The notes under the pieces were generated by a model. It had not been told where the DNA came from, searched no databases, and saw only the letters and a list, made by a program, of their open reading frames with translations. DNA of 64,000 bases from a virus. Lineage: Duplodnaviria > Caudoviricetes. Shown piece after piece: positions 1 to 64,000 of the stretch (position 1 is its first letter; every line of letters starts with the position of its first letter). The position numbers and the translations under genes are program-made. The stretch lies in IMG/VR virus record IMGVR_UViG_3300028888_000049. One strand, written 5' to 3'.

Positions 1-978
1 AACTTATTTAAACAAATTATGAGTATAGGATCAGAAAACGATCTTGGTCTAGAACTTAATAAACTTACAGCTGATGAATTCTTATCTCTTGTTGGTAATA
101 CATATGATACTTCTAATATGATAAAAACAGGAATAGCTTCTTGGGATGCAGGTTTAGGTGGAGGTTTTGTGAAAGACAACATACACTTGATTTGCGCAGC
201 TCCTGGAGGTGGAAAATCGCGTATGATGGCTTACTTAACACGAGTTGCATTAGAAAATATGAAAAAAGTTATATTTATTACACTCGAGTTAACTGAAACA
301 GAAACTATGGCAAATATTCAAAGTGCTATTACTGGTATGACTATGTATGATATGTTAAAACCTGAAAATAGAGCTGAATTTGAAGAAAAGACTGCAATGT
401 TTCAGAATACATTTGCTTCAGACTGTTTTGTTAAATTTTATAAACCATCGACTGTAACTGCTGATACTATTCAAAATTACATCTATAAAGTCATACAATT
501 TAAGAAAGAAAAAGAAGGTGTAGATTGGAAACCTGATGTTATTTTCTTAGACTATCTTGATAAATTACTACCAACACAGAAAGTTAAAGGTAATATTTAC
601 GAAGATATCGGTGGTGTAGCTGATGACTGTAAAAACCTCGCTATCACTTTTAGTTGCCCTGTTATTTCAGGATCACAATTAGGTAGAATCTCTTGGAATC
701 TTAATGGAGATGAGGTCATAAGTATGGCAAATATAAGTGAAAGTGCTAGAAAGGCTCACTTAGCTCATTCAATAACAACAATCAACGTTAATCCTGGCGA
801 AAAAGAACTTGGTAAAGCACGCTTATTCATGGCTAAATCTCGTAATGGACAACCTGGAAAGACTATTTTCATAGAACAGAATCTTGGCAAATGTTTAATG
901 TATGAAGTCGATCCTTGGGATCCGAAGACATTACAAGGTACTACTATTTATACCATTAAAGGAGCAAATCAGCAATAA
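1..978 (+). CDS. dnaB: Replicative DnaB/T4 gp41-like helicase (5'-truncated by window edge)
   Basis: Walker A AAPGGGKS, FITLE motif, Walker B DVIFLDYLD, SQLGR and KSRNG motifs; frame open from base 1. Confidence 0.88.
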   Translation, partial: NLFKQIMSIGSENDLGLELNKLTADEFLSLVGNTYDTSNMIKTGIASWDAGLGGGFVKDNIHLICAAPGGGKSRMMAYLTRVALENMKKVIFITLELTETETMANIQSAITGMTMYDMLKPENRAEFEEKTAMFQNTFASDCFVKFYKPSTVTADTIQNYIYKVIQFKKEKEGVDWKPDVIFLDYLDKLLPTQKVKGNIYEDIGGVADDCKNLAITFSCPVISGSQLGRISWNLNGDEVISMANISESARKAHLAHSITTINVNPGEKELGKARLFMAKSRNGQPGKTIFIEQNLGKCLMYEVDPWDPKTLQGTTIYTIKGANQQ

Positions 979-980
979 AA

Positions 981-1838
981 ATGGTTAAGTATAAGCTAAA
1001 AGAATTTACTTGTAGAATATGTGGAAAGAAATTTAAAGCGCGTTTTTCACATAATATGACTTGTTCCATTAAATGTAAAAGTAGAGCACGTAAATTAGAT
1101 TCTTATCCACCTACTGGAATTAGAAAGTGTGATTATTGTGGAAAAGAGTATTACTATATTCATGGAATGCCTAACTGGAATAAAAATGGAGCCTATAATA
1201 AAAGAGGATCTTTTGAATCTAGTAAATATTGTTGTTATGAATGTGGTAAAGCCGTTTCTAGAAATAAAAGTAAACAATCTAAATATGATAAGTATGGAGA
1301 TCCAAATTATAATAATCTAGAAAAATACAAAGAAACATGTCAAATCAAGTATAATACAGATAATACATTAAAAGTACCTGAAATAAAGGCTAGAAGAAAT
1401 GCTACTAATTTAAAAAATTTAGGAGTTGAATATCCATTACAAAATGAAGAAATATATAAGAAAACTTTAAAAAATAATAAAACGCATATTACAGAGACTA
1501 AAATATTTAATCTTATAAAAGAAATATATCCAGATGTAATAAGAGAATATAAATCTGATAAATATCCATGGTTCTGTGATTTTTATATTCCGTCTTTAGA
1601 TCTTTATATTGAATTTCAGGGACATTGGTCTCATGGTTTAAAACCTTATAATCCAAATGATCCAAATGACAAATTACAATTAGAGAAGTGGATTGAGTGT
1701 GAATATAAAAAATCTATAAAAATATGGACAGTTATTGATCCACTCAAGCGCGAAACAGCTAAAAAGAATAATATAACACTATTAGAATTTTTCACGATGC
1801 GTGAATTTAATGAATGGTATGCTAAACAAAAACCATAG
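981..1838 (+). CDS. Putative homing endonuclease: N-terminal CxxC zinc fingers, KYG-type repeats, C-terminal PD-(D/E)xK/Vsr-like nuclease
   Basis: CRIC...CSIKC, CDYC...CCYEC; DFYIPSLDLYIEFQGHWSH; free-standing next to helicase. Confidence 0.72.
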   Translation: MVKYKLKEFTCRICGKKFKARFSHNMTCSIKCKSRARKLDSYPPTGIRKCDYCGKEYYYIHGMPNWNKNGAYNKRGSFESSKYCCYECGKAVSRNKSKQSKYDKYGDPNYNNLEKYKETCQIKYNTDNTLKVPEIKARRNATNLKNLGVEYPLQNEEIYKKTLKNNKTHITETKIFNLIKEIYPDVIREYKSDKYPWFCDFYIPSLDLYIEFQGHWSHGLKPYNPNDPNDKLQLEKWIECEYKKSIKIWTVIDPLKRETAKKNNITLLEFFTMREFNEWYAKQKP

Positions 1839-1855
1839 ATTTTTATAAAGATAAA

Positions 1856-1883
1856 GGGTAGGTCTATTGTTGGATCTACCCTA
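1856..1883 (+). terminator. Intrinsic terminator-like hairpin
   Basis: agggtaggtc-N8-gatctaccct downstream of endonuclease stop. Confidence 0.6.
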
Positions 1884-2066
1884 TTATTATAGTTCTTAAG
1901 AAGTCGTTCTCTGGGTACTATATCTTCACCAATAATTTTACTGAGACATCGTTCGCAATAGGTGACTATAATGTGTTTTTACCTTTATTTATAGAACTAC
2001 TGTAAAAATTGCTTTACATTAATTATTTTGAAAGTTATATTATATATTATTTGAAAAGGATTATAT

Positions 2067-2438
2067 ATGATAGATAAAGTTAAATTACAACAGCTGTTAA
2101 TTGAAGGTAAAACGCTTGATGCATTAAGATTATATGCAGGTGGTGATCATATTAAAAGCAATATGATATTTAAAACACTATATAAAATTGTAAATTTATT
2201 AAATACGCATCTTGGCGAGTTTTTGTATGTGTATCACATTAGTGATAAAGAACTAAGAAAGTTTATAAATGAAAATAAACACTATTTTAGAAATGATAAT
2301 CAACAGATTATTATAGCAGAAAATACAATCTGTATTCCTAGAAATTCAGAATTTTATTTCTTGTTAAAAGCTTATAATTTCGATATAGCAACTGTTGTAC
2401 ATGCCTATAAAGATAAACAAAATGAGTTTGAAGAATAA
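2067..2438 (+). CDS. Hypothetical protein (weak KIYG-like helices)
   Basis: AAAGGA RBS, TTTACA promoter at 2013; DALRLYAG and FYFLLKAYN. Confidence 0.6.
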   Translation: MIDKVKLQQLLIEGKTLDALRLYAGGDHIKSNMIFKTLYKIVNLLNTHLGEFLYVYHISDKELRKFINENKHYFRNDNQQIIIAENTICIPRNSEFYFLLKAYNFDIATVVHAYKDKQNEFEE

Positions 2439-2868
2439 TTTAAAAATTTTAAGAGTTAAAGCAATGATGCCAATAACTATAATGTATACAAATGATAATA
2501 CCTATATTCAAGACTGTATAAAAGAACATAAAGCCATAATCTATTATATTATAGATCATTATAGTAAAGATACTTTTATGTCTTATGATGATTTATTTTA
2601 TATTATTGTTAATTTTAAAAATTATGTAGCTAAAAATAGAGGATATGATAGTTTTTATTTAAATTTTTTATGTTTAGATGAAGATATTATTGATAAGAAA
2701 GATGTTTATTTCGAAGAATATCAAGAGTATTTATCTCCTGCTACTATTGGAGCATTAGCTTTATGTATTGAAAGATATAAGTTTTATAAAAAATGCACAC
2801 TTCCTCTTTATTTTTTAATAAAATTGTTTTACAAATGTAAAAAAGCTATTTATAAAGGTAATAAATAA
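2395..2868 (+). CDS. Hypothetical protein
   Basis: 157 aa ORF overlapping neighbours; start probably 2422. Confidence 0.55.
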   Translation: MYMPIKINKMSLKNNLKILRVKAMMPITIMYTNDNTYIQDCIKEHKAIIYYIIDHYSKDTFMSYDDLFYIIVNFKNYVAKNRGYDSFYLNFLCLDEDIIDKKDVYFEEYQEYLSPATIGALALCIERYKFYKKCTLPLYFLIKLFYKCKKAIYKGNK

Positions 2869-2948
2869 TGCATTGGATAATTGAACTTGTAATGGATATT
2901 ATTGCTGATATTATAGCCAATTTATTCACTCAAAGGAAAAAGAAATGA
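2868..2948 (+). CDS. 26-aa amphipathic peptide MHWIIELVMDIIADIIANLFTQRKKK
   Basis: Below ORF-track cutoff; TAATG overlap upstream, ATGA overlap downstream, AAAGGT RBS. Confidence 0.6.
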   Translation: MHWIIELVMDIIADIIANLFTQRKKK

Positions 2949-3271
2949 TATGGTTTACTAATTGGAAGAAAAAGTATCAAGATTTAGTAGATAGACAGAT
3001 TGCTACTTTAGATTTAATTGAAGATTATCTATATGAAGCCAAATTACAACCATGCGAAATTAAGAAACTTTGTAAAATATATCTTACGTTAAGTATAGAA
3101 GACGCAAAGCTTATGATACAATTACATAAAGATTCGTTGAATAAAAATTTAAATTCTGATACACCAAATTATATTAAAAGATATAGAGGTACACAACTCT
3201 GTAAAAAAAGAAATGTATATGTACCAATTCTTGAAAAAGAACTTAAGAAATTAGAAAAAGGAAAAAAGTAA
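2945..3271 (+). CDS. Hypothetical protein
   Basis: AAAGGA RBS, abuts guaC. Confidence 0.6.
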   Translation: MIWFTNWKKKYQDLVDRQIATLDLIEDYLYEAKLQPCEIKKLCKIYLTLSIEDAKLMIQLHKDSLNKNLNSDTPNYIKRYRGTQLCKKRNVYVPILEKELKKLEKGKK

Positions 3272-4411
3272 ATGCATATTATAAATGATATTCAATTAGA
3301 TTATTGTGATGTATTAATTGCAGCTCAAACTACAACAGTTAATCATAGAGGAGATGTCAATATCAAAAGACATTTTAAAAATTTATTAGATTTCGATTGT
3401 TGTCCAATTATGAATGCTAATATGACTCAAACAGGTACATTTGAAGTTGCTGAAAAATTAATTGAAAATGGTATGATTGGTTGTATTCATAAATTTTATA
3501 CAGGTGAACAAATTAAAAAATTTTTAGATTCTGGTAAAGTTGGATCACTTGGTACAAACCGATTTTTTATTACTATTGGTTTACGTAATCAAGATGAAGA
3601 ATTGATGAAGTTAAAGTATTCAGGTTTAGATAAATATTTTTGGTCCATTATGATCGATGTACCGAATGCTTATATTCCTGCAGTTGAAGATTTAGTTAAA
3701 CGTGTACGTAATGAATTTCCTGATAAAATTATTGCTGTTGGTAATGTTTGTACTGGAGATAGAACACAAGAATTAATCAAAGCTGGTGCGACATTTATAA
3801 AGCTAAATGTGGGTCCATCAAAAGTTTGTCGCACAAGATTTGAAACTGGATGTGGTCGTCCTGCTCTTTCTACTGTTATTGAGTGTGCAAATGCAGCTCA
3901 TCAAGTTGGTGGATTAGTTATTGCTGATGGTGGATTTAATGAAGTTGGTGATTTCGCTAAAGCATTTGTAGCGGGAGCTGATGTTTGTATGTCTGGATGT
4001 TTCTTTGCTGGATGTGATGAAGCAGCAGGTAATATAATTAAAAAAGTTTATAAAACAAATGAAGTAGAAGTTATTACATGTAATAAAAATAATGAAAATG
4101 TTAATCCTTTAGATTACGATTATGATGTTTGTGATATAGTCGAAACAGCCCCAGTATATGAAATCAAGAAATTTAAAGAGTATTATGGCATGAGTTCTTT
4201 CAGAGCACAACAAGAGAATTATGGTCAAGTAACAAAAACTGGTACTTCAGAAGGTGTTGAAAGTAAATTAATTCCGTATACAGGACCTGTTATTGATACT
4301 ATAAATAAGATTAAAGGCGGATTAAGAAGTACTGGTAGTTATATTGGTGCTAAAAATATTAAACATTTTAGTCGTCAAGGTATATTTTATAGAACAAATA
4401 GGGTACAATAG
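3272..4411 (+). CDS. guaC: GMP reductase (IMPDH/GMPR family)
   Basis: N-term MHIINDIQLDYCDVLI, PIMNANM, catalytic loop GPSKVCRTR, IADGG, YYGMSS, SEG, GGLRSTGSYIGA. Confidence 0.9.
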   Translation: MHIINDIQLDYCDVLIAAQTTTVNHRGDVNIKRHFKNLLDFDCCPIMNANMTQTGTFEVAEKLIENGMIGCIHKFYTGEQIKKFLDSGKVGSLGTNRFFITIGLRNQDEELMKLKYSGLDKYFWSIMIDVPNAYIPAVEDLVKRVRNEFPDKIIAVGNVCTGDRTQELIKAGATFIKLNVGPSKVCRTRFETGCGRPALSTVIECANAAHQVGGLVIADGGFNEVGDFAKAFVAGADVCMSGCFFAGCDEAAGNIIKKVYKTNEVEVITCNKNNENVNPLDYDYDVCDIVETAPVYEIKKFKEYYGMSSFRAQQENYGQVTKTGTSEGVESKLIPYTGPVIDTINKIKGGLRSTGSYIGAKNIKHFSRQGIFYRTNRVQ

Positions 4412-4421
4412 TGAGGTCAGT

Positions 4422-4565
4422 ATGTCTATAGAAAAATTAGAAATGATTTTAAGAACTATTTTTATGTGTGTTTGTATTATGTCTTTTGCATATTGTCAAG
4501 CAAAAGTTGAAAGTACAAAAAATAAAACTGTTATTGTAGAAGATTGTAAAAATATTGAAAGGTAA
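4422..4565 (+). CDS. Small membrane/secreted protein
   Basis: GAGGT RBS; hydrophobic stretch TIFMCVCIMSFAYC. Confidence 0.45.
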   Translation: MSIEKLEMILRTIFMCVCIMSFAYCQAKVESTKNKTVIVEDCKNIER

Positions 4566-4569
4566 AATA

Positions 4570-4941
4570 ATGAATAAACAAGAACAAAATAGAACGATTC
4601 ATAGAGTTATTAGTGTATTTGGTGCTAAAAATCAAAAAATGCAAGCTATTGAAGAACTCATTGAGCTTCAAAAAGAAGTTTTTGAAAATGTACATCGTGA
4701 AACTAATAACAGACAGAATATTCTTGAAGAAGTAACTGATGTTGAAATTATGTTAGCACAGTTAAAAGAAATTTATGGTTTTGACGAGAAACAACTTGAA
4801 GATATGAAAGATTATAAATTATCTAGATTAAATCGTACTATTGATAAGTATTTAAGATCTCAACAAGAAGATCAAAATGTAGAATCTGATAATAATGAGA
4901 TTCATATCTTACGTAAAATTTCTAATGAAGGAAAAGAATAA
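4570..4941 (+). CDS. MazG-like nucleotide pyrophosphohydrolase
   Basis: QAIEELIEL...ILEEVTDVEIMLAQL acidic helical motifs. Confidence 0.7.
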   Translation: MNKQEQNRTIHRVISVFGAKNQKMQAIEELIELQKEVFENVHRETNNRQNILEEVTDVEIMLAQLKEIYGFDEKQLEDMKDYKLSRLNRTIDKYLRSQQEDQNVESDNNEIHILRKISNEGKE

Positions 4942-4944
4942 AAA

Positions 4945-5187
4945 ATGATAGAAGAACGGTGTGTGTTTTTAGAAAATGGATTTGTAGGTGATAATGAATG
5001 GATTTCTGTAGATAATAAAGAAAATCCTAAAATTACTGCTGTCAATTGGCTAAGAACACACCCAGAATTCTATTCACCAATTCGATTAGATGAATCTAGA
5101 ATTTTAGCTGTTGTAGTACGTACACCAAATGACAAAGAATATTTATATCAAATAGAAGTTACTGCTCAATTTAAAATTGTTGGTTAA
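4945..5187 (+). CDS. Hypothetical protein
   Basis: 80 aa, in operon. Confidence 0.55.
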   Translation: MIEERCVFLENGFVGDNEWISVDNKENPKITAVNWLRTHPEFYSPIRLDESRILAVVVRTPNDKEYLYQIEVTAQFKIVG

Positions 5188-5231
5188 ACAAGTTCTAATA
5201 GTTAAGTTAATACTACTATTAGGCAGAATTT

Positions 5232-5717
5232 ATGAGACTCTATACAGATGCTAGTACTAGAGGTAAAATTTCTGGAATAGCATATGTCGCAACGACAAGT
5301 AAAAATGTAGAACTTTATAAAGCTGGTGTTACGATAGATCAACCGGATAATAATACTGCTGAGCTTTTAGCTATTCTCTATGCTATAGATGATACACAAC
5401 CATTACTTCAAGAAAATGAACATACAACTATTTTAACTGATTCTACATATGCAATAAATGCAATTAGAACAGGTAAATGTAGAGAAAATGAAAAGCCTCT
5501 TGTTCATAAAATTCAAGATATGATGACTTATGGTAAGTATGCATTGTGGCATGTTAAAGGACATTGTCAAGACGGCACTGTCCTTTCTTATTTTAATAAA
5601 AGAGCTGATAAAATGTCTAAAGTAGTTAGAAGATTAGAAGAAAAGAGATTAGAAACAGAAAAGAAAAAGAAAAAATTCTTATCTGTATTAAAGAATCAAA
5701 CACAATTGGACCGTTAA
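5232..5717 (+). CDS. rnhA: Ribonuclease HI
   Basis: LYTDAS, NNTAELLAI, ILTDSTY, WHVKGH, NKRADKMS catalytic motifs. Confidence 0.9.
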   Translation: MRLYTDASTRGKISGIAYVATTSKNVELYKAGVTIDQPDNNTAELLAILYAIDDTQPLLQENEHTTILTDSTYAINAIRTGKCRENEKPLVHKIQDMMTYGKYALWHVKGHCQDGTVLSYFNKRADKMSKVVRRLEEKRLETEKKKKKFLSVLKNQTQLDR

Positions 5718-5801
5718 TTTTTAGCTTTACATCTGAAATAATGATGTTATAATGAATAAGTTCTAAATAAGATAATGTTTCTCTATAGGGGATTGTGATC
5801 A

Positions 5802-6104
5802 ATGATAGATAAAAATATATTAACTAAAGAGATAATTCAAATAGTAGCTGAAATTGCTGGAATGAATAAGAATAATATAACTCTTGATAGCAATTTAAAA
5901 AATGATTTAGGACTTGATAGTCTTGATACGATAGATTTGATTATGGATTTAGAAAATAAATATAATATATCTATATATGATGATAATGCTATAGATCAAA
6001 CATTTACTGTAAAGGATGTTATTGATTTAATTATAATGGAATATGAGGAAACTGAAAATGTCGAAAAGAAAAGAAACAATAAAAATAAAAAGTCAAAAAC
6101 CTAG
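5802..6104 (+). CDS. acpP: Acyl carrier protein with basic C-terminal tail
   Basis: DLGLDSLDTIDLIMDLENKYNISI phosphopantetheine motif; TVKDVID. Confidence 0.88.
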   Translation: MIDKNILTKEIIQIVAEIAGMNKNNITLDSNLKNDLGLDSLDTIDLIMDLENKYNISIYDDNAIDQTFTVKDVIDLIIMEYEETENVEKKRNNKNKKSKT

Positions 6105-6243
6105 AAATTTTGAATTAATAGAATTACAAATTAAAGGTTTAATGAGAACAAGAGTTATTAGAAATAAAAAGAAAGATGTTAAAAAATTTAATTGGAAAAA
6201 AGATTGTGCGGATTATTTAAATTTTATACTTTATAGAGCTTAA
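6058..6243 (+). CDS. ArfA-like alternative ribosome rescue factor (putative)
   Basis: 61 aa, basic; KPRN...GLMRTRVIRNKKK...WKK resembles ArfA LFRQRVEKNKKG; hydrophobic tail; stop inside long hairpin. Confidence 0.55.
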   Translation: MSKRKETIKIKSQKPRNFELIELQIKGLMRTRVIRNKKKDVKKFNWKKDCADYLNFILYRA

Positions 6244-6259
6244 ACAATCCGCATTTTTT
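6207..6259 (+). terminator. 22-bp hairpin spanning the ArfA-like stop codon, followed by T-run
   Basis: tgcggattatttaaattttata / tatagagcttaaacaatccgca (2 mismatches, 2 G-T). Confidence 0.7.
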
Positions 6260-6306
6260 GTTCTAATATTAGTGTGTATTTTAATTATTATAAGGGACTT
6301 AATAAA

Positions 6307-6675
6307 ATGAATTACAGACATTTCACAGGTTTTAATGAAAATTCTAAATTTGAAAAACTATCAGGTGATATTCAAAGAGCTATAGAAACACAGACTAATA
6401 TAGACTTAGAAGCTAGAAAAATATCTCAGTATTTTAGAAAAACTTTTTCAGATGAAGATGTACAAGTAACATTTTTTAATAAAACTTGTGAAGAATATGC
6501 TAATAAAGATGAAAACGAATTAAAGAAATTAGTTATAAAAGAATCTAAAGCTTTGTATTTTCATCAATTAACAAAAGATAGATTTGAATATTATGACAAT
6601 TTAGCAAAATTAGAAGCTAAAAAATTAGATAATATGATTAAATATAGAGTAAACGATCATTTTAAGGAATATTAA
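6307..6675 (+). CDS. Hypothetical protein
   Basis: AAGGGA RBS; TGTTCT motif upstream. Confidence 0.55.
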   Translation: MNYRHFTGFNENSKFEKLSGDIQRAIETQTNIDLEARKISQYFRKTFSDEDVQVTFFNKTCEEYANKDENELKKLVIKESKALYFHQLTKDRFEYYDNLAKLEAKKLDNMIKYRVNDHFKEY

Positions 6676-6729
6676 TTGTGATTGACTTAACGAAATTACA
6701 AGAACTGTCAAAAAGAAGGAAATTAGCAG

Positions 6730-7335
6730 ATGAGAAAAATCTCAAATAAAGAATGTGAATCGTTGTTAAATACTTTATTATATCAATCACAAACTAATAA
6801 TTTAGCAGCATTTACAGATAAAATAGGAAAATATTCATTTTATAATACAATAACTAATGAACATATTTTCTATAAAACTTATGAGGAAGCTTTAAATAAA
6901 ATAATAAAACTAAAATGTTTTAAAGAATTACTGCAGAAAGACTTTTTATTACAATTAATAATATTATCTAAAAAATTAAAAATAGATCTTTTTTCAAGAT
7001 ATTTTTATTATGATGATTTATCAAAAGAATTAACAAATTTGCCAGTACAAATTTGGATTTGTAATCTTGGTAAAAAATATTTGCCTAGAATTTTTATTCA
7101 AAACAATTCGAATACATTGGAATATTTAAATAATATATTAGAAGTAAGTCTTTATCCAAAAATAGAAATAAATGATCGCTTTAATTTTGGAAATAAATTA
7201 GCAAAAGATACAGAAGCTACGCTCTTAAATTGGATTAATAATCATAAAAAGGATCTAATAAATGCAACAAAATCTGAAAAAGATTATGTACTATTCGTTA
7301 GATCATTAGAAAAGGAGAAAAATAATGGTAAATAA
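6730..7335 (+). CDS. Hypothetical protein (TxLPVxIWI...PRI motif seen in phage proteins)
   Basis: 201 aa; AAGGA RBS. Confidence 0.55.
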   Translation: MRKISNKECESLLNTLLYQSQTNNLAAFTDKIGKYSFYNTITNEHIFYKTYEEALNKIIKLKCFKELLQKDFLLQLIILSKKLKIDLFSRYFYYDDLSKELTNLPVQIWICNLGKKYLPRIFIQNNSNTLEYLNNILEVSLYPKIEINDRFNFGNKLAKDTEATLLNWINNHKKDLINATKSEKDYVLFVRSLEKEKNNGK

Positions 7336-7891
7336 GAAAGAGTTAGAAGCTCAAACTCTTGAAGAACAAACTATTAAATCTTTAAAGAAAATTGCATATA
7401 GATTTGCATGGAATTTTGATAGGTCTTTTGCAAAGTTATTATTACCTGTCTTAAAAGCATATGTTTATGATGCTTCTAAATCTATTGACTTATCTCATTT
7501 AACAATGCCTTCTTTTATTAAAAAAAGATATTATGATGCTTCATTATCTTCTAAACTTGATAAAAAGATTCATGATCATTATCTTAAAAAATCTCTACAT
7601 TATTTAAATAGTTGTATTGATGTATTGCAAGATATATTAGATGAAGATACAGAAACTTGGAAAGAAAAATGGAAATATAAGGAATACTTTCCTATAGAAT
7701 ATGAAAAAATTCCAGTAAAAGTAAACAATAAAACTGTGTTTAATATTAAAATTAAACCAGAATTTGAAAAGAATAGAAAAAAGAATACAAAAATTTTAAG
7801 TTATAATAATTTTCGCTTTACAAAATGTTTAAGATGGCGTAATAAATATTTATATTGGTTAGTTAAAAATCTTAAGCATTTGTGGTGGTAA
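7325..7891 (+). CDS. Hypothetical protein
   Basis: AAGGAG RBS; 188 aa. Confidence 0.6.
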   Translation: MVNKKELEAQTLEEQTIKSLKKIAYRFAWNFDRSFAKLLLPVLKAYVYDASKSIDLSHLTMPSFIKKRYYDASLSSKLDKKIHDHYLKKSLHYLNSCIDVLQDILDEDTETWKEKWKYKEYFPIEYEKIPVKVNNKTVFNIKIKPEFEKNRKKNTKILSYNNFRFTKCLRWRNKYLYWLVKNLKHLWW

Positions 7892-7893
7892 AG

Positions 7894-8112
7894 ATGAGAT
7901 TATATTGTATTGGAATAATTATCGCTGTTGTTGTTACTTGTGTTGGAACAGGAATTTTAGGTTCTAAGATAAGTGATGTTATTCAAGAGAATCGAGTTAT
8001 AGATCAATTACATGCTCAAGGCTATAAGTTAGTAAGAGCAAATAAAGCAGATCTTCCTTCTCTTGGATATTCAAAATGTGTTGAAGTAAATTATACTTAT
8101 TATTGCAAATAG
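7894..8112 (+). CDS. Small membrane-anchored protein
   Basis: N-terminal TM helix LYCIGIIIAVVVTCVGTGILG. Confidence 0.55.
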   Translation: MRLYCIGIIIAVVVTCVGTGILGSKISDVIQENRVIDQLHAQGYKLVRANKADLPSLGYSKCVEVNYTYYCK

Positions 8113-8121
8113 GAGATTAGA

Positions 8122-8382
8122 ATGAAAAAATTATTTATTTTAGCTTGTTTTTTAATTACTGCATGTACTAGTGCTCCAGAAGTTAAACCAGTATATCAAG
8201 CACAAACAAGACCTGTATATAATACAAATTGTTGTACATCATCGCATACTGTTCGTAAGCCTGTGGAAATTATCTATGAAGATACTACTTATACTACAGT
8301 TTATGAACCAAAGACATATACCTCAACTAAAAGAGTTTCAATGCCTTATAACGATTGTACAATTAAATCTTTATGTCGTTAA
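8122..8382 (+). CDS. Lipoprotein
   Basis: MKK + hydrophobic core + lipobox LITAC; AGGAG RBS. Confidence 0.7.
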   Translation: MKKLFILACFLITACTSAPEVKPVYQAQTRPVYNTNCCTSSHTVRKPVEIIYEDTTYTTVYEPKTYTSTKRVSMPYNDCTIKSLCR

Positions 8383-8401
8383 GCTAAACGATGTAATAAA
8401 G

Positions 8402-8638
8402 TAAAGTATTTATTATGGCGGAAGTATAGACGCTAGATGGAGAGTAGAGAGAAGCTCGGGTGCCGGATTATTTGAGCTTCGAAGATGAACGATAAAACAG
8501 AGAATGCACGCGATGTGTGAACTCATCCATGGACTATTCAGCTAATAGTGTTTTGCATTCCAAAACAAAGACTACTCGTTCTATGGGGTGATTTTTAACC
8601 AATAATTTTAAATCTGGCCATAGATAATAAATACTTTA
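8402..8638 (+). ncRNA. Structured tRNA-like ncRNA candidate with expanded arms
   Basis: Perfect 14-bp terminal stem, D-arm-like TGGCGGAAGTATAGACGC, several nested hairpins, GC-richer than flanks, no ORF. Confidence 0.6.
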
Positions 8639-8674
8639 TATTTCAGTTCTAATAATGTTGAGAAGGGTGATACG

Positions 8675-9097
8675 TTGAAAAGAATTGATAAAGGCATGAA
8701 TGAAAAATACTACATCCATCTCGAACCACTTTCATCTGATAGTTATATGTATGGTGTATTATCAATAGTCGATAATACTCCTTTTGATTATAGTGTCAGT
8801 GAACTTGTTGGTAAACGAGAAGAAGTTTTAGATACAGTTGCTAAAAAGATAATAGCAACTAATAGTACATTATTAGATAGAAACATTTTTAATTTAAAAT
8901 TTTCAGAACTAACTGATACAAAATATATGATTCATCATATCCAAAAAGATGATTTCTATAAAGACTATAGAGTTAACATAACTCCAGCTGTATTTTTATC
9001 CGATATGAATAAAGTAAGTGCAATAAAAGTAATGGTTCAGAAAAATATCCTGAACCGAAGACTTTTTGAAAATTGGAAAAATAATCAGAAAGATTAA
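8675..9097 (+). CDS. Hypothetical protein
   Basis: AAGGG RBS, AGTTCT motif upstream. Confidence 0.55.
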   Translation: MKRIDKGMNEKYYIHLEPLSSDSYMYGVLSIVDNTPFDYSVSELVGKREEVLDTVAKKIIATNSTLLDRNIFNLKFSELTDTKYMIHHIQKDDFYKDYRVNITPAVFLSDMNKVSAIKVMVQKNILNRRLFENWKNNQKD

Positions 9098-9312
9098 TAT
9101 AAAGCGTTTGCTAACTTATTTAATCTATCAAGATCTGGTAATTCATCGTTTTTAACATAATATGCAACAATATAATCATTAACAGATTTAAGTACGCGCT
9201 CATTATAACGAGCTTTCTTAAGTTCTTCAGCTGCAGTTTCTTCTGCAGATTTTTCTTTAATATCTTCAATCTGTTCTTCTGTAATAGGTGTTGTTTCAAT
9301 ATTTTCAGTCAT
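9094..9312 (-). CDS. Hypothetical acidic protein
   Basis: GAGGA RBS. Confidence 0.6.
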   Translation of the reverse strand: MTENIETTPITEEQIEDIKEKSAEETAAEELKKARYNERVLKSVNDYIVAYYVKNDELPDLDRLNKLANALY

Positions 9313-9325
9313 TTAATATTTTCCT

Positions 9326-9676
9326 CTACTTAAATTTAAATGCTAATGGATCAGAATCATAACGAATTCTATTCCATGTTATTATGTTTTTCACTTTATT
9401 TAAATCTGAAGTGCTTATCTTAAACCACTCTCCAACAGAATCACTTTTAAAAGATTTTAGATCTCTATGTACAAGTTTTTCTATTTTTAAAAGATGATTT
9501 CTTTCGCATTCAAATTCTTCAGTGAATAATAATGTAAGTTTATTTTGATTTCCTGTTTGAAGTTGTTTTAATCTTCTTTTAGGATTTTTAGATATACCTA
9601 CTTTAATATATCCCTTATCATTTGAGATAATATACATATATTGATAGTTTTTAATATCTTCATCTATAAACTTCAT
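9326..9676 (-). CDS. GIY-YIG superfamily T5orf172/MUG113-like protein
   Basis: YMYII...YIKVGISKNPKRRLKQLQTGN...IEKLVH...GEWF. Confidence 0.8.
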   Translation of the reverse strand: MKFIDEDIKNYQYMYIISNDKGYIKVGISKNPKRRLKQLQTGNQNKLTLLFTEEFECERNHLLKIEKLVHRDLKSFKSDSVGEWFKISTSDLNKVKNIITWNRIRYDSDPLAFKFK

Positions 9677-9723
9677 AGCAATAAGAACTATTTAGTTTAT
9701 AGACTTTTAGAAAAAAAATATGA

Positions 9724-10071
9724 TTATATGGAAACTTTTAAAAGAAATTTTAACTTATCTATATTTTTAATTGGAAGTGTAATATTTATTCTAAAGCCAG
9801 TATCGTTTGTTAAGCTTCCTCTACTAAATCCATATACGAAATTACGTGGATATTCTGTAATACTAATATCTTTTATAATACCATCTTCTATTAATTCATT
9901 AAGAAAATCCATATCATGAGATGTATATTGTTGTACACAACAACTTTCTAATATATAAGTAATATCTGAATTATTTTTTGTGGAAAAGTATTCAGAGATT
10001 ATATATTCTAGAATATTTTTAAAAAAGAACTTTTTTAATAAAATCTTTAACTCATCCAAATCAATCATCAT
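9724..10071 (-). CDS. KIYG-helix family protein
   Basis: C-term IKNIDKLKFLLKV. Confidence 0.6.
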   Translation of the reverse strand: MMIDLDELKILLKKFFFKNILEYIISEYFSTKNNSDITYILESCCVQQYTSHDMDFLNELIEDGIIKDISITEYPRNFVYGFSRGSLTNDTGFRINITLPIKNIDKLKFLLKVSI

Positions 10072-10472
10072 AAATCCTTAATTAAAGAATCAATATCAGT
10101 ATTTAATTTTCCGTATAATCTTAAGTAAAATATTATTAGATCTAAATTTGCATTATCTTGAAAAGATATATCAATATGTAGTATCTTTTTAGTTTTATCA
10201 ATCCAAGTATATTTTGTTTCAATTAGAATATGATCTTCAAAATATTCATATATCTTTTTTAATTTTTTAATTAAGATATGTTGAACAGCTGGTACTCCAG
10301 TCCAAATTTTAGCATTTCCATTAATAGAATCTATTTGACTTTTAAAAATTTCATCATATCTAAAAAAGCGTGAACTAGGTTTTCTAAGAGCAGAATCTAT
10401 ATCATCTTTTGTTCCTAGTATATTTATAATAAAGCTTCTTAAAATTAAAATCTTTTTATCAGAATTTGTCAT
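10068..10472 (-). CDS. KIYG-helix family protein
   Basis: NLDLIIFYLRLYG; GGAGGA RBS. Confidence 0.65.
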   Translation of the reverse strand: MTNSDKKILILRSFIINILGTKDDIDSALRKPSSRFFRYDEIFKSQIDSINGNAKIWTGVPAVQHILIKKLKKIYEYFEDHILIETKYTWIDKTKKILHIDISFQDNANLDLIIFYLRLYGKLNTDIDSLIKDL

Positions 10473-10588
10473 AAATCCTCCACAATTTTTATATATAATA
10501 TAACATTAAATATCCTTTTGTAAAACCAATTTTCGGCTTTATTTTTAAAGTTCTATATAATAAATTCAAATCTTGAAAGAGAGTTATA

Positions 10589-10789
10589 ATGAAAGTATTA
10601 AAACAATTTGTAGATAGTAATTCGATACATAATTATGTAATTTTTAAAATATCAGAATGTACAGAAAAAGCTTTAGAAGAAAAATGTAATCTTATATTAA
10701 AACAACAATCTTTAAATTGGAAACGATTAAGACTAGAATATTCAGAAAGTCTTAAAGTATTTACAATGATTTATTATTACGAAAAATAA
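10589..10789 (+). CDS. Hypothetical protein
   Basis: 66 aa, AGTTCT motif upstream. Confidence 0.45.
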   Translation: MKVLKQFVDSNSIHNYVIFKISECTEKALEEKCNLILKQQSLNWKRLRLEYSESLKVFTMIYYYEK

Positions 10790-10813
10790 GGGACCTAATT
10801 AAAGATCCCTTAT
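10786..10813. terminator. Bidirectional terminator between convergent genes
   Basis: ataaggga...tcccttat inverted repeat. Confidence 0.6.
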
Positions 10814-10837
10814 ATTTTTATTAAATGATATTACGAA

Positions 10838-11203
10838 TTAGAAATCGTAACGAATAGCTGCGTTAACAACAATCATTCCATCTTTGCGTTGGAAAGCTTT
10901 TGTCTTTGAATAACGAATAGCAACCGGTTCACTTAATTCAACATCTTCATGTCCAGCAAAACCAGGAACTTTCATTTCACCAGCGATTTCTGCAATATCA
11001 GCATATGTCAAAGGATTTGCAGGTAATTCATCAGCATTATGATTGTTATAAGACAATGTTACATAATGAGATTCAGCAGCACCAGAAGCAGAACCAGATT
11101 CTTCAGAAACTACTTCATAAACAGATGCACAGATTACCATATAATTTTCTTTGTCTTCTACTTTTTTAATTTCGCCAGAAGCAATCAATTTACTCTTCAT
11201 CAT
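10838..11203 (-). CDS. Hypothetical protein, possibly abundant/virion protein
   Basis: AAGGAA RBS 7 nt before ATG at 11203; GC-richer codon usage like capsid gene. Confidence 0.6.
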   Translation of the reverse strand: MMKSKLIASGEIKKVEDKENYMVICASVYEVVSEESGSASGAAESHYVTLSYNNHNADELPANPLTYADIAEIAGEMKVPGFAGHEDVELSEPVAIRYSKTKAFQRKDGMIVVNAAIRYDF

Positions 11204-11382
11204 CGTTGTATTCCTTATATTTAAAACTACGCCTTGTGGAAAATAATTAAAGTGGCGCGTTACTTTAATCATAATTATAGAACATTAAAAAATTATATAA
11301 AATTGACATAATTAAATTACTGTTTTATTTGGTTAGTTCTACTATAATAACAGAATAGTTTTTTATTTAGGACGTATTAATC

Positions 11383-11985
11383 ATGTCAAGACTAAATACA
11401 TTTTGTGGACGCTTTGTTTGGTGTATTCCTGCTTTAATTGTTGCTATTGGTATATTTTATTTTATTAATTTATTTGATAGAATTTATTCCAGAGATTTAA
11501 ATAGACAGCTTGATGAGAAATATCAATTAGTAAATCTTATAGAAGCTCTTCATAGTAACGAAAGCATGGCTAAAATTGTAGAAATAATGGATGGATTTCA
11601 GGATACGTATATTTATGTATTAGAAGTTGAAGATAGTAAAGTAATCGAAGATTTTCATACAGTAAATTGTCCGTATCGTTTTTCAAAACACCCATTTGAA
11701 ATGGCTGAAATAAAAAACAAAATTAAGAAAAATAAGCGTGGATCTTTTGCAACTATTGTTAAAAATACTGGAAAAATATATTGGGAATACCGTTGGATCA
11801 ATATTTCAGATAAAAACTATCTTCTATTAATGGGAATTTCTAATTATCCCACGGATGTATTGGATAAAGAACTTCAAATTTCAATCGGAACACTTTTATT
11901 AATTACAGCTTTATTAAACTGGGTTCTTGTTGGATATGCTAAATACTTGAGAGCTGGTTGTTGTAAAATAAAAAGGAAAAAATAA
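11383..11985 (+). CDS. Two-TM membrane protein with periplasmic Cache-like domain
   Basis: TM1 near N-term, TM2 near C-term; IKKNKRGSF...KIYWEYRWI...YLLLMGI pattern. Confidence 0.6.
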   Translation: MSRLNTFCGRFVWCIPALIVAIGIFYFINLFDRIYSRDLNRQLDEKYQLVNLIEALHSNESMAKIVEIMDGFQDTYIYVLEVEDSKVIEDFHTVNCPYRFSKHPFEMAEIKNKIKKNKRGSFATIVKNTGKIYWEYRWINISDKNYLLLMGISNYPTDVLDKELQISIGTLLLITALLNWVLVGYAKYLRAGCCKIKRKK

Positions 11986-11986
11986 C

Positions 11987-12304
11987 GTGAATACTCCAGA
12001 AAGTCATGAGCCAGAATACCTTACAATGTTTATGTGTTTTATTTTGGCATTGTTGGGTGGAACTGCTAGAGAACTATCTAAACAGGAAGAATGCTTCAAC
12101 TGGAGGCGTTTCTTGTCAAATATCTTTGTCTCTGGTTTTTGCGGACTTTTAATTGGATTATTTGCAACCGATTTTGAACATAAAAACTGGTTAATGTTTC
12201 TTGCTGGTGTTAGTGGTACAGCTGGTGTAGCTTTCTTAGATTTCTGTTGGGAAGTTCTGAAATCTGTATTGACTAAAGTAGCTGAAAAAGTAGATACTAA
12301 ATAA
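11987..12304 (+). CDS. Holin (LydA-like, three TM)
   Basis: ILALLGGTARELS, FLSNIFVSGFCGLLIG, FLAGVSGTAG; precedes spanins. Confidence 0.75.
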   Translation: MNTPESHEPEYLTMFMCFILALLGGTARELSKQEECFNWRRFLSNIFVSGFCGLLIGLFATDFEHKNWLMFLAGVSGTAGVAFLDFCWEVLKSVLTKVAEKVDTK

Positions 12305-12317
12305 AAAGGATCATACT

Positions 12318-12626
12318 ATGAAAAAAGGATATTGGATTACTTTAAGTATATTTTTAATTCTCACAATCATATTTGGTTTTATGTGGTATATAAATGCCTC
12401 CGAGAAGAATAAAGCTCGTGAGGAGCTAAAAAATGCACAAATAACGATAGATAATCTTACAACTGATAAAGAAAAGTTAGTTACATATATTACAGAAAGA
12501 GATAATGAAATTAAAAGATTACAATCTGAATATAAAGAAAAATTAAAAAATATTCCTAAAGATACTTGTGGAGATCAGAAACCGTCTAAAGAACTTTTAG
12601 AATTTTTTAGGAAGAATGTACAATGA
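12318..12626 (+). CDS. Inner-membrane spanin (Rz-like)
   Basis: N-terminal TM, coiled coil, C-terminal Cys (DTCGDQK). Confidence 0.7.
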   Translation: MKKGYWITLSIFLILTIIFGFMWYINASEKNKAREELKNAQITIDNLTTDKEKLVTYITERDNEIKRLQSEYKEKLKNIPKDTCGDQKPSKELLEFFRKNVQ

Positions 12627-12844
12627 AATATATACTTACTTTAATATTAGTTTTAATACTTTGTTCTTGTTCTGTTTGTAAAAATAACGTTATACAAACA
12701 AATCAATTCATCCAAACTAATTACGATTTTAATTGTCTTGATGATAATAAAACTCTTTCTGAAATAATTTTATGTTATCAAGAACAAGATAAAGCTGAAA
12801 AATTACAAAATAATATTACCAATAAGCTTTTAAAAACAAAATAG
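12623..12844 (+). CDS. Outer-membrane spanin lipoprotein (Rz1-like)
   Basis: Lipobox LILCSC; ATGA overlap with i-spanin. Confidence 0.65.
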   Translation: MKYILTLILVLILCSCSVCKNNVIQTNQFIQTNYDFNCLDDNKTLSEIILCYQEQDKAEKLQNNITNKLLKTK

Positions 12845-12903
12845 AATTTTCGACTTTACAATTACCTTCAAATATTATACATTATAATTATAGGAGGTAA
12901 ATA

Positions 12904-13179
12904 ATGTCTGATTTATTAGATTCTTTAAAACAATCTATATCTTGCTATTTTGGTAGGACTGTATTTGTAACAACTACAGACGATAATTGTATTTTAATAG
13001 CAATTCCTTTACATATCCCTAAGATAGAGTTCGTTTTTTCAGAAATATTAAGAAATTGTAATATTCCATTAGTTAGATATTCTCATAAAGGTGGTTTTCA
13101 TTTTTATAAAATCTCTAATGAATATCAAAATGAATTAGCTAGATTACCATTTTTTCTAAAGGTTTATAAAAATGTATGA
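12904..13179 (+). CDS. KIYG-helix family protein
   Basis: ILRNCNIP...ELARLPFFLKVY. Confidence 0.65.
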   Translation: MSDLLDSLKQSISCYFGRTVFVTTTDDNCILIAIPLHIPKIEFVFSEILRNCNIPLVRYSHKGGFHFYKISNEYQNELARLPFFLKVYKNV

Positions 13180-13555
13180 TCCAGAATTTGCGCAACTATG
13201 TAACAAAACATTAAATTCGTATTATTCTTGCAATAGTATACTTTTATTAGGTAGTTTGCCTAACACTCCTATGACAGATTATTATCAAATTTTATTTACA
13301 GCACCGTATCATGAGAACAATTGGAGATATTATCATTTTAAAAAAGTATTAGATGATAATGATATTCCATATGATGAACCCTGTAATGTTAAACCAATAA
13401 AAAGTAAAAATGATAAGAATGAAGATGTTTGGGAACAAAATGACTCTTATGTTATTGTTATTCATAATAAATATAAAACTAAATTAGAAAGGATATTTTT
13501 TCTATTTAAAATACAAGGTAAATGTAGTGTATTACGAGAAAGTGATGAGTCTTAA
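13172..13555 (+). CDS. KIYG-helix family protein
   Basis: VLDDNDIPY...LERIFFLFKIQG. Confidence 0.65.
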   Translation: MYDPEFAQLCNKTLNSYYSCNSILLLGSLPNTPMTDYYQILFTAPYHENNWRYYHFKKVLDDNDIPYDEPCNVKPIKSKNDKNEDVWEQNDSYVIVIHNKYKTKLERIFFLFKIQGKCSVLRESDES

Positions 13556-13556
13556 T

Positions 13557-13961
13557 ATGACAGATGAAGAATATAATAAAAGAAAACAAGAAAATTTCAA
13601 AAAGCATCATGACCAACGAGAAATGTATAAAAAGCAATTATTAGTATTATTGCAAATAAGTGGTTATGATGTTAATACTATTTATTCTCCAGTTCACCTT
13701 ATTGAAGCATTAGATAATATTGGATTCGTAAAAATAAAATCCACATATCATATGAATAAACAAAATAAAAGAGAATTTGAATTTCCATTACGATTTTCCA
13801 TGAATAATTATGAATTTGAAATGGACGTTGATATTAAACTTAAAAAACCAAAAGCTAACTTTTCAATAAATGGTGAAAGACAATGGTTAGATATTTGGTA
13901 TAAGAGACTTTATGAATGTCTTAAAGGTAATGAAATTAAAACGGACTTAGAAGAATGGTAG
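13557..13961 (+). CDS. Hypothetical protein with N-proximal KIYG-like helix
   Basis: KQLLVLLQISGY. Confidence 0.55.
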   Translation: MTDEEYNKRKQENFKKHHDQREMYKKQLLVLLQISGYDVNTIYSPVHLIEALDNIGFVKIKSTYHMNKQNKREFEFPLRFSMNNYEFEMDVDIKLKKPKANFSINGERQWLDIWYKRLYECLKGNEIKTDLEEW

Positions 13962-14236
13962 ATTACAAACAAGCTTTGACACTCCATTGCAGAATTCAAG
14001 GGTATACTCGATTAAACTATAGAAAATGTCTAAAAGATATAGCACAAACATATCCACATTTAGCAACTTATAAAAGAATAGGAAAAGAACACTATATATT
14101 CACCTTTAAAGACCAAACTTTAACTATTTGGATTCATTATATGCTAAGTGGACGTACTGATTTTAAATTAAACGATAAAGATATAACTCGCGAAGAAATG
14201 TATCAGTTTTTATACTCAGTACTACAAGAATTATAA
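13955..14236 (+). CDS. Hypothetical protein with N-terminal KIYG-like helix
   Basis: KQALTLHCRIQGY; overall similarity to preceding ORF. Confidence 0.55.
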   Translation: MVDYKQALTLHCRIQGYTRLNYRKCLKDIAQTYPHLATYKRIGKEHYIFTFKDQTLTIWIHYMLSGRTDFKLNDKDITREEMYQFLYSVLQEL

Positions 14237-14260
14237 AAAGTATATACTCAGTTTCTACTT

Positions 14261-14533
14261 TCATGAATATATTTTTGTTAAGAGTTTAATTCTATCAAGA
14301 TCTTTTTCTGTGAAGATAATTCGACTCCCGAAAGGTGAACAAGTACAAAACATCTGATCCTTTAATGTAAAACCCATACTCCATAATTCATTTATTATAT
14401 CATCAAAAAACCTTACAGTAACAATTCCTAAATAAATTCTACTATTATCGTTTATATAATATGATTGCTCATTAACAGTCATGAAATATGAGTTATTTAA
14501 TAATTCAAAACTAATATTCATCTTTATAAACAC
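14261..14533 (-). CDS. KIYG-helix family protein
   Basis: FTEKDLDRIKLLTKIYS. Confidence 0.65.
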   Translation of the reverse strand: MFIKMNISFELLNNSYFMTVNEQSYYINDNSRIYLGIVTVRFFDDIINELWSMGFTLKDQMFCTCSPFGSRIIFTEKDLDRIKLLTKIYS

Positions 14534-14846
14534 CCTTTATCTTTAAATACATAATTAATCTATTATATTGCTTTTTATTAAGGTTATAAACTTCATAATT
14601 ACTATGCATCATTTGTTTGAATGAAAACACCTTTGGTTTACTATCTTTATTTAATATACCTAATTGTACAAAATAATCAAATAACCTACTAAAATATGAA
14701 TAACTTAAATATAATGTGGATTTTGTAAACTTAGCAATATATACACAATATGTAGACTCCTTAACAGAAAATCCTAAATTGATAAAATTCTTATTTTTCT
14801 CAAAATGACCCATTTTTATAATATCAAAAGTATCTGGAAAAGACAT
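14511..14846 (-). CDS. KIYG-helix family protein
   Basis: LNKKQYNRLIMYLKIKG. Confidence 0.7.
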   Translation of the reverse strand: MSFPDTFDIIKMGHFEKNKNFINLGFSVKESTYCVYIAKFTKSTLYLSYSYFSRLFDYFVQLGILNKDSKPKVFSFKQMMHSNYEVYNLNKKQYNRLIMYLKIKGVYKDEY

Positions 14847-14860
14847 TAGTTTTACTCCTA

Positions 14861-15172
14861 TTAACTTGTCTTAACATCACCTGCAATCTTAGCATACATA
14901 CATAATCTATTATAATCATCTTTAGTTAATTCTATCCAGTATTTACCACTAATAGTATTAATTCCTAATTCTTCTAATTTAGCTTTCACAGCATTAACAT
15001 CTGATGTATTGAATATCTGACATACATAACTATTACCAAATCTCTGAGCAAAATAATATGTATCATCACAAATTGTCTTATCTACTGTGGCTTTGATTAC
15101 TCTCATTAAAAGTGTTTCATCTTTACTATATCTATTGATAAAAAATTCTATATCATAAGCATCTTTTTCCAT
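14861..15172 (-). CDS. KIYG-helix family protein
   Basis: LEELGIN...LTKDDYNRLCMYAKIAG. Confidence 0.7.
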   Translation of the reverse strand: MEKDAYDIEFFINRYSKDETLLMRVIKATVDKTICDDTYYFAQRFGNSYVCQIFNTSDVNAVKAKLEELGINTISGKYWIELTKDDYNRLCMYAKIAGDVKTS

Positions 15173-15188
15173 CTTTATTTTCCTTTTA

Positions 15189-15668
15189 TTATATTGAATT
15201 CCATTTCATAGATTTTTTATCATATAACAACTCATCCATTTTCTTTTTTATTTCGATAGGATCATCTATATTTCTAAATATTACTTTAGAAGCACCAATA
15301 CCACTAAATATAATATCACCATAATCAAATATTCTACCTAATACAGTTTGTCTTACTTCTATACCTTCTAATTTATCATTCTTTAATTCATCTGTATGTA
15401 TAGATATTATCCCTTCTTTATAAACTACTCTTTTATTAGTTATAATCCTTTCAGTCATAAATAAACTTAAAAATCCATAAACAGAATAACAAAGTAATAG
15501 AAACGTACCTAATATAAATAAACCACCTCTTTGATTTATAGCTATATCAAAAGTTAAATATCCACAAACAAATGTCATAACCCACCAGTATAAGAAATTA
15601 ATCCAATGTAATTCAACTTCATACTGAATCTTTTCTTGAATACCTAAACTTCGATCTATATATCTCAT
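15189..15668 (-). CDS. Membrane-associated bacterial PH domain protein (bPH_2/YdbS-like)
   Basis: Two TMs then ITNKRVVYKEGII...QTVLGRIFDYGDI. Confidence 0.82.
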   Translation of the reverse strand: MRYIDRSLGIQEKIQYEVELHWINFLYWWVMTFVCGYLTFDIAINQRGGLFILGTFLLLCYSVYGFLSLFMTERIITNKRVVYKEGIISIHTDELKNDKLEGIEVRQTVLGRIFDYGDIIFSGIGASKVIFRNIDDPIEIKKKMDELLYDKKSMKWNSI

Positions 15669-16045
15669 TTCTCTACTTCCTCATATTTGTATATCTCTAA
15701 AGGATTTGTATAATCTATGTTATATGTTGTTTTCAATAATAAAAGCTTATCTCCATCTTGCTTACTTATTCTAATACTATAACTATCTCCATGCTCATGC
15801 TTTACTATAACTACATTCTGTAAATTCAAAATCTCAACTAATACACTCTTTGCTAGATTTACAATAAACTTTTGACGAACAAAATCACTGCTATAAAACA
15901 AATCTTCATCTCTAAGAGTTTTCTCAAATAATATATAATAGTTTCCTAAATTGGTAAAACAAATCTGTAAACCAAAACGGTTATATGTACATACTAAACT
16001 TATACTTTCAATACAATATGTTCTTAACAAATCATCTAAAGTCAT
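15665..16045 (-). CDS. KIYG-helix family protein
   Basis: ISKQDGDKLLLLKTTY. Confidence 0.65.
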   Translation of the reverse strand: MTLDDLLRTYCIESISLVCTYNRFGLQICFTNLGNYYILFEKTLRDEDLFYSSDFVRQKFIVNLAKSVLVEILNLQNVVIVKHEHGDSYSIRISKQDGDKLLLLKTTYNIDYTNPLEIYKYEEVEK

Positions 16046-16380
16046 ACTAAATCATCCTCTATCTTAATATATTCATACATCTTCAATAATAAGACTAATT
16101 TATTATAGTTATCTTCATCTAATTTTAATCCTGAGCCAACCCTAAATTGATCTATAATTACATGTACACCATATTTCAATAAAGTTGCATATACATTAAA
16201 ATAAAGTTCTTCTTTACTAATTATCTTTTCTTCTGGTATTTGATTCGTAATAAATACACAAATATAATAATATTTACCAGTACGCGGTAAAAACTCACTA
16301 TTCGTATTAAGTGCTAATTTCCAATAAAAATCGGTACGATTATAATACAGTTCAATATTTGCTACTTTTTTATTACTCAT
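16042..16380 (-). CDS. KIYG-helix family protein
   Basis: LDEDNYNKLVLLLKMY. Confidence 0.7.
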   Translation of the reverse strand: MSNKKVANIELYYNRTDFYWKLALNTNSEFLPRTGKYYYICVFITNQIPEEKIISKEELYFNVYATLLKYGVHVIIDQFRVGSGLKLDEDNYNKLVLLLKMYEYIKIEDDLV

Positions 16381-16739
16381 ATTAGTTTTCCATCATACGT
16401 CTTTACTAAAAATATTAACTTCTCATACATTTCTCTAGTCATAATAATATATAATCCATTATATTGTGCATCTAAATCATATTTCTTAAATATATCAATA
16501 AAGGCCATAGCTATTTCTATATTCATACAATCACTTTGAACATATTGCTGTCCTAAAAAATCTGTATAAAGATGTGACCTAATTATAGACATATCTCTCA
16601 AACCAGTAAATGTACCATGACCTGTTGATAACGGTTGTGAATAGTTAATGCAAAGTACAATTCCATAAGTAGATCTATATTCAACACTATAACTAACACT
16701 TGCGTCTGTATTTTCCTTAAATATTTCACTTATTATCAT
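16377..16739 (-). CDS. KIYG-helix family protein
   Basis: MTREMYEKLIFLVKTYDG. Confidence 0.65.
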   Translation of the reverse strand: MIISEIFKENTDASVSYSVEYRSTYGIVLCINYSQPLSTGHGTFTGLRDMSIIRSHLYTDFLGQQYVQSDCMNIEIAMAFIDIFKKYDLDAQYNGLYIIMTREMYEKLIFLVKTYDGKLI

Positions 16740-17040
16740 AATACATACTTCCATTATTTAACTTTAATAGAAACTTTAACTTATCTAACTCACTCTGCTC
16801 TATATATAATGCATTAATATGCGCATTACTATCATATGGCATAATAACACTCTTTATATTTATCTTACGTAGAATATCTTTAAAATACTCATTCAGACTA
16901 TTATTATTCTTACTATCAAATACAAAAGCACAAACACAATAATACTTAGAATATACTACGTTATATGTACGTATAATAACATGGTCAACTTCAGTCCTAA
17001 TAACTATCTCATCATCATTATTATAATGTATATATATCAT
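16726..17040 (-). CDS. KIYG-helix family protein
   Basis: ILRKINIK...ELDKLKFLLKLNNG. Confidence 0.7.
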   Translation of the reverse strand: MIYIHYNNDDEIVIRTEVDHVIIRTYNVVYSKYYCVCAFVFDSKNNNSLNEYFKDILRKINIKSVIMPYDSNAHINALYIEQSELDKLKFLLKLNNGSMYYDNK

Positions 17041-17041
17041 A

Positions 17042-17470
17042 TCACACTCTCTCCACTAACTTTATTTCTTTACTATCAACTGAAATATCAAAATTATTAT
17101 CATATAACTTTAATAAAAACAATAAATTATTATACATACTCTTTTTAATCCATAACGTCTTATATAATCCAAAAAACTTCTTTCTTATTTCTATACTAAT
17201 ACCAATACTACTTAATATACTAATTAACTCATTTAAATGTCTCTTACTCATTGCTTTCCTATTTGCAAAAATCCTATAACAATCATCTATACATTCACAC
17301 ATCTCATATTCATCAATAATATATAAACAGTTACAATACTTCACACCATCTAAACTATGCTTTCCCACTAAACTATATTTGTCTTCCCATTCATAAAATT
17401 CAAACTCATAATATATATCACGTCTATCACTAAAATAATCACGTAGTCCTATTTCTATTCGTCTAATCAT
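17042..17470 (-). CDS. KIYG-helix family protein
   Basis: ILSSIGIS...MYNNLLFLLKLYD; AAGGGG RBS before 17470. Confidence 0.65.
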   Translation of the reverse strand: MIRRIEIGLRDYFSDRRDIYYEFEFYEWEDKYSLVGKHSLDGVKYCNCLYIIDEYEMCECIDDCYRIFANRKAMSKRHLNELISILSSIGISIEIRKKFFGLYKTLWIKKSMYNNLLFLLKLYDNNFDISVDSKEIKLVERV

Positions 17471-17524
17471 TATATTCCCCTTATATATAAAATATAACCA
17501 TATATAAGAAAAAAGTAAAACCAA

Positions 17525-18600
17525 AAATCATAACTCCTCACTCTCTATATCCATCAATTCATCTGCTCCTAGACATAAAAAAAGAAAATATATACAGAAC
17601 ATATACAAAAAGAGTATGCTATCAGATAAAAAACGATAGCAAGAACAAAAATACAAGAAAACCTGTATATAAGGACAAACAAAAGAAATAGGAGTACAGA
17701 CTAAATACAGACAGAATACAAGAACAGTGAGACAACAGAACACAGAGACATAGGCATAACCACACAAAACTAACCATCAGAAAACAGACAAGGGCCTATA
17801 ACGAACACACCAGAAAACAGAAAACGCCGAGACACCTACTGAATACTCAAGGATATGATAACACTTACGAAACTGTGAAAAACACCAGAAAACAGAAAAC
17901 ACCTACTGAGTTGGAATTAGACAAAAAACTGCCTATACGTAAAGGCCCCTGTCTGCCGTCCGCCGGCTCCGGTATATATTATATCGTGTTATATTTTAGT
18001 GGAAATAACCGGTTATTATAGATACTATAATCTATATAAATATAAAAAGATCCACTGAATATTTTTGATTTTACATTTTATAAATAATCCACTAAAATAA
18101 AATTATAATAAATAAAAAGATAATAAAAATCCACTGAAATATAATTTAATATTTTATAATCAAATAATAAATGATAATTAAATAAAATCAAATCATTTAT
18201 AAAAAATAAAAATAATATTTATAGAGTTGTTATATTTTATATTTATATAGATTATATAATAACTCTATAAATTATAATAATATATCCACTAAAATTATAT
18301 TTAATAAATTATAATCAATAAATAAATAATATAAAAATTAAATTTATTTATATTTTAGTGAAAAAATAATATTTATAGAGTTAGTAATAATTATATAAAT
18401 AATAAAAATAATATCCACTGAAATAAAGTTGAATATAAATAAGTATAATAAATGATGATTAAAAAAATCAAGTCGTTTATATTTTAGTGGCAAGTATGTA
18501 CTATAGATATATAATCTATATGCAAGTAGTAAGTATATTAGTTGTGTATAGACTATATATCTGAGTAGATGTATAGAGTGCTAGAGATAGTGCTATTGTA
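17525..18600. other. 1.1-kb non-coding region: candidate replication origin or genome-terminus region
   Basis: Divergent transcription, strand-skew switch, GC island 17944-17972, repeated ATCCACT(G/A)AA motifs in very AT-rich DNA. Confidence 0.55.
17994..18490. repeat. Iteron-like ATCCACT(G/A)AA repeats in both orientations
   Basis: Forward at 18050, 18087, 18129, 18284, 18413; reverse (TTTTAGTG) at 17994, 18353, 18482. Confidence 0.7.
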
Positions 18601-18627
18601 TTAACTTTAATTTTAAGGAGACGTAAT

Positions 18628-18984
18628 ATGTCAAAAGTTCAATCTAATTCTGTTGTTAACACTGTAGCTGGTTTCGATTTAGATAAGGCTTTAGAAGTAG
18701 CTCAGGCAACTGAAGCTAAGACTCATGGTGGAGCTAGAGGAGCTGGTGAGTTTCAGACTTTAGTATTAGCGATGCTCGATAAGGCTGGAGTATTGACGAT
18801 CAATCAGATCAAAGCTGGTTTAGAGTCAGTAGGGTTTAAGGATGTTCATGGTAACTCAGCAACAAGTAAGTATATTGCTGATAGAATCTGGACATATGCT
18901 AAGAAAGGTAAATGTGCATTTGGTGATGTCAGTGGTCAGTATATGAGCAATGCTCATCGTGCAGAAAATCCGAAAGCTGAGTAA
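18628..18984 (+). CDS. Putative winged-helix DNA-binding protein
   Basis: VLAMLDKAGVLTINQIKAGL...TSKYIADRIWTYAKKG pattern; AAGGAG RBS. Confidence 0.55.
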   Translation: MSKVQSNSVVNTVAGFDLDKALEVAQATEAKTHGGARGAGEFQTLVLAMLDKAGVLTINQIKAGLESVGFKDVHGNSATSKYIADRIWTYAKKGKCAFGDVSGQYMSNAHRAENPKAE

Positions 18985-19140
18985 TATCAGTGAGCGGTGC
19001 TAGTGGGGGCGGTGCTTATCTTAAGTGATGAGTGCCGCTCATTAGCTAGTAATATAAGACATATATAGTAGTATAAGATTTGTGAGCGGTGTTCGTAATA
19101 GATACCGCTATTTTTGTATATAAGAAAGGAGACGTGAGTG

Positions 19141-19371
19141 ATGTCTAAGAATAAAATTAAGAATATCTATGAGATGAAGCAGAATAAAGCTGGTGAATGG
19201 TGCTTATATGATAATTTGAATGGAGTAGTAATGATGCGACATCCAGATAAAGCTACAGTAAGTATGATGATGTTGAAGATGTATCGAGATCTAAGTATAG
19301 CTGTGCATGCAGTACCAACGATAAGTAGTGCTAATCTTAAGTATATAGCTAACAGTAGTTGGGGTATGTAG
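19141..19371 (+). CDS. Hypothetical protein
   Basis: AAAGGAG RBS. Confidence 0.6.
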   Translation: MSKNKIKNIYEMKQNKAGEWCLYDNLNGVVMMRHPDKATVSMMMLKMYRDLSIAVHAVPTISSANLKYIANSSWGM

Positions 19372-19495
19372 AAGATATTATGTGAGCACTGAAGATTCAC
19401 CAGCAGTGTTTTTAGTGAATATTGCTGGTGTTTCTTGAATGCTTAAACAGTATTCAGTAATGACATTAACACTAGATGAAAGGAGATAGTGAGAT

Positions 19496-19888
19496 ATGTT
19501 CAGTAATCAGAAACTAATAGATGCTCAAGAGGTTGCTAAGACTGATGAGTATGAAGTTGATGAGCAAGGTTTTGCTGTAATAAAGGATAGTATAAATCCA
19601 GACAGTAGATCTTTGTTAGATGATAGTCAGTTTAAGAGTAATGGTACTGATGGTGTGAATGATGTTAATGAAGCTAATAAAGTAATTAATGAATTTCCGA
19701 CATTAGAAGATGTTACGAATAAAACTGAGGATAAATCGAAGGAGAATATTGGTAGGACTGTAGAACAACAGTTACGAGAACTTATTATGAGTAATAATGT
19801 ACCGTATTTAATTGAAAGCGGTAAGTATAGAGATGCTAAGATACTTGGTAAGTTACAATTACTGTATTTAGAGTCTCTTGGAGTATAA
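19496..19888 (+). CDS. Hypothetical acidic protein
   Basis: AAAGGAG RBS. Confidence 0.6.
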   Translation: MFSNQKLIDAQEVAKTDEYEVDEQGFAVIKDSINPDSRSLLDDSQFKSNGTDGVNDVNEANKVINEFPTLEDVTNKTEDKSKENIGRTVEQQLRELIMSNNVPYLIESGKYRDAKILGKLQLLYLESLGV

Positions 19889-19897
19889 TTTCAGTAA

Positions 19898-19992
19898 AAG
19901 CTCGTTAAATGGTCGTACGTGAGCGAAATTAGTTTTTATATATAGTTATATATATTGAATTGATTTCGTTTATGTACGGTCAAAAAAAGCTT
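19898..19992. repeat. Long imperfect palindrome
   Basis: tggtcgtacgtgagcgaaattagtt / aattgatttcgtttatgtacggtca; mismatches are G-T type. Confidence 0.65.
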
Positions 19993-20010
19993 ATTTATGG
20001 AGGTTTTAGC

Positions 20011-20319
20011 ATGAATAATAAGATAGAGTATATGAAATTCGCATCAGATTATAGGTCTATTGAGGAATTTCTTAAGACGACATCTGGACGTATGTCTGTA
20101 GTTGTAGATGCATCGATATATGGTTTTAATACATATAAGTGGTTAATGTTCGAATTTTACTTAGGATTAGATGATAACAATAATCAAGTAATATACATGA
20201 ACATTATCGAGAAGACTGCTAAAGGTGATACTCTATTGAATAAGTATCCTGTTAAACCTACAGTAGATTTCTTGAATGAAGTTAATAAGTTTATCGAAAG
20301 AATAAAAGATGAAGAATAA
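20011..20319 (+). CDS. Hypothetical protein
   Basis: GGAGG RBS before 20011. Confidence 0.6.
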   Translation: MNNKIEYMKFASDYRSIEEFLKTTSGRMSVVVDASIYGFNTYKWLMFEFYLGLDDNNNQVIYMNIIEKTAKGDTLLNKYPVKPTVDFLNEVNKFIERIKDEE

Positions 20320-20390
20320 AAACTTTTTACCAGATGAAAAAGAAGATGACTTTAGTTACGACTTTCCACTGTTTAATTAAAGTCAATTTT

Positions 20391-20485
20391 AGAATATATT
20401 AATTTAATATTAATATATTATAAAATCAGAAACAGAGGTTGTCTCACTTCAGAATATATTAATTTAATATTAATATATTCTGAAG
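20391..20485. repeat. Two identical 29-nt palindromic direct repeats separated by 31 nt
   Basis: agaatatattaatttaatattaatatatt at 20391 and 20451. Confidence 0.75.
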
Positions 20486-20518
20486 CTTGTTAAGTAATAA
20501 AACGAAAGGAAGTATGAA

Positions 20519-20833
20519 ATGAAAACAGGAATGTATATCTATGTAATTAAGTCTGATACTAATGAGTATGGTGAGCGTCATATTCAGAGTGTAGAGAAAG
20601 ATTTAGCTATACATCATAAGTCAGGAGTATTTGTAACAGAAAAGAATGGTCTTGTTAAAGATACTAATGTTATGTTAACGTATACCGCTAAACAATTACA
20701 GAAATTAGTATTTGAAAATGCTTATAACGGTTATTGTAGTAAGAAGTTATATAACCAATTCAGAACTCAAAAGCTTATTGAAGATACATTATTACGTAAT
20801 CAAATGATGTCTGCACAAAGAGTTGCTGCTTAA
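20519..20833 (+). CDS. Hypothetical protein
   Basis: AAAGGA RBS. Confidence 0.6.
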   Translation: MKTGMYIYVIKSDTNEYGERHIQSVEKDLAIHHKSGVFVTEKNGLVKDTNVMLTYTAKQLQKLVFENAYNGYCSKKLYNQFRTQKLIEDTLLRNQMMSAQRVAA

Positions 20834-21112
20834 TTATAGACGAAAAAATAGACAAAAAAGAGTATTTTTTCATTTATTATAGACGAAAATAAATGAATGT
20901 CATAAACTGAAGGAGGTTAATCATGAAAAAAGTATTCTAGATATGATACAATGATATGATAACGATATAATATTCTATTACTTTTTACTTAAACTTTGGA
21001 TTAACTATACTGAAGGAGAGTAAGATGTGCGAAAGACCTAGGTGAGTATGTCTATTATTATGTATATATGTTATATTAACGATATTTAATAATAAAATAG
21101 GAGATTAAAGAA

Positions 21113-21664
21113 ATGACAAAAACATTATTACCGTATAAAAGAACATTAGAAGCAAGAAAGTTATATAATAACGCTGTTAAAGAGTTTACTGCTTCTTATG
21201 ACTTAACTAAGATCAAAGATGAAAAAGAAGACTTCGACGATATATTAAGTACTAAAGTATATGATAAAATCATGATTAAAGGTTATAATGACATATACGA
21301 AATTGTAGACAAGATTATTCATGAAGAAAATCCTGAAATATCTAAAGATAAAGATATACCATTTCACATGTTTTCTTATGTATTAAATAGTGATACATAC
21401 TTAGACTGCGATTGTCTTGATTGTGCATATGATACAGATATTATTACAGAACTAAAATCATTACTATCACCATTAAAACCTGTATTAGAAGAAAACAGCG
21501 ATTATCCTGAAGAAGAAGTTAATAAAGTATTTGACTTTGCTCTAGTAATCGTTGATAGTATTGCTCATAAATACGGTGAAAGAGGTCAATACTTCCTAGA
21601 TTGGTGGGGTAATACTGACGGAACGATAGAACTAGTCGACCAAATAGCTAATGGAACAATATAA
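21113..21664 (+). CDS. Hypothetical acidic protein
   Basis: AGGAG RBS; 183 aa. Confidence 0.6.
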   Translation: MTKTLLPYKRTLEARKLYNNAVKEFTASYDLTKIKDEKEDFDDILSTKVYDKIMIKGYNDIYEIVDKIIHEENPEISKDKDIPFHMFSYVLNSDTYLDCDCLDCAYDTDIITELKSLLSPLKPVLEENSDYPEEEVNKVFDFALVIVDSIAHKYGERGQYFLDWWGNTDGTIELVDQIANGTI

Positions 21665-21875
21665 CTTATAACAAAACGTTATAATTACTAAATTTCACAC
21701 TTTATTATTAAATATCAATAACTTAGGTAAAATAATCTATACTTCTCGAATAGTTAACTGAGAAAAAAGGATCATTTTCCCTATATACGAAATACAAACA
21801 AAACATCACAAATCGTTATAAATTGACTTAACGATATTACAAAATGTTATAACTTAAAAATGAAAGGAAAATACT

Positions 21876-22412
21876 ATGTCTAAACAATACATCATTACTG
21901 ATCCATGTTACATCTTATCTGATACTGTATGGCAAAACATCTGTAAATCCTGTAAAGACGATGACTACTATAACGGTACATTCGATAATAAAGTAACAGA
22001 AGAACTAAACAAACTCGCTAATACCACTACTGCTAAAGCTTCTACTACAGGATTCGGTGATTGGCAAAACTGTATACACTCCGATAATCCTACAGAAGCT
22101 AATATCATCCAATCAGACTTCTTTGCTGACTCAGGTATGGTATGCGTCGTAGAATATAACGATATCATCAAACAAGCTCTAAAAGATAAAAACAATGACC
22201 ACTTAACAGACGAAAATACAGGTAGTGCTGCTGTCATAGAAATACAAGACGATTCAGATATAGATATCGAAATGGATACTTCTGATACTAACTGGACTCA
22301 AGTAAAAATCAGCACTCCTAACGAAAACTTCTGGTCTACATATCCATATAACGACGATGACGAAGAAGAAGATGAAGATTATTGCGACTACGATCCAGAA
22401 GATGACGAATAA
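21876..22412 (+). CDS. Acidic protein with ITDPCY...GFGD...ADSGMVC motifs (DUF4241-like)
   Basis: Motifs recalled from a widespread phage family; poly-D/E tail. Confidence 0.55.
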   Translation: MSKQYIITDPCYILSDTVWQNICKSCKDDDYYNGTFDNKVTEELNKLANTTTAKASTTGFGDWQNCIHSDNPTEANIIQSDFFADSGMVCVVEYNDIIKQALKDKNNDHLTDENTGSAAVIEIQDDSDIDIEMDTSDTNWTQVKISTPNENFWSTYPYNDDDEEEDEDYCDYDPEDDE

Positions 22413-22575
22413 AAATAGAATAAAACAAGAACAAACAAGACTTTTTGTCTAAAAAATGGACGAAAAAAGTTTTTAATAATTTCAAGTACTTAGATAAAAA
22501 TCCCTATAAGGAAAATAAAACAGAATTGTAGGGATTTTTGTCTATTTTGTCCAACAAGAAAAAGGAGATAAAATC

Positions 22576-22770
22576 ATGCTTAAAACTTATGGTGATCTTA
22601 AAAAATACTTCAATAACATCCTAGAAGAAATCGAAGATGTACCTGATTCTAAAGAACTACATGTATCCTGTAATACATATAGACAATACGGTACTCTACT
22701 TTCTATTCCAGGTCAAGGATACATCAACCTAAACGAACTAACACCAGAAGATGAAGACGAAGAAGACTAA
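22576..22770 (+). CDS. Small acidic protein, paralog of 42579..42794
   Basis: NTY...GYINLNEL + acidic tail. Confidence 0.6.
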   Translation: MLKTYGDLKKYFNNILEEIEDVPDSKELHVSCNTYRQYGTLLSIPGQGYINLNELTPEDEDEED

Positions 22771-22784
22771 AGGATATACACACC

Positions 22785-22967
22785 ATGAAACAACTATTAT
22801 ATACTATCTCATCTATCACAATACTTTCAATTCTTATCCTATGTATACTTACTCCTGAAAAAACACTCCAAGGAGAATATACTGATGCTGTAAAATACTG
22901 GTCTAACAACACCTACTACACCATGAACTTTATCGACCCACTCTTTATCCCTTTGCAACACAACTAA
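22785..22967 (+). CDS. Small membrane protein
   Basis: AAGGA RBS; N-terminal TM. Confidence 0.5.
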   Translation: MKQLLYTISSITILSILILCILTPEKTLQGEYTDAVKYWSNNTYYTMNFIDPLFIPLQHN

Positions 22968-23305
22968 CCTAACTGCCATAAATATACAGCAAGTTAGTCT
23001 CACTAGATACATGCATATAAGAATTAAAGAGCGGGTAGATGTCAGTGTCAGTCCTTGTGGTTAGTGTGTCTAAGTCCTCTGTGCATTATCCTGTAGTTAG
23101 TCTCAGACACATTGTCTGTAAGTCTGTAGTCCTTGCACATCTCTTATATGTCTTGCAGTAAGTCTTGTTATATATCTTAGACATATTGTCTATTGTGTTA
23201 GATACGTACTGCAAAATGTATGTTAAGTCTGTGTGTGTCTCTTATATGTATATATGTTATCTCATTATGTTTTATTATTATGTATATGTTTTTGAAAGGA
23301 GGTGT

Positions 23306-23641
23306 ATGATGAATAAGAATAAGATATCTGGTGAAGATTTATATAGTATGATAAGCGGTTATAGTTATGAGACTAGATGGGATAGAAAGCAGTTTATTTG
23401 TGTATATATAGATGATTTAGAAAGAAAAAGTAGGTTTTTAATATTTAGATTAAAGAAAGAAAGAGATGATGTGTATATGGTTATGTTGAATTATTTGAAG
23501 TATGATGAAATAAAAAGATTGTTTAAGTGTATAGGAATTAAGATTAAAGAAGAATATAATAGAAAGTATATAACAAGTGAAGATTATGATAAGTTTATGT
23601 TATTATTAAAGTTAAGAGGTGTAAGGAGATGGGATAGATAG
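23306..23641 (+). CDS. KIYG-helix family protein
   Basis: AGGAGG RBS; LFKCIGIK...ITSEDYDKFMLLLKLRG. Confidence 0.7.
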   Translation: MMNKNKISGEDLYSMISGYSYETRWDRKQFICVYIDDLERKSRFLIFRLKKERDDVYMVMLNYLKYDEIKRLFKCIGIKIKEEYNRKYITSEDYDKFMLLLKLRGVRRWDR

Positions 23642-23663
23642 TAGTTATTAGGAGTTATATGTT

Positions 23664-23990
23664 ATGTGTGATGATATAGAGTTAGTAAGAGTAATGGATG
23701 TAACAAAGACTGATGGAGATAAAATAGTATATATATGTTTTGAAGGAGTATGTAAATATCTAGAGGTTTGTTGTAGATATAATAGAAATATAAGAAAGTA
23801 TGAGTTTGATAGTTTTGAGTTTAGAGGATATAATAGAGGAATATTGAATAAGATATATGATATTACTGGAGAGAAGGTAGAGAAGTATTATAATAAGTAT
23901 TATATTAGTAAGGAAAGTATAAGGAAGATAATAGCGTATAGTAGAATAATAGGTATATATGGATGGAAATATGGAGGTTGTTATGGTTAA
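23664..23990 (+). CDS. KIYG-helix family protein
   Basis: ISKESIRKIIAYSRIIG. Confidence 0.65.
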   Translation: MCDDIELVRVMDVTKTDGDKIVYICFEGVCKYLEVCCRYNRNIRKYEFDSFEFRGYNRGILNKIYDITGEKVEKYYNKYYISKESIRKIIAYSRIIGIYGWKYGGCYG

Positions 23991-24363
23991 GTATTCAGTT
24001 GGTATAATTCCTTGTGGTAAGATTTTGTTAGATAGTGATAAAGGAAAAGTATATAGAGTAACAGATAGTGAAAGTGTACATATATTTGATTGTTGTGGTG
24101 ACGTAGTAATAAGTGTGGATAAAGTAAAAAGAGCCACAAGAGATACATTTAGGTGTGAAAGAAGTGTAGAGGTATGTATACAAGGTAATGGATATGATGT
24201 AATAGTAAGTGAAGATGGATATATAGAACGTAGGAAATATTTTGAAAGAATTGAAGACGTGTATAATTTAATGAAAAAAGAAAGATGTAATGAGAAAAGT
24301 ATTAAGTTATTTAGAGTATTATTAGATAAATATAATAAGGGTGAGATAGAGATAAGGAGGTGA
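23983..24363 (+). CDS. Hypothetical protein
   Basis: GGAGG RBS before 23983. Confidence 0.55.
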   Translation: MVKYSVGIIPCGKILLDSDKGKVYRVTDSESVHIFDCCGDVVISVDKVKRATRDTFRCERSVEVCIQGNGYDVIVSEDGYIERRKYFERIEDVYNLMKKERCNEKSIKLFRVLLDKYNKGEIEIRR

Positions 24364-24366
24364 GTT

Positions 24367-24699
24367 ATGAGTGAAAATGAATATAAAAAACTTGAGGAAT
24401 TAATAAAATGGTTAGAAGATAAGTTAGCAAGTAAAAACTTATTAAGTCATAGTTTTGGTATATGTCTTTCTGTAGAAGATAAAAAAGATGGTGGTTATTA
24501 TGTTGGTTTATGTTTAGATGATTATCGTACGAGTTATATAAGGTTTCGTGATTTTGGAGTTAGACGTAAAAAGTTTTTAGAGACGTTGGTTGGTGAAGAG
24601 TTAGAATATTTTGAGGAAAAAGGTATAGCTACTATGAATGTTAGATTAGATGAAAAACATATAAAGAGGTTATCTATGTTACGTAGTATCTATCATTAA
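24367..24699 (+). CDS. KIYG-helix family protein (FGxRR subfamily)
   Basis: FGVRRKKFLETL...LDEKHIKRLSMLRSIY. Confidence 0.65.
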   Translation: MSENEYKKLEELIKWLEDKLASKNLLSHSFGICLSVEDKKDGGYYVGLCLDDYRTSYIRFRDFGVRRKKFLETLVGEELEYFEEKGIATMNVRLDEKHIKRLSMLRSIYH

Positions 24700-24738
24700 A
24701 TGGAGTATTACTTTATAGTTTAGACAGGAGGATATGAT

Positions 24739-25500
24739 ATGGAAAAAGATATTGAAGTAAAGTTAAATGAGATGAATGCTAAGATAGATAGTATTTGTAG
24801 ATTTTTAGGAATATCTAATGATATAATTGAAGTGTCAGATATTAAGAAACATTATTACGAAGTATGGGTTAGAGATGCATATGGTAAAGTAATGATGAAT
24901 ACACATTATAAGTTAGAAGAAAATGCTGAAAAATTAAAAGATTATATCATGACATATAAAAAGAATTTAGGTGTTGTGGTTGAGATAACTAAAGAAGATA
25001 ATAAGTATTTTAGTAGTCCTTTAACATATATTATGACTGGTACTGTAGTACAATCTAAAGCACAGTTAGAAAAGAAAGATGAAGAGTTATTAGAATATGA
25101 TAAAAAGATGTTTGATACGATTGTTAATGATATGAAGAAAACTATCTATAAAGTAGAAGCTATTATAGATGATATTGAATCTGGTACAATGTATGTAAAT
25201 AAAAAAGATTTAGTATTTATGAAAGATGTGTATAAATGTTTAGGATTATTTAATGAAAAGAATAGTAAGATTAATGTTGAGAAGCTTACTTATAGTATTG
25301 AGTCAGTTGATGTGAAAGATTATGGTAGAGATGTTTGGACAGTACGACGTATAGCACGCTTATTAGGTTTTGTAGGGCGTTATGCTAAAAGTGATAATAA
25401 ACGTGTTAAAGAATTTATTGATAAGTATAATTTAAAAGATGATAATAGTCATAAGAAGTTATCATTAAAAGAATTTATAGACATAGTATTTCATGACTAA
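24739..25500 (+). CDS. Hypothetical protein
   Basis: AGGAGG RBS; 253 aa. Confidence 0.65.
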   Translation: MEKDIEVKLNEMNAKIDSICRFLGISNDIIEVSDIKKHYYEVWVRDAYGKVMMNTHYKLEENAEKLKDYIMTYKKNLGVVVEITKEDNKYFSSPLTYIMTGTVVQSKAQLEKKDEELLEYDKKMFDTIVNDMKKTIYKVEAIIDDIESGTMYVNKKDLVFMKDVYKCLGLFNEKNSKINVEKLTYSIESVDVKDYGRDVWTVRRIARLLGFVGRYAKSDNKRVKEFIDKYNLKDDNSHKKLSLKEFIDIVFHD

Positions 25501-25666
25501 TGACATAACGAAGGAGAGCAGTGATATGAAATCATATAAATTTTTTGGAAAAGGTTATAAGTGTCTAAATTATGTTTATAAGTTAGATGAGGTTAAGTTA
25601 TTACTGTAATATTGGACAAAGTCTTTTGTCTATTTTTCAGTAAATTAAAAAGAAAGGAGGTAAGCA

Positions 25667-28600
25667 ATGTATATTGTTGAAGTTGTTGAATCTTTTGAAA
25701 TAGTTATATCACGAGATGGATTTGGAGAAGTGATTGAAGTAGAATCTCATGAATCCCGTAAAGTTGTAGGAATCTTTCGTGATCGTGACCGTGCTGAGAA
25801 ATGTCGTCGTTTACAACCTGAGTTTGTTGAAGATCATCAGAGTTTGGAACCTCAAGTTATAATTCGTGAAATTGATTCTGATTTATAATGAATTGAAAGG
25901 AAGTTATAATGAAAGGAAGAGTTAAACGAAAATTAAAAAGAATAGCTAATATTTTAAAGAAAGCTTTTTTACAAAAGAAATATATAAGTGAAATTCAATA
26001 TAAACCACGAGAACCAATGGAATATATTTGCGTACCATTAACCACTAAAAGAAAGGAGTGATAACTATGGGTAAACTAATATGGGTAGTATATAGAATTG
26101 TAAAACATGGTTATAAAGAAAAAGCTTCATTGATATATCTCTGTAAAACCAAAGAGCTAGCAGATTATGCTGCAAGTAAACTCAATGAAAAATATAAACA
26201 GACTATAGAAAATTGTAATAACTCCGGTGAAACATATATGTCTTTTTATGTTAGTAGCTATAGACCATTGTGTATTACTAAAAAATTTATTAATGAAACT
26301 ATGGATTTTACAAACGCATTTTAATTAGAAAGGAGGTAAGTAATGACTAAATTATATGTAACAGCAGATGAACTTAAGAAAGCTGCAGACTATCTTACTT
26401 CTATTAAAGAACGAGGTGGCTGTTATTATTGGAAAATATACGCCAATACAGATGACAATAAAGATATATACATTGTCTTAGGTTGGACACAATATGAATA
26501 TGATAGTGGCGATACTAAATATTATGATAAAGGATATAATTTAGCGGTTAAAGTTGCATATCAACCATCTAATAGCATAATGCAATGTAGTTATGATGTA
26601 GACTTTAGTCTTCCATACAATCCAGACACTGGTGAAATAGATAATGATTTTGAATATCTATTAACCGATACAACAGACTTTAATTCTGTAGCAAAAGATT
26701 TAAATAGTAATGCTTCATGGTTAATTAAGCATTGGAAGGAGTTAGGTCATGAGTAAATGGACTGATGCTAAATTAAAACGTCAAGTTATTGAAGAATGGA
26801 AAGACTGTTACGAATGTGGACATTTTCCTGATTTTATATGTGATCAACCTAACGTTAGTGAAGAAGAGTTAGAAGATTATGCTAAAGAATATGATATGAC
26901 TTTAGAAGAATTTAAAAAGTATGTCGATTATTTTCTTTCATATAACGAAACTAGAACATTTTAAGGAGTAAATACTATGAGTAATATTGTATATTGTATT
27001 ATTGTACGAGATAATGGTTGGGATGATGACGAATTGAATGGGTCTACTAAAGATTATTATAGAGGTGAACGAGCAATTCGTTTAATTAAAAGTTTTATAA
27101 ATGATTGTTGTAAATGTAGTGAAATAGAAAGTATCTATAAAGTCCATCCAGATGATGTTAAAAAGTTATCTAAATCTAGTATTTTAACTTTTGAAGATGC
27201 TGAAAATTGTGTTAGAGAAATATTAGAAGATATATATGAAGCTGATAAAAAATTACTAGATAAAATTATGACAGAAGAGTATTATAAAAAGTATAAAAAA
27301 TATTTAGATAGAGATACAATTGAAAGATGGAAAGAGGATAAAGATAATGAATAAGATTAACAGTGTATTAGATCAGAAAATACAAGATCAACTTGAAAGT
27401 TATCCTAATCTTAAAAAGTATGTTGAACATTATATAGAAACTGATGGTGAACCTGAAGATGAAGGATGTATCTCTAATCTTGTTTGTTATTTTAAGTTAC
27501 AATGTCTTAAACATAATTTAAACGAGACAAAAGTATTTAAGTGGAATAAGAAAATTTCTGATGATTTCTATACTTGGGGTACTAATTCACGTTGGTCTAA
27601 TACTTTTGATACCTTTTTATACTATAATTTTCAATATGTTGTAGAAATTGGTATTAGTTTAGCTGAAAAATATGGTGATATTGATGTAGATAAGGAGTAA
27701 ATACTATGAGTGAATATTCATATATAGAAGTTTATTTAAACTATCCTGGCTGTGAAGATGAAGAAATAGGTCCTGGTGAAGAATACTTTAAAGTAGATCC
27801 TAATGATAAAGATACAATAAAAGCTTTAAAGATATTAAAACCTTATTTTGAGGATAAAGAAGAAATATATTGTGCAGAAACAGATGGTAATAAAATGACA
27901 ATTAAAAAGAAAGTATCTAAAGTAAAAATTAAAAGGTATGATTCATATATAGATATATTAAAAGCGGATTGGCTGTTTCCTTCATATGATACTGGATTAA
28001 TATGTTGTAATAAAATTGATCCTTTTATTGATTTGGTTTCTGAATTTGGTTATCTTCATCCAATAGTAAAAGAGACTTTTAAATATATCTATGAAATCGA
28101 TTCGAATTTTTTAAATGAATATATGTCTTGGGCAGAATTAAATGGAACTAAACAAGACACTAATATTTTTGTTAATTCATTGAAATTAAAATAAAAGGAG
28201 TTAATACCGTGAATAAATATGTTGTTATATATACAGATCATGGTTGTACTTGTGATGGTTTAGCAAGAATCCTCGGTACATATAATACTAAAGAAGAAGC
28301 TCAAGCTAGTATGACCAAAGATGTTAATCAGTACTTAATAGATAATACTGATTATGAATTAGATGTTGATGAAACTTCTCATCGTATTGTTACTAATAAT
28401 ATTGGTGAAGATGCTTGTACTTGGCAAGTTTTAGAAGTAGAAGTATAAATTGTAAGTAATCTTTAACGAAGGAGAGTATCGATGTCTAAGGAACAAATTA
28501 AAACTAATGAAGTAGAATTACGTTTTATAAATACGCTTACTCATGATAAACATAATCCGTTAACTTGTGGATTTTGTTTAAGTTATAGTGGTATTGGTGA

Positions 28601-29684
28601 AGATATAAAGTTAGTTGAACATAATGGGTTTAAGAATTTAAAAGCAGAAGACATTGATGCTTTCCGTAGAGTAGCAGATATGTTAGAAGCTATGTATAAA
28701 TTAAAAGGAACTGACTATTTAGAGGAGATGAATAATGCGTAAGTTGTTATTTATGTGTTTATTGTTATTAGCTTCTTGTGATAGTGGTGGCGAAGAAGCA
28801 CAATATCCTGAAACAAATTCTTGGAGTACTTATTGGATTGTTTGTATTGATGGTAAAGAATTTATTGAAGGTGCTAAAAGATTATCTATTAATTTAGATA
28901 TAGATACTGGTAAACCTATTCCGTGTAATGTAAAAATGAGGAGATAAATAATGTCAGATGAAATGTTTACATATTCTGCTAGTGGTTATGTATATGGTAC
29001 AACTTGGGATGGTCATAAAGGAGCATATACAGCAAGAAATTATAGTGACTATGATCATGAAGATGAATTAAAAGCAGCAATTAAAAAAGATTTTGAATCT
29101 GGTGCTTTAGATTCTGGTTTTGGTTTTCAGCATTTAGATGCAGCTAATATGACAATTACCATTAGAGATACAATAGTAGTTAATGGTAAGTTATATCATC
29201 GAAATGATGAAGAATCATATATTCTAGGTAAAGATGAAGATGTTGAAAAATTAAATGACATCTTATCATATGCGGAGTAAAGAAAATGAGTAAATATACA
29301 GAACTTAAAGATAAAATGAGTAAATATCATAATGATGGTATTGAGTATGTTTTTGGTTTAGATCAATGGCGAGATTATTTGAAACGTCATAATCTAACTG
29401 AAGAAGAAGCTAAAGCTACATTAGTTGGTGATGGTTATGGAGGTGTTGGTACTAAAGAAGCTTTTGCTAAAAGAGATAAATACTTTGAGGAAGTTCAAAA
29501 AGAAATCTCAGAACAAAGTAATCCTGAAGAAATCTTTGAACATGAATGGTGGAATCATGAGTGTGGATATTCTGGTGATTATACAGAAGCTTTAAGGATT
29601 ACAAGATGTTATTTTAAACATTATACTCCTAAAGAATCTTTTATAAATAAATTACAGAAACGATTTAATGAATGTAATTGTTAA
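25667..29684 (+). other. Cluster of small, mostly acidic early hypothetical proteins (25667, 26058, 26343, 26749, 26977, 27347, 27706, 28209, 28482, 28735 lipoprotein, 28951, 29286)
   Basis: Tightly packed + strand ORFs, most with AAGGAG/GGAGG RBS; none carries the KIYG helix. Confidence 0.7.
26343..26756 (+). CDS. Hypothetical protein, close paralog of 44901..45320
   Basis: MTKLYVTADELKKAADYL...KHWKELGHE. Confidence 0.7.
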   Translation: MTKLYVTADELKKAADYLTSIKERGGCYYWKIYANTDDNKDIYIVLGWTQYEYDSGDTKYYDKGYNLAVKVAYQPSNSIMQCSYDVDFSLPYNPDTGEIDNDFEYLLTDTTDFNSVAKDLNSNASWLIKHWKELGHE

Positions 29685-30016
29685 GTAATATTATTTATTT
29701 TTTTTGTTTTTGTCTATTTTTGTTTATTAGTTTTAGTAACTCATACTTAAAGAAAGGAAAAATACAAAAGAAAACAAGTCGAGAAAAAAATAAAAAATAA
29801 AAATCAAAGAAACATTAATTAGAATATCTAAAAATCATAAAAATAAGAAAAAATTATAAAGTTATGCACAGTTATTTTTCTGAAAGGAGTTAAATATGTC
29901 AGTAACTATATTATTTCCAAAAAAAGTTGTATATATTTACAAATTGTTAGTACTTCATTAGTAAATATATATTATTGTATTTATCGTTAATTAAACATAG
30001 AAGGAGGACTTTAATA

Positions 30017-30529
30017 ATGAAAATACCACAAAGATTATTACGGTTAACTTCAGAGCAACTTGAAGCAAAATTAGAAGAATTACGTAGAGAGTTTGCTGAG
30101 TTAACTAAAGACCATAAAAGACAGCATGGTCGTAAAGGTAATGTTTCAGATAATATTATGGAAGAGATTGTAAGATTAACTAATAATATAGCTTCTGTAA
30201 AAACTAGAAAAAAGAACAGAGACCTTGATAAATCTAGGGATAAAGTTTATAAAGAATCTCTTGGATTACGTTCTGAAGATGAAGCAGATAAGCATGGTAT
30301 AAAACCTGTTGATGAAAGGAGATACATTAAATGCTTTAAGAGTGGTTATATAAATGCTCCTGTTTATAGAACATACATTAAAAGAATGACTGGATTATCT
30401 TTAAATCAAATGTATGTATTACAAGAAAGAACTGGTTATATTCCAACACCTAAGATTAGTTTTAATGAAGCTAAGAAAGATGAGCAAACATTATATGATA
30501 GTGGTGAAATATATAGTAAAGTATTATAA
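30017..30529 (+). CDS. Basic coiled-coil hypothetical protein
   Basis: AGGAGG RBS before MKIPQRLL. Confidence 0.6.
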   Translation: MKIPQRLLRLTSEQLEAKLEELRREFAELTKDHKRQHGRKGNVSDNIMEEIVRLTNNIASVKTRKKNRDLDKSRDKVYKESLGLRSEDEADKHGIKPVDERRYIKCFKSGYINAPVYRTYIKRMTGLSLNQMYVLQERTGYIPTPKISFNEAKKDEQTLYDSGEIYSKVL

Positions 30530-30586
30530 TCCACTAAAAAATAATTTTCTTAATATTAACATCTAAATTAAACTGAAGGAGAGTGT

Positions 30587-30895
30587 ATGATGTTTAGTAA
30601 AGATAAGGTAGAAGGTCCTATAAGTAAATCTCAAATGAGTAAACTTATTAATCTTATGCTAGAATCTAAAAGAGCTAAAGAAAAATATGATGCTTATAAA
30701 GAAGAAATTACTAAAGACCTTAAAGATGGTGAATATGTTATTCCAAATGTAGGTAAAGTTATTAAATGTACTTATGTTAAATATCTGTTTGATAAAACAG
30801 AATTTTATAATAGTCATCCGAATATTAATTTAGATGATTATCAGAAAGAGGTAGTAACTACTAAATTAGATATTAAAAATCTATCTAATATTTGA
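30587..30895 (+). CDS. Hypothetical protein resembling C-terminal part of phage YqaJ-type proteins
   Basis: FDKTEFYNSHPNINLDDYQK. Confidence 0.5.
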   Translation: MMFSKDKVEGPISKSQMSKLINLMLESKRAKEKYDAYKEEITKDLKDGEYVIPNVGKVIKCTYVKYLFDKTEFYNSHPNINLDDYQKEVVTTKLDIKNLSNI

Positions 30896-30967
30896 ATTTT
30901 TGGTTTTACATTCTATTATTATTTATTCTAATATGTCTAATGTAATTTAATGAAAGGAAAAACAATT

Positions 30968-32176
30968 ATGGCTAATAAAAATATTCAAGACTCTAATCTT
31001 ATGCCGAAGTTTCAAATTGATACAATTAGATCTGAAGATGGAAGTCAAGTAATTCCAGGTATCAAAAAGATGTATGAAATTGCTTATGCTTTAAAAGATT
31101 CTATTATGCTTTGGGGTGCTCCTGGTATTGGTAAGTCTCAATCAGTTCAACAATGGAATCAAGAAATGATTGAGAAGATGAAAGAGGAAGGTAAGAAACC
31201 TTGGTATCCATATGTAGTAGATGTTCGGTTATCTATGAAAGAACCTGTAGATATGGTTGGTGTACCTATTCCAGTTAAAGATGATAATGGTAAAGTAACA
31301 ACACAATGGGCAACTCCTTCGATGTGGCCTACAGAAGAAGATGCTAAGAACTATTCTGGTGGTATCATCCTGTTAGATGAAATCAATCAAGGTCAAGCTG
31401 CGATTCTTAATGCTGCATTCCAGTTGATTCAAGATAGAGCTTTAGGTGAATATAAAGTACCAGAAAACTTTATGATTATGGCTGCAGCTAATCCTCCAGC
31501 TTATAACTCAACTGTTACAGAATTATCTGTTCCGTTAGCAAATAGATTTAGTCACTTTAACATTGTACCTAACTTCCAATCTTGGTTGGATTACAGAATC
31601 AATCATGGTGGTAACGTAGATGTTATGGCTTACTTAAAATCTCAAGCAACTAATATGTTCTTTGATGAAAAGACTATGACAAGATTAGTTGGTGAACTTG
31701 GAAACGCTATGTTTACAGATATTACAATTACTCCTCGTTCTTGGGAAGTAATTGAGAAGTTATTAGCATTACCTGGTTTTACTTTAGAGGAAAAACAAAG
31801 ATATGCAACGGGTCGTTTAGGTTTGCCTGAAGCTAATAAATACTTTATGTGGTTAAAGAATAAACAAAAGTATCAAGATTGGCGTGAAATCTTAATTAAA
31901 GGTCAGCCGTTTAAATCAGAAGAAGCTTCAGAATATTGGGTAACTCAAATGAATTGTATCTCAAATATTGTAGCAGAAGCAGATGATACTAAATGTAGAA
32001 GCTACATTGAGAACTTCTTAAAAGCTACAAAGCAACTTAAATCTCAACCGTATAAAATTACAAACGTTATTCAATTAGCAAGAACATCTCGTTGTAATAA
32101 GAACTTAAAGTTATTCAATCCGATTAAAGATACAGCAGATATTGTAGATTTTGCAATTGCATCTTTGAAGTATTAA
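30968..32176 (+). CDS. MoxR-like AAA+ ATPase
   Basis: WGAPGIGKS, DVRLS, ILLDEIN, IMAAANP, LANRF, TPRSW. Confidence 0.9.
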   Translation: MANKNIQDSNLMPKFQIDTIRSEDGSQVIPGIKKMYEIAYALKDSIMLWGAPGIGKSQSVQQWNQEMIEKMKEEGKKPWYPYVVDVRLSMKEPVDMVGVPIPVKDDNGKVTTQWATPSMWPTEEDAKNYSGGIILLDEINQGQAAILNAAFQLIQDRALGEYKVPENFMIMAAANPPAYNSTVTELSVPLANRFSHFNIVPNFQSWLDYRINHGGNVDVMAYLKSQATNMFFDEKTMTRLVGELGNAMFTDITITPRSWEVIEKLLALPGFTLEEKQRYATGRLGLPEANKYFMWLKNKQKYQDWREILIKGQPFKSEEASEYWVTQMNCISNIVAEADDTKCRSYIENFLKATKQLKSQPYKITNVIQLARTSRCNKNLKLFNPIKDTADIVDFAIASLKY

Positions 32177-32192
32177 TTTTAAGTTATGATGT

Positions 32193-32226
32193 AGGGATTA
32201 AGTTAAAGTAGAAATACTTAATCCCT
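32193..32226 (+). terminator. Terminator hairpin
   Basis: agggattaagt / acttaatccct. Confidence 0.6.
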
Positions 32227-32257
32227 TGTTGATGGAGATTAATTGAAGGAGAAAATA

Positions 32258-33085
32258 ATGTTTGTAATTAAAGATAAAAATTTAGATATGTATGTTGAGC
32301 TTAAGACATTTACTCAAGATATAAATATCAGAATAGATATTATACCTGTAGCAAATATTGAGATTGCAACTCTTTTAGAAGATCAAAGCGAAGTAGATTA
32401 TGTTATGAATATCATGAAGGATCAAGGAGATGATATTAATAACTATGAAGTTTTAGATTATGATAACGAATTAGTTAAAGTTAAAGCTAAAGAAGATGAG
32501 CAAACTATTCGTGCAATGGGTAATGCTTGGAGTAATTCTTCAGAAGACACTAAGAAAGAATTACTTCAGAAGATACTAGAACAAAAAGGACCTGATGCAG
32601 TAATTAAATTTATGAAAGATGTCGAAAATGGTATTGATTTAAATACAGCTGCTGCAGGTAATGTTAGTAATTGTAATTGTCATATGGGTATACAGTTTAA
32701 TCCTCAAGATCTTTTAGATGTGTATAATAAGTATCATGGTTATGCAATTCAGTTATATACTGAAGAGCCTGAAGAAGTTGATAATTATGCAGTGACTAGA
32801 ATTATACCTGATGAAGATGAAGACGATTCAGTACTTTATATGAGACATCCTCAAAGTCTAACAAATTTCGTTGACTTAGATTGTAAAGAAAATATTTTTG
32901 ATGCAGGAGCTGTTGCATATCTTTGTAGTATACCATTTGACGATGATATTATACAATATGCTTTAGATCCAAATAATATGCCTTTTGTCGATAAAGATAT
33001 TATTGCTTCTAAAAATATGCCTCCACTTCAAGGTACTTTACTCAATGAATTTAATTCATGCTTAGAAAAATATCTTGATGAATAA
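32258..33085 (+). CDS. Acidic hypothetical protein between AAA+ and VWA genes
   Basis: GAAGGAG RBS. Confidence 0.65.
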   Translation: MFVIKDKNLDMYVELKTFTQDINIRIDIIPVANIEIATLLEDQSEVDYVMNIMKDQGDDINNYEVLDYDNELVKVKAKEDEQTIRAMGNAWSNSSEDTKKELLQKILEQKGPDAVIKFMKDVENGIDLNTAAAGNVSNCNCHMGIQFNPQDLLDVYNKYHGYAIQLYTEEPEEVDNYAVTRIIPDEDEDDSVLYMRHPQSLTNFVDLDCKENIFDAGAVAYLCSIPFDDDIIQYALDPNNMPFVDKDIIASKNMPPLQGTLLNEFNSCLEKYLDE

Positions 33086-33114
33086 TAACTATACTTTAAC
33101 TGAAGGAGAGTATA

Positions 33115-34500
33115 ATGAATAAATTTTATGATATGGAAACAAAGATAAATAAAGTTATTGATATTCAACAATTATGGGATTCAGCTTGTACAGAATTAGC
33201 TTTAGAATTTCCTATCTTTGGACAGCTTATTCTTCAGATTGGTGTAAGATTTGTTTGGGATCAATCAAATAAACATATGGCTTGGACAGATGGTTCAAAG
33301 ATTACTGTAAATGAAGCATTCATTCAGTATTTTTGTGCTAATCCTAAACAAGTAGATGATACTGGAACAGTACATAATATGAATATTTCTAAAAAAGAAT
33401 TAGAGTTTGTATTATGTCATGAACTTATGCATCTTCTTGGATTATCTTTTGATAGAGGAACAAGATTAGGTATTGTTAAAGGTACTTATTCTAAAGAATT
33501 ACAAGCTAAATGGAAATTATGGAATAAAGCTACTGATTATGAAATTAATTCACAGTTATCTAATAATCAGCAACAAAATTCAGATGGATATTATTCACAT
33601 AAACCAGTTGGAAATATGCCTTCTTGGGTTCTTTATAGCTCTAAATATAAAGATATGACGGCTGAAGAAATTTATGAAGACTTATTAAAAGATTATGAAA
33701 AACATCCAGAAAATTATACCTTTGATAAAAATGAAGATGAGGATGATGGTGGTAACAGTATAAGTGGTCTTCCTGGTTTAGATAAACATATGCCTATCTT
33801 AGATGATACAACCAGAAATGAACTTATCCAAAAGATTGCTAATGTAACTTCTTCTACTGGTCAAGGTTATGGTTCTACAGCAGTTTCAAGACTTCTTGAT
33901 ATAGCTTTTAAGCCTATTCCTTTTAACTGGAAGAAAGCTTTACAAAGATATATTCGTAATTGGATTAAAGATAATTATACTTGGAATAAACCTTCAAGAG
34001 CTGGTATTGCTGCAGGTCTTATCTTACCTTCATCTTCTACAACACCTTGTATGCATATTGGTGTAGCAATCGATACTTCTGGTTCGGTTGGAGATAATGA
34101 ATTACAAACTATGATGAATCACTTATTTACAATCTTAGGACAGTTCAAACAGTTTACTGTAGATGTATGGTGTAATTCAACTCAAGTACATGAAGATACT
34201 TGGAAACGATTTAACGCTTCAAACAAAAGAGAAATTAAAGAATATGCTTTCCAATCTGATGGTGGTACTGATTTGAAAAAATCATTTGAATTTATAGAGA
34301 AAAAATATAGAAATGAAAAATTAGATTTATTACTCTATATGACAGATGGTTGTGATTGTGATGTAGATGGTAGTGATACACTTACTTGTAAATGTCCAGT
34401 TATTTGGTTAATCTTGGATAATAATGACTTTAAGAAACCAACTAGAATTCCTGGTGCAGTCTATCCATTTGTTGTTGAAAAAGAAAAAGCTGGATACTAA
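33115..34500 (+). CDS. DUF2201-type metallopeptidase + VWA domain protein
   Basis: AWTDG, HELMH zincin motif, ATDYEIN, MIDAS DTSGS, GGTD, YMTDG. Confidence 0.88.
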   Translation: MNKFYDMETKINKVIDIQQLWDSACTELALEFPIFGQLILQIGVRFVWDQSNKHMAWTDGSKITVNEAFIQYFCANPKQVDDTGTVHNMNISKKELEFVLCHELMHLLGLSFDRGTRLGIVKGTYSKELQAKWKLWNKATDYEINSQLSNNQQQNSDGYYSHKPVGNMPSWVLYSSKYKDMTAEEIYEDLLKDYEKHPENYTFDKNEDEDDGGNSISGLPGLDKHMPILDDTTRNELIQKIANVTSSTGQGYGSTAVSRLLDIAFKPIPFNWKKALQRYIRNWIKDNYTWNKPSRAGIAAGLILPSSSTTPCMHIGVAIDTSGSVGDNELQTMMNHLFTILGQFKQFTVDVWCNSTQVHEDTWKRFNASNKREIKEYAFQSDGGTDLKKSFEFIEKKYRNEKLDLLLYMTDGCDCDVDGSDTLTCKCPVIWLILDNNDFKKPTRIPGAVYPFVVEKEKAGY

Positions 34501-34508
34501 AAATAGTT

Positions 34509-34540
34509 AGGGATAAGTAAACTCCTTTCTGCTTATCCCT
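34509..34540 (+). terminator. Terminator hairpin
   Basis: agggataagta / tgcttatccct + T-run. Confidence 0.6.
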
Positions 34541-34569
34541 TTCTATACCAATTAACATTACGAAGGAGA

Positions 34570-35945
34570 GTGAATATGACTAATGGTGAAATATTAAATA
34601 GTTTAAAGAATTGTAATGACGAAGATAATTTTAAGAAATGTAAAGAATTACTTCCACTTTGGAATAGTAGTGAATGTGCATTTCCTTCGGATTTATCGGT
34701 TAAGAATTTTATAAAATTAGATAAGTGGTCTTTTGAAGAACTTAATCAAATATCTACAGAATTATTTATCAATAAGTATCTTGCTCCTCATATGAAAGAT
34801 GTTTATTATATGATTAAAGAATTTAGATCTAATCCTAGAAATGAATTGACATATGATCAAGAAGCTTATGCTAAAATTATGGGTTATAACTTAGATTGGA
34901 ATGAGAATGAAACAGATGTAGATAGACAAAATAAAAAAGCTACAATTCTGTATGAACATTCTATCTATAGATTCTTTAATAACTCTAAACTGAAAGGTAA
35001 CAGCAATGACAACCAGAATAATTCTTGAAGACCTTACAGATAAAACAAAGAATGATTATTATGATAAAGAAAAAGCTTTAAGAGATTATGAAAAACTAAT
35101 AGAAGCAAACAAAGATCATAATATTCAGCTTAAACAATATATTCCGTATTACAATTGTAGTTATGTCGAATGTACTACTTTGAAAAGGAATTTCGATAAC
35201 TAAAATAAATTAGGAGTCTAAAAATGCCTAATACTAGCACAACATTAGAAGTTGTTAAAATACTTCTAAATAAACATAAAGATAAACTTCTTCCAATCGT
35301 AGATAATCTTATATCTAAAAACTGGAAGGAAGCTTCTGAACAACTTAATGATCTTGGTCCACTTCTTTATAATATCTGTGAAGAACAAAATCTTTCTTAT
35401 GAAGAATTTTGTGCAGATTATTGTAATCCTACAATAAATAAAGAAATTATGGAAATGATTGTTAAAGAAATATATAAAGATTTTAAGAAGGAGTAATTAA
35501 TATGAAAAATATTGGTGAAATAGCTAGAGATTATGCTTTGAAAAGTTTTTATGCTTTTTATCATAAATATTATGATCCTAAAAAAGCATCACCTTTAGAA
35601 AAAAAGTATTATAAAAACGAATATTCAAGAATATATAGTAGTGAACGTAATAAACTTAAAAAAGAAAGAGTAAAGTCTTTTATGACATTACTTAAACCGA
35701 TTCTTGAAGAAGCTTGTATAAAGAATGGTTTTAGAATAACTAGTAGCGGTGAAATTTCTATTCATTGGGAATACAAAGATCGTATAGCTAAAAGATTAGC
35801 AGAGAAATTTGCTAAAACTCTTAAAGATGAATATGGTATCGATGGAGTAAAAGTAAAAAGTAAAGTTTCAATGAATGGTTATAATCTTTTTGATTTATCT
35901 AACATTTCAGTTAATAAAGATTTATTATCTGAAAATAAAGATTAA
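34570..35945 (+). other. Four hypothetical ORFs (34570, 35006, 35224, 35502)
   Basis: Consecutive ORFs with RBS. Confidence 0.6.
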
Positions 35946-35999
35946 TTATTATGTATATTTAACTAATAACTTAATTTTTTTAACGAAAGGAAAATACAA

Positions 36000-36401
36000 A
36001 TGTTTATTGTTTCTCAAACTAGTAACCCTGAAAAATCTAAAATGTTTTCATCTTTAGAAGAAGCTAATGATTTTATTAAACGTCAACGTAAAGCTAAAGG
36101 CTTTTATACTGTAACTGAAGATAAACCAGTTCAAGAAGGAAAGTCTTGGAAAGAAGCTGTTGAGTTTAAAAATGAAATCGAAATTACAAGAGCTAATGTA
36201 AAACAATTCTATAAAAAAGAAGGTTTTATTAAAGTAGTTGATCGTAAAGGTAATGTAGTACATATTGGTCGTACTAAAAATATGGGTAAAGTATTCAGTA
36301 ACTATGTAAATTGTGCTAACTATAAACAATCATATAATTTTGATTTAGATTCTGGTGAGCATAAATTATATTTCATGGAAGCTAATACTCATCAACTCTA
36401 A
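36000..36401 (+). CDS. Degenerate GIY-YIG (UvrC N-terminal-like) domain protein
   Basis: GFIKVVDRKGNVVHIGRTKNMGKVFSNY. Confidence 0.55.
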   Translation: MFIVSQTSNPEKSKMFSSLEEANDFIKRQRKAKGFYTVTEDKPVQEGKSWKEAVEFKNEIEITRANVKQFYKKEGFIKVVDRKGNVVHIGRTKNMGKVFSNYVNCANYKQSYNFDLDSGEHKLYFMEANTHQL

Positions 36402-36424
36402 AGTCTTCTTCTGAAAAATAAATC

Positions 36425-36469
36425 TAGGGTGAGATAAATTTATTCTATGATTTGTCTCATCCTATTTTT
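36425..36469 (+). terminator. Terminator hairpin
   Basis: tagggtgagataaat / atttgtctcatccta + T-run. Confidence 0.65.
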
Positions 36470-36501
36470 ATTTATCCTTTATATAACAAAAGGAGAATGA
36501 A

Positions 36502-36807
36502 ATGAAGTATGAAATAAGAGAAAGTAAATATATTCATGATAGAGATGAATATAGACTAGAAACATTTTATCTTAAAATTATGCCAAATAAGTATGGTGAA
36601 GCACGATATTGTATGTCAATACATCGTATAACGGGTGATACAGATTTTGAATTTTATTTACCTTATAATAACCCTTATCCTATTGAGTGTTTAAAAAAGT
36701 TTCTTAAAAAGATAAATGTTAAATATTATTTATATAACTTAAGTATAAGGATAAACAAAGAAAATTTAGATAAACTAACATTTTTCTGTAAACTTTATGG
36801 AGTGTAA
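36502..36807 (+). CDS. KIYG-helix family protein (tandem duplicate A)
   Basis: FLKKINVKY...INKENLDKLTFFCKLYG. Confidence 0.75.
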   Translation: MKYEIRESKYIHDRDEYRLETFYLKIMPNKYGEARYCMSIHRITGDTDFEFYLPYNNPYPIECLKKFLKKINVKYYLYNLSIRINKENLDKLTFFCKLYGV

Positions 36808-36808
36808 A

Positions 36809-37111
36809 ATGAAGTATGAAATAGATACATGTAATTATATTCATGATAAAGATGAATATAGATTAGAATCATTTTATCTCAAACTTATGCCAAATAATCA
36901 TAGTGGAGGATTTTATCATATATTAGTTAATTATATAACAAATGATGAATTTGAACTTTATATAACTTATAGTTATTCTTATGTTATAAAATGGCTTAAA
37001 AAGTTTCTTAAAAAGATAAATGTTAAGTATTATCTATATAAATTAAACGTAAGAATAAATAAAGAAAATTTAGATAAGTTAACGTTTTTCTGTAAACTTT
37101 ATGGAGTATAA
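36809..37111 (+). CDS. KIYG-helix family protein (tandem duplicate B)
   Basis: Same C-terminus as preceding gene. Confidence 0.75.
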   Translation: MKYEIDTCNYIHDKDEYRLESFYLKLMPNNHSGGFYHILVNYITNDEFELYITYSYSYVIKWLKKFLKKINVKYYLYKLNVRINKENLDKLTFFCKLYGV

Positions 37112-37115
37112 AATT

Positions 37116-37448
37116 ATGAAAACTCTATTTAATATAATAAAAGAAATGTCTTGTGCTGGAAAAAGTGGTTATATCATTTCTAAAAAGAATGATAGAGTTT
37201 GGTTTTATTTATTTTCTTATAGATTTGATTATGAAAATATGTTACGTGAAAATAAACCAAAAGATAATGATTTAGATTATTATTATGTTTCTATGACTGG
37301 TAAAAATATAGAAAAACATGTTAGACTTCTTTTTAATGAACTAAACATTAAATGGATATATAAACGGATTTTTGATACAGAAAGATTATGTATAAGTAAA
37401 CAAGATTGTGATAGATTTATACAAACTTTAAAAATTTATGGTAAATAA
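37116..37448 (+). CDS. KIYG-helix family protein
   Basis: LFNELNIKW...ISKQDCDRFIQTLKIYG. Confidence 0.7.
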   Translation: MKTLFNIIKEMSCAGKSGYIISKKNDRVWFYLFSYRFDYENMLRENKPKDNDLDYYYVSMTGKNIEKHVRLLFNELNIKWIYKRIFDTERLCISKQDCDRFIQTLKIYGK

Positions 37449-37455
37449 AAAATAA

Positions 37456-37794
37456 ATGGAGGATATAAAAATGTTAGATAAAGTTGAGATATATACTCTG
37501 AAACAATCTAAAGACGAGTCTGCAGTTTGGCATCCTCAAGAATTTATACATGGTTATGATAAGAATAAAAGAATATTTGAAATGTATAAATTTAATGATT
37601 ATGATATTGGTATAATAAGAGATAATTATCTTAATAATACTTTTATATTAAATTTATTAAAACAATTAGAAATTAAATATACTTATAGAACAAAGCATGA
37701 TCGTGAATGGTATGGTTTATATAGCAATCAAGATTATGAAAGAATAAAAATGTACTTCCAAATTTTAGGAATAACTGAAACTTATAAAGAGTAA
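37456..37794 (+). CDS. KIYG-helix family protein
   Basis: LLKQLEIKY...DYERIKMYFQILG. Confidence 0.7.
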   Translation: MEDIKMLDKVEIYTLKQSKDESAVWHPQEFIHGYDKNKRIFEMYKFNDYDIGIIRDNYLNNTFILNLLKQLEIKYTYRTKHDREWYGLYSNQDYERIKMYFQILGITETYKE

Positions 37795-37813
37795 ATAAGA
37801 AAGGAGACGTATT

Positions 37814-38113
37814 ATGATTAAATATAATTTATACTTAGGATTAAATGATAAAGATTCTAAAAGACAAAAGATTTCTGAATTAACTGCAATCAATATCATT
37901 TCAAAGTATATTCCTAACTGTTCAATAACACCTTTTAAAGGAATATATACTCATGAAAATGGTCAACAAGTTAAAGAAAATTCATTATTAATTACTGTAA
38001 TCGATTTAGATAATACTTTTAAACCAATTCCTGTTACTAGACAGTTAAAACAATTATTTAATCAAGAATCCATTATCGTTGAAACTGAGGAATCTAATTC
38101 TATCGCAATGTAA
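37814..38113 (+). CDS. DUF3574-like / phage SAM-lyase-like protein
   Basis: LYLGLNDKD, GIYTHENG...E, LKQLFNQESI. Confidence 0.55.
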   Translation: MIKYNLYLGLNDKDSKRQKISELTAINIISKYIPNCSITPFKGIYTHENGQQVKENSLLITVIDLDNTFKPIPVTRQLKQLFNQESIIVETEESNSIAM

Positions 38114-38219
38114 TAACGAAGGAGAGTATGCTGATGTCATTTGGTTCACTGATGTATTTAACTACTTTTATCGTATATATTTATTGCTATTATCAATTTG
38201 TTAAATGAAAGGAACTAAC

Positions 38220-38558
38220 ATGAATATTAGAGAGTTTTATATTAAAATTGATAATGAACTTAAAGTAGCATATATTAGTTTTATAAATGATGAAGAAAGA
38301 TTATGTGAAGTAAATTTTCATTATGATGACGGTTTTTTTACAGCATATTTCGATGTTTGTCATCATGCTTTAAGAACCTCTATTGAACAGTTATTGACAG
38401 AATTAAATATTGAATTTGAAAAACCTTTTAATGGAAGGTCTTTTAATATTACAATAAATAAAAACAACTTTGATAAATTTGTATTTAGTTTGAAGTTATT
38501 ATATCCGGATTTATATACGGAATTATATTTTAAAAGATTTAATACGAAAGGAGTATAA
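38220..38558 (+). CDS. KIYG-helix family protein
   Basis: LLTELNIEF...INKNNFDKFVFSLKLLY. Confidence 0.7.
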   Translation: MNIREFYIKIDNELKVAYISFINDEERLCEVNFHYDDGFFTAYFDVCHHALRTSIEQLLTELNIEFEKPFNGRSFNITINKNNFDKFVFSLKLLYPDLYTELYFKRFNTKGV

Positions 38559-38559
38559 A

Positions 38560-39501
38560 ATGAGTGATTTGGATTTGCCAACAAGTATAAGTATTGGTAA
38601 TGAATATACTTTATATGCAGTATTTAAAAGAAACATATATTATGGTCAATTTGATGAAGATAAAATTGGTTCTTTTATATGTAATGATGTATTACATAGT
38701 AATATTAGTTATTCGAGAGATTATAATAATTCAAATATTTTTACGAAAAAAGGTGTTTATAACTTTTATGATAAAGAACATGATATCTTTAAATTTTTTG
38801 GAAGAAGATTAAGAATTTCAGAAGAATTTGCTAGAAAATGTTATTCTATGTATGACGATGATGAAGAATTTATAGCAAAATATTCAAGTTTAGAAAACTT
38901 TAAAAAATATGTAGCAAGCTTTATTAGAAAAGAATTAAATATTTCTGATGATTATGTCTTTTTAGATAAAAATGGTTATATTACAGATATACATTTAGGA
39001 GAAATATTATATACAACTGAAAACGCTGAAAAACATTATACGTTTTATATTGTTAAATTAGATCCGAAAAATATAGAGTTTGATAAAGAAACAAACTGTA
39101 ACAAAGAACCATTACTTAAAACTTTTAATAATATTACTGTTTATAAACAATTATATTTAGAAAGTATAAAACATTTTTGTGAAAAATATAATGTTTATTT
39201 TTCAAGATGTAATGATACAGAAGATATACTTAAAGCAGTAAATAATAATATATGCTTTGGAACGTTAAATTTTGATGCACGATATGATCACAGATTACAT
39301 GAGACATATGATGATATGATGAAAAAACTTGTGAACAAATTTACAGAATCATTATTAACTCATCTGTATGATGGTAAATTCTTAAGTGATCTTGAAGAAT
39401 TATGTTGTGATCGACAAAGCATTATTGAAGGATTGTCAAAAAGTATTATTAAAGGTATTAGTAACGGTATTAATAATATTAAAATAAATGGTATAAACTA
39501 A
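38560..39501 (+). CDS. Hypothetical protein
   Basis: 313 aa; AAGGAG RBS. Confidence 0.65.
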   Translation: MSDLDLPTSISIGNEYTLYAVFKRNIYYGQFDEDKIGSFICNDVLHSNISYSRDYNNSNIFTKKGVYNFYDKEHDIFKFFGRRLRISEEFARKCYSMYDDDEEFIAKYSSLENFKKYVASFIRKELNISDDYVFLDKNGYITDIHLGEILYTTENAEKHYTFYIVKLDPKNIEFDKETNCNKEPLLKTFNNITVYKQLYLESIKHFCEKYNVYFSRCNDTEDILKAVNNNICFGTLNFDARYDHRLHETYDDMMKKLVNKFTESLLTHLYDGKFLSDLEELCCDRQSIIEGLSKSIIKGISNGINNIKINGIN

Positions 39502-39520
39502 TAAATGAAAGGAGGTTACT

Positions 39521-39877
39521 ATGCTATTATATAACTTACAATTACAATCTTATACAAGAGATATTAAAAAAGGTTATATAAAAGCTGAAAGAATCTATGG
39601 CTATTTCAGTATACATGATTCAACTCATGATTATAAATCAGATTTTGTATTTACTGAAACAGGAAGATTATTTATAACCACCTTAGATATGGCTGGTAAT
39701 CATTTAGATTTACCGTTTATAAAATATATAAAAGATAATTATGGTATTCAATTTAAATTTTCTAATAGAGAAACTTCATCACCTTCAAATTATAAAACCT
39801 ACATTACTAAACAAGAAAATTTTGATAAACTTAAAACTTGTTTCTTAATTCAGGGTATTATATCTGATAGGAGGTAA
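39521..39877 (+). CDS. KIYG-helix family protein
   Basis: YIKDNYGIQF...ENFDKLKTCFLIQG. Confidence 0.7.
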   Translation: MLLYNLQLQSYTRDIKKGYIKAERIYGYFSIHDSTHDYKSDFVFTETGRLFITTLDMAGNHLDLPFIKYIKDNYGIQFKFSNRETSSPSNYKTYITKQENFDKLKTCFLIQGIISDRR

Positions 39878-39879
39878 TT

Positions 39880-40197
39880 ATGAAATATAATATCGTATTA
39901 AATCCTAGATTGATAGAAATAAATCAAGTAAATAAACCTTGTTCAACTATTGCATGGATAGAATATCATAATATTAAATCACAATTTGTTTGTTATATTA
40001 ATTATTATAAAGATTTAGAAGTTGTAGAATATATACTAAAACATCTAAATATCAAATATGAAGTCAAATCTAATAATATACAAACAGCTTATTATATATT
40101 TATTACGTATGATGAATATCAAAAATTAATTCTTTTATTAAAGCTTGAAGGAGAGTATAAAAATGGAGTGTATATATTCAGTTTCGACATTGAATGA
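39880..40197 (+). CDS. KIYG-helix family protein
   Basis: ILKHLNIKY...ITYDEYQKLILLLKLEG. Confidence 0.7.
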   Translation: MKYNIVLNPRLIEINQVNKPCSTIAWIEYHNIKSQFVCYINYYKDLEVVEYILKHLNIKYEVKSNNIQTAYYIFITYDEYQKLILLLKLEGEYKNGVYIFSFDIE

Positions 40198-40447
40198 TGG
40201 AGTTAATTCACATATCATTTATATACAAGGTAATCATGCTTTATTGATAAGTAAACCTTATAATGATTCTGTAAGTATAAGATGTAATGTTTATGCTTCT
40301 CATCAAGATTATATGCAATTTATTGATTATTTGGTAGAATCAAAAATAAACTTTATTGATCATAATACTGTAATTGATCAACATCTTGAATTAAGTGTTA
40401 AAGAAAGAGATAAATTAATAATGTTACTTAAAATTTATGGAGGTTAA
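40163..40447 (+). CDS. KIYG-helix family protein
   Basis: LSVKERDKLIMLLKIYGG. Confidence 0.7.
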   Translation: MECIYSVSTLNDGVNSHIIYIQGNHALLISKPYNDSVSIRCNVYASHQDYMQFIDYLVESKINFIDHNTVIDQHLELSVKERDKLIMLLKIYGG

Positions 40448-40448
40448 A

Positions 40449-41300
40449 ATGATAACTGTAGGTAAAGTAATAAATCTAAAACTTTGTTGTAATGTAGTTT
40501 ATCCAATAAATAGTATTGATAATTGTGATAAATTTAAAATTAGATTTAACGAAGCATTAGCTAAGGTAAATAATATTTCAAATTATGCCTATTATAATAT
40601 TTATAAAGAAAACTCACTTGGTTATTCTCAAGATAAATTATCTTTTGATGTTTATTCCTGTACATCATATAAAATATCTTTAGATGATTCAGATGTAAAA
40701 GAATTTAAAAAATATACATTAGGAGTGGATTATGGAACTATGAATGATTATGCTTGTAATTTCTTTTCAAAGAAACTTGATAAAGAAGTTATTGGTTTTT
40801 ATAATACTGGTTATAGAAGTGCTAGTGGTTTAATAAATCTTTATCATCATGGTTCATTCATAGATGCAGATGATTTTAAAGACATCAGAATAATTACAAA
40901 TGAAAATCTTAAACTTATTCAAGCTAATGCTTATTATAATCGTAGTTATTTATGTGTTGGACCAATTATTACAATGTTAAATACTTTATATGGTTGTGCA
41001 TTAACAGATATTTCTGAAAAATTAAAGATAAAGTCTTCAACAAATTGTAACTTTAATCGTTTTTTTACTCAAAATGATGCAGAATTAACTTTAGATTTAG
41101 GTCAGTATTTAGATGAAATTAGAAGAGAAGCTACTAAAAAAGCTTTAGATAAATTTGCTAAATCTAGTGTAATAGAAACGTTAAATGAAATGAATGCAAA
41201 AATTAAAGTCGATACAAGAAGTGAAATATTATATATCGATTTTAAAGATTTAATAAATAGTTTAATTGATAAAAATTATAAAAATAATACATCAAAATAA
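40449..41300 (+). CDS. Hypothetical protein
   Basis: GGAGG RBS; about 283 aa. Confidence 0.65.
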   Translation: MITVGKVINLKLCCNVVYPINSIDNCDKFKIRFNEALAKVNNISNYAYYNIYKENSLGYSQDKLSFDVYSCTSYKISLDDSDVKEFKKYTLGVDYGTMNDYACNFFSKKLDKEVIGFYNTGYRSASGLINLYHHGSFIDADDFKDIRIITNENLKLIQANAYYNRSYLCVGPIITMLNTLYGCALTDISEKLKIKSSTNCNFNRFFTQNDAELTLDLGQYLDEIRREATKKALDKFAKSSVIETLNEMNAKIKVDTRSEILYIDFKDLINSLIDKNYKNNTSK

Positions 41301-41428
41301 CTTTTAAAATCTTTATAAATAATTTAAAAACGTCTGAAAGTATTAGTATTACTATCATTTGTACATATAAAATTTTTACAATTTACAAAATACGTATATA
41401 CTAACAGCTTAAATGAAAGGATATTAAA

Positions 41429-42253
41429 ATGATTAAACTAACACCTGTTAAAAAGAAATACTTTGTATCAATAGAGCCATCACATTATTCTAAAAGTTTT
41501 ACTGATATTTATAACTGTAATAATACTAATAAATATTCTGGTAAAGTTACAGATTATGCAGATTATCATATTACTATTTCAAGAACAAATAGAAGAATAG
41601 ATAATTATAAATATTTTTATACAAATACGATTAAACAGATTACTGATACTGATAGTTTATTAGAAATTACAAATGATTTACTTAAATTTTTTAGTAGACG
41701 TAGCAAATATTATTGGTCAAACAGTAGATGTATTAGTTTTACTGATTTAGTATTAAGTCTATGTCAAAAGCATTTAGGTAATCATTATATTGTAAATGAT
41801 GGTGATATTTACTATTCAGAAAATAAAAGTCCTGAAGAAAATAAAAATAATATAATGCAAGCTTTACAAGATCTTTATTTGATTGATACCAACGATTTAG
41901 TATCAGATACTTTTATATCTAAAGCACAGCAAAGACATATAGATTTAGAAAAAGAAATGAATGTTAAAAAGACATTATTAAATTCGTTTTTAATGGATAA
42001 TATAAATAGTATTATAGAAGATTATGGATTAAAAGCAACAGAAAACGGTATTATATTCGAGTATAAAAATTCTTATCGTGAAGGTTTTGATAAATTTGTT
42101 ATGAAGGCTTTACATGAATTAATCGAAATACCATTAAAAGAACAACTTAATCTTGATACTAAATTTACTAAATCAAGATCTACTGCTCTTACAGATGGTT
42201 ATTCTGTATCTTGTTCTTTAAAAGATATTAGAATAAATACAAAGGAGTCATAA
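41429..42253 (+). CDS. Hypothetical protein
   Basis: 274 aa; promoter and RBS upstream. Confidence 0.65.
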   Translation: MIKLTPVKKKYFVSIEPSHYSKSFTDIYNCNNTNKYSGKVTDYADYHITISRTNRRIDNYKYFYTNTIKQITDTDSLLEITNDLLKFFSRRSKYYWSNSRCISFTDLVLSLCQKHLGNHYIVNDGDIYYSENKSPEENKNNIMQALQDLYLIDTNDLVSDTFISKAQQRHIDLEKEMNVKKTLLNSFLMDNINSIIEDYGLKATENGIIFEYKNSYREGFDKFVMKALHELIEIPLKEQLNLDTKFTKSRSTALTDGYSVSCSLKDIRINTKES

Positions 42254-42517
42254 ATGTTAGATTTAGATGTTATCAACAGATATGGAACTGATAATTCATG
42301 TACATATTTTTTCCATTATAATGATTCATCTTGTCAAATGGTTAGAGTAGATGTTGAAAATAATACTATTTCAGATATGGAGGTTATAGATAATAAAGAT
42401 AAATGGTTTGAAACGTTACGTGAGTTAAATGTAATTAAGTCAAAACAACATAAACTAACATTTAAGAATCTACAAAAGCTGTTATTATTATATAAGATTA
42501 TGGGTTTTAATTTTTAA
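42254..42517 (+). CDS. KIYG-helix family protein
   Basis: TLRELNVI...LTFKNLQKLLLLYKIMG. Confidence 0.7.
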   Translation: MLDLDVINRYGTDNSCTYFFHYNDSSCQMVRVDVENNTISDMEVIDNKDKWFETLRELNVIKSKQHKLTFKNLQKLLLLYKIMGFNF

Positions 42518-42578
42518 GGGAGAATAGATATAATGATGACAGTAATTTTATTAACAAATAATATAAGGAGTAATAATA

Positions 42579-45500
42579 ATGAGTAGTATTAAAGTAAAGT
42601 ATTTAAAAGAAAAATTAGAGTGTGCTATGTATCAATTAGAGCAACTAGACGATGAAGACAATGTTCAGCTTACGTCTAACACATACTTTTTACATGGTGC
42701 TAATAATTTCTTAGGAATTTCTGGATATGATGGAGGTTATCTTGATCTTGATCGTATTGAAGAAGCAGTTGAAAACGATGATGAAGAGGAGTAACAGAAA
42801 TGAAAGAGGTCAAAATTATATTGGTAGATGATGGAAGAAATTTTGACTGTAGATCCGAAACAGAAATATCTTATAATGCTAATTTCACTAGGCTTACAGC
42901 AGCTATTAATGAAATCTTAGATGATTTAGATGATGATCAAGTATATATTAATTTTAAGAATCCAAGTGAAAAATGTTATCCATTTTTTATTTGTAAAAAT
43001 AAAAAAGCAGAAGAAGCAAAGGCTTGCGAAATTTTTATAGATTATATATATTTTTGGGTAGAATTATATGGTGATTTAGAAAAATTTTATATCACAGTTA
43101 TCAAATATTTTCCAGAACTTATTGACCAAGTAGTAGAAGATATAATAGAAGAAGGATATGATGATCCTGCTGATTATGATGTTAATATTGAAAAATTAAA
43201 ACAACAATATTTAAAAGAATAAAGGAGTAAAAAATATGATAAAAGTATTAAATAATATTGACATAATTATAACCGGTAAAAATATTTATTATAATTATAA
43301 CGATATATTATATACAAAAGAACAATTCGAAGATAAATATATTTTACATGTAGATACACCTTCAAAACCACAAGAAGAAATTAAAGACTTGTTTGATATT
43401 GAAGGTAATATCTGTGTTAAACTTCAAAAAAGTGATTATGTTAAATTTAGTTTTGATAATGAATATGATCAACATATTTCTGGTGAAGGTATAATCACTA
43501 GAGTAGAGTATGATGATAATGATAGAATGGAAGATTGTTATGTAGTTAGAACTAGTAACGATCCATTAGAAACTATTATTATCTATGGTCGCGACATTGA
43601 CGAAGCATGGAGGTAAGTAATGGATGAATTATATATTGAACAATTTAATGATGATGACGTAAAGTGTTATGGAATGTGTCTTAGTGATTATGGAGTATTC
43701 GATAACACAGGTCATTGTTATTTTTATGGATCTAAAGGAGAGTGTGAAGCATATCTCATTAAAAGAAAAGGAAGTAATTAATGACTGTTACTAATATAAT
43801 ATTGTTACTTCTCTGGATTACATGGATGTTTAGTATATATCTTAGACATAAAGAAAACATGGTTAATCTTGAGATATTAAAAATGTTAAAAGATAACGAA
43901 ATTAATGGAGGTAAATGATGTTTGTTCTTGAAGTAAAACAAAATACATACGTTAATGCTTTTGATTCAACAACCAAACAAGACTTAGGTGATGAATCTGG
44001 TGAGTATGAATTGCAACCTGGATTATATCCAATTCATGAATTTGATGTTGATATAAATCAAGTATATTGCATGACTATTCTTAAAGACAATAAACTTATT
44101 GAGATTCAATTTCTTGATGAGGGTGATGAAGCTGATGAGCCACTCACTAATTATCTTGATATTAAATACTTGAAACAGTTTAATTTTTCAATGTTAAAAG
44201 GATATAAATAATGACTAATTTATATTTCGTACAAGGAATACCAACAAGTTATGCTATGCCAGATTTGTTTGTATTTAGTAATAAAAGAAAAGCTGAATCA
44301 GCTAAAAAAATAATTGAAGATTTTTATGATTCAATGTGCTTTGATCAAGTATATGAAATTAAAGAAGTTGATATTACAAATTTAAATATTAAAGACAACA
44401 AATTATATTGTGTAGTTGGAGCAGTAACACCTCTTGAAACACAAACTTGGATATTCGATACTAAAACAGAAGCTGAGAAAAAAGAAAACGAATTGTGGGA
44501 TGATCCTAATCGTTTTAATGATGCTCAATTTTATACTACAGAAATAGATTTGAATAATCTAAATACTATAAAATCCATAAGAGATTTTATTAAAGAACAA
44601 AAAGAATACTATGAAGATTGAAAGGAGGTAAAATCATGTTTGTAGTAAAAATATATCAAGAAACAGATGATGATCGAATCCATGATACTGATAGTTATTA
44701 TTTTAACACAGAAGCTGAAGCCAAAGCATTTGAAGAAGCAATGAATAAAAAAGGTAAAGAACTTTTAAATAGATGGGTATATGTAAAATTTAATGTATGG
44801 AGTTATAAAATTGAACCTCAAACATTGTCTGATGCTTTAAAAGATGCTAATGAATGGTATGATGCTGTGTTAGATAGTGGTGATGAAGAGGAGCAAGATG
44901 ATGACTAAACAATATGTTACTGCTGATGAGCTTAAGAAAGCTGCAGACTATCTTGCTTCTACTAAAGAAGAAGGTGGTTGTTATCGTTGGAAAGTATATG
45001 CTAATACTGAGGACAATAAAGATATAAGTATTGTCTTAGGTTGGACAGATGGTTTTGATAAGAATGATCCTGATAAAGATAAATATCAAGATGATACTTG
45101 GAGACTTGCTGTTAAAGTAGGTTATCAACCATCTAACAGTATAATGCAATGTGATTATGATATAGACTTTTATCTTCCATATAATCCAGACACTGGTGAT
45201 GTATGTGATGATTGTGAGTATTGCATATATGAAACAACAGACTTTGAAGCATTAGCTAAAGATATTAATAAGAATACTTCTTGGGTAATTAAACATTGGA
45301 AGGAGTTAGGACATGAATAAATACAAAGTACCAGTAAAACTTATCTTTACAGGAACAGTTGATGTTTTAGCTGAAGATGAAGAAAAAGCAAAGAATATCG
45401 TTTCAACTAACTTTAGTGGAATGCTTGCCTATGCTGAAAATAATTGTTGTGATAGCATTGAAGAATGGGATATAGATATTCATGGTGATACTGAACTAAA

Positions 45501-47159
45501 TGAAGATGAAGAAGTTGAATTAATCGGAGCAGTAATCGATGAAGAGGAGTTAAGCGATGAGTAAATATAATGTATGTTATTGGTACGATACTGAAGATAA
45601 AGCTTGGAATTCTATAGAAATAGATGATGAGTTTACTAGAGGAGATAACATAGTAACAGTTGTTGATAAGACAGATACACATGTTACTATTGAATATCAT
45701 TCTGGTAAACGTATCAAACTTACTAGAGAACAAGCACTTAATAGTTTATATTGTTAGATCATTGAAAGGAGTTATAATATGTATAAAATATATACAATAA
45801 CAATTGTTACTGCTGATAATAATAAAACTTGGTATTTTACAGATGAAGATATGAAAGATGAAGTATTAGATTACATTGATACATTAGGTATTGAAGATAA
45901 GATTGATATACAGACTGATGAATTCTTTGCTAACTCAAATGTTGATACCACTGAACGAGAAATATTTAATTTTCTTAATGGTTAATACGAAAGGAGTATT
46001 CTAATGAGTAATCCAATTTCTAGTACTAAACACCAATGGGTATTTAAAGGTCATCCATTAATTAAAGCAGTAGCTGATAAAGCTAAAGCAGAAGGTTACA
46101 GGGTATTTTTAAATGTCGATGGTGGTTCTTGTTTTCCAGAAGGTACATATGGTTTTATTACACCACAAGATGGTAGTAAGATATTATATTTTCAAATGCA
46201 ACCATTTAATATGTATGTAGAATTTAGTGTTCAGATTGTACCATCAAAAGTATTTGGTTCTAGCTATCACATTAATAATGATGATATTTGTTGTTTAGAA
46301 GATGTTGATAAGTACTTGAATTTGAAAAGTATTTTCGATAATATGAGAAATATGGAAGATCGAACATTATACACATTAGATATGCATATGAATGATCAAT
46401 GGGGATTAAGCAATTATGCTGAATATTAATAACATATATATGAAAGGAGTAAGATTATGAGTTATGAACAAAAATATGATAAAGATATTTTAGCTGAAGA
46501 AACTATCAATGTTGATGGTGATGACTACACTTGCTATATTTTAGATGATAAAGATTATTATAATGTACATGTTGTTGATGATCATTATCATGATGATGAA
46601 GGTAATACATTAAGACTTCAAGAACCAAAGGAATGTGTAAGTTTAGATAAGGTTACTTCTAAACCATTCATGTTATCACAAATCATGGAACATGTTTTAT
46701 GGCACATGTGTTATGGTGAAAACAGAAAAATGTATGACTTCAGTATTGATTATGAAGAAAATGATTTAAACTATTAATTTCTAATATCACGAAGGAGAAT
46801 ATACGATGTCTAATACTTTTAAAATGGGTGTATATGTATACAGAACAAATGCTTGGGGTGATTGTTCGTTAGATGGTATTACATCTAAGAATGATAGACT
46901 TGAAGCATGTTGGAATACAAAAGATATTTATAAAAATCCAGATCCAGAAGTTGCTAAGAAATGTGATCTTATCATTCGAGCAGATGAAATCTGTGGTGGA
47001 TTGAAATGTATTCGTGCTTGGGTTGTTGATAAAGAAACCGGTGAACCTACAAAACGCTGGGGAATGTGTGGAGGAAATTTTGTTTATAGTTCTGATGGCA
47101 GATTTCCAAAACTATTAGACTTTCCTGAACCAATACAAGTTATGGATAGATTCGAATAA
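42579..47159 (+). other. Second cluster of small acidic early proteins (42579, 42800, 43236, 43915, 44211, 44636, 44901, 45313, 45557, 45779, 46004, 46457, 46806)
   Basis: Packed ORFs with strong RBS, high D/E content. Confidence 0.7.
44901..45320 (+). CDS. Hypothetical protein, close paralog of 26343..26756
   Basis: MTKQYVTADELKKAADYL...KHWKELGHE. Confidence 0.7.
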   Translation: MTKQYVTADELKKAADYLASTKEEGGCYRWKVYANTEDNKDISIVLGWTDGFDKNDPDKDKYQDDTWRLAVKVGYQPSNSIMQCDYDIDFYLPYNPDTGDVCDDCEYCIYETTDFEALAKDINKNTSWVIKHWKELGHE

Positions 47160-47309
47160 AAGAAATTGAAATTTTTGGTTTTACTTTTTAATTATTAATA
47201 TTATAATTATATTAAGGTTTAATTTTGATTTGGAGGATACAATTTATGAAAAAATCTACTAGTCTTATTATATCACTTTTAGGTAAACGTAAAGGAGGTA
47301 AATAACTAG

Positions 47310-47612
47310 ATGACATTTGAAATTGATTATGTCAATAAAATGGTATCTGAGTTTTTAGGATTTAATATTCCATTAAATACTTTTGTGTCCATGGAAAAAG
47401 ATACTAATAAATATTTAATAAACTTAGATACAAATAAAATAAAAAATATGGATTCATTTCTTAATATGTTATCCTATAAATTATCAAGTGTTAGTGAAAA
47501 TATCGCAATTAACATTGGTAAAAGAACAACTATTATTATGGATGAAGATACTTTGATTAGATTTATAAATATTGTTAACATTAAAAAAGGAGATTTAAAA
47601 TGTGGTATGTAG
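47310..47612 (+). CDS. KIYG-helix family protein (divergent)
   Basis: MDEDTLIRFINIVNIKKG. Confidence 0.55.
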   Translation: MTFEIDYVNKMVSEFLGFNIPLNTFVSMEKDTNKYLINLDTNKIKNMDSFLNMLSYKLSSVSENIAINIGKRTTIIMDEDTLIRFINIVNIKKGDLKCGM

Positions 47613-47749
47613 TATTAAATGGTAAAAGAATTCCTGTTCCTTACAGAACTTATGATGAATGTATGGCAGAATGTCGTAGACTTCAAGAAACTATGTGTGC
47701 AGTAGCAGTACATCCTGAATTAGTTAATGACTAATAAAAGGAATTTAGT

Positions 47750-47935
47750 ATGATAAAAGTTATAGTCGAATTTTATAATGACAAACATCCATTAGGTTCA
47801 AAAGATAATACTAGATTACATCTTGGAGCACGTGATGAAGAACATGCTAAAAAGATTATAGAAGACTCTAAAAAATTCTTTAGTGAATCAATGTTTGGAT
47901 GGAAAGTCAATACAAAAATAATTAGAAATGACTGA
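47750..47935 (+). CDS. Hypothetical protein
   Basis: AAGGA RBS. Confidence 0.5.
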   Translation: MIKVIVEFYNDKHPLGSKDNTRLHLGARDEEHAKKIIEDSKKFFSESMFGWKVNTKIIRND

Positions 47936-47988
47936 GATTAAATTCTCGATATTATTATGTTTATTTCTTTTGAAGGAGAATACATAGT

Positions 47989-48276
47989 ATGGAGATAGAA
48001 TTAAGTATAGTGAAAAAGGATTCTACGGGAGTTTATTGGGTTGTATTTCGTATTATTAACAACGACTGTATTGTTTATAACAAAGCTATGTATAGATTAT
48101 TATTAAGGGAAATAAAAAACTCAGGCTTAAAAATAATAAAAAGCTATGAGCATAAAGGCTATTATAAACTAACTCTTACAAAAGATGCTATTGAAAAATT
48201 ATGCTTTTTTATTAAGCTTTATAAAAAACGAATGAATGCATTAGATACTGAAAATGTTATTTATTATGAATTTTAG
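47989..48276 (+). CDS. KIYG-helix family protein
   Basis: LTKDAIEKLCFFIKLY. Confidence 0.7.
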   Translation: MEIELSIVKKDSTGVYWVVFRIINNDCIVYNKAMYRLLLREIKNSGLKIIKSYEHKGYYKLTLTKDAIEKLCFFIKLYKKRMNALDTENVIYYEF

Positions 48277-48290
48277 AAAGGAAGTATAAA

Positions 48291-48605
48291 ATGAAAAAAG
48301 AAAAAGAGTTTAAATTAACCGAAGTAAAAGTTATTAATTATGGATTAGTCTTAAGTATAAAGATTAATAACTTTGCTTTTAGAATTATATATGACTTTTA
48401 TTATAATACATTTATGTTAGAAGTTGATTGTCATATTTCTACTACAAAAGGAAAAGCTTTTGAATACTTTTGCAATATCTTTAATTTAAAAATTAAACCA
48501 GATGATAGAGGATGGTATAATGATATTGCTTTAGAATATGATGATTATTTAAAAATAGTATCACAACTTAAATCAATGGGTATCAAATATAAATATGGAG
48601 ATTAA
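48291..48605 (+). CDS. KIYG-helix family protein (tandem duplicate A)
   Basis: MKKEKEFKL...LEYDDYLKIVSQLKSMG. Confidence 0.7.
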   Translation: MKKEKEFKLTEVKVINYGLVLSIKINNFAFRIIYDFYYNTFMLEVDCHISTTKGKAFEYFCNIFNLKIKPDDRGWYNDIALEYDDYLKIVSQLKSMGIKYKYGD

Positions 48606-48607
48606 TC

Positions 48608-48907
48608 ATGAAAAAAGAAAAAGAGTTTAAATTAAATGGAGTTTCGGTCATTGAGTATGGAAGAACTTTAAGTATTAAAATTGGTAATGAGTCATTTCAT
48701 ATTATTTATGATTTTGAAGAAGATTGTTTTATATTAATTGGTGATATGCCTGTTATTAAAGGTGAAAATTATAAAAAATTTTGTGATTACTTTAATCTAC
48801 CACTCGAAACTTATTGTGGTGGTATGTATTATAAGAATGTAAAGCTTGACTATGATACATATAAAAAGCTAAGAATGCAATTTAAAATATTAGGTTATTT
48901 ATTATAA
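48608..48907 (+). CDS. KIYG-helix family protein (tandem duplicate B)
   Basis: MKKEKEFKL...LDYDTYKKLRMQFKILG. Confidence 0.7.
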   Translation: MKKEKEFKLNGVSVIEYGRTLSIKIGNESFHIIYDFEEDCFILIGDMPVIKGENYKKFCDYFNLPLETYCGGMYYKNVKLDYDTYKKLRMQFKILGYLL

Positions 48908-48982
48908 AGAAGTTAAACTAAAACCTTTTGATAAAATAATGAAAGAAACTTGTAAACAATATAATTAATAAAGGAGGTTAAT

Positions 48983-49354
48983 ATGACTTCTATAACTAGA
49001 TATTATAATAAAAAAGGTCAAATAATAGATGAAGAACCTAACAGAGGACCATATTACTATTTAGATTTATTAGATTGTGCAGGAATGCATATACGTATTT
49101 ATAAAGAATATGCACATAGTATGATAGAGTTAGCTGAGGTAAGTTATGATAGGTTATATGTAGAAGGTGAGAAGGATTATAGGTTTGCTAAGGTATATTT
49201 TAGAGTAGGTAATTATAGGGAATATTTTGAGAATAAAAATAATATAAATTTATTTATTATGATCGTTAAAATACAAGCTGCATTATCTGATTTACCAAAG
49301 AGTTTAGTTGATGATTATATTAAACTTATAATAGAAAATATAATTGAGGAGTAA
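48983..49354 (+). CDS. Hypothetical protein with KIYG-like helix
   Basis: NINLFIMIVKIQA. Confidence 0.55.
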   Translation: MTSITRYYNKKGQIIDEEPNRGPYYYLDLLDCAGMHIRIYKEYAHSMIELAEVSYDRLYVEGEKDYRFAKVYFRVGNYREYFENKNNINLFIMIVKIQAALSDLPKSLVDDYIKLIIENIIEE

Positions 49355-49358
49355 ACAA

Positions 49359-49712
49359 ATGAAAACAGATATCTCTAAAGAAATTTTAAAAGATATTGGT
49401 AAAGCACTTACGGATATTTTTATTAAGAATAATTTAATACCAAATAAATATGTATCAATATCTGTGCAAAAAGCTAAAAAATTTAGAGTATTATATGAAG
49501 AAAAATCTGATACAACTTGGTATGCGTTAACAATTACTAGATGGGTTTTTGAAGGAATTGATCCAAAATGGAGTATTAAAAGAATAAAATTTATAGAAAA
49601 GTTATTGAATGAAAAAATAGCTGACGTGTGTAAAAATATATTTAAAGATGATTTATTTTTGACTGACGAACAAGTGAATAAATTATATATAATGTCAAAA
49701 ATTTATAATTGA
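49359..49712 (+). CDS. KIYG-helix family protein (FGxRR subfamily)
   Basis: WSIKRIKFIEKLL...LTDEQVNKLYIMSKIYN. Confidence 0.7.
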   Translation: MKTDISKEILKDIGKALTDIFIKNNLIPNKYVSISVQKAKKFRVLYEEKSDTTWYALTITRWVFEGIDPKWSIKRIKFIEKLLNEKIADVCKNIFKDDLFLTDEQVNKLYIMSKIYN

Positions 49713-49769
49713 TTTGTCTTATTTGTTTTTATATTGTAATATGTATTTATAAACTAAAAGGAAGTTAAT

Positions 49770-50138
49770 ATGAATAAAGAATGTGAAGAATTAATTAATG
49801 AAGTTACAGCAACTATTTGTACAAAAGATAATATATTTAATGCTTTAGATAATCTAGAATATATTATTGATACTGTAAAACACAATGTTATTAGTGAAAA
49901 ATTTACTAAAGTTTATCTTATCAACGGTAATCCAAATGATGTACGTCGAGAAATTAGTGCTAAGTATGGTTTTAGATGTAGTTGGGAAGGTTCACCAGAA
50001 ACATGTGGTATTATTACAGTATATGTACCAAAAGATAAATGTACCAAAGCATTACTAGATAGCTTTAAAAAATATGATAAACTACTTGGTGCTCTTGGTA
50101 CTAGTGATCCATGTAGAACATATCCAACTATAGATTAG
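49770..50138 (+). CDS. Hypothetical protein
   Basis: AAGGA RBS. Confidence 0.6.
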   Translation: MNKECEELINEVTATICTKDNIFNALDNLEYIIDTVKHNVISEKFTKVYLINGNPNDVRREISAKYGFRCSWEGSPETCGIITVYVPKDKCTKALLDSFKKYDKLLGALGTSDPCRTYPTID

Positions 50139-50158
50139 CTGAAAGGTTAGATATAAAT

Positions 50159-50476
50159 ATGAGAATTTATGAAATTGAAAGCTATTTAACTAATATATTT
50201 AAGAAAAATAAGCTTTTAAAAGATAATTATTCAGTATTTATAATATATATAGCAAATAATAGTATCTTTTATAATTATGAGAGTGAATCAGAAGCAAAAT
50301 ATTATATATTTGTAGGGTGTTTAAAAAATACCAAAACTGAAATTCCTTTTGGAATACGAAGAAGAAAGTTTTTAGAAACTTTACTTAATAAACAACTTAA
50401 ATGTACTACTTATAATTTAAAGTGTTGTCAAGAAGATTTAGAAAAATTATATGTATTATCAAAAATTATGCAGTGA
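50159..50476 (+). CDS. KIYG-helix family protein (FGxRR subfamily)
   Basis: FGIRRRKFLETLL...QEDLEKLYVLSKIM. Confidence 0.7.
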   Translation: MRIYEIESYLTNIFKKNKLLKDNYSVFIIYIANNSIFYNYESESEAKYYIFVGCLKNTKTEIPFGIRRRKFLETLLNKQLKCTTYNLKCCQEDLEKLYVLSKIMQ

Positions 50477-50487
50477 GGAGGTATATA

Positions 50488-51054
50488 ATGTTAGAAGTTA
50501 ATATTTCAGATGCTATAACAGTTAAGCTTTTAGATAATGCTCATAATATTATTGATAATAAGTATGTATTAACAGCTAAACAATATAAGTTATTATCTGT
50601 TGAACAAATTGATGAATTAACATTATTATTTAAAGTTCGTGATTATAATACTAATGAAATTATTATCTTTTCAACCGAAGATGATGACATATTACATCGT
50701 CATATAGGTTTAGAGCATATTACTAACACTAATTTACAAATGAGAGCTATTAAAAAGGATTGTAAAGCCGTTGCTTCTAAGTTATATAATATATTATGTA
50801 AAAATGGTTTAATTAAAAGTAATAATATAACTGTTGATATTACACATTATGGTGGAAAAACTTATCTTATAGAAATTAAAAATTTAAACAATTATTCGCC
50901 TTATTCATGTTGTCCATTTGGAGTTAAAAGACTTAAATTTATAAATGAAATTACACAATTTAATTTAGAATTATCTTCCAATAATAAAGTTTTATGTATG
51001 GATGCTCTTCAATTTAATACATTAAAAACAGTTTTAAATATCTTAGGAGCCTAA
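50488..51054 (+). CDS. KIYG-helix family protein with two helix copies
   Basis: LSVEQIDELTLLFKVRD and FGVKRLKF...QFNTLKTVLNILG. Confidence 0.65.
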   Translation: MLEVNISDAITVKLLDNAHNIIDNKYVLTAKQYKLLSVEQIDELTLLFKVRDYNTNEIIIFSTEDDDILHRHIGLEHITNTNLQMRAIKKDCKAVASKLYNILCKNGLIKSNNITVDITHYGGKTYLIEIKNLNNYSPYSCCPFGVKRLKFINEITQFNLELSSNNKVLCMDALQFNTLKTVLNILGA

Positions 51055-51055
51055 T

Positions 51056-51301
51056 ATGACAGAAGTAAGATCTATTGTTACTATTCCCTACGATATTAAT
51101 CCTAAAAAAGATATATATCCAAAAGGAATAGTAATAAAGAAAGGACAATATATTGTTAATGAGTGGGAATACGGTAAAAAAGTAAGTTCTAGTGATGCAT
51201 TAAATCTAACTAATAAAGATACTAACGAATGGACTTGTTTTCTACTATATCATCCAGATAAATATACTAAAGATTGGATTGTACATACTGAATACTTTTA
51301 A
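51056..51301 (+). CDS. Hypothetical protein
   Basis: AGGAG RBS. Confidence 0.55.
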   Translation: MTEVRSIVTIPYDINPKKDIYPKGIVIKKGQYIVNEWEYGKKVSSSDALNLTNKDTNEWTCFLLYHPDKYTKDWIVHTEYF

Positions 51302-51316
51302 ACGAAGGAGAATATA

Positions 51317-51619
51317 ATGATGGAATTAAGACAATTATCATATTATCTTTCAGGTTTTTTAGGTAAAAAATTAAAGAAATCAAGTATACTTACAAGATAT
51401 TCTTTAGATAAACAATATATTATTATTAGTACTAGTAATAAAATAGTATATAGCCATATTTTAAAAGCAATAGAACAGTTAATAGAAGTTGTTCCAACAA
51501 GTAGAAGAAGTCCATTAGAAGGTATAATACCAGGTAATCATTATGAATGTCTTATTTCAACAAAAGATGCAGAAAAACTAATGACTATATTAATAATTGG
51601 AGGATACTATATTGGCTAA
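51317..51619 (+). CDS. KIYG-helix family protein
   Basis: ISTKDAEKLMTILIIGG. Confidence 0.65.
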   Translation: MMELRQLSYYLSGFLGKKLKKSSILTRYSLDKQYIIISTSNKIVYSHILKAIEQLIEVVPTSRRSPLEGIIPGNHYECLISTKDAEKLMTILIIGGYYIG

Positions 51620-51938
51620 ATTAAGATTATGTAGAAATATTATAAGGAAATTAAACAAGAAATTCCATGATCAAGGTCTATCTTTTAGAATAGGAAAATA
51701 TAGAAAAAATAATAACATTAAATTACTTATAACTTTTTATTATTTAAGATTTAAAGATTTAGACTTTATTTCAATTAAAAACTATATTAAAGACTTTGAT
51801 AATACAGACGATTTTAAGTATAATATATATGAAGATGATATAGCTCGAACTAAAACAATAGTAATATTTAGTAATGAAGTAATTTTAGAAAAACTTTTAG
51901 CTTGTATATTATTGTTTCATAATTGTGATAAAGAATGA
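51597..51938 (+). CDS. KIYG-helix family protein (divergent)
   Basis: FSNEVILEKLLACILLF. Confidence 0.5.
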   Translation: MEDTILAKLRLCRNIIRKLNKKFHDQGLSFRIGKYRKNNNIKLLITFYYLRFKDLDFISIKNYIKDFDNTDDFKYNIYEDDIARTKTIVIFSNEVILEKLLACILLFHNCDKE

Positions 51939-52317
51939 ATAGATCACCGCATATTGTTTTAATCAGTCCGTAATTTATTAATTAAAAAATTAAAAATTTA
52001 TTTATTTTTGGTTTTTTAATTTAATAAATGTATGTTAATATTTAAAAATAAATGTAATATAGTAAGTAAGTTATTAATTAGATCATATAATATATAGAAT
52101 TATTAAAAAATTAAAGAAATAGGAATTATTTTTCCAAATAGTAATCATTTTTTTCTAAAAGATTATAGATTGACATAAAGGTACTTTTTTTGACCGTACA
52201 ACAACTTTACAAAAATAATATATGATTTATTATATTTTTTAATAATGTTGATTCTGGATTATTTTAGGAAGTTTTATGAAAGCTAAATATATAATTTATT
52301 AATGAGAGTTAAATAAG

Positions 52318-52638
52318 ATGACATATTCACAAATAAAACAATTATGTTCAAACTTAAGTAATGTATTATGTGCATATTTAGATGTAGAATGGGGAACAAT
52401 TACATTAAATACTTGTGTTCAATCTGATAATAAGATTGAATATAGTTTTGCAATATGTGGATATGGTAAGTATAAAATTAGTAATCTGTTTAAAACTTTA
52501 GAAAAATTCTTAGTACAATTAAATATAAAACACCATGCACCACATATAATGTTAAAACAAAATTTATGTTTTGTTCCTATAGACGTAGATCAACTTGATA
52601 AACTTATCATGTATTTTTCAATAGAAGGTTTATTATGA
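52318..52638 (+). CDS. KIYG-helix family protein
   Basis: FLVQLNIKH...IDVDQLDKLIMYFSIEG. Confidence 0.7.
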   Translation: MTYSQIKQLCSNLSNVLCAYLDVEWGTITLNTCVQSDNKIEYSFAICGYGKYKISNLFKTLEKFLVQLNIKHHAPHIMLKQNLCFVPIDVDQLDKLIMYFSIEGLL

Positions 52639-52919
52639 GTAAAGATTATGATACTTATCTTGAAGAAATCACAAGATTGCAAGAACTTTTAAAAGAAACT
52701 TTAAAAGCTAGACATAGTATTTTCTTCCATAAAACAAGTATATTAGCTTTTGATGAAGATGTAGAACCTTTAAAGCAATTTCTAACAGACTTAGGAATAG
52801 AATATAAAGAAACACAGAATGTTAAGATATCAGATACAGAGAAAGCAATAACTCTTGCAATGAATGAAAAAGAATATGAAAAACTTGTAGCATACTTTAA
52901 AATAAATGGAACCTATTAA
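52635..52919 (+). CDS. KIYG-helix family protein
   Basis: FLTDLGIEY...MNEKEYEKLVAYFKING. Confidence 0.7.
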   Translation: MSKDYDTYLEEITRLQELLKETLKARHSIFFHKTSILAFDEDVEPLKQFLTDLGIEYKETQNVKISDTEKAITLAMNEKEYEKLVAYFKINGTY

Positions 52920-53002
52920 AAATTGCTTTACATTTGAATTTTGTTTGATATAATTATATTATATTTTTTGAATAACTTAATTCTAGTTAAAATAAAAGAG
53001 AT

Positions 53003-53150
53003 ACCTCCTTTCGAGGTCTTCTGGCATATAAGACCTAAGCGGTTATGATGCGTTACTAGAGCGTTAAAACAAATCTCACTTCTAAAATATTTTTTATCCG
53101 CAGACCAATTATTTTAGAAGATACGTAGTCAATCATAGCAATATGCCAAT
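53003..53150 (+). ncRNA. Structured RNA candidate in 5' leader
   Basis: Nested stems tggcatat/atatgcca, gttatgat/atcatagc, cttctaaaata/tattttagaag; aggtctt/aagacct alternative or pseudoknot; promoter at 52926. Confidence 0.55.
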
Positions 53151-53175
53151 ACTTTTTTAACGAAGGAGAGTATGT

Positions 53176-53523
53176 ATGAAATTTTATTTTGAGGGTAATT
53201 ATCATAACAAAGTATATTATAACAATGAGTTGTATTCAAATAAAGATAATGGCCTTAAAGAAAAATTAAATGATTTATTCAAATGCTCTTATTTCAAATT
53301 TTTACTTTCAAATACATGTAATTATTCTATAACAATAGATAATAAACAATATTGTTTTATGTCTTATTTTATAGCATCAACGGCATATACAGCAACTTTA
53401 ATAGAAGAAAAACTTAAAGAAATTGGAATTGAATATTTTAAAACAGTTAATAATGAAATTTATTTAGATGAAAAACAATCAGAAAAGCTTTATATGTTTT
53501 TAGTTATTAATAAAATTATATAG
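53176..53523 (+). CDS. KIYG-helix family protein
   Basis: KLKEIGIEY...LDEKQSEKLYMFLVIN. Confidence 0.7.
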   Translation: MKFYFEGNYHNKVYYNNELYSNKDNGLKEKLNDLFKCSYFKFLLSNTCNYSITIDNKQYCFMSYFIASTAYTATLIEEKLKEIGIEYFKTVNNEIYLDEKQSEKLYMFLVINKII

Positions 53524-53532
53524 GAAAATATT

Positions 53533-53811
53533 ATGCTTAAATATAATCTTATACCAAAAATTCATACTGCAACAAAATTAATAAGTAGATGTATGAAGAT
53601 AAACCAAAATCATTTATTATTGTTTTCAGCAAGAGAATTAGGTTATATTACTATTAGATCTCTTTCTAAAATAGATATTATTTATATGAAGGATAAGTTT
53701 GAAGAAAAATATAACTTTAAAACAATTATAAAAGATGATTATAGTTTAATTATAAAAATTGAAGATATAAATAATCTATTTGCACTTTATAAAATAGAAG
53801 GATGGATTTAA
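53533..53811 (+). CDS. KIYG-helix family protein
   Basis: IKIEDINNLFALYKIEG. Confidence 0.7.
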   Translation: MLKYNLIPKIHTATKLISRCMKINQNHLLLFSARELGYITIRSLSKIDIIYMKDKFEEKYNFKTIIKDDYSLIIKIEDINNLFALYKIEGWI

Positions 53812-54125
53812 TGTCAGAATCAGATAATATAACACAAAATGATATGGAATTTGTAGATTTTAACAGATTTGCATTTATGTCTTATTGTATACATTCATTA
53901 AAAATCAGACATTGTTATACTACTTGCAAAAAGACTATGTTTGGAATAATCATTAAATTTTGTGATTTGAATATCTGTAAAATTTTTTTAGAATGGTTAG
54001 AAACTCATTATGGAATAGCCAAAGAGTATAAAAGTAAACCGAATAATTATAATAATGAAAAATATTCAGTTGAATTATCAAAACAAGATATAGAAAGAAT
54101 GAAATTTATTAAAGCTATTTATTAA
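53811..54125 (+). CDS. KIYG-helix family protein
   Basis: WLETHYGI...LSKQDIERMKFIKAIY. Confidence 0.65.
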   Translation: MSESDNITQNDMEFVDFNRFAFMSYCIHSLKIRHCYTTCKKTMFGIIIKFCDLNICKIFLEWLETHYGIAKEYKSKPNNYNNEKYSVELSKQDIERMKFIKAIY

Positions 54126-55437
54126 CCTTCTTTCCAATATCTTTATATTTAGAAACTAATTCTCTCTGTCTATTAATTTGTTTTTGAGTCTGTGCAAATC
54201 CCATATACTTACATAAGTGATCATTTTTAAGTATAGTAATGGCCATACGTTTCCAAGATGGTAATTCGGCTGTATGCATAATATCATCTGTACAATCTGG
54301 AGTACCTAAGAATATAACTTGTTGTTTCGGAGATATCTTATTAATTCTACCTAGATTACGTATTTTATATCCATGTTCTTCAAGTTCTTTAATTGTTTCA
54401 TCATCTAAGCATCCACCTTTCTTCCACCAAAATCTAATAGATACTTTAAACTTTTCAATATAGTTCTCTCTAATTGCATCAGGTAAAGTAGCAAGTAAAA
54501 ACTTAACGTAAGATCTCCAAGTATGTCCTTTTGGTAATGTAATACTTTTTGCACCTAATGCTTTTGTATCGCCATAAATCGCACCAAAATTAGCACCTTG
54601 TACACGTGATACTACTTTAATCCATGTCTGTGGCTCAATAACTCTATAAAGATTAAGACTTCCTTTTGCATACTCTTGATATGGACTAGCTACACGCATT
54701 TGATAAATACTTAATCCAGCTTTATAAAAAAGGTCATATAACTTATTATAAGGATAACCTTCTCTTGCATTAGCTATCCAAATATCTTCAGCACTCCAAT
54801 CATATATAGGATAACCGTGACAATAGTTTTCACCCTTCTTTGTAGTCCATTTATTATCACCAAAAGTTAATTTCTTTTGATTATTAACAGCTCTAAAACG
54901 ATTTAATGATTCATCAGTACGAATACCTAATAAACAAATAGTCTTACCAGGATGTGTTTTTGCATACCAATCTTCAAATCCTGCATAAAAATCTTCCTGA
55001 GACATTTTATATTCATAAAAATCAAATGGATGATTATATTGATTAATAACCCAAGGATAATTTGGCATAGGTCTAACCCACTGATCTTTTTTCTGATCAT
55101 CCCAAGGATACCAATACATTTGATAATTACTAACAGCACATCTTGATCCCATAGGAACACAACACCAATATGGTTCTATATCGTCAAGATTTTCAACAAA
55201 CATCTTTTCTACATACTTAGAAGTCTCTTCATATTGAGATTCGAAGTCTTGATGAAATACACCTATTTTCTTAGTAATACCATGTTTACGTTTATAGTCA
55301 AGAATAAGATTTAAAACCATTCCACTATCTTTACCACCAGAAAATGAAACGTATATATTATCAAAAGTATCAAATATATACTTAATACGTTCCTGTGTAG
55401 CATCCCAAACATTCTTACCAATATATCTCTTAGCCAT
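54115..55437 (-). CDS. ibrA: IbrA/YbdN-like PAPS-reductase family protein (DUF3440)
   Basis: VSFSGGKDSG PP-loop, GIRTDESLNR, PIYDW, MRVASP, LPKGHTW, PSWKRMAITILKND. Confidence 0.88.
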   Translation of the reverse strand: MAKRYIGKNVWDATQERIKYIFDTFDNIYVSFSGGKDSGMVLNLILDYKRKHGITKKIGVFHQDFESQYEETSKYVEKMFVENLDDIEPYWCCVPMGSRCAVSNYQMYWYPWDDQKKDQWVRPMPNYPWVINQYNHPFDFYEYKMSQEDFYAGFEDWYAKTHPGKTICLLGIRTDESLNRFRAVNNQKKLTFGDNKWTTKKGENYCHGYPIYDWSAEDIWIANAREGYPYNKLYDLFYKAGLSIYQMRVASPYQEYAKGSLNLYRVIEPQTWIKVVSRVQGANFGAIYGDTKALGAKSITLPKGHTWRSYVKFLLATLPDAIRENYIEKFKVSIRFWWKKGGCLDDETIKELEEHGYKIRNLGRINKISPKQQVIFLGTPDCTDDIMHTAELPSWKRMAITILKNDHLCKYMGFAQTQKQINRQRELVSKYKDIGKKVNK

Positions 55438-55456
55438 AAATCTTATTCCTAAATCA

Positions 55457-55627
55457 TTATTGCAAAAAAGTACTAAAACTTATTCCCAAAGTAAAACCAC
55501 ATAATATAAAAATTATTACATATAAATTAAGATAATCACGTATATCTGCATTAATATGTTTTAAATATAAACTTATCATTAACGCAATCAAAGCTGACAT
55601 AAATCCAATCGTATTTAATAAAGTCAT
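55457..55627 (-). CDS. Small two-TM membrane protein
   Basis: Two hydrophobic helices; between ibrB and ibrA. Confidence 0.5.
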   Translation of the reverse strand: MTLLNTIGFMSALIALMISLYLKHINADIRDYLNLYVIIFILCGFTLGISFSTFLQ

Positions 55628-55629
55628 TT

Positions 55630-56157
55630 TTAATCTACTTCCCAAGCTTCACTAAAATCTTTTTCTTTAAATAATGATGCTAAACCTGTAATTTGCTTTA
55701 ATCGCAATACTTCATCAGGACTCATACCAATATTTTTACAAATCCATGCATCACTCTTACCCATTTCAACTAACTCAGCAATAATATTACTCATTAAATC
55801 AACATTATGACTACCGCGTGCTCTATTATGACGAATAGTTGAAGCCATACGTTCTCCCAATTCTTTATCAATAGTAACTACCGGTAATAATCCATGCTCT
55901 CTCTCATAAATACGCTTACTAGTCTTCATTGTAGTATAACGGTGAAAACCATCTACAATAACATAACGGTCATTTTCTTTATCATAATAACATACAACTG
56001 GTTGTGTATATCCATCTTCCCATATACTTGTCTCTAATAACGCCATCTCAGGAGGAGCAACTTTATTAGGATTATATTCATTAGCATAAACTTTATCTAA
56101 AGGGACTGCTCTTACATTATATACAGGACTAAGAAATTTTTCATTTTCTTCAGACAT
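55630..56157 (-). CDS. ibrB: IbrB/YbdM-like ParB/Srx domain protein
   Basis: SPVYNV, ANEYNPNKVAPPEM, VDGFHR, ASTIRHNRARG, LRLKQITGLA; AGGAG RBS. Confidence 0.9.
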   Translation of the reverse strand: MSEENEKFLSPVYNVRAVPLDKVYANEYNPNKVAPPEMALLETSIWEDGYTQPVVCYYDKENDRYVIVDGFHRYTTMKTSKRIYEREHGLLPVVTIDKELGERMASTIRHNRARGSHNVDLMSNIIAELVEMGKSDAWICKNIGMSPDEVLRLKQITGLASLFKEKDFSEAWEVD

Positions 56158-56294
56158 AACAACTCCTTTTATCAATTAAACTTTAAATATATTATATATA
56201 AAGAACTGCTAAAGTAAAACAAAAAACATAAAGATTTTAAAGAATTTTTGACTTTACAAAATACATCATACAAAATATTATATATAAAAAGGAG

Positions 56295-56591
56295 ATGTTA
56301 ATGTACAATATTAAAAAATTCTATAGTATAGTCAATGAAGAATATGATATTGTTAAAATACAAATCTTTGTTGACAATATTAATGATGAAGGATATTGTA
56401 AAATACATGTTCTTAATAAACTAAATCCTGTAACTAGAATAACTAGTATTATGTCATTTATGGATTTGTTGAATAAACTTGAAATTAAAGATTATTCATG
56501 CAGTGTAGAGTCTAGTTTATCTCTACAAATAGATATAGATTCAGAAGAAGCAGAAAAATTATTTTTATATTTGAGGGTTTATTATGACTAA
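56295..56591 (+). CDS. KIYG-helix family protein
   Basis: LLNKLEIKDY...IDSEEAEKLFLYLRVY. Confidence 0.7.
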   Translation: MLMYNIKKFYSIVNEEYDIVKIQIFVDNINDEGYCKIHVLNKLNPVTRITSIMSFMDLLNKLEIKDYSCSVESSLSLQIDIDSEEAEKLFLYLRVYYD

Positions 56592-56889
56592 TTTAACAGA
56601 CATACTGACAGAGGTAGATAAAAAGTCATTTAATGAAGAATGGTTATCTATAAACAATATAACTAATATTTTTATTGTAGCTTCATATAATGTAGAAAAT
56701 GTTAATGCAATTTTAGCAGAATTAGAAATAAAACCTATTTTTATAGATGAAAATATAAAAGATCATTTAATTTATAATGAAGTAACTATACATATGATTA
56801 CATTTATATTCAATAGGATTTTATATAGCTTTTCAGAAGAAGACGCAGAAAAAATTAGAATGCTAATGAGGATATATGATAATGAATAA
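56584..56889 (+). CDS. KIYG-helix family protein (tandem duplicate A)
   Basis: ILAELEIKP...FSEEDAEKIRMLMRIY. Confidence 0.7.
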   Translation: MTNLTDILTEVDKKSFNEEWLSINNITNIFIVASYNVENVNAILAELEIKPIFIDENIKDHLIYNEVTIHMITFIFNRILYSFSEEDAEKIRMLMRIYDNE

Positions 56890-57214
56890 CAATGCTGTAA
56901 TACATATGGACGGTAATTTAGCGGGTATGCTTCTAGAATTAAAAACGGAAATATTTAATCAAGAATGGTTATTTACTAATAATATAACTAACACTTTTGC
57001 TATAGCACCGTATAATGTAGAAACTGTCAATATGATTTTAACAGAATTAGAAATAAAACCCATTCTTATAGAAAAAAAGCCAGTAGATCATTTAATTTCT
57101 ACAACATTCTCTATACTTTTAACTACATTTCTATTTGGAAAGATTTTATATAGTTTTTCAGAAGAAGATGTAGAAAAACTTAGAATAATAATGAGGATAT
57201 ACAGCAATGAATAA
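56882..57214 (+). CDS. KIYG-helix family protein (tandem duplicate B)
   Basis: ILTELEIKP...FSEEDVEKLRIIMRIY. Confidence 0.7.
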   Translation: MNNNAVIHMDGNLAGMLLELKTEIFNQEWLFTNNITNTFAIAPYNVETVNMILTELEIKPILIEKKPVDHLISTTFSILLTTFLFGKILYSFSEEDVEKLRIIMRIYSNE

Positions 57215-57542
57215 TAATTGTGTAATACATATTAGCAGTAATCAAATAATACAAGGACAAAAACATTTTACAATACCTAGAAAAGTTGAAGTATATGAGA
57301 TATATTCTTATAGAATAACTATGAAAAAACCAGTATTTAAAACAAATGATTCTACAGATACTTTTGCAGATTGCTTTATACAAATAGCAGGTGATGAAAC
57401 TTTTCAAAAAATATGTCAAGATCTAAATATTCAATGGACAAAAAAAGCAATAAAATCTTACGCTACATTCTATAACTTTGATAAAGAAGATTACGAAAAA
57501 CTATACTTCTATATTAAAATCATCGGAGAACATATAGTATGA
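57207..57542 (+). CDS. KIYG-helix family protein
   Basis: ICQDLNIQW...FDKEDYEKLYFYIKIIG. Confidence 0.7.
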   Translation: MNNNCVIHISSNQIIQGQKHFTIPRKVEVYEIYSYRITMKKPVFKTNDSTDTFADCFIQIAGDETFQKICQDLNIQWTKKAIKSYATFYNFDKEDYEKLYFYIKIIGEHIV

Positions 57543-57862
57543 ATCAACTAAATTCAAAAGAAATAGATCCAATACGAATACTAAGAAATACACCAAGATT
57601 TACTAGATTTATACAGGATATACTAGGATTAAAATGTGAAGACAAAAATATATCAGACGATGCATTTATTATGAATGAAGGTTATAGACCAAAAGTATTA
57701 CATGCGCTTTTACAACTCGATATAACTCCAATCTTTATTGACAGACTTGATAATATATTCACAAATAAGTATTTAGAAGAAAGAGTATCGGCTTTTACTA
57801 TTATAGATATAACTGAAGAAGATCATAAAAAACTAAAACTACTTCTCAAAATTTATAAATAA
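57539..57862 (+). CDS. KIYG-helix family protein
   Basis: LLQLDITP...ITEEDHKKLKLLLKIY. Confidence 0.7.
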   Translation: MNQLNSKEIDPIRILRNTPRFTRFIQDILGLKCEDKNISDDAFIMNEGYRPKVLHALLQLDITPIFIDRLDNIFTNKYLEERVSAFTIIDITEEDHKKLKLLLKIYK

Positions 57863-57865
57863 AAA

Positions 57866-57901
57866 TATTCCCTCTATAACTTTTACATTACAAAGGGAAT
57901 A
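57866..57901. terminator. Terminator between convergent genes
   Basis: tattccct...agggaata inverted repeat. Confidence 0.55.
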
Positions 57902-57956
57902 GTTACTAAATGAAAGAAATAACTTATAACATAATAATATGACGGGCAAATAAAAC

Positions 57957-59918
57957 CTACAATGTAATATCATACAACTGATTTACAAACTTTTTACCAT
58001 TCTTTTCACTAATCAAAATATAACAACCCAATTTACTCTCATCTAACTCCTTCAACTGAGCTGTATCTAATACCTTAACAAATTTTGAACAACTATTATA
58101 AACATACACAATCTCATGCTCTTTATCAGCTTTCTTATAACCAACCTTCTCTAAAGCTTCTAAATTAACTCTCTGCTTATCTACTAAATATACTAACTTT
58201 TTACCAGCATAAATACTGCCTAAATACTTTTGAATATAACTAAACCACTCATAAGTACCAAATACATAATACAAATTAGCTTGATTAACTAACTTAACAT
58301 TACCATCAGCTAATACAAAATAACTAAACACACCTACCAATTCATCTTTACGATAACATCCAATGAACTGTAACTGTGGATTAATCTCACTTGTAACAAT
58401 ATCAGCCTCAGAACTTAACTGCCTTAAAAACTCTAACGCTACAGCCTCTTTAATACTATCAAAACGTAACTTGTCATAAGACACCTTCACTGGAGCACTA
58501 CACTTCCAATTCAGCTTAAACGCCAAACTATCCCAAGGCATTTCCAAAAGTTTAAACATACATCTATCTCCTTTTTTATCAAAACTATATAATACGTTAT
58601 CACAAACTTTTCCATTTGTAAAGCGAAAAACATTATTTGTTGAAAATTTTCTTATTTTACTTCTATCTAAATTTCTAGCTCTGAACATACTACATAGAGT
58701 TGGTATAGTAGTATTATATTTGTGTGCTAATTCAGCCCATGATAATACTTTTGAGTCTTCTAATATATTATCAAATTGAATACTTAAATAATAAGTACTT
58801 TTTCTACCTATTACCCAACCTTCTCCAGGATATTCATATACTAGTTGATCTGTTTTGCCATCAGTATACCAAGTTCTACCTTTCTTTGCTTTTGCTAAAG
58901 CTTGTTTATGTTCTTCTGTAAATTTTAAATGAGGTGAATGCTGTGTCATACCTTTACTAAAACCTTCAGGAGGAACTACATCTGGTTTAATAAAGATATT
59001 AACTTCATCATTAGTATACCAAATTTTTCCAGAAATTATACTTGCTATCTTTTCTTTAAACTCTTTAGTCTGTGTAAAAGCATAAGTTTCTGGATTATAA
59101 TTTTCTTTTTTAGCTTTTGAAATCTTCTCTCCAACAGTTAATCTAGATTGTTTATACTTTTCAGAATTTTTTATTAATTCACCGTGTAATTTACACTTTT
59201 CTTCTGTCCAATACTTATGTCTATCATATTTATAATCAAGACCACGCGTTCTTAATGTATTCTGATAAGGATTAATAGATAAATTATATCCACCATGATC
59301 TATTCCAGCATTTTCAGACTTTATTAATTCATATTCTTTATTAAATAACTTTTCTTCACTATAACACCAACAAAGTATTTCTCTTTTAAACTTTTCTTTA
59401 CCATATAACTCTAAATCTTTCCAATAATCATCATTTTGAGAAGAAGACCAATAATCTTCATTAAAATACGGTAATTGACATTGACCAACATAACTTCTAT
59501 TATTCTCAAGGCATGTTATCTTATAAATATAACCAAACGGTAAATAATCTCTCACTAATACATCACTATCTTCAAAGAAATCACAATACTCTATATATTC
59601 TTTTTTATATGTCAAAAACGGACAAACTATCTTAATATTATTAGCTTTTAAAATCTCATTACATACACGCTTTATACCAACTCTTCCTTTACTGTCAATA
59701 AACGCCTTCTGATAAATCCACTTCCAATACGGTTCTTCACCTTCAACTAATATTACAGCATCTAACCTAACAATCTCATTTTCTATATCTTTTCCAGCTT
59801 TATATGACATAATAATAAGAGGATTACTATAACTTTTCAATAAACAAATGTCATCACCACTTATATACTTAACTATTTCTTCTAACTCAACTACTTTAGC
59901 ATATGTACTATATTTCAT
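57957..59918 (-). CDS. Composite homing endonuclease: Seg-like GIY-YIG + NUMOD-type repeats within a degenerate Hef-like protein
   Basis: GYIYKITCLENNRSYVGQ, GYNL, HKQALAKAKKG, two WYTxx repeats; C-term GCYRKDELVGVFSY...LEKVGYK. Confidence 0.65.
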   Translation of the reverse strand: MKYSTYAKVVELEEIVKYISGDDICLLKSYSNPLIIMSYKAGKDIENEIVRLDAVILVEGEEPYWKWIYQKAFIDSKGRVGIKRVCNEILKANNIKIVCPFLTYKKEYIEYCDFFEDSDVLVRDYLPFGYIYKITCLENNRSYVGQCQLPYFNEDYWSSSQNDDYWKDLELYGKEKFKREILCWCYSEEKLFNKEYELIKSENAGIDHGGYNLSINPYQNTLRTRGLDYKYDRHKYWTEEKCKLHGELIKNSEKYKQSRLTVGEKISKAKKENYNPETYAFTQTKEFKEKIASIISGKIWYTNDEVNIFIKPDVVPPEGFSKGMTQHSPHLKFTEEHKQALAKAKKGRTWYTDGKTDQLVYEYPGEGWVIGRKSTYYLSIQFDNILEDSKVLSWAELAHKYNTTIPTLCSMFRARNLDRSKIRKFSTNNVFRFTNGKVCDNVLYSFDKKGDRCMFKLLEMPWDSLAFKLNWKCSAPVKVSYDKLRFDSIKEAVALEFLRQLSSEADIVTSEINPQLQFIGCYRKDELVGVFSYFVLADGNVKLVNQANLYYVFGTYEWFSYIQKYLGSIYAGKKLVYLVDKQRVNLEALEKVGYKKADKEHEIVYVYNSCSKFVKVLDTAQLKELDESKLGCYILISEKNGKKFVNQLYDITL

Positions 59919-60188
59919 TTTCTAACTCCTTTTTATACAAACTAATATACTATATAGAATTATATTTGTACATAACTTTTCAAAATTATTTTTCCAAAGC
60001 TAACTTGCCCTTATATTGATTGAATAGATACCTCTCATAACTTTTCAAATTAGGTGACTCACTTACTTATTATAATGAGTTTCAGGTTTTAGTGGAGTGA
60101 ATGAAGATGTCACTTCACTCTGACCTTTGTATTTAACTGACTAAAAGATTTGATTATTAACAAATTAAAGGATACTTTGCAATAATAT

Positions 60189-60220
60189 AAAAAAGAACTC
60201 CTAGATATTTCTAGGAGTCC
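60189..60220 (-). terminator. Terminator of major capsid gene
   Basis: Minus strand ggactcctag-aaatat-ctaggagttc-tttttt. Confidence 0.8.
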
Positions 60221-60255
60221 TCGAATATAATAATAGTACGTTACTAAGCTCAAAA

Positions 60256-61815
60256 TTAAGCATTGTTGAAGTTAGCAATGTATCCTTTGCATAAGTATTC
60301 GGATTTGTTAATAAACAAATCGTAGAATGACAAGCAACCACGATGGTTTTTCAAATTAGGTGCCTGGAATGTCGGCGTGAAGTACAACGGAATCCACTCC
60401 GCTAAAATTATAGATGAGTCACCTAATTGGAAGCCTTTGAAGCCAAATACAACTTCGTCAGCAGCCAGTGTGTTGGTGTAAGGAACAGCGATAACACTGA
60501 TTGTGCCTTCACGCAAAGTACCAGCCAAGTACGGACCAATTGGTTTCTTAGCTTCAGGAGCAGCTTTGAAGCCTTCGATGTTTTCGATGACTGTTAAGCC
60601 TTCTTTAGCTGAGCAGATGATGAAGTCTACAGTACCACGACCAGCAACTTCTTGGATCAAGCCGCGAGCTGTTGAGATAGTCGTTGTATAAGAGCTATAT
60701 CTCTGTTGCAGTGTCAAGTTAGCACCATTAGCAGCACAGTCGAATGTCAAGTCTGCATAAGGAGTAGCAGCAGCAGAAACAGCACGAACTAATGTTAAGT
60801 CACGTTCCCAACGAATTGTACCAGCCATTTGGTTAGAGATCAATTCGTCAGTATCGATAGCTAAGTGAGCGTTCATAACCAAACCAGCAGCAACACTGTA
60901 AGAAGACATCAACGGATGTTCTTTAGCGAGAATCGGTTGGTTAGGAATATCGAACTGAATTTTACGAATCAAGTCAACGTCAGTTTCAGTATCAACAGCA
61001 CCTTCAAAGCTCATAACAGCTTTAGCGGCGATAGCTTCAGCATACAGAGCAGCATCCAATTTGATTGTAGCTTCACCTGTTTGAGCATTAACTGTACCAG
61101 CAACACCACGACCGATGATGTTGTATTCACCTTCGTTAACACCGTCTAATTTAGCAGAACCGTTACCGTAGTCACGGGCAATTTCTTTACCAGCCAAACG
61201 AACGATGAAAGAACCTGCACGCAATTTAACTGTAGCGTCATCCGGGAAAGCAGAAGACGGAGTAGCAGTAACTTCAGCAGCAGCTTCAGCGTTATCGTAA
61301 CCAATGAATTCAGAAGAATATGTACCATCAGTAGCTTGTTCGAATACGATATCACCAGCTTCAACACCAGCAGCACTCTGAGAATAACGTGTTTTGATGA
61401 TGAAGATTTGACCAGACTGACGATCTAAAGCCTGGATATCGGCAATGTAATTCGCAACCATCTGCGGATAAAAGATGTTGACGATATCTACGACTTTAGG
61501 AGTCAATGATGTAACGCCAGGAGACAAGAGAGAAACAGCGTTAGTGTTTCCACCGTCCAGACCAGCTTCCATCAAGTTGATGCCTTGTTCGTGTTGAACG
61601 TATTCAGCTGTGTTTTCGAGTAATTGAACCATTGTAGCAGCTTGGTATTGAGCGTCTTTGTTTTCAGACTCGATACCTTTAATCAAGTTCGGGCAGCGTG
61701 CACCCAGTGTAGATTCAGCCAAAACTTTAGCAGCGTGTTTAATGCCGTTGTTAACTTTAGCTGTACGAGCTTTAGCAACAGTTTCGTTAGCATTTACTTG
61801 AGCGAATAAACTCAT
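60256..61815 (-). CDS. gp23: Major capsid protein, T4 gp23-like
   Basis: QLLEN motif, IADIQAL...GQIF, DLNA-equivalent VMNAH, EWIPLY; high-expression codon bias; strong terminator. Confidence 0.82.
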   Translation of the reverse strand: MSLFAQVNANETVAKARTAKVNNGIKHAAKVLAESTLGARCPNLIKGIESENKDAQYQAATMVQLLENTAEYVQHEQGINLMEAGLDGGNTNAVSLLSPGVTSLTPKVVDIVNIFYPQMVANYIADIQALDRQSGQIFIIKTRYSQSAAGVEAGDIVFEQATDGTYSSEFIGYDNAEAAAEVTATPSSAFPDDATVKLRAGSFIVRLAGKEIARDYGNGSAKLDGVNEGEYNIIGRGVAGTVNAQTGEATIKLDAALYAEAIAAKAVMSFEGAVDTETDVDLIRKIQFDIPNQPILAKEHPLMSSYSVAAGLVMNAHLAIDTDELISNQMAGTIRWERDLTLVRAVSAAATPYADLTFDCAANGANLTLQQRYSSYTTTISTARGLIQEVAGRGTVDFIICSAKEGLTVIENIEGFKAAPEAKKPIGPYLAGTLREGTISVIAVPYTNTLAADEVVFGFKGFQLGDSSIILAEWIPLYFTPTFQAPNLKNHRGCLSFYDLFINKSEYLCKGYIANFNNA

Positions 61816-62355
61816 AATTTAATTTCCTTATAATAGATGAGATAGATTGTTTTAAGTTTTTTCCTATAAAATGTTGAGTTAATATCTATCTCTATAATTT
61901 GTTTTGTAACATCTGTTGAAAGGATAGCAGATGTAAATGTATAAAGAATGTTCGTTATTGTATAATTTCTTAGGTATTTTATTTATTTCGATACATATAA
62001 AGATAGGTAGACTGACGTGTATTTTACCGTTCTGTACTTAAGATTTTGTATGTATTTTTGTGGAAATTTAATAAAATATAAAGAGTAGTGACAATAATAT
62101 ACTCTATAATCCAGAATAGTAGGAGGTGGAATCTCTTTGAAGTAAGATAATATGTTAGGAGATTCCATAATTATTGTATAGAACTGTATGCTGTATAAAG
62201 AGTATAGTATTTGTGAATTAATTATTTGAATTATTTTTCCGATTGTCTTGTTTTATCTTTATTTTTCAATTAGTTAAGATATGTTAAATTTTGCTTTACT
62301 TTTAATAAATTTTATGTTAATAATAGTACATTAAGTCAATTTTAAGGAGATTAAG

Positions 62356-62571
62356 ATGACAATTAAACATACTTCAGCCGATATAACAAAGTCATGGTTA
62401 CAAGAGTGGATTTGTAATAAGTCAGTAAATAATACAAAGAAATGGTTAAAAGAATGGATAGATGCACGTTCTTCTAATACTACTAAAATATGGTTAAGAA
62501 ATTGGGTAACTAATAAGTCAAAGAATAGAACTAAAAGCTGGATTAATTGTTGGATTAGACATAAATCTTAG
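62356..62571 (+). CDS. Trp-rich protein of four 16-aa tandem repeats
   Basis: TKxWLxxWIxxKSxNx x4; own promoter (62295) and AAGGAG RBS. Confidence 0.7.
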   Translation: MTIKHTSADITKSWLQEWICNKSVNNTKKWLKEWIDARSSNTTKIWLRNWVTNKSKNRTKSWINCWIRHKS

Positions 62572-62596
62572 TTATCTTTATATTAAGAAGATTATT

Positions 62597-63154
62597 TTAG
62601 CCTTTATATCCATTGGCAAACATAGCTTTTCTTTGATTATCCGCTTCTTTTTTAGTTTTGAATTTACCGTGAGTACCTTCTTTACCTTTGTTTGTCCATG
62701 AATTACCTTGTTTAACAGTATCTTCATCTAGATCTATATCATTTTTTAGAGTTTCATATTTAGAATATAGTATATCTTTGATTGCTTTTAGATTACCATT
62801 ATTATTTGTATTTATGTTATATTTATTATCGTCTTTTTGTATATAAAATTCGTGATATATTTTAACTGGAAAAGTTTGTGCATTATTTTTTATTATAATA
62901 GTATGAACTTGTGGATGAATTGCTTTACCACCATCCCAAATAAATATATCATTATTTATAATTAAGCCTCTTATTTCTTTATATTGTGTATTATTTAAAA
63001 AGTTTATTAATTCTTCTTGATTTGGATTTTTAATTATAATTAATGGTTTTATTTCATCTACATTATTTAAATAATCTTTAATTATAGTTGCTTCATAAAG
63101 AGAAAGTCCTACTCTATTTAATTCTGCTTCTACTATTTTTCTAAATCGTAACAT
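62597..63154 (-). CDS. Putative capsid-targeted/internal head protein
   Basis: N-terminal IVE/LYE protease-type motifs; C-terminal WTNKGKEGTHGKFKTKKEA module. Confidence 0.5.
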   Translation of the reverse strand: MLRFRKIVEAELNRVGLSLYEATIIKDYLNNVDEIKPLIIIKNPNQEELINFLNNTQYKEIRGLIINNDIFIWDGGKAIHPQVHTIIIKNNAQTFPVKIYHEFYIQKDDNKYNINTNNNGNLKAIKDILYSKYETLKNDIDLDEDTVKQGNSWTNKGKEGTHGKFKTKKEADNQRKAMFANGYKG

Positions 63155-63163
63155 GTATTATCC

Positions 63164-63967
63164 TTAAATATTTTTTAATTCTATCGGAACAGTAGATATT
63201 TCATATATTTTATTCAATTCTTTTTCTATTTGTTTTTTAGAATAATATTTTTTATCTTCATTTATATCTTTTTCTATTTTTTCTTTATTTAAGATAATTT
63301 TAATTAAATAGTTATGTAAATTTTTTAATTCACCGCCATTACTATAATTACCTTCATTATCTTCGTTATTATACAATTCATTTATCCAATTTAAATAATT
63401 ATTTATACTTAAAGGATATTCTGGATAATGTTTTTTATAATAATATCTTTTATTTGTTTGAATTATACTTTCATGATTATTTGGTTCATATGGATATTGA
63501 AAAGGTAAGATTTTAAAATTTTCTGAAAGTTTATCTCCGTCTAAAACTAATATAGCTGGTCTAGAATATATACCTGTTGTATAATCATTTTTTAATTGTC
63601 GACTAGTACTTATACCGATATCTCTATTATGCCAAAGTGAATCCGTTTCTAATATTTTAATTAAATCTGACAATGAAGCTACTCCGTGATAAAGTAAACC
63701 TACTTGTTTAGCTTCTTTTAAAGTATTTTCATCTAAATCTTCTAATTCCCAGTCTTGATGCGGAGATATATTATATATTTCATTTTCACCGAAAGTATGC
63801 AAAAAATGTTTGTTATTTAATAAAATTTTTTTAAGTAAGTCTATATCTCTTATATTATTATCATTTCCTTTTTGAATATATCCTGCTTCTAATTTACCAT
63901 TATATACAAAATCACCAATATAAGAATTACTATCTATATGTATTCTTTCTTTTAATAAATTTAACAT
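63164..63967 (-). CDS. Putative virion-packaged ADP-ribosyltransferase-like protein
   Basis: MLNLLKE; LKEAKQVGLLYH...IKIL...ISTSR...LDGDKLS. Confidence 0.5.
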   Translation of the reverse strand: MLNLLKERIHIDSNSYIGDFVYNGKLEAGYIQKGNDNNIRDIDLLKKILLNNKHFLHTFGENEIYNISPHQDWELEDLDENTLKEAKQVGLLYHGVASLSDLIKILETDSLWHNRDIGISTSRQLKNDYTTGIYSRPAILVLDGDKLSENFKILPFQYPYEPNNHESIIQTNKRYYYKKHYPEYPLSINNYLNWINELYNNEDNEGNYSNGGELKNLHNYLIKIILNKEKIEKDINEDKKYYSKKQIEKELNKIYEISTVPIELKNI

Positions 63968-64000
63968 TTCTGTATGTATACAAAAATAAGCATCCCATAC

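What the first reader, a model, noticed from the sequence alone, without database searches (positions are those of the whole stretch)
6058..6259. Phage ArfA-like ribosome-rescue factor with its stop codon buried in an RNase III-sized hairpin
Seen: a 61-aa basic protein with RN...LMRTRVIRNKKK followed by a hydrophobic tail (DYLNFILYRA). The last codons and the TAA form a 22-bp stem (6207-6253). Established: E. coli arfA (LFRQRVEKNKKG) has a 3' coding hairpin cut by RNase III; this gives a non-stop mRNA whose product accumulates only when tmRNA is saturated. Inference: the phage carries both the factor and the tmRNA-sensing circuit, which could counter mRNA- or tRNA-cleaving defences.
Basis: partly seen in the sequence, partly recalled or inferred. 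Interest (0 to 1): 0.7.

Follow-up and report, generated by a model that had tools for sequence, protein, structure and literature searches.

The report
Phage ArfA-like rescue gene with hairpin
A giant gut phage carries a tiny, very basic protein gene that distantly resembles the bacterial back-up ribosome-rescue factor ArfA and, like arfA, ends in a long RNA hairpin kept in all 15 copies examined, so it probably frees stalled ribosomes during infection, though this is untested.

Summary
Window 6058-6243 (+) encodes a 61-aa basic protein. A 21-pair hairpin (6206-6254) encloses its TAA stop (6241-6243) and is followed by a T-run.

The gene belongs to an unannotated family of at least 265 protein clusters. 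These sit on contigs of about 180-280 kb from gut and rumen metagenomes, usually inside tRNA gene arrays.

The link to ArfA is real but weak.
- The Pfam ArfA model does not match, and the ArfA hallmark KGKGSY is absent.
- An unbiased search of the family profile against all PDB sequences puts ArfA in the top six places (E 0.12-0.26; next hit 6.6).
- Profile-profile comparison aligns 30 columns (P 2.7e-4). None of 600 column shuffles came close.
- The ArfA residues that hold RF2 (L19, L24, F25) fall on conserved hydrophobic residues.

All 15 loci examined keep a 12-28-pair hairpin that starts just after the conserved core, with unrelated stem sequences. At least five of these have no T-run. In four, the reading frame runs through the hairpin or terminator to a distant stop, as in arfA and brfA.

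In this window the stop lies before the T-run. A non-stop mRNA therefore needs cleavage, which is not shown.

Verdict: probable new phage variant of ArfA-type rescue factors (about 0.5). Earlier notes of this scan report similar phage genes on other DNA. I found no paper describing them.

The parts
5726..5753 (+). Promoter-like site, TTTACA-16 nt-TATAAT with a TG extension. It probably drives the two-gene unit of the ACP gene plus the small gene.
   Evidence: Best promoter match in 1-20000, 11 of 12 positions. This is a consensus match only.
5802..6104 (+). Upstream gene for an acyl-carrier-like protein. It overlaps the small gene by 47 nt.
   Evidence: Pfam PP-binding, E 4.9e-12.
6045..6049 (+). 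Shine-Dalgarno GAGGA, 8 nt before the ATG.
   Evidence: Read from the sequence. Relatives also have a Shine-Dalgarno before the aligned start.
6058..6243 (+). ArfA-like small basic protein gene (61 aa, P0001).
   Evidence: The family appears.
6124..6174 (+). Codons 23-39 (L23 to K39), the stretch that aligns to ArfA 19-35. It covers the RF2-binding hydrophobic patch, the mid-region and NKK.
   Evidence: hhalign and PDB hmmsearch. Structural roles are taken from PMC5378476.
6206..6254 (+). A 21-pair hairpin covering codons 50-61, the stop and 11 nt beyond.
   Evidence: Equivalent hairpins occur in 14 related loci.
6241..6243 (+). TAA stop codon, paired in the 3' arm of the hairpin.
6254..6262 (+). 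T-run (TTTTTTGTT) after the hairpin. Together they look like an intrinsic terminator.
   Evidence: The simple terminator scan did not list it, which I attribute to the scan's hairpin criteria (loop of 3-8, stem without internal mismatches); I did not check this.

Best explanation
The gene encodes a phage version of an ArfA-type alternative ribosome-rescue factor. The conserved front part (about residues 11-34) would sit in the empty A site and hold release factor RF2 through a hydrophobic patch (L23, L28, M29). The lysine-rich stretch (about 35-49) would fill the vacant mRNA tunnel of a ribosome stalled at the 3' end of a broken mRNA. RF2 then releases the peptide without a stop codon.

The conserved long hairpin at the end of the reading frame defines the mRNA 3' end. 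In some relatives, transcription termination or cleavage there must give an mRNA without a stop codon. In this window a double-strand-specific cut (of the RNase III type) inside the 21-pair stem would be needed.

Such a non-stop message yields stable peptide only when host trans-translation (tmRNA) is saturated. That gives the same self-limiting control as arfA and brfA. The factor would keep ribosomes free while host or phage nucleases cut mRNAs and tRNAs.

Shown: the gene is real, the family exists, the ArfA likeness is weak but specific, the hairpin is conserved, and the family sits with tRNA genes. Inferred: ribosome and RF2 binding, cleavage, tmRNA control and the benefit to the phage.
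For: 1. The gene belongs to a real family.
- 265 clusters reach E <= 0.001. Most are 54-66 aa, and many lie on contigs of 180-280 kb.
- The first ~49 residues are conserved, and N36 and K38 are invariant.

2. The ArfA likeness is specific.
- hmmsearch of the family profile against 177,635 PDB sequences returns six ArfA constructs as the top six hits (E 0.12-0.26; next hit 6.6).
- hhalign against 30 diverse ArfA sequences gives P 2.7e-4 and Prob 41% over 30 columns, matching P0001 11-40 to ArfA 7-36. The best of 600 column shuffles scored 16.2 against 25.7 observed.
- Half of the real ArfA sequences score >= 8.4 bits against the family HMM, against 3 of 3000 shuffled decoys.
- The member P0141 scores P 3.6e-6 against an ArfA HMM.
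- The alignment puts conserved L23, L28 and M/F/Y29 on ArfA L19, L24 and F25, which bind RF2 Trp319 (PMC5378476).
- The basic stretch after NKK matches ArfA residues 31-48 in the mRNA tunnel.

3. The hairpin is conserved.
- All 15 loci have one, with 12-28 pairs, starting at codons 41-49. For the 12 tested, z ranges from -2.7 to -10.5, and 11 are at or below -4.8. The stem sequences are unrelated.
- L011 (RBS and ATG follow), L126, L125, L134, L010 and L128 have no T-run after it.
- In L123, L125, L127 and L134 the frame passes through the hairpin to a stop 5-75 nt later. In L127 the hairpin is a plain terminator inside the ORF.
- Residues after the hairpin are not conserved, as in ArfA.

4. 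The stems are about twice as long as the window's ordinary terminator stems of 5-14 pairs.

5. In 7 of 8 relatives scanned, the gene lies in or beside tRNA arrays. Ro60/TROVE and a CCA-adding enzyme are nearby.
Against: - The Pfam ArfA HMM and NCBIfam give no hit for P0001, and Pfam gives none for the nine members of A1.
- The near-invariant ArfA motif KGKGSY and the KH motif are absent.
- P0001 alone scores 2.3 bits against an ArfA HMM and is not the top frame in the window.
- hhalign probability is only 18-41%, depending on the alignments used.
- ArfA A18, which is critical, aligns to a variable column.
- In this window and 10 other loci the stop lies inside the hairpin and before any T-run. 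Uncut transcripts therefore end translation normally.
- No RNase III, release factor or tmRNA gene was found in a 98%-complete relative, so host enzymes must do the work.
- The host is unknown. ArfA is known only from Proteobacteria.
Confidence: 0.5

Rival explanations
1. This is an ordinary small basic RNA- or ribosome-binding phage protein of another function. The hairpin is only a terminator, or a protective 3' stem-loop and processing signal for a short mRNA embedded in tRNA precursor transcripts. The ArfA likeness would then be a short lysine-rich motif shared by chance or by convergence.
For: In this window the hairpin is followed by a T-run, and the stop precedes it. In the relatives, tRNA genes start 5-6 nt after the hairpin (L010, L128). 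RNase P processing would therefore leave the hairpin as a 3' cap. The Pfam ArfA model fails, KGKGSY is absent, and the matches are marginal (E 0.12 and Prob 18-41%).
Against: A protective or terminator hairpin has no need to start about 12 codons inside the ORF, yet it does so in 15 of 15 loci. In four loci the frame reads through it into unconserved sequence. ArfA, not some other basic protein, tops an unbiased PDB search, and shuffles do not reproduce the score.
Confidence: 0.33
2. The protein is an ArfA mimic used against the host. It would occupy the A site and mRNA tunnel, or sequester RF2, in order to block host rescue or termination (shut-off) rather than to rescue ribosomes.
For: It has the same ribosome- and RF2-directed features as ArfA but lacks the KGKGSY loop that ArfA places in the decoding centre. 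ArfA A18 is needed for RF2 activation (PMC5378476) and is not conserved here.
Against: The gene is embedded among tRNA genes and RNA-repair genes that support translation. The arfA-like 3' design suggests dosage kept low and conditional, which fits a rescue factor better than an inhibitor.
Confidence: 0.1
3. The ORF is not a gene. It would be a chance open frame overlapping the end of the ACP gene, next to a terminator.
For: It is short, AT-rich and overlaps 5802-6104 by 47 nt.
Against: There are 265 homologous clusters with a conserved core, a conserved start and a Shine-Dalgarno, found in different gene contexts.
Confidence: 0.02

Closest known systems
ArfA (YhdL), alternative ribosome-rescue factor A of gamma- and beta-proteobacteria (Pfam PF03889; PDB 5MDV, 5MGP, 5U4I, 5H5U, 7OJ0)
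   Same: Both are 55-75 aa. The mid-region L-[FMY]-[RK]-x-[RK]-V-x-x-N-K-K is in the same place, and the hydrophobic patch residues align. A basic stretch of tunnel length follows. A long hairpin sits in the 3' coding region. The tail after it is unconserved, hydrophobic and of variable length.
   Different: There is no KGKGSY motif and no KH motif. The family scores below the Pfam threshold. The hairpin usually contains the stop codon, whereas in E. coli the stop lies about 15 nt after the main stem. The gene is carried by jumbo phages, next to tRNA genes, and the host is probably not a proteobacterium. That host guess is an inference from strong Shine-Dalgarno sites and an extended -10 promoter.
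BrfA (YqkK) of Bacillus subtilis (PMC6881298; PDB 6SZS)
   Same: Both are small basic proteins. BrfA works through RF2. Its gene has an intrinsic terminator before the stop codon, which gives a non-stop mRNA controlled by tmRNA (PMC8012679). The relative L127 has exactly this layout.
   Different: No sequence match was found; 6SZS is not among the PDB hits at E <= 10. In the window the stop precedes the T-run.
ArfT of Francisella tularensis (PMC6299226)
   Same: It is a very small basic factor that recruits a release factor to non-stop ribosomes.
   Different: It is about 40 aa and works with RF1 or RF2. No similarity to it was tested or seen here, and no 3' hairpin control is described for it.

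Membership tests
ArfA (PF03889) | Matches the curated Pfam or NCBIfam model above its cut-off | tested here: not met
   No hit at E <= 10 for P0001 (Pfam, NCBIfam) or the nine members of A1 (Pfam). My own ArfA HMM gives P0001 2.3 bits and the best member, P0141, 13 bits.
ArfA (PF03889) | KGKGSY loop after the mid-region | tested here: not met
   KGKGS is present in all 30 diverse ArfA sequences (Y sometimes F). The phage family has NKKK[DE]xKKF[ND] instead.
ArfA (PF03889) | Hydrophobic patch (L19, L24, F25) and mid-region LFRQRV that bind RF2 and lie in the A site | tested here: met
   These residues align to conserved L23, L28 and M/F/Y29 plus R-x-[RK]-V. This is alignment evidence only; roles come from PMC5378476.
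ArfA (PF03889) | Basic stretch of about 18 residues able to fill the mRNA tunnel, kept in the truncated product | tested here: met
   Residues 35-49 hold 8 basic residues of 15, and the hairpin starts at codon 50. ArfA residues 31-48 lie in the tunnel, and ArfA is active when cut at N47.
ArfA (PF03889) | Hairpin or terminator inside the 3' coding region that yields a non-stop mRNA | tested here: inconclusive
   A hairpin is present and conserved in all 15 loci. In four loci the stop lies beyond it. In the window the stop is inside the hairpin and before the T-run, so cleavage would be required, and this was not tested.
ArfA (PF03889) | RF2-dependent peptide release on non-stop ribosomes; synthetic lethality with ssrA | not testable with these tools
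   This needs biochemistry and genetics.
BrfA | Sequence similarity to B. subtilis BrfA | tested here: not met
   There is no BrfA chain among the PDB hits at E <= 10.
BrfA | Rho-independent terminator upstream of the stop codon | tested here: not met
   In the window the stop is at 6241-6243 and the T-run at 6254-6262. The feature is met only in the relative L127.

The most novel reading that the evidence does not exclude
Gut jumbo phages carry, inside their tRNA arrays, their own ArfA-type ribosome-rescue factor. Its mRNA is made stop-less by a conserved hairpin, so the phage senses when host tmRNA is overwhelmed and frees ribosomes during RNA-cleaving defence or host mRNA decay. This would be the first ArfA-type rescue system in viruses and outside Proteobacteria. 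Its decoding-centre contact would differ from ArfA, because the KGKGSY loop is absent.
Probability: 0.4. Interest if true: 0.75.

Novelty: new variant of a known kind. Interest (0 to 1): 0.6.

Why it matters
Release-factor-dependent rescue factors (ArfA, BrfA, ArfT) are known only from a few bacterial lineages and are thought to be hard to find by sequence (PMC8012679). A phage-borne family with the same gene design would make ribosome rescue part of the phage translation toolkit, alongside tRNAs, the CCA-adding enzyme and Ro60. It would suggest a counter-measure to nucleases that cut mRNA or tRNA. It would also give a natural variant in which the RF2-holding part of ArfA is kept but the decoding-centre loop is replaced, which is useful for working out how RF2 is activated without a stop codon. 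My four literature searches found no paper describing phage ArfA-like genes.

Tried and rejected
- **Direct sequence searches.** BLASTP of P0001 against E. coli ArfA found no alignment; only the member P0009 aligns, with a pairwise E of 4e-4. phmmer of P0001 against the PDB found no ArfA. PHROGs gave only a meaningless E 0.78 hit.
- **Isolated phages.** No DNA or protein match was found in the phage collection.
- **E. coli-type ArfA in IMG/VR.** The pattern scan found none.
- **Complex prediction.** The family (residues 1-52) was folded with E. coli RF2 as a stand-in. The result was "no answer" (median score 0.03), which is neither for nor against binding.
- **Larger family alignment.** 135 sequences did not improve hhalign (Prob 21.5%, P 0.001).
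- **Host assignment through the capsid protein.** The best isolated relatives are only 35% identical (Xanthomonas and Pseudomonas phages), so this was not informative.
- **Phage-encoded helper genes.** RNase III, release factor and tmRNA were sought in the near-complete relative G402. None was found; the tmRNA hits were below threshold and probably tRNA-like.
- **Rfam.** No family reached its gathering score in the window.
- **The 72-aa form P0148.** It is not a stop-loss variant. It was called with TAG read as Q, and under table 11 it ends inside the hairpin.

Full report
**What is there**

Window 6058-6243 (+) is a 61-codon ORF. A GAGGA Shine-Dalgarno lies 8 nt upstream of the ATG. The protein is very basic, carries GLMRTRVIRNKKK in the middle, and ends in a hydrophobic tail.

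The last 12 codons, the TAA stop (6241-6243) and 11 nt beyond it form a 21-pair hairpin at 6206-6254. The hairpin has helices of 9, 5 and 7 pairs separated by two 1x1 mismatches. The stop codon pairs in the middle helix, and TTTTTTGTT follows.

The fold is far better than shuffles (z -5.2 and -4.8). In the same -45/+17 frame around the stop it reaches -18.3 kcal/mol, against -5.7 +/- 3.0 for 136 other putative genes of the window. Only one of those is lower, and its stop is unpaired.

The best promoter-like site in the first 20 kb (5726-5753) lies upstream of an acyl-carrier-like gene (5802-6104). That gene overlaps the small ORF by 47 nt. The two genes, ending at the hairpin, look like one transcription unit.

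The window belongs to a phage. It carries a T4-type major capsid gene. Earlier notes of this scan describe the genome as a 263-kb uncultured sheep-gut jumbo phage (I did not check this).

**The gene is real and belongs to a family**

- A first search found 8 relatives.
- An exhaustive profile search of 1.8 billion representatives found 20.
- A profile search of the 5.8-billion-sequence set found 265 clusters. Most are 54-66 aa, none has a name or a Pfam domain, and many lie on contigs of 180-280 kb.
- About the first 49 residues are conserved, and N36 and K38 are invariant. The consensus of the central region is G-L-x-R-x-K-V-I-P-N-K-K-K-x-x-K-K-F-N-x-K-K-E. Residues after that vary in sequence and length.
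- In 7 of 8 related loci scanned, the gene lies in or beside tRNA gene arrays. Ro60/TROVE and CCA-adding enzyme genes are close by.
- This window itself has no tRNA gene.

**Is it ArfA-like?**

Direct tests fail.
- The Pfam ArfA model and NCBIfam give nothing for P0001, and Pfam gives nothing for the nine members of A1.
- BLASTP and phmmer of P0001 find no ArfA.
- An ArfA HMM that I built from 30 diverse ArfA genes gives P0001 only 2.3 bits, which is not the best frame in the window.

At family level the picture changes.
- hmmsearch of the family profile against all 177,635 PDB sequences returns six ArfA constructs as the six best hits (E 0.12-0.26). The next hit is at E 6.6.
- hhalign against the diverse ArfA alignment gives P 2.7e-4 (Prob 41%) over 30 columns, matching P0001 11-40 to ArfA 7-36.
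- The best of 600 column-shuffled controls scored 16.2, against 25.7 observed.
- Half of the real ArfA sequences score at least 8.4 bits against the family HMM, against 3 of 3000 shuffled decoys.
- Other alignments give Prob 18-22% over the same region.
- Some members are much closer to ArfA than P0001 is. P0141 has KFRQRIVQNKKK and scores P 3.6e-6.

The alignment also makes structural sense.
- It puts conserved L23, L28 and M/F/Y29 on ArfA L19, L24 and F25. This is the hydrophobic patch that binds RF2 Trp319, Val198 and Phe217 (PMC5378476).
- The lysine-rich stretch falls on ArfA residues 31-48, which fill the mRNA tunnel. ArfA still works when cut at N47.

Three points count against membership.
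- The KGKGS(Y/F) loop, present in all 30 ArfA sequences, is missing.
- The KH motif is missing.
- ArfA A18 aligns to a variable column.

I therefore do not file the family as a member of Pfam ArfA. I call it a distant ArfA-like family. Whether the likeness reflects homology or convergence stays open.

**The hairpin**

I looked at 15 loci in all: the window, L001, L002, L005, L010, L011, L012, L123-L128, L133 and L134. Every one has a hairpin of 12-28 pairs beginning at codons 41-49, right after the conserved KK[ED].
- Twelve loci were tested against shuffles. Their z-scores run from -2.7 to -10.5, and eleven are at or below -4.8.
- The stem sequences are unrelated between subfamilies, so what is kept is the pairing, not the sequence.
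- The stems are about twice as long as the ordinary terminator-like stems in this window, which have 5-14 pairs. They are similar in size to the E. coli arfA hairpin.
- A T-run follows in the window, L001, L002, L005, L124 and L127.
- No T-run follows in several others. In L011 the next gene's RBS and ATG come directly. L126 is A-rich. In L010 and L128 a tRNA gene starts 5-6 nt later. L125 and L134 also lack one.
- In 11 loci the stop lies inside the hairpin.
- In L123, L125, L127 and L134 the frame runs through the hairpin to a stop 5-75 nt further on, through unconserved sequence.
- L127 has a plain terminator inside the ORF, which is the BrfA layout. L134 has a 24-pair hairpin in mid-ORF without a T-run, which is the E. 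coli arfA layout (PMC8012679).

This pattern is a conserved core, then a conserved hairpin, then a tail that does not matter. Natural ArfA genes show the same pattern.

**How it most likely works**

The peptide binds ribosomes stalled at an mRNA 3' end. Its basic stretch fills the empty tunnel and its front part recruits RF2, which releases the nascent chain.

The hairpin sets the message's 3' end. Where the stop lies beyond the hairpin, termination or cleavage must give a non-stop mRNA. Its product is tagged by tmRNA and destroyed unless trans-translation is saturated.

In this window the stop lies before the T-run, and a translating ribosome melts the stem before reaching it. An uncut transcript therefore gives the full 61-aa protein with its hydrophobic tail. 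The tmRNA-sensing circuit here needs a cut in the 21-pair stem, for which RNase III is the obvious candidate. No phage RNase III was found in a 98%-complete relative, so a host enzyme would have to do it. This step is inference.

One speculation is worth recording. The stop lies in the short middle helix between two 1x1 mismatches. Phage T7 RNase III sites with internal loops are cut on one strand only (from my own knowledge). A cut on the 3' arm at that point would remove the stop and leave a stabilising 3' hairpin.

**Rivals**

- The main rival (0.33) is a basic RNA- or ribosome-binding protein of another function. Its hairpin would be a terminator, or a protective 3' cap left after tRNA processing. 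This explains the T-run and the adjoining tRNAs. It does not explain why the hairpin always starts inside the ORF, why some frames read through it, or why ArfA tops an unbiased PDB search.
- A second rival (0.1) is an ArfA mimic that blocks host rescue rather than performing it.
- A chance ORF is excluded by the family's conservation.

**Novelty**

I found no paper describing phage ArfA-like genes. Notes of this scan report similar phage and bacterial genes on other DNA. Those are leads that agree with what I found independently here, not evidence.

The host is unknown. Strong Shine-Dalgarno sites and an extended -10 promoter suggest that it is not a Bacteroidota host. That is inference only.

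A complex prediction with E. coli RF2 gave no answer and is not used as evidence.

Noticed in passing
window 5802-6104 (+), 5232-5717 (+), 3272-4411 (+): The phage encodes an acyl-carrier-like protein (PP-binding, E 4.9e-12), an RNase H (E 2.7e-13) and an IMPDH/GMP-reductase-family enzyme (E 1.8e-55), lying just upstream of or overlapping the small gene. The role of a phage ACP is unclear.
   Followed up: no
L010 6208-6396; L128 481-557; L133 1076-1569; L002 7891-7977; L126 2138-2229: In relatives the small gene sits inside tRNA arrays. A tRNA gene starts 5-6 nt after the hairpin in L010 and L128. ARAGORN labels unusual anticodons there: tRNA-Ser(ACT) in L010 and L126, and tRNA-Ile(TAT) in L010 and L012.
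   Followed up: partly
L126 2746-4374; L002 13941-15254; L002 3197-4444; L005 3042-4292: Ro60/TROVE-domain genes and a CCA-adding (PolyA_pol) enzyme lie near the small gene in related phages. This suggests an RNA-repair and translation-maintenance module.
   Followed up: no
L133 1192-1410: A database gene call for a family member reads TAG as glutamine (with_TAG=Q). Under table 11 the gene ends at that TAG, inside the hairpin. This is either a gene-caller artefact or a hint of TAG recoding in that phage.
   Followed up: partly
L011 6082-6155: An outer helix pairs AAUCUC inside the small gene with GGAGAUU, the Shine-Dalgarno of the next gene. Translation of the small gene could therefore unmask the downstream start.
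   Followed up: no
L012 6125-6220: A GC-rich stem (GCCCC...GGGGC) encloses about 80 nt between the hairpin and what reads like the start of a tRNA gene at about 6221 that ARAGORN did not call. It may be a structured RNA of unknown kind.
   Followed up: no
window 30950-34500 (+); 54115-55437 (-); 57957-59918 (-); 60256-61815 (-): Other annotations: a MoxR-like AAA ATPase and, two genes downstream, a DUF2201 metallopeptidase/VWA protein (the 280-aa ORF between them has no Pfam hit); a PAPS-reductase/DUF3440 protein; a 653-aa protein with a weak GIY-YIG domain; and a T4 gp23-type major capsid protein.
   Followed up: no
L093-L122 (ArfA loci from Proteobacteria): Many natural ArfA ORFs end in ...AA (LMAA, QAA, LLAA). 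Many phage-family ORFs end in ...SA...RA or ...LK. These may be C-terminal degradation signals on the read-through forms.
   Followed up: no
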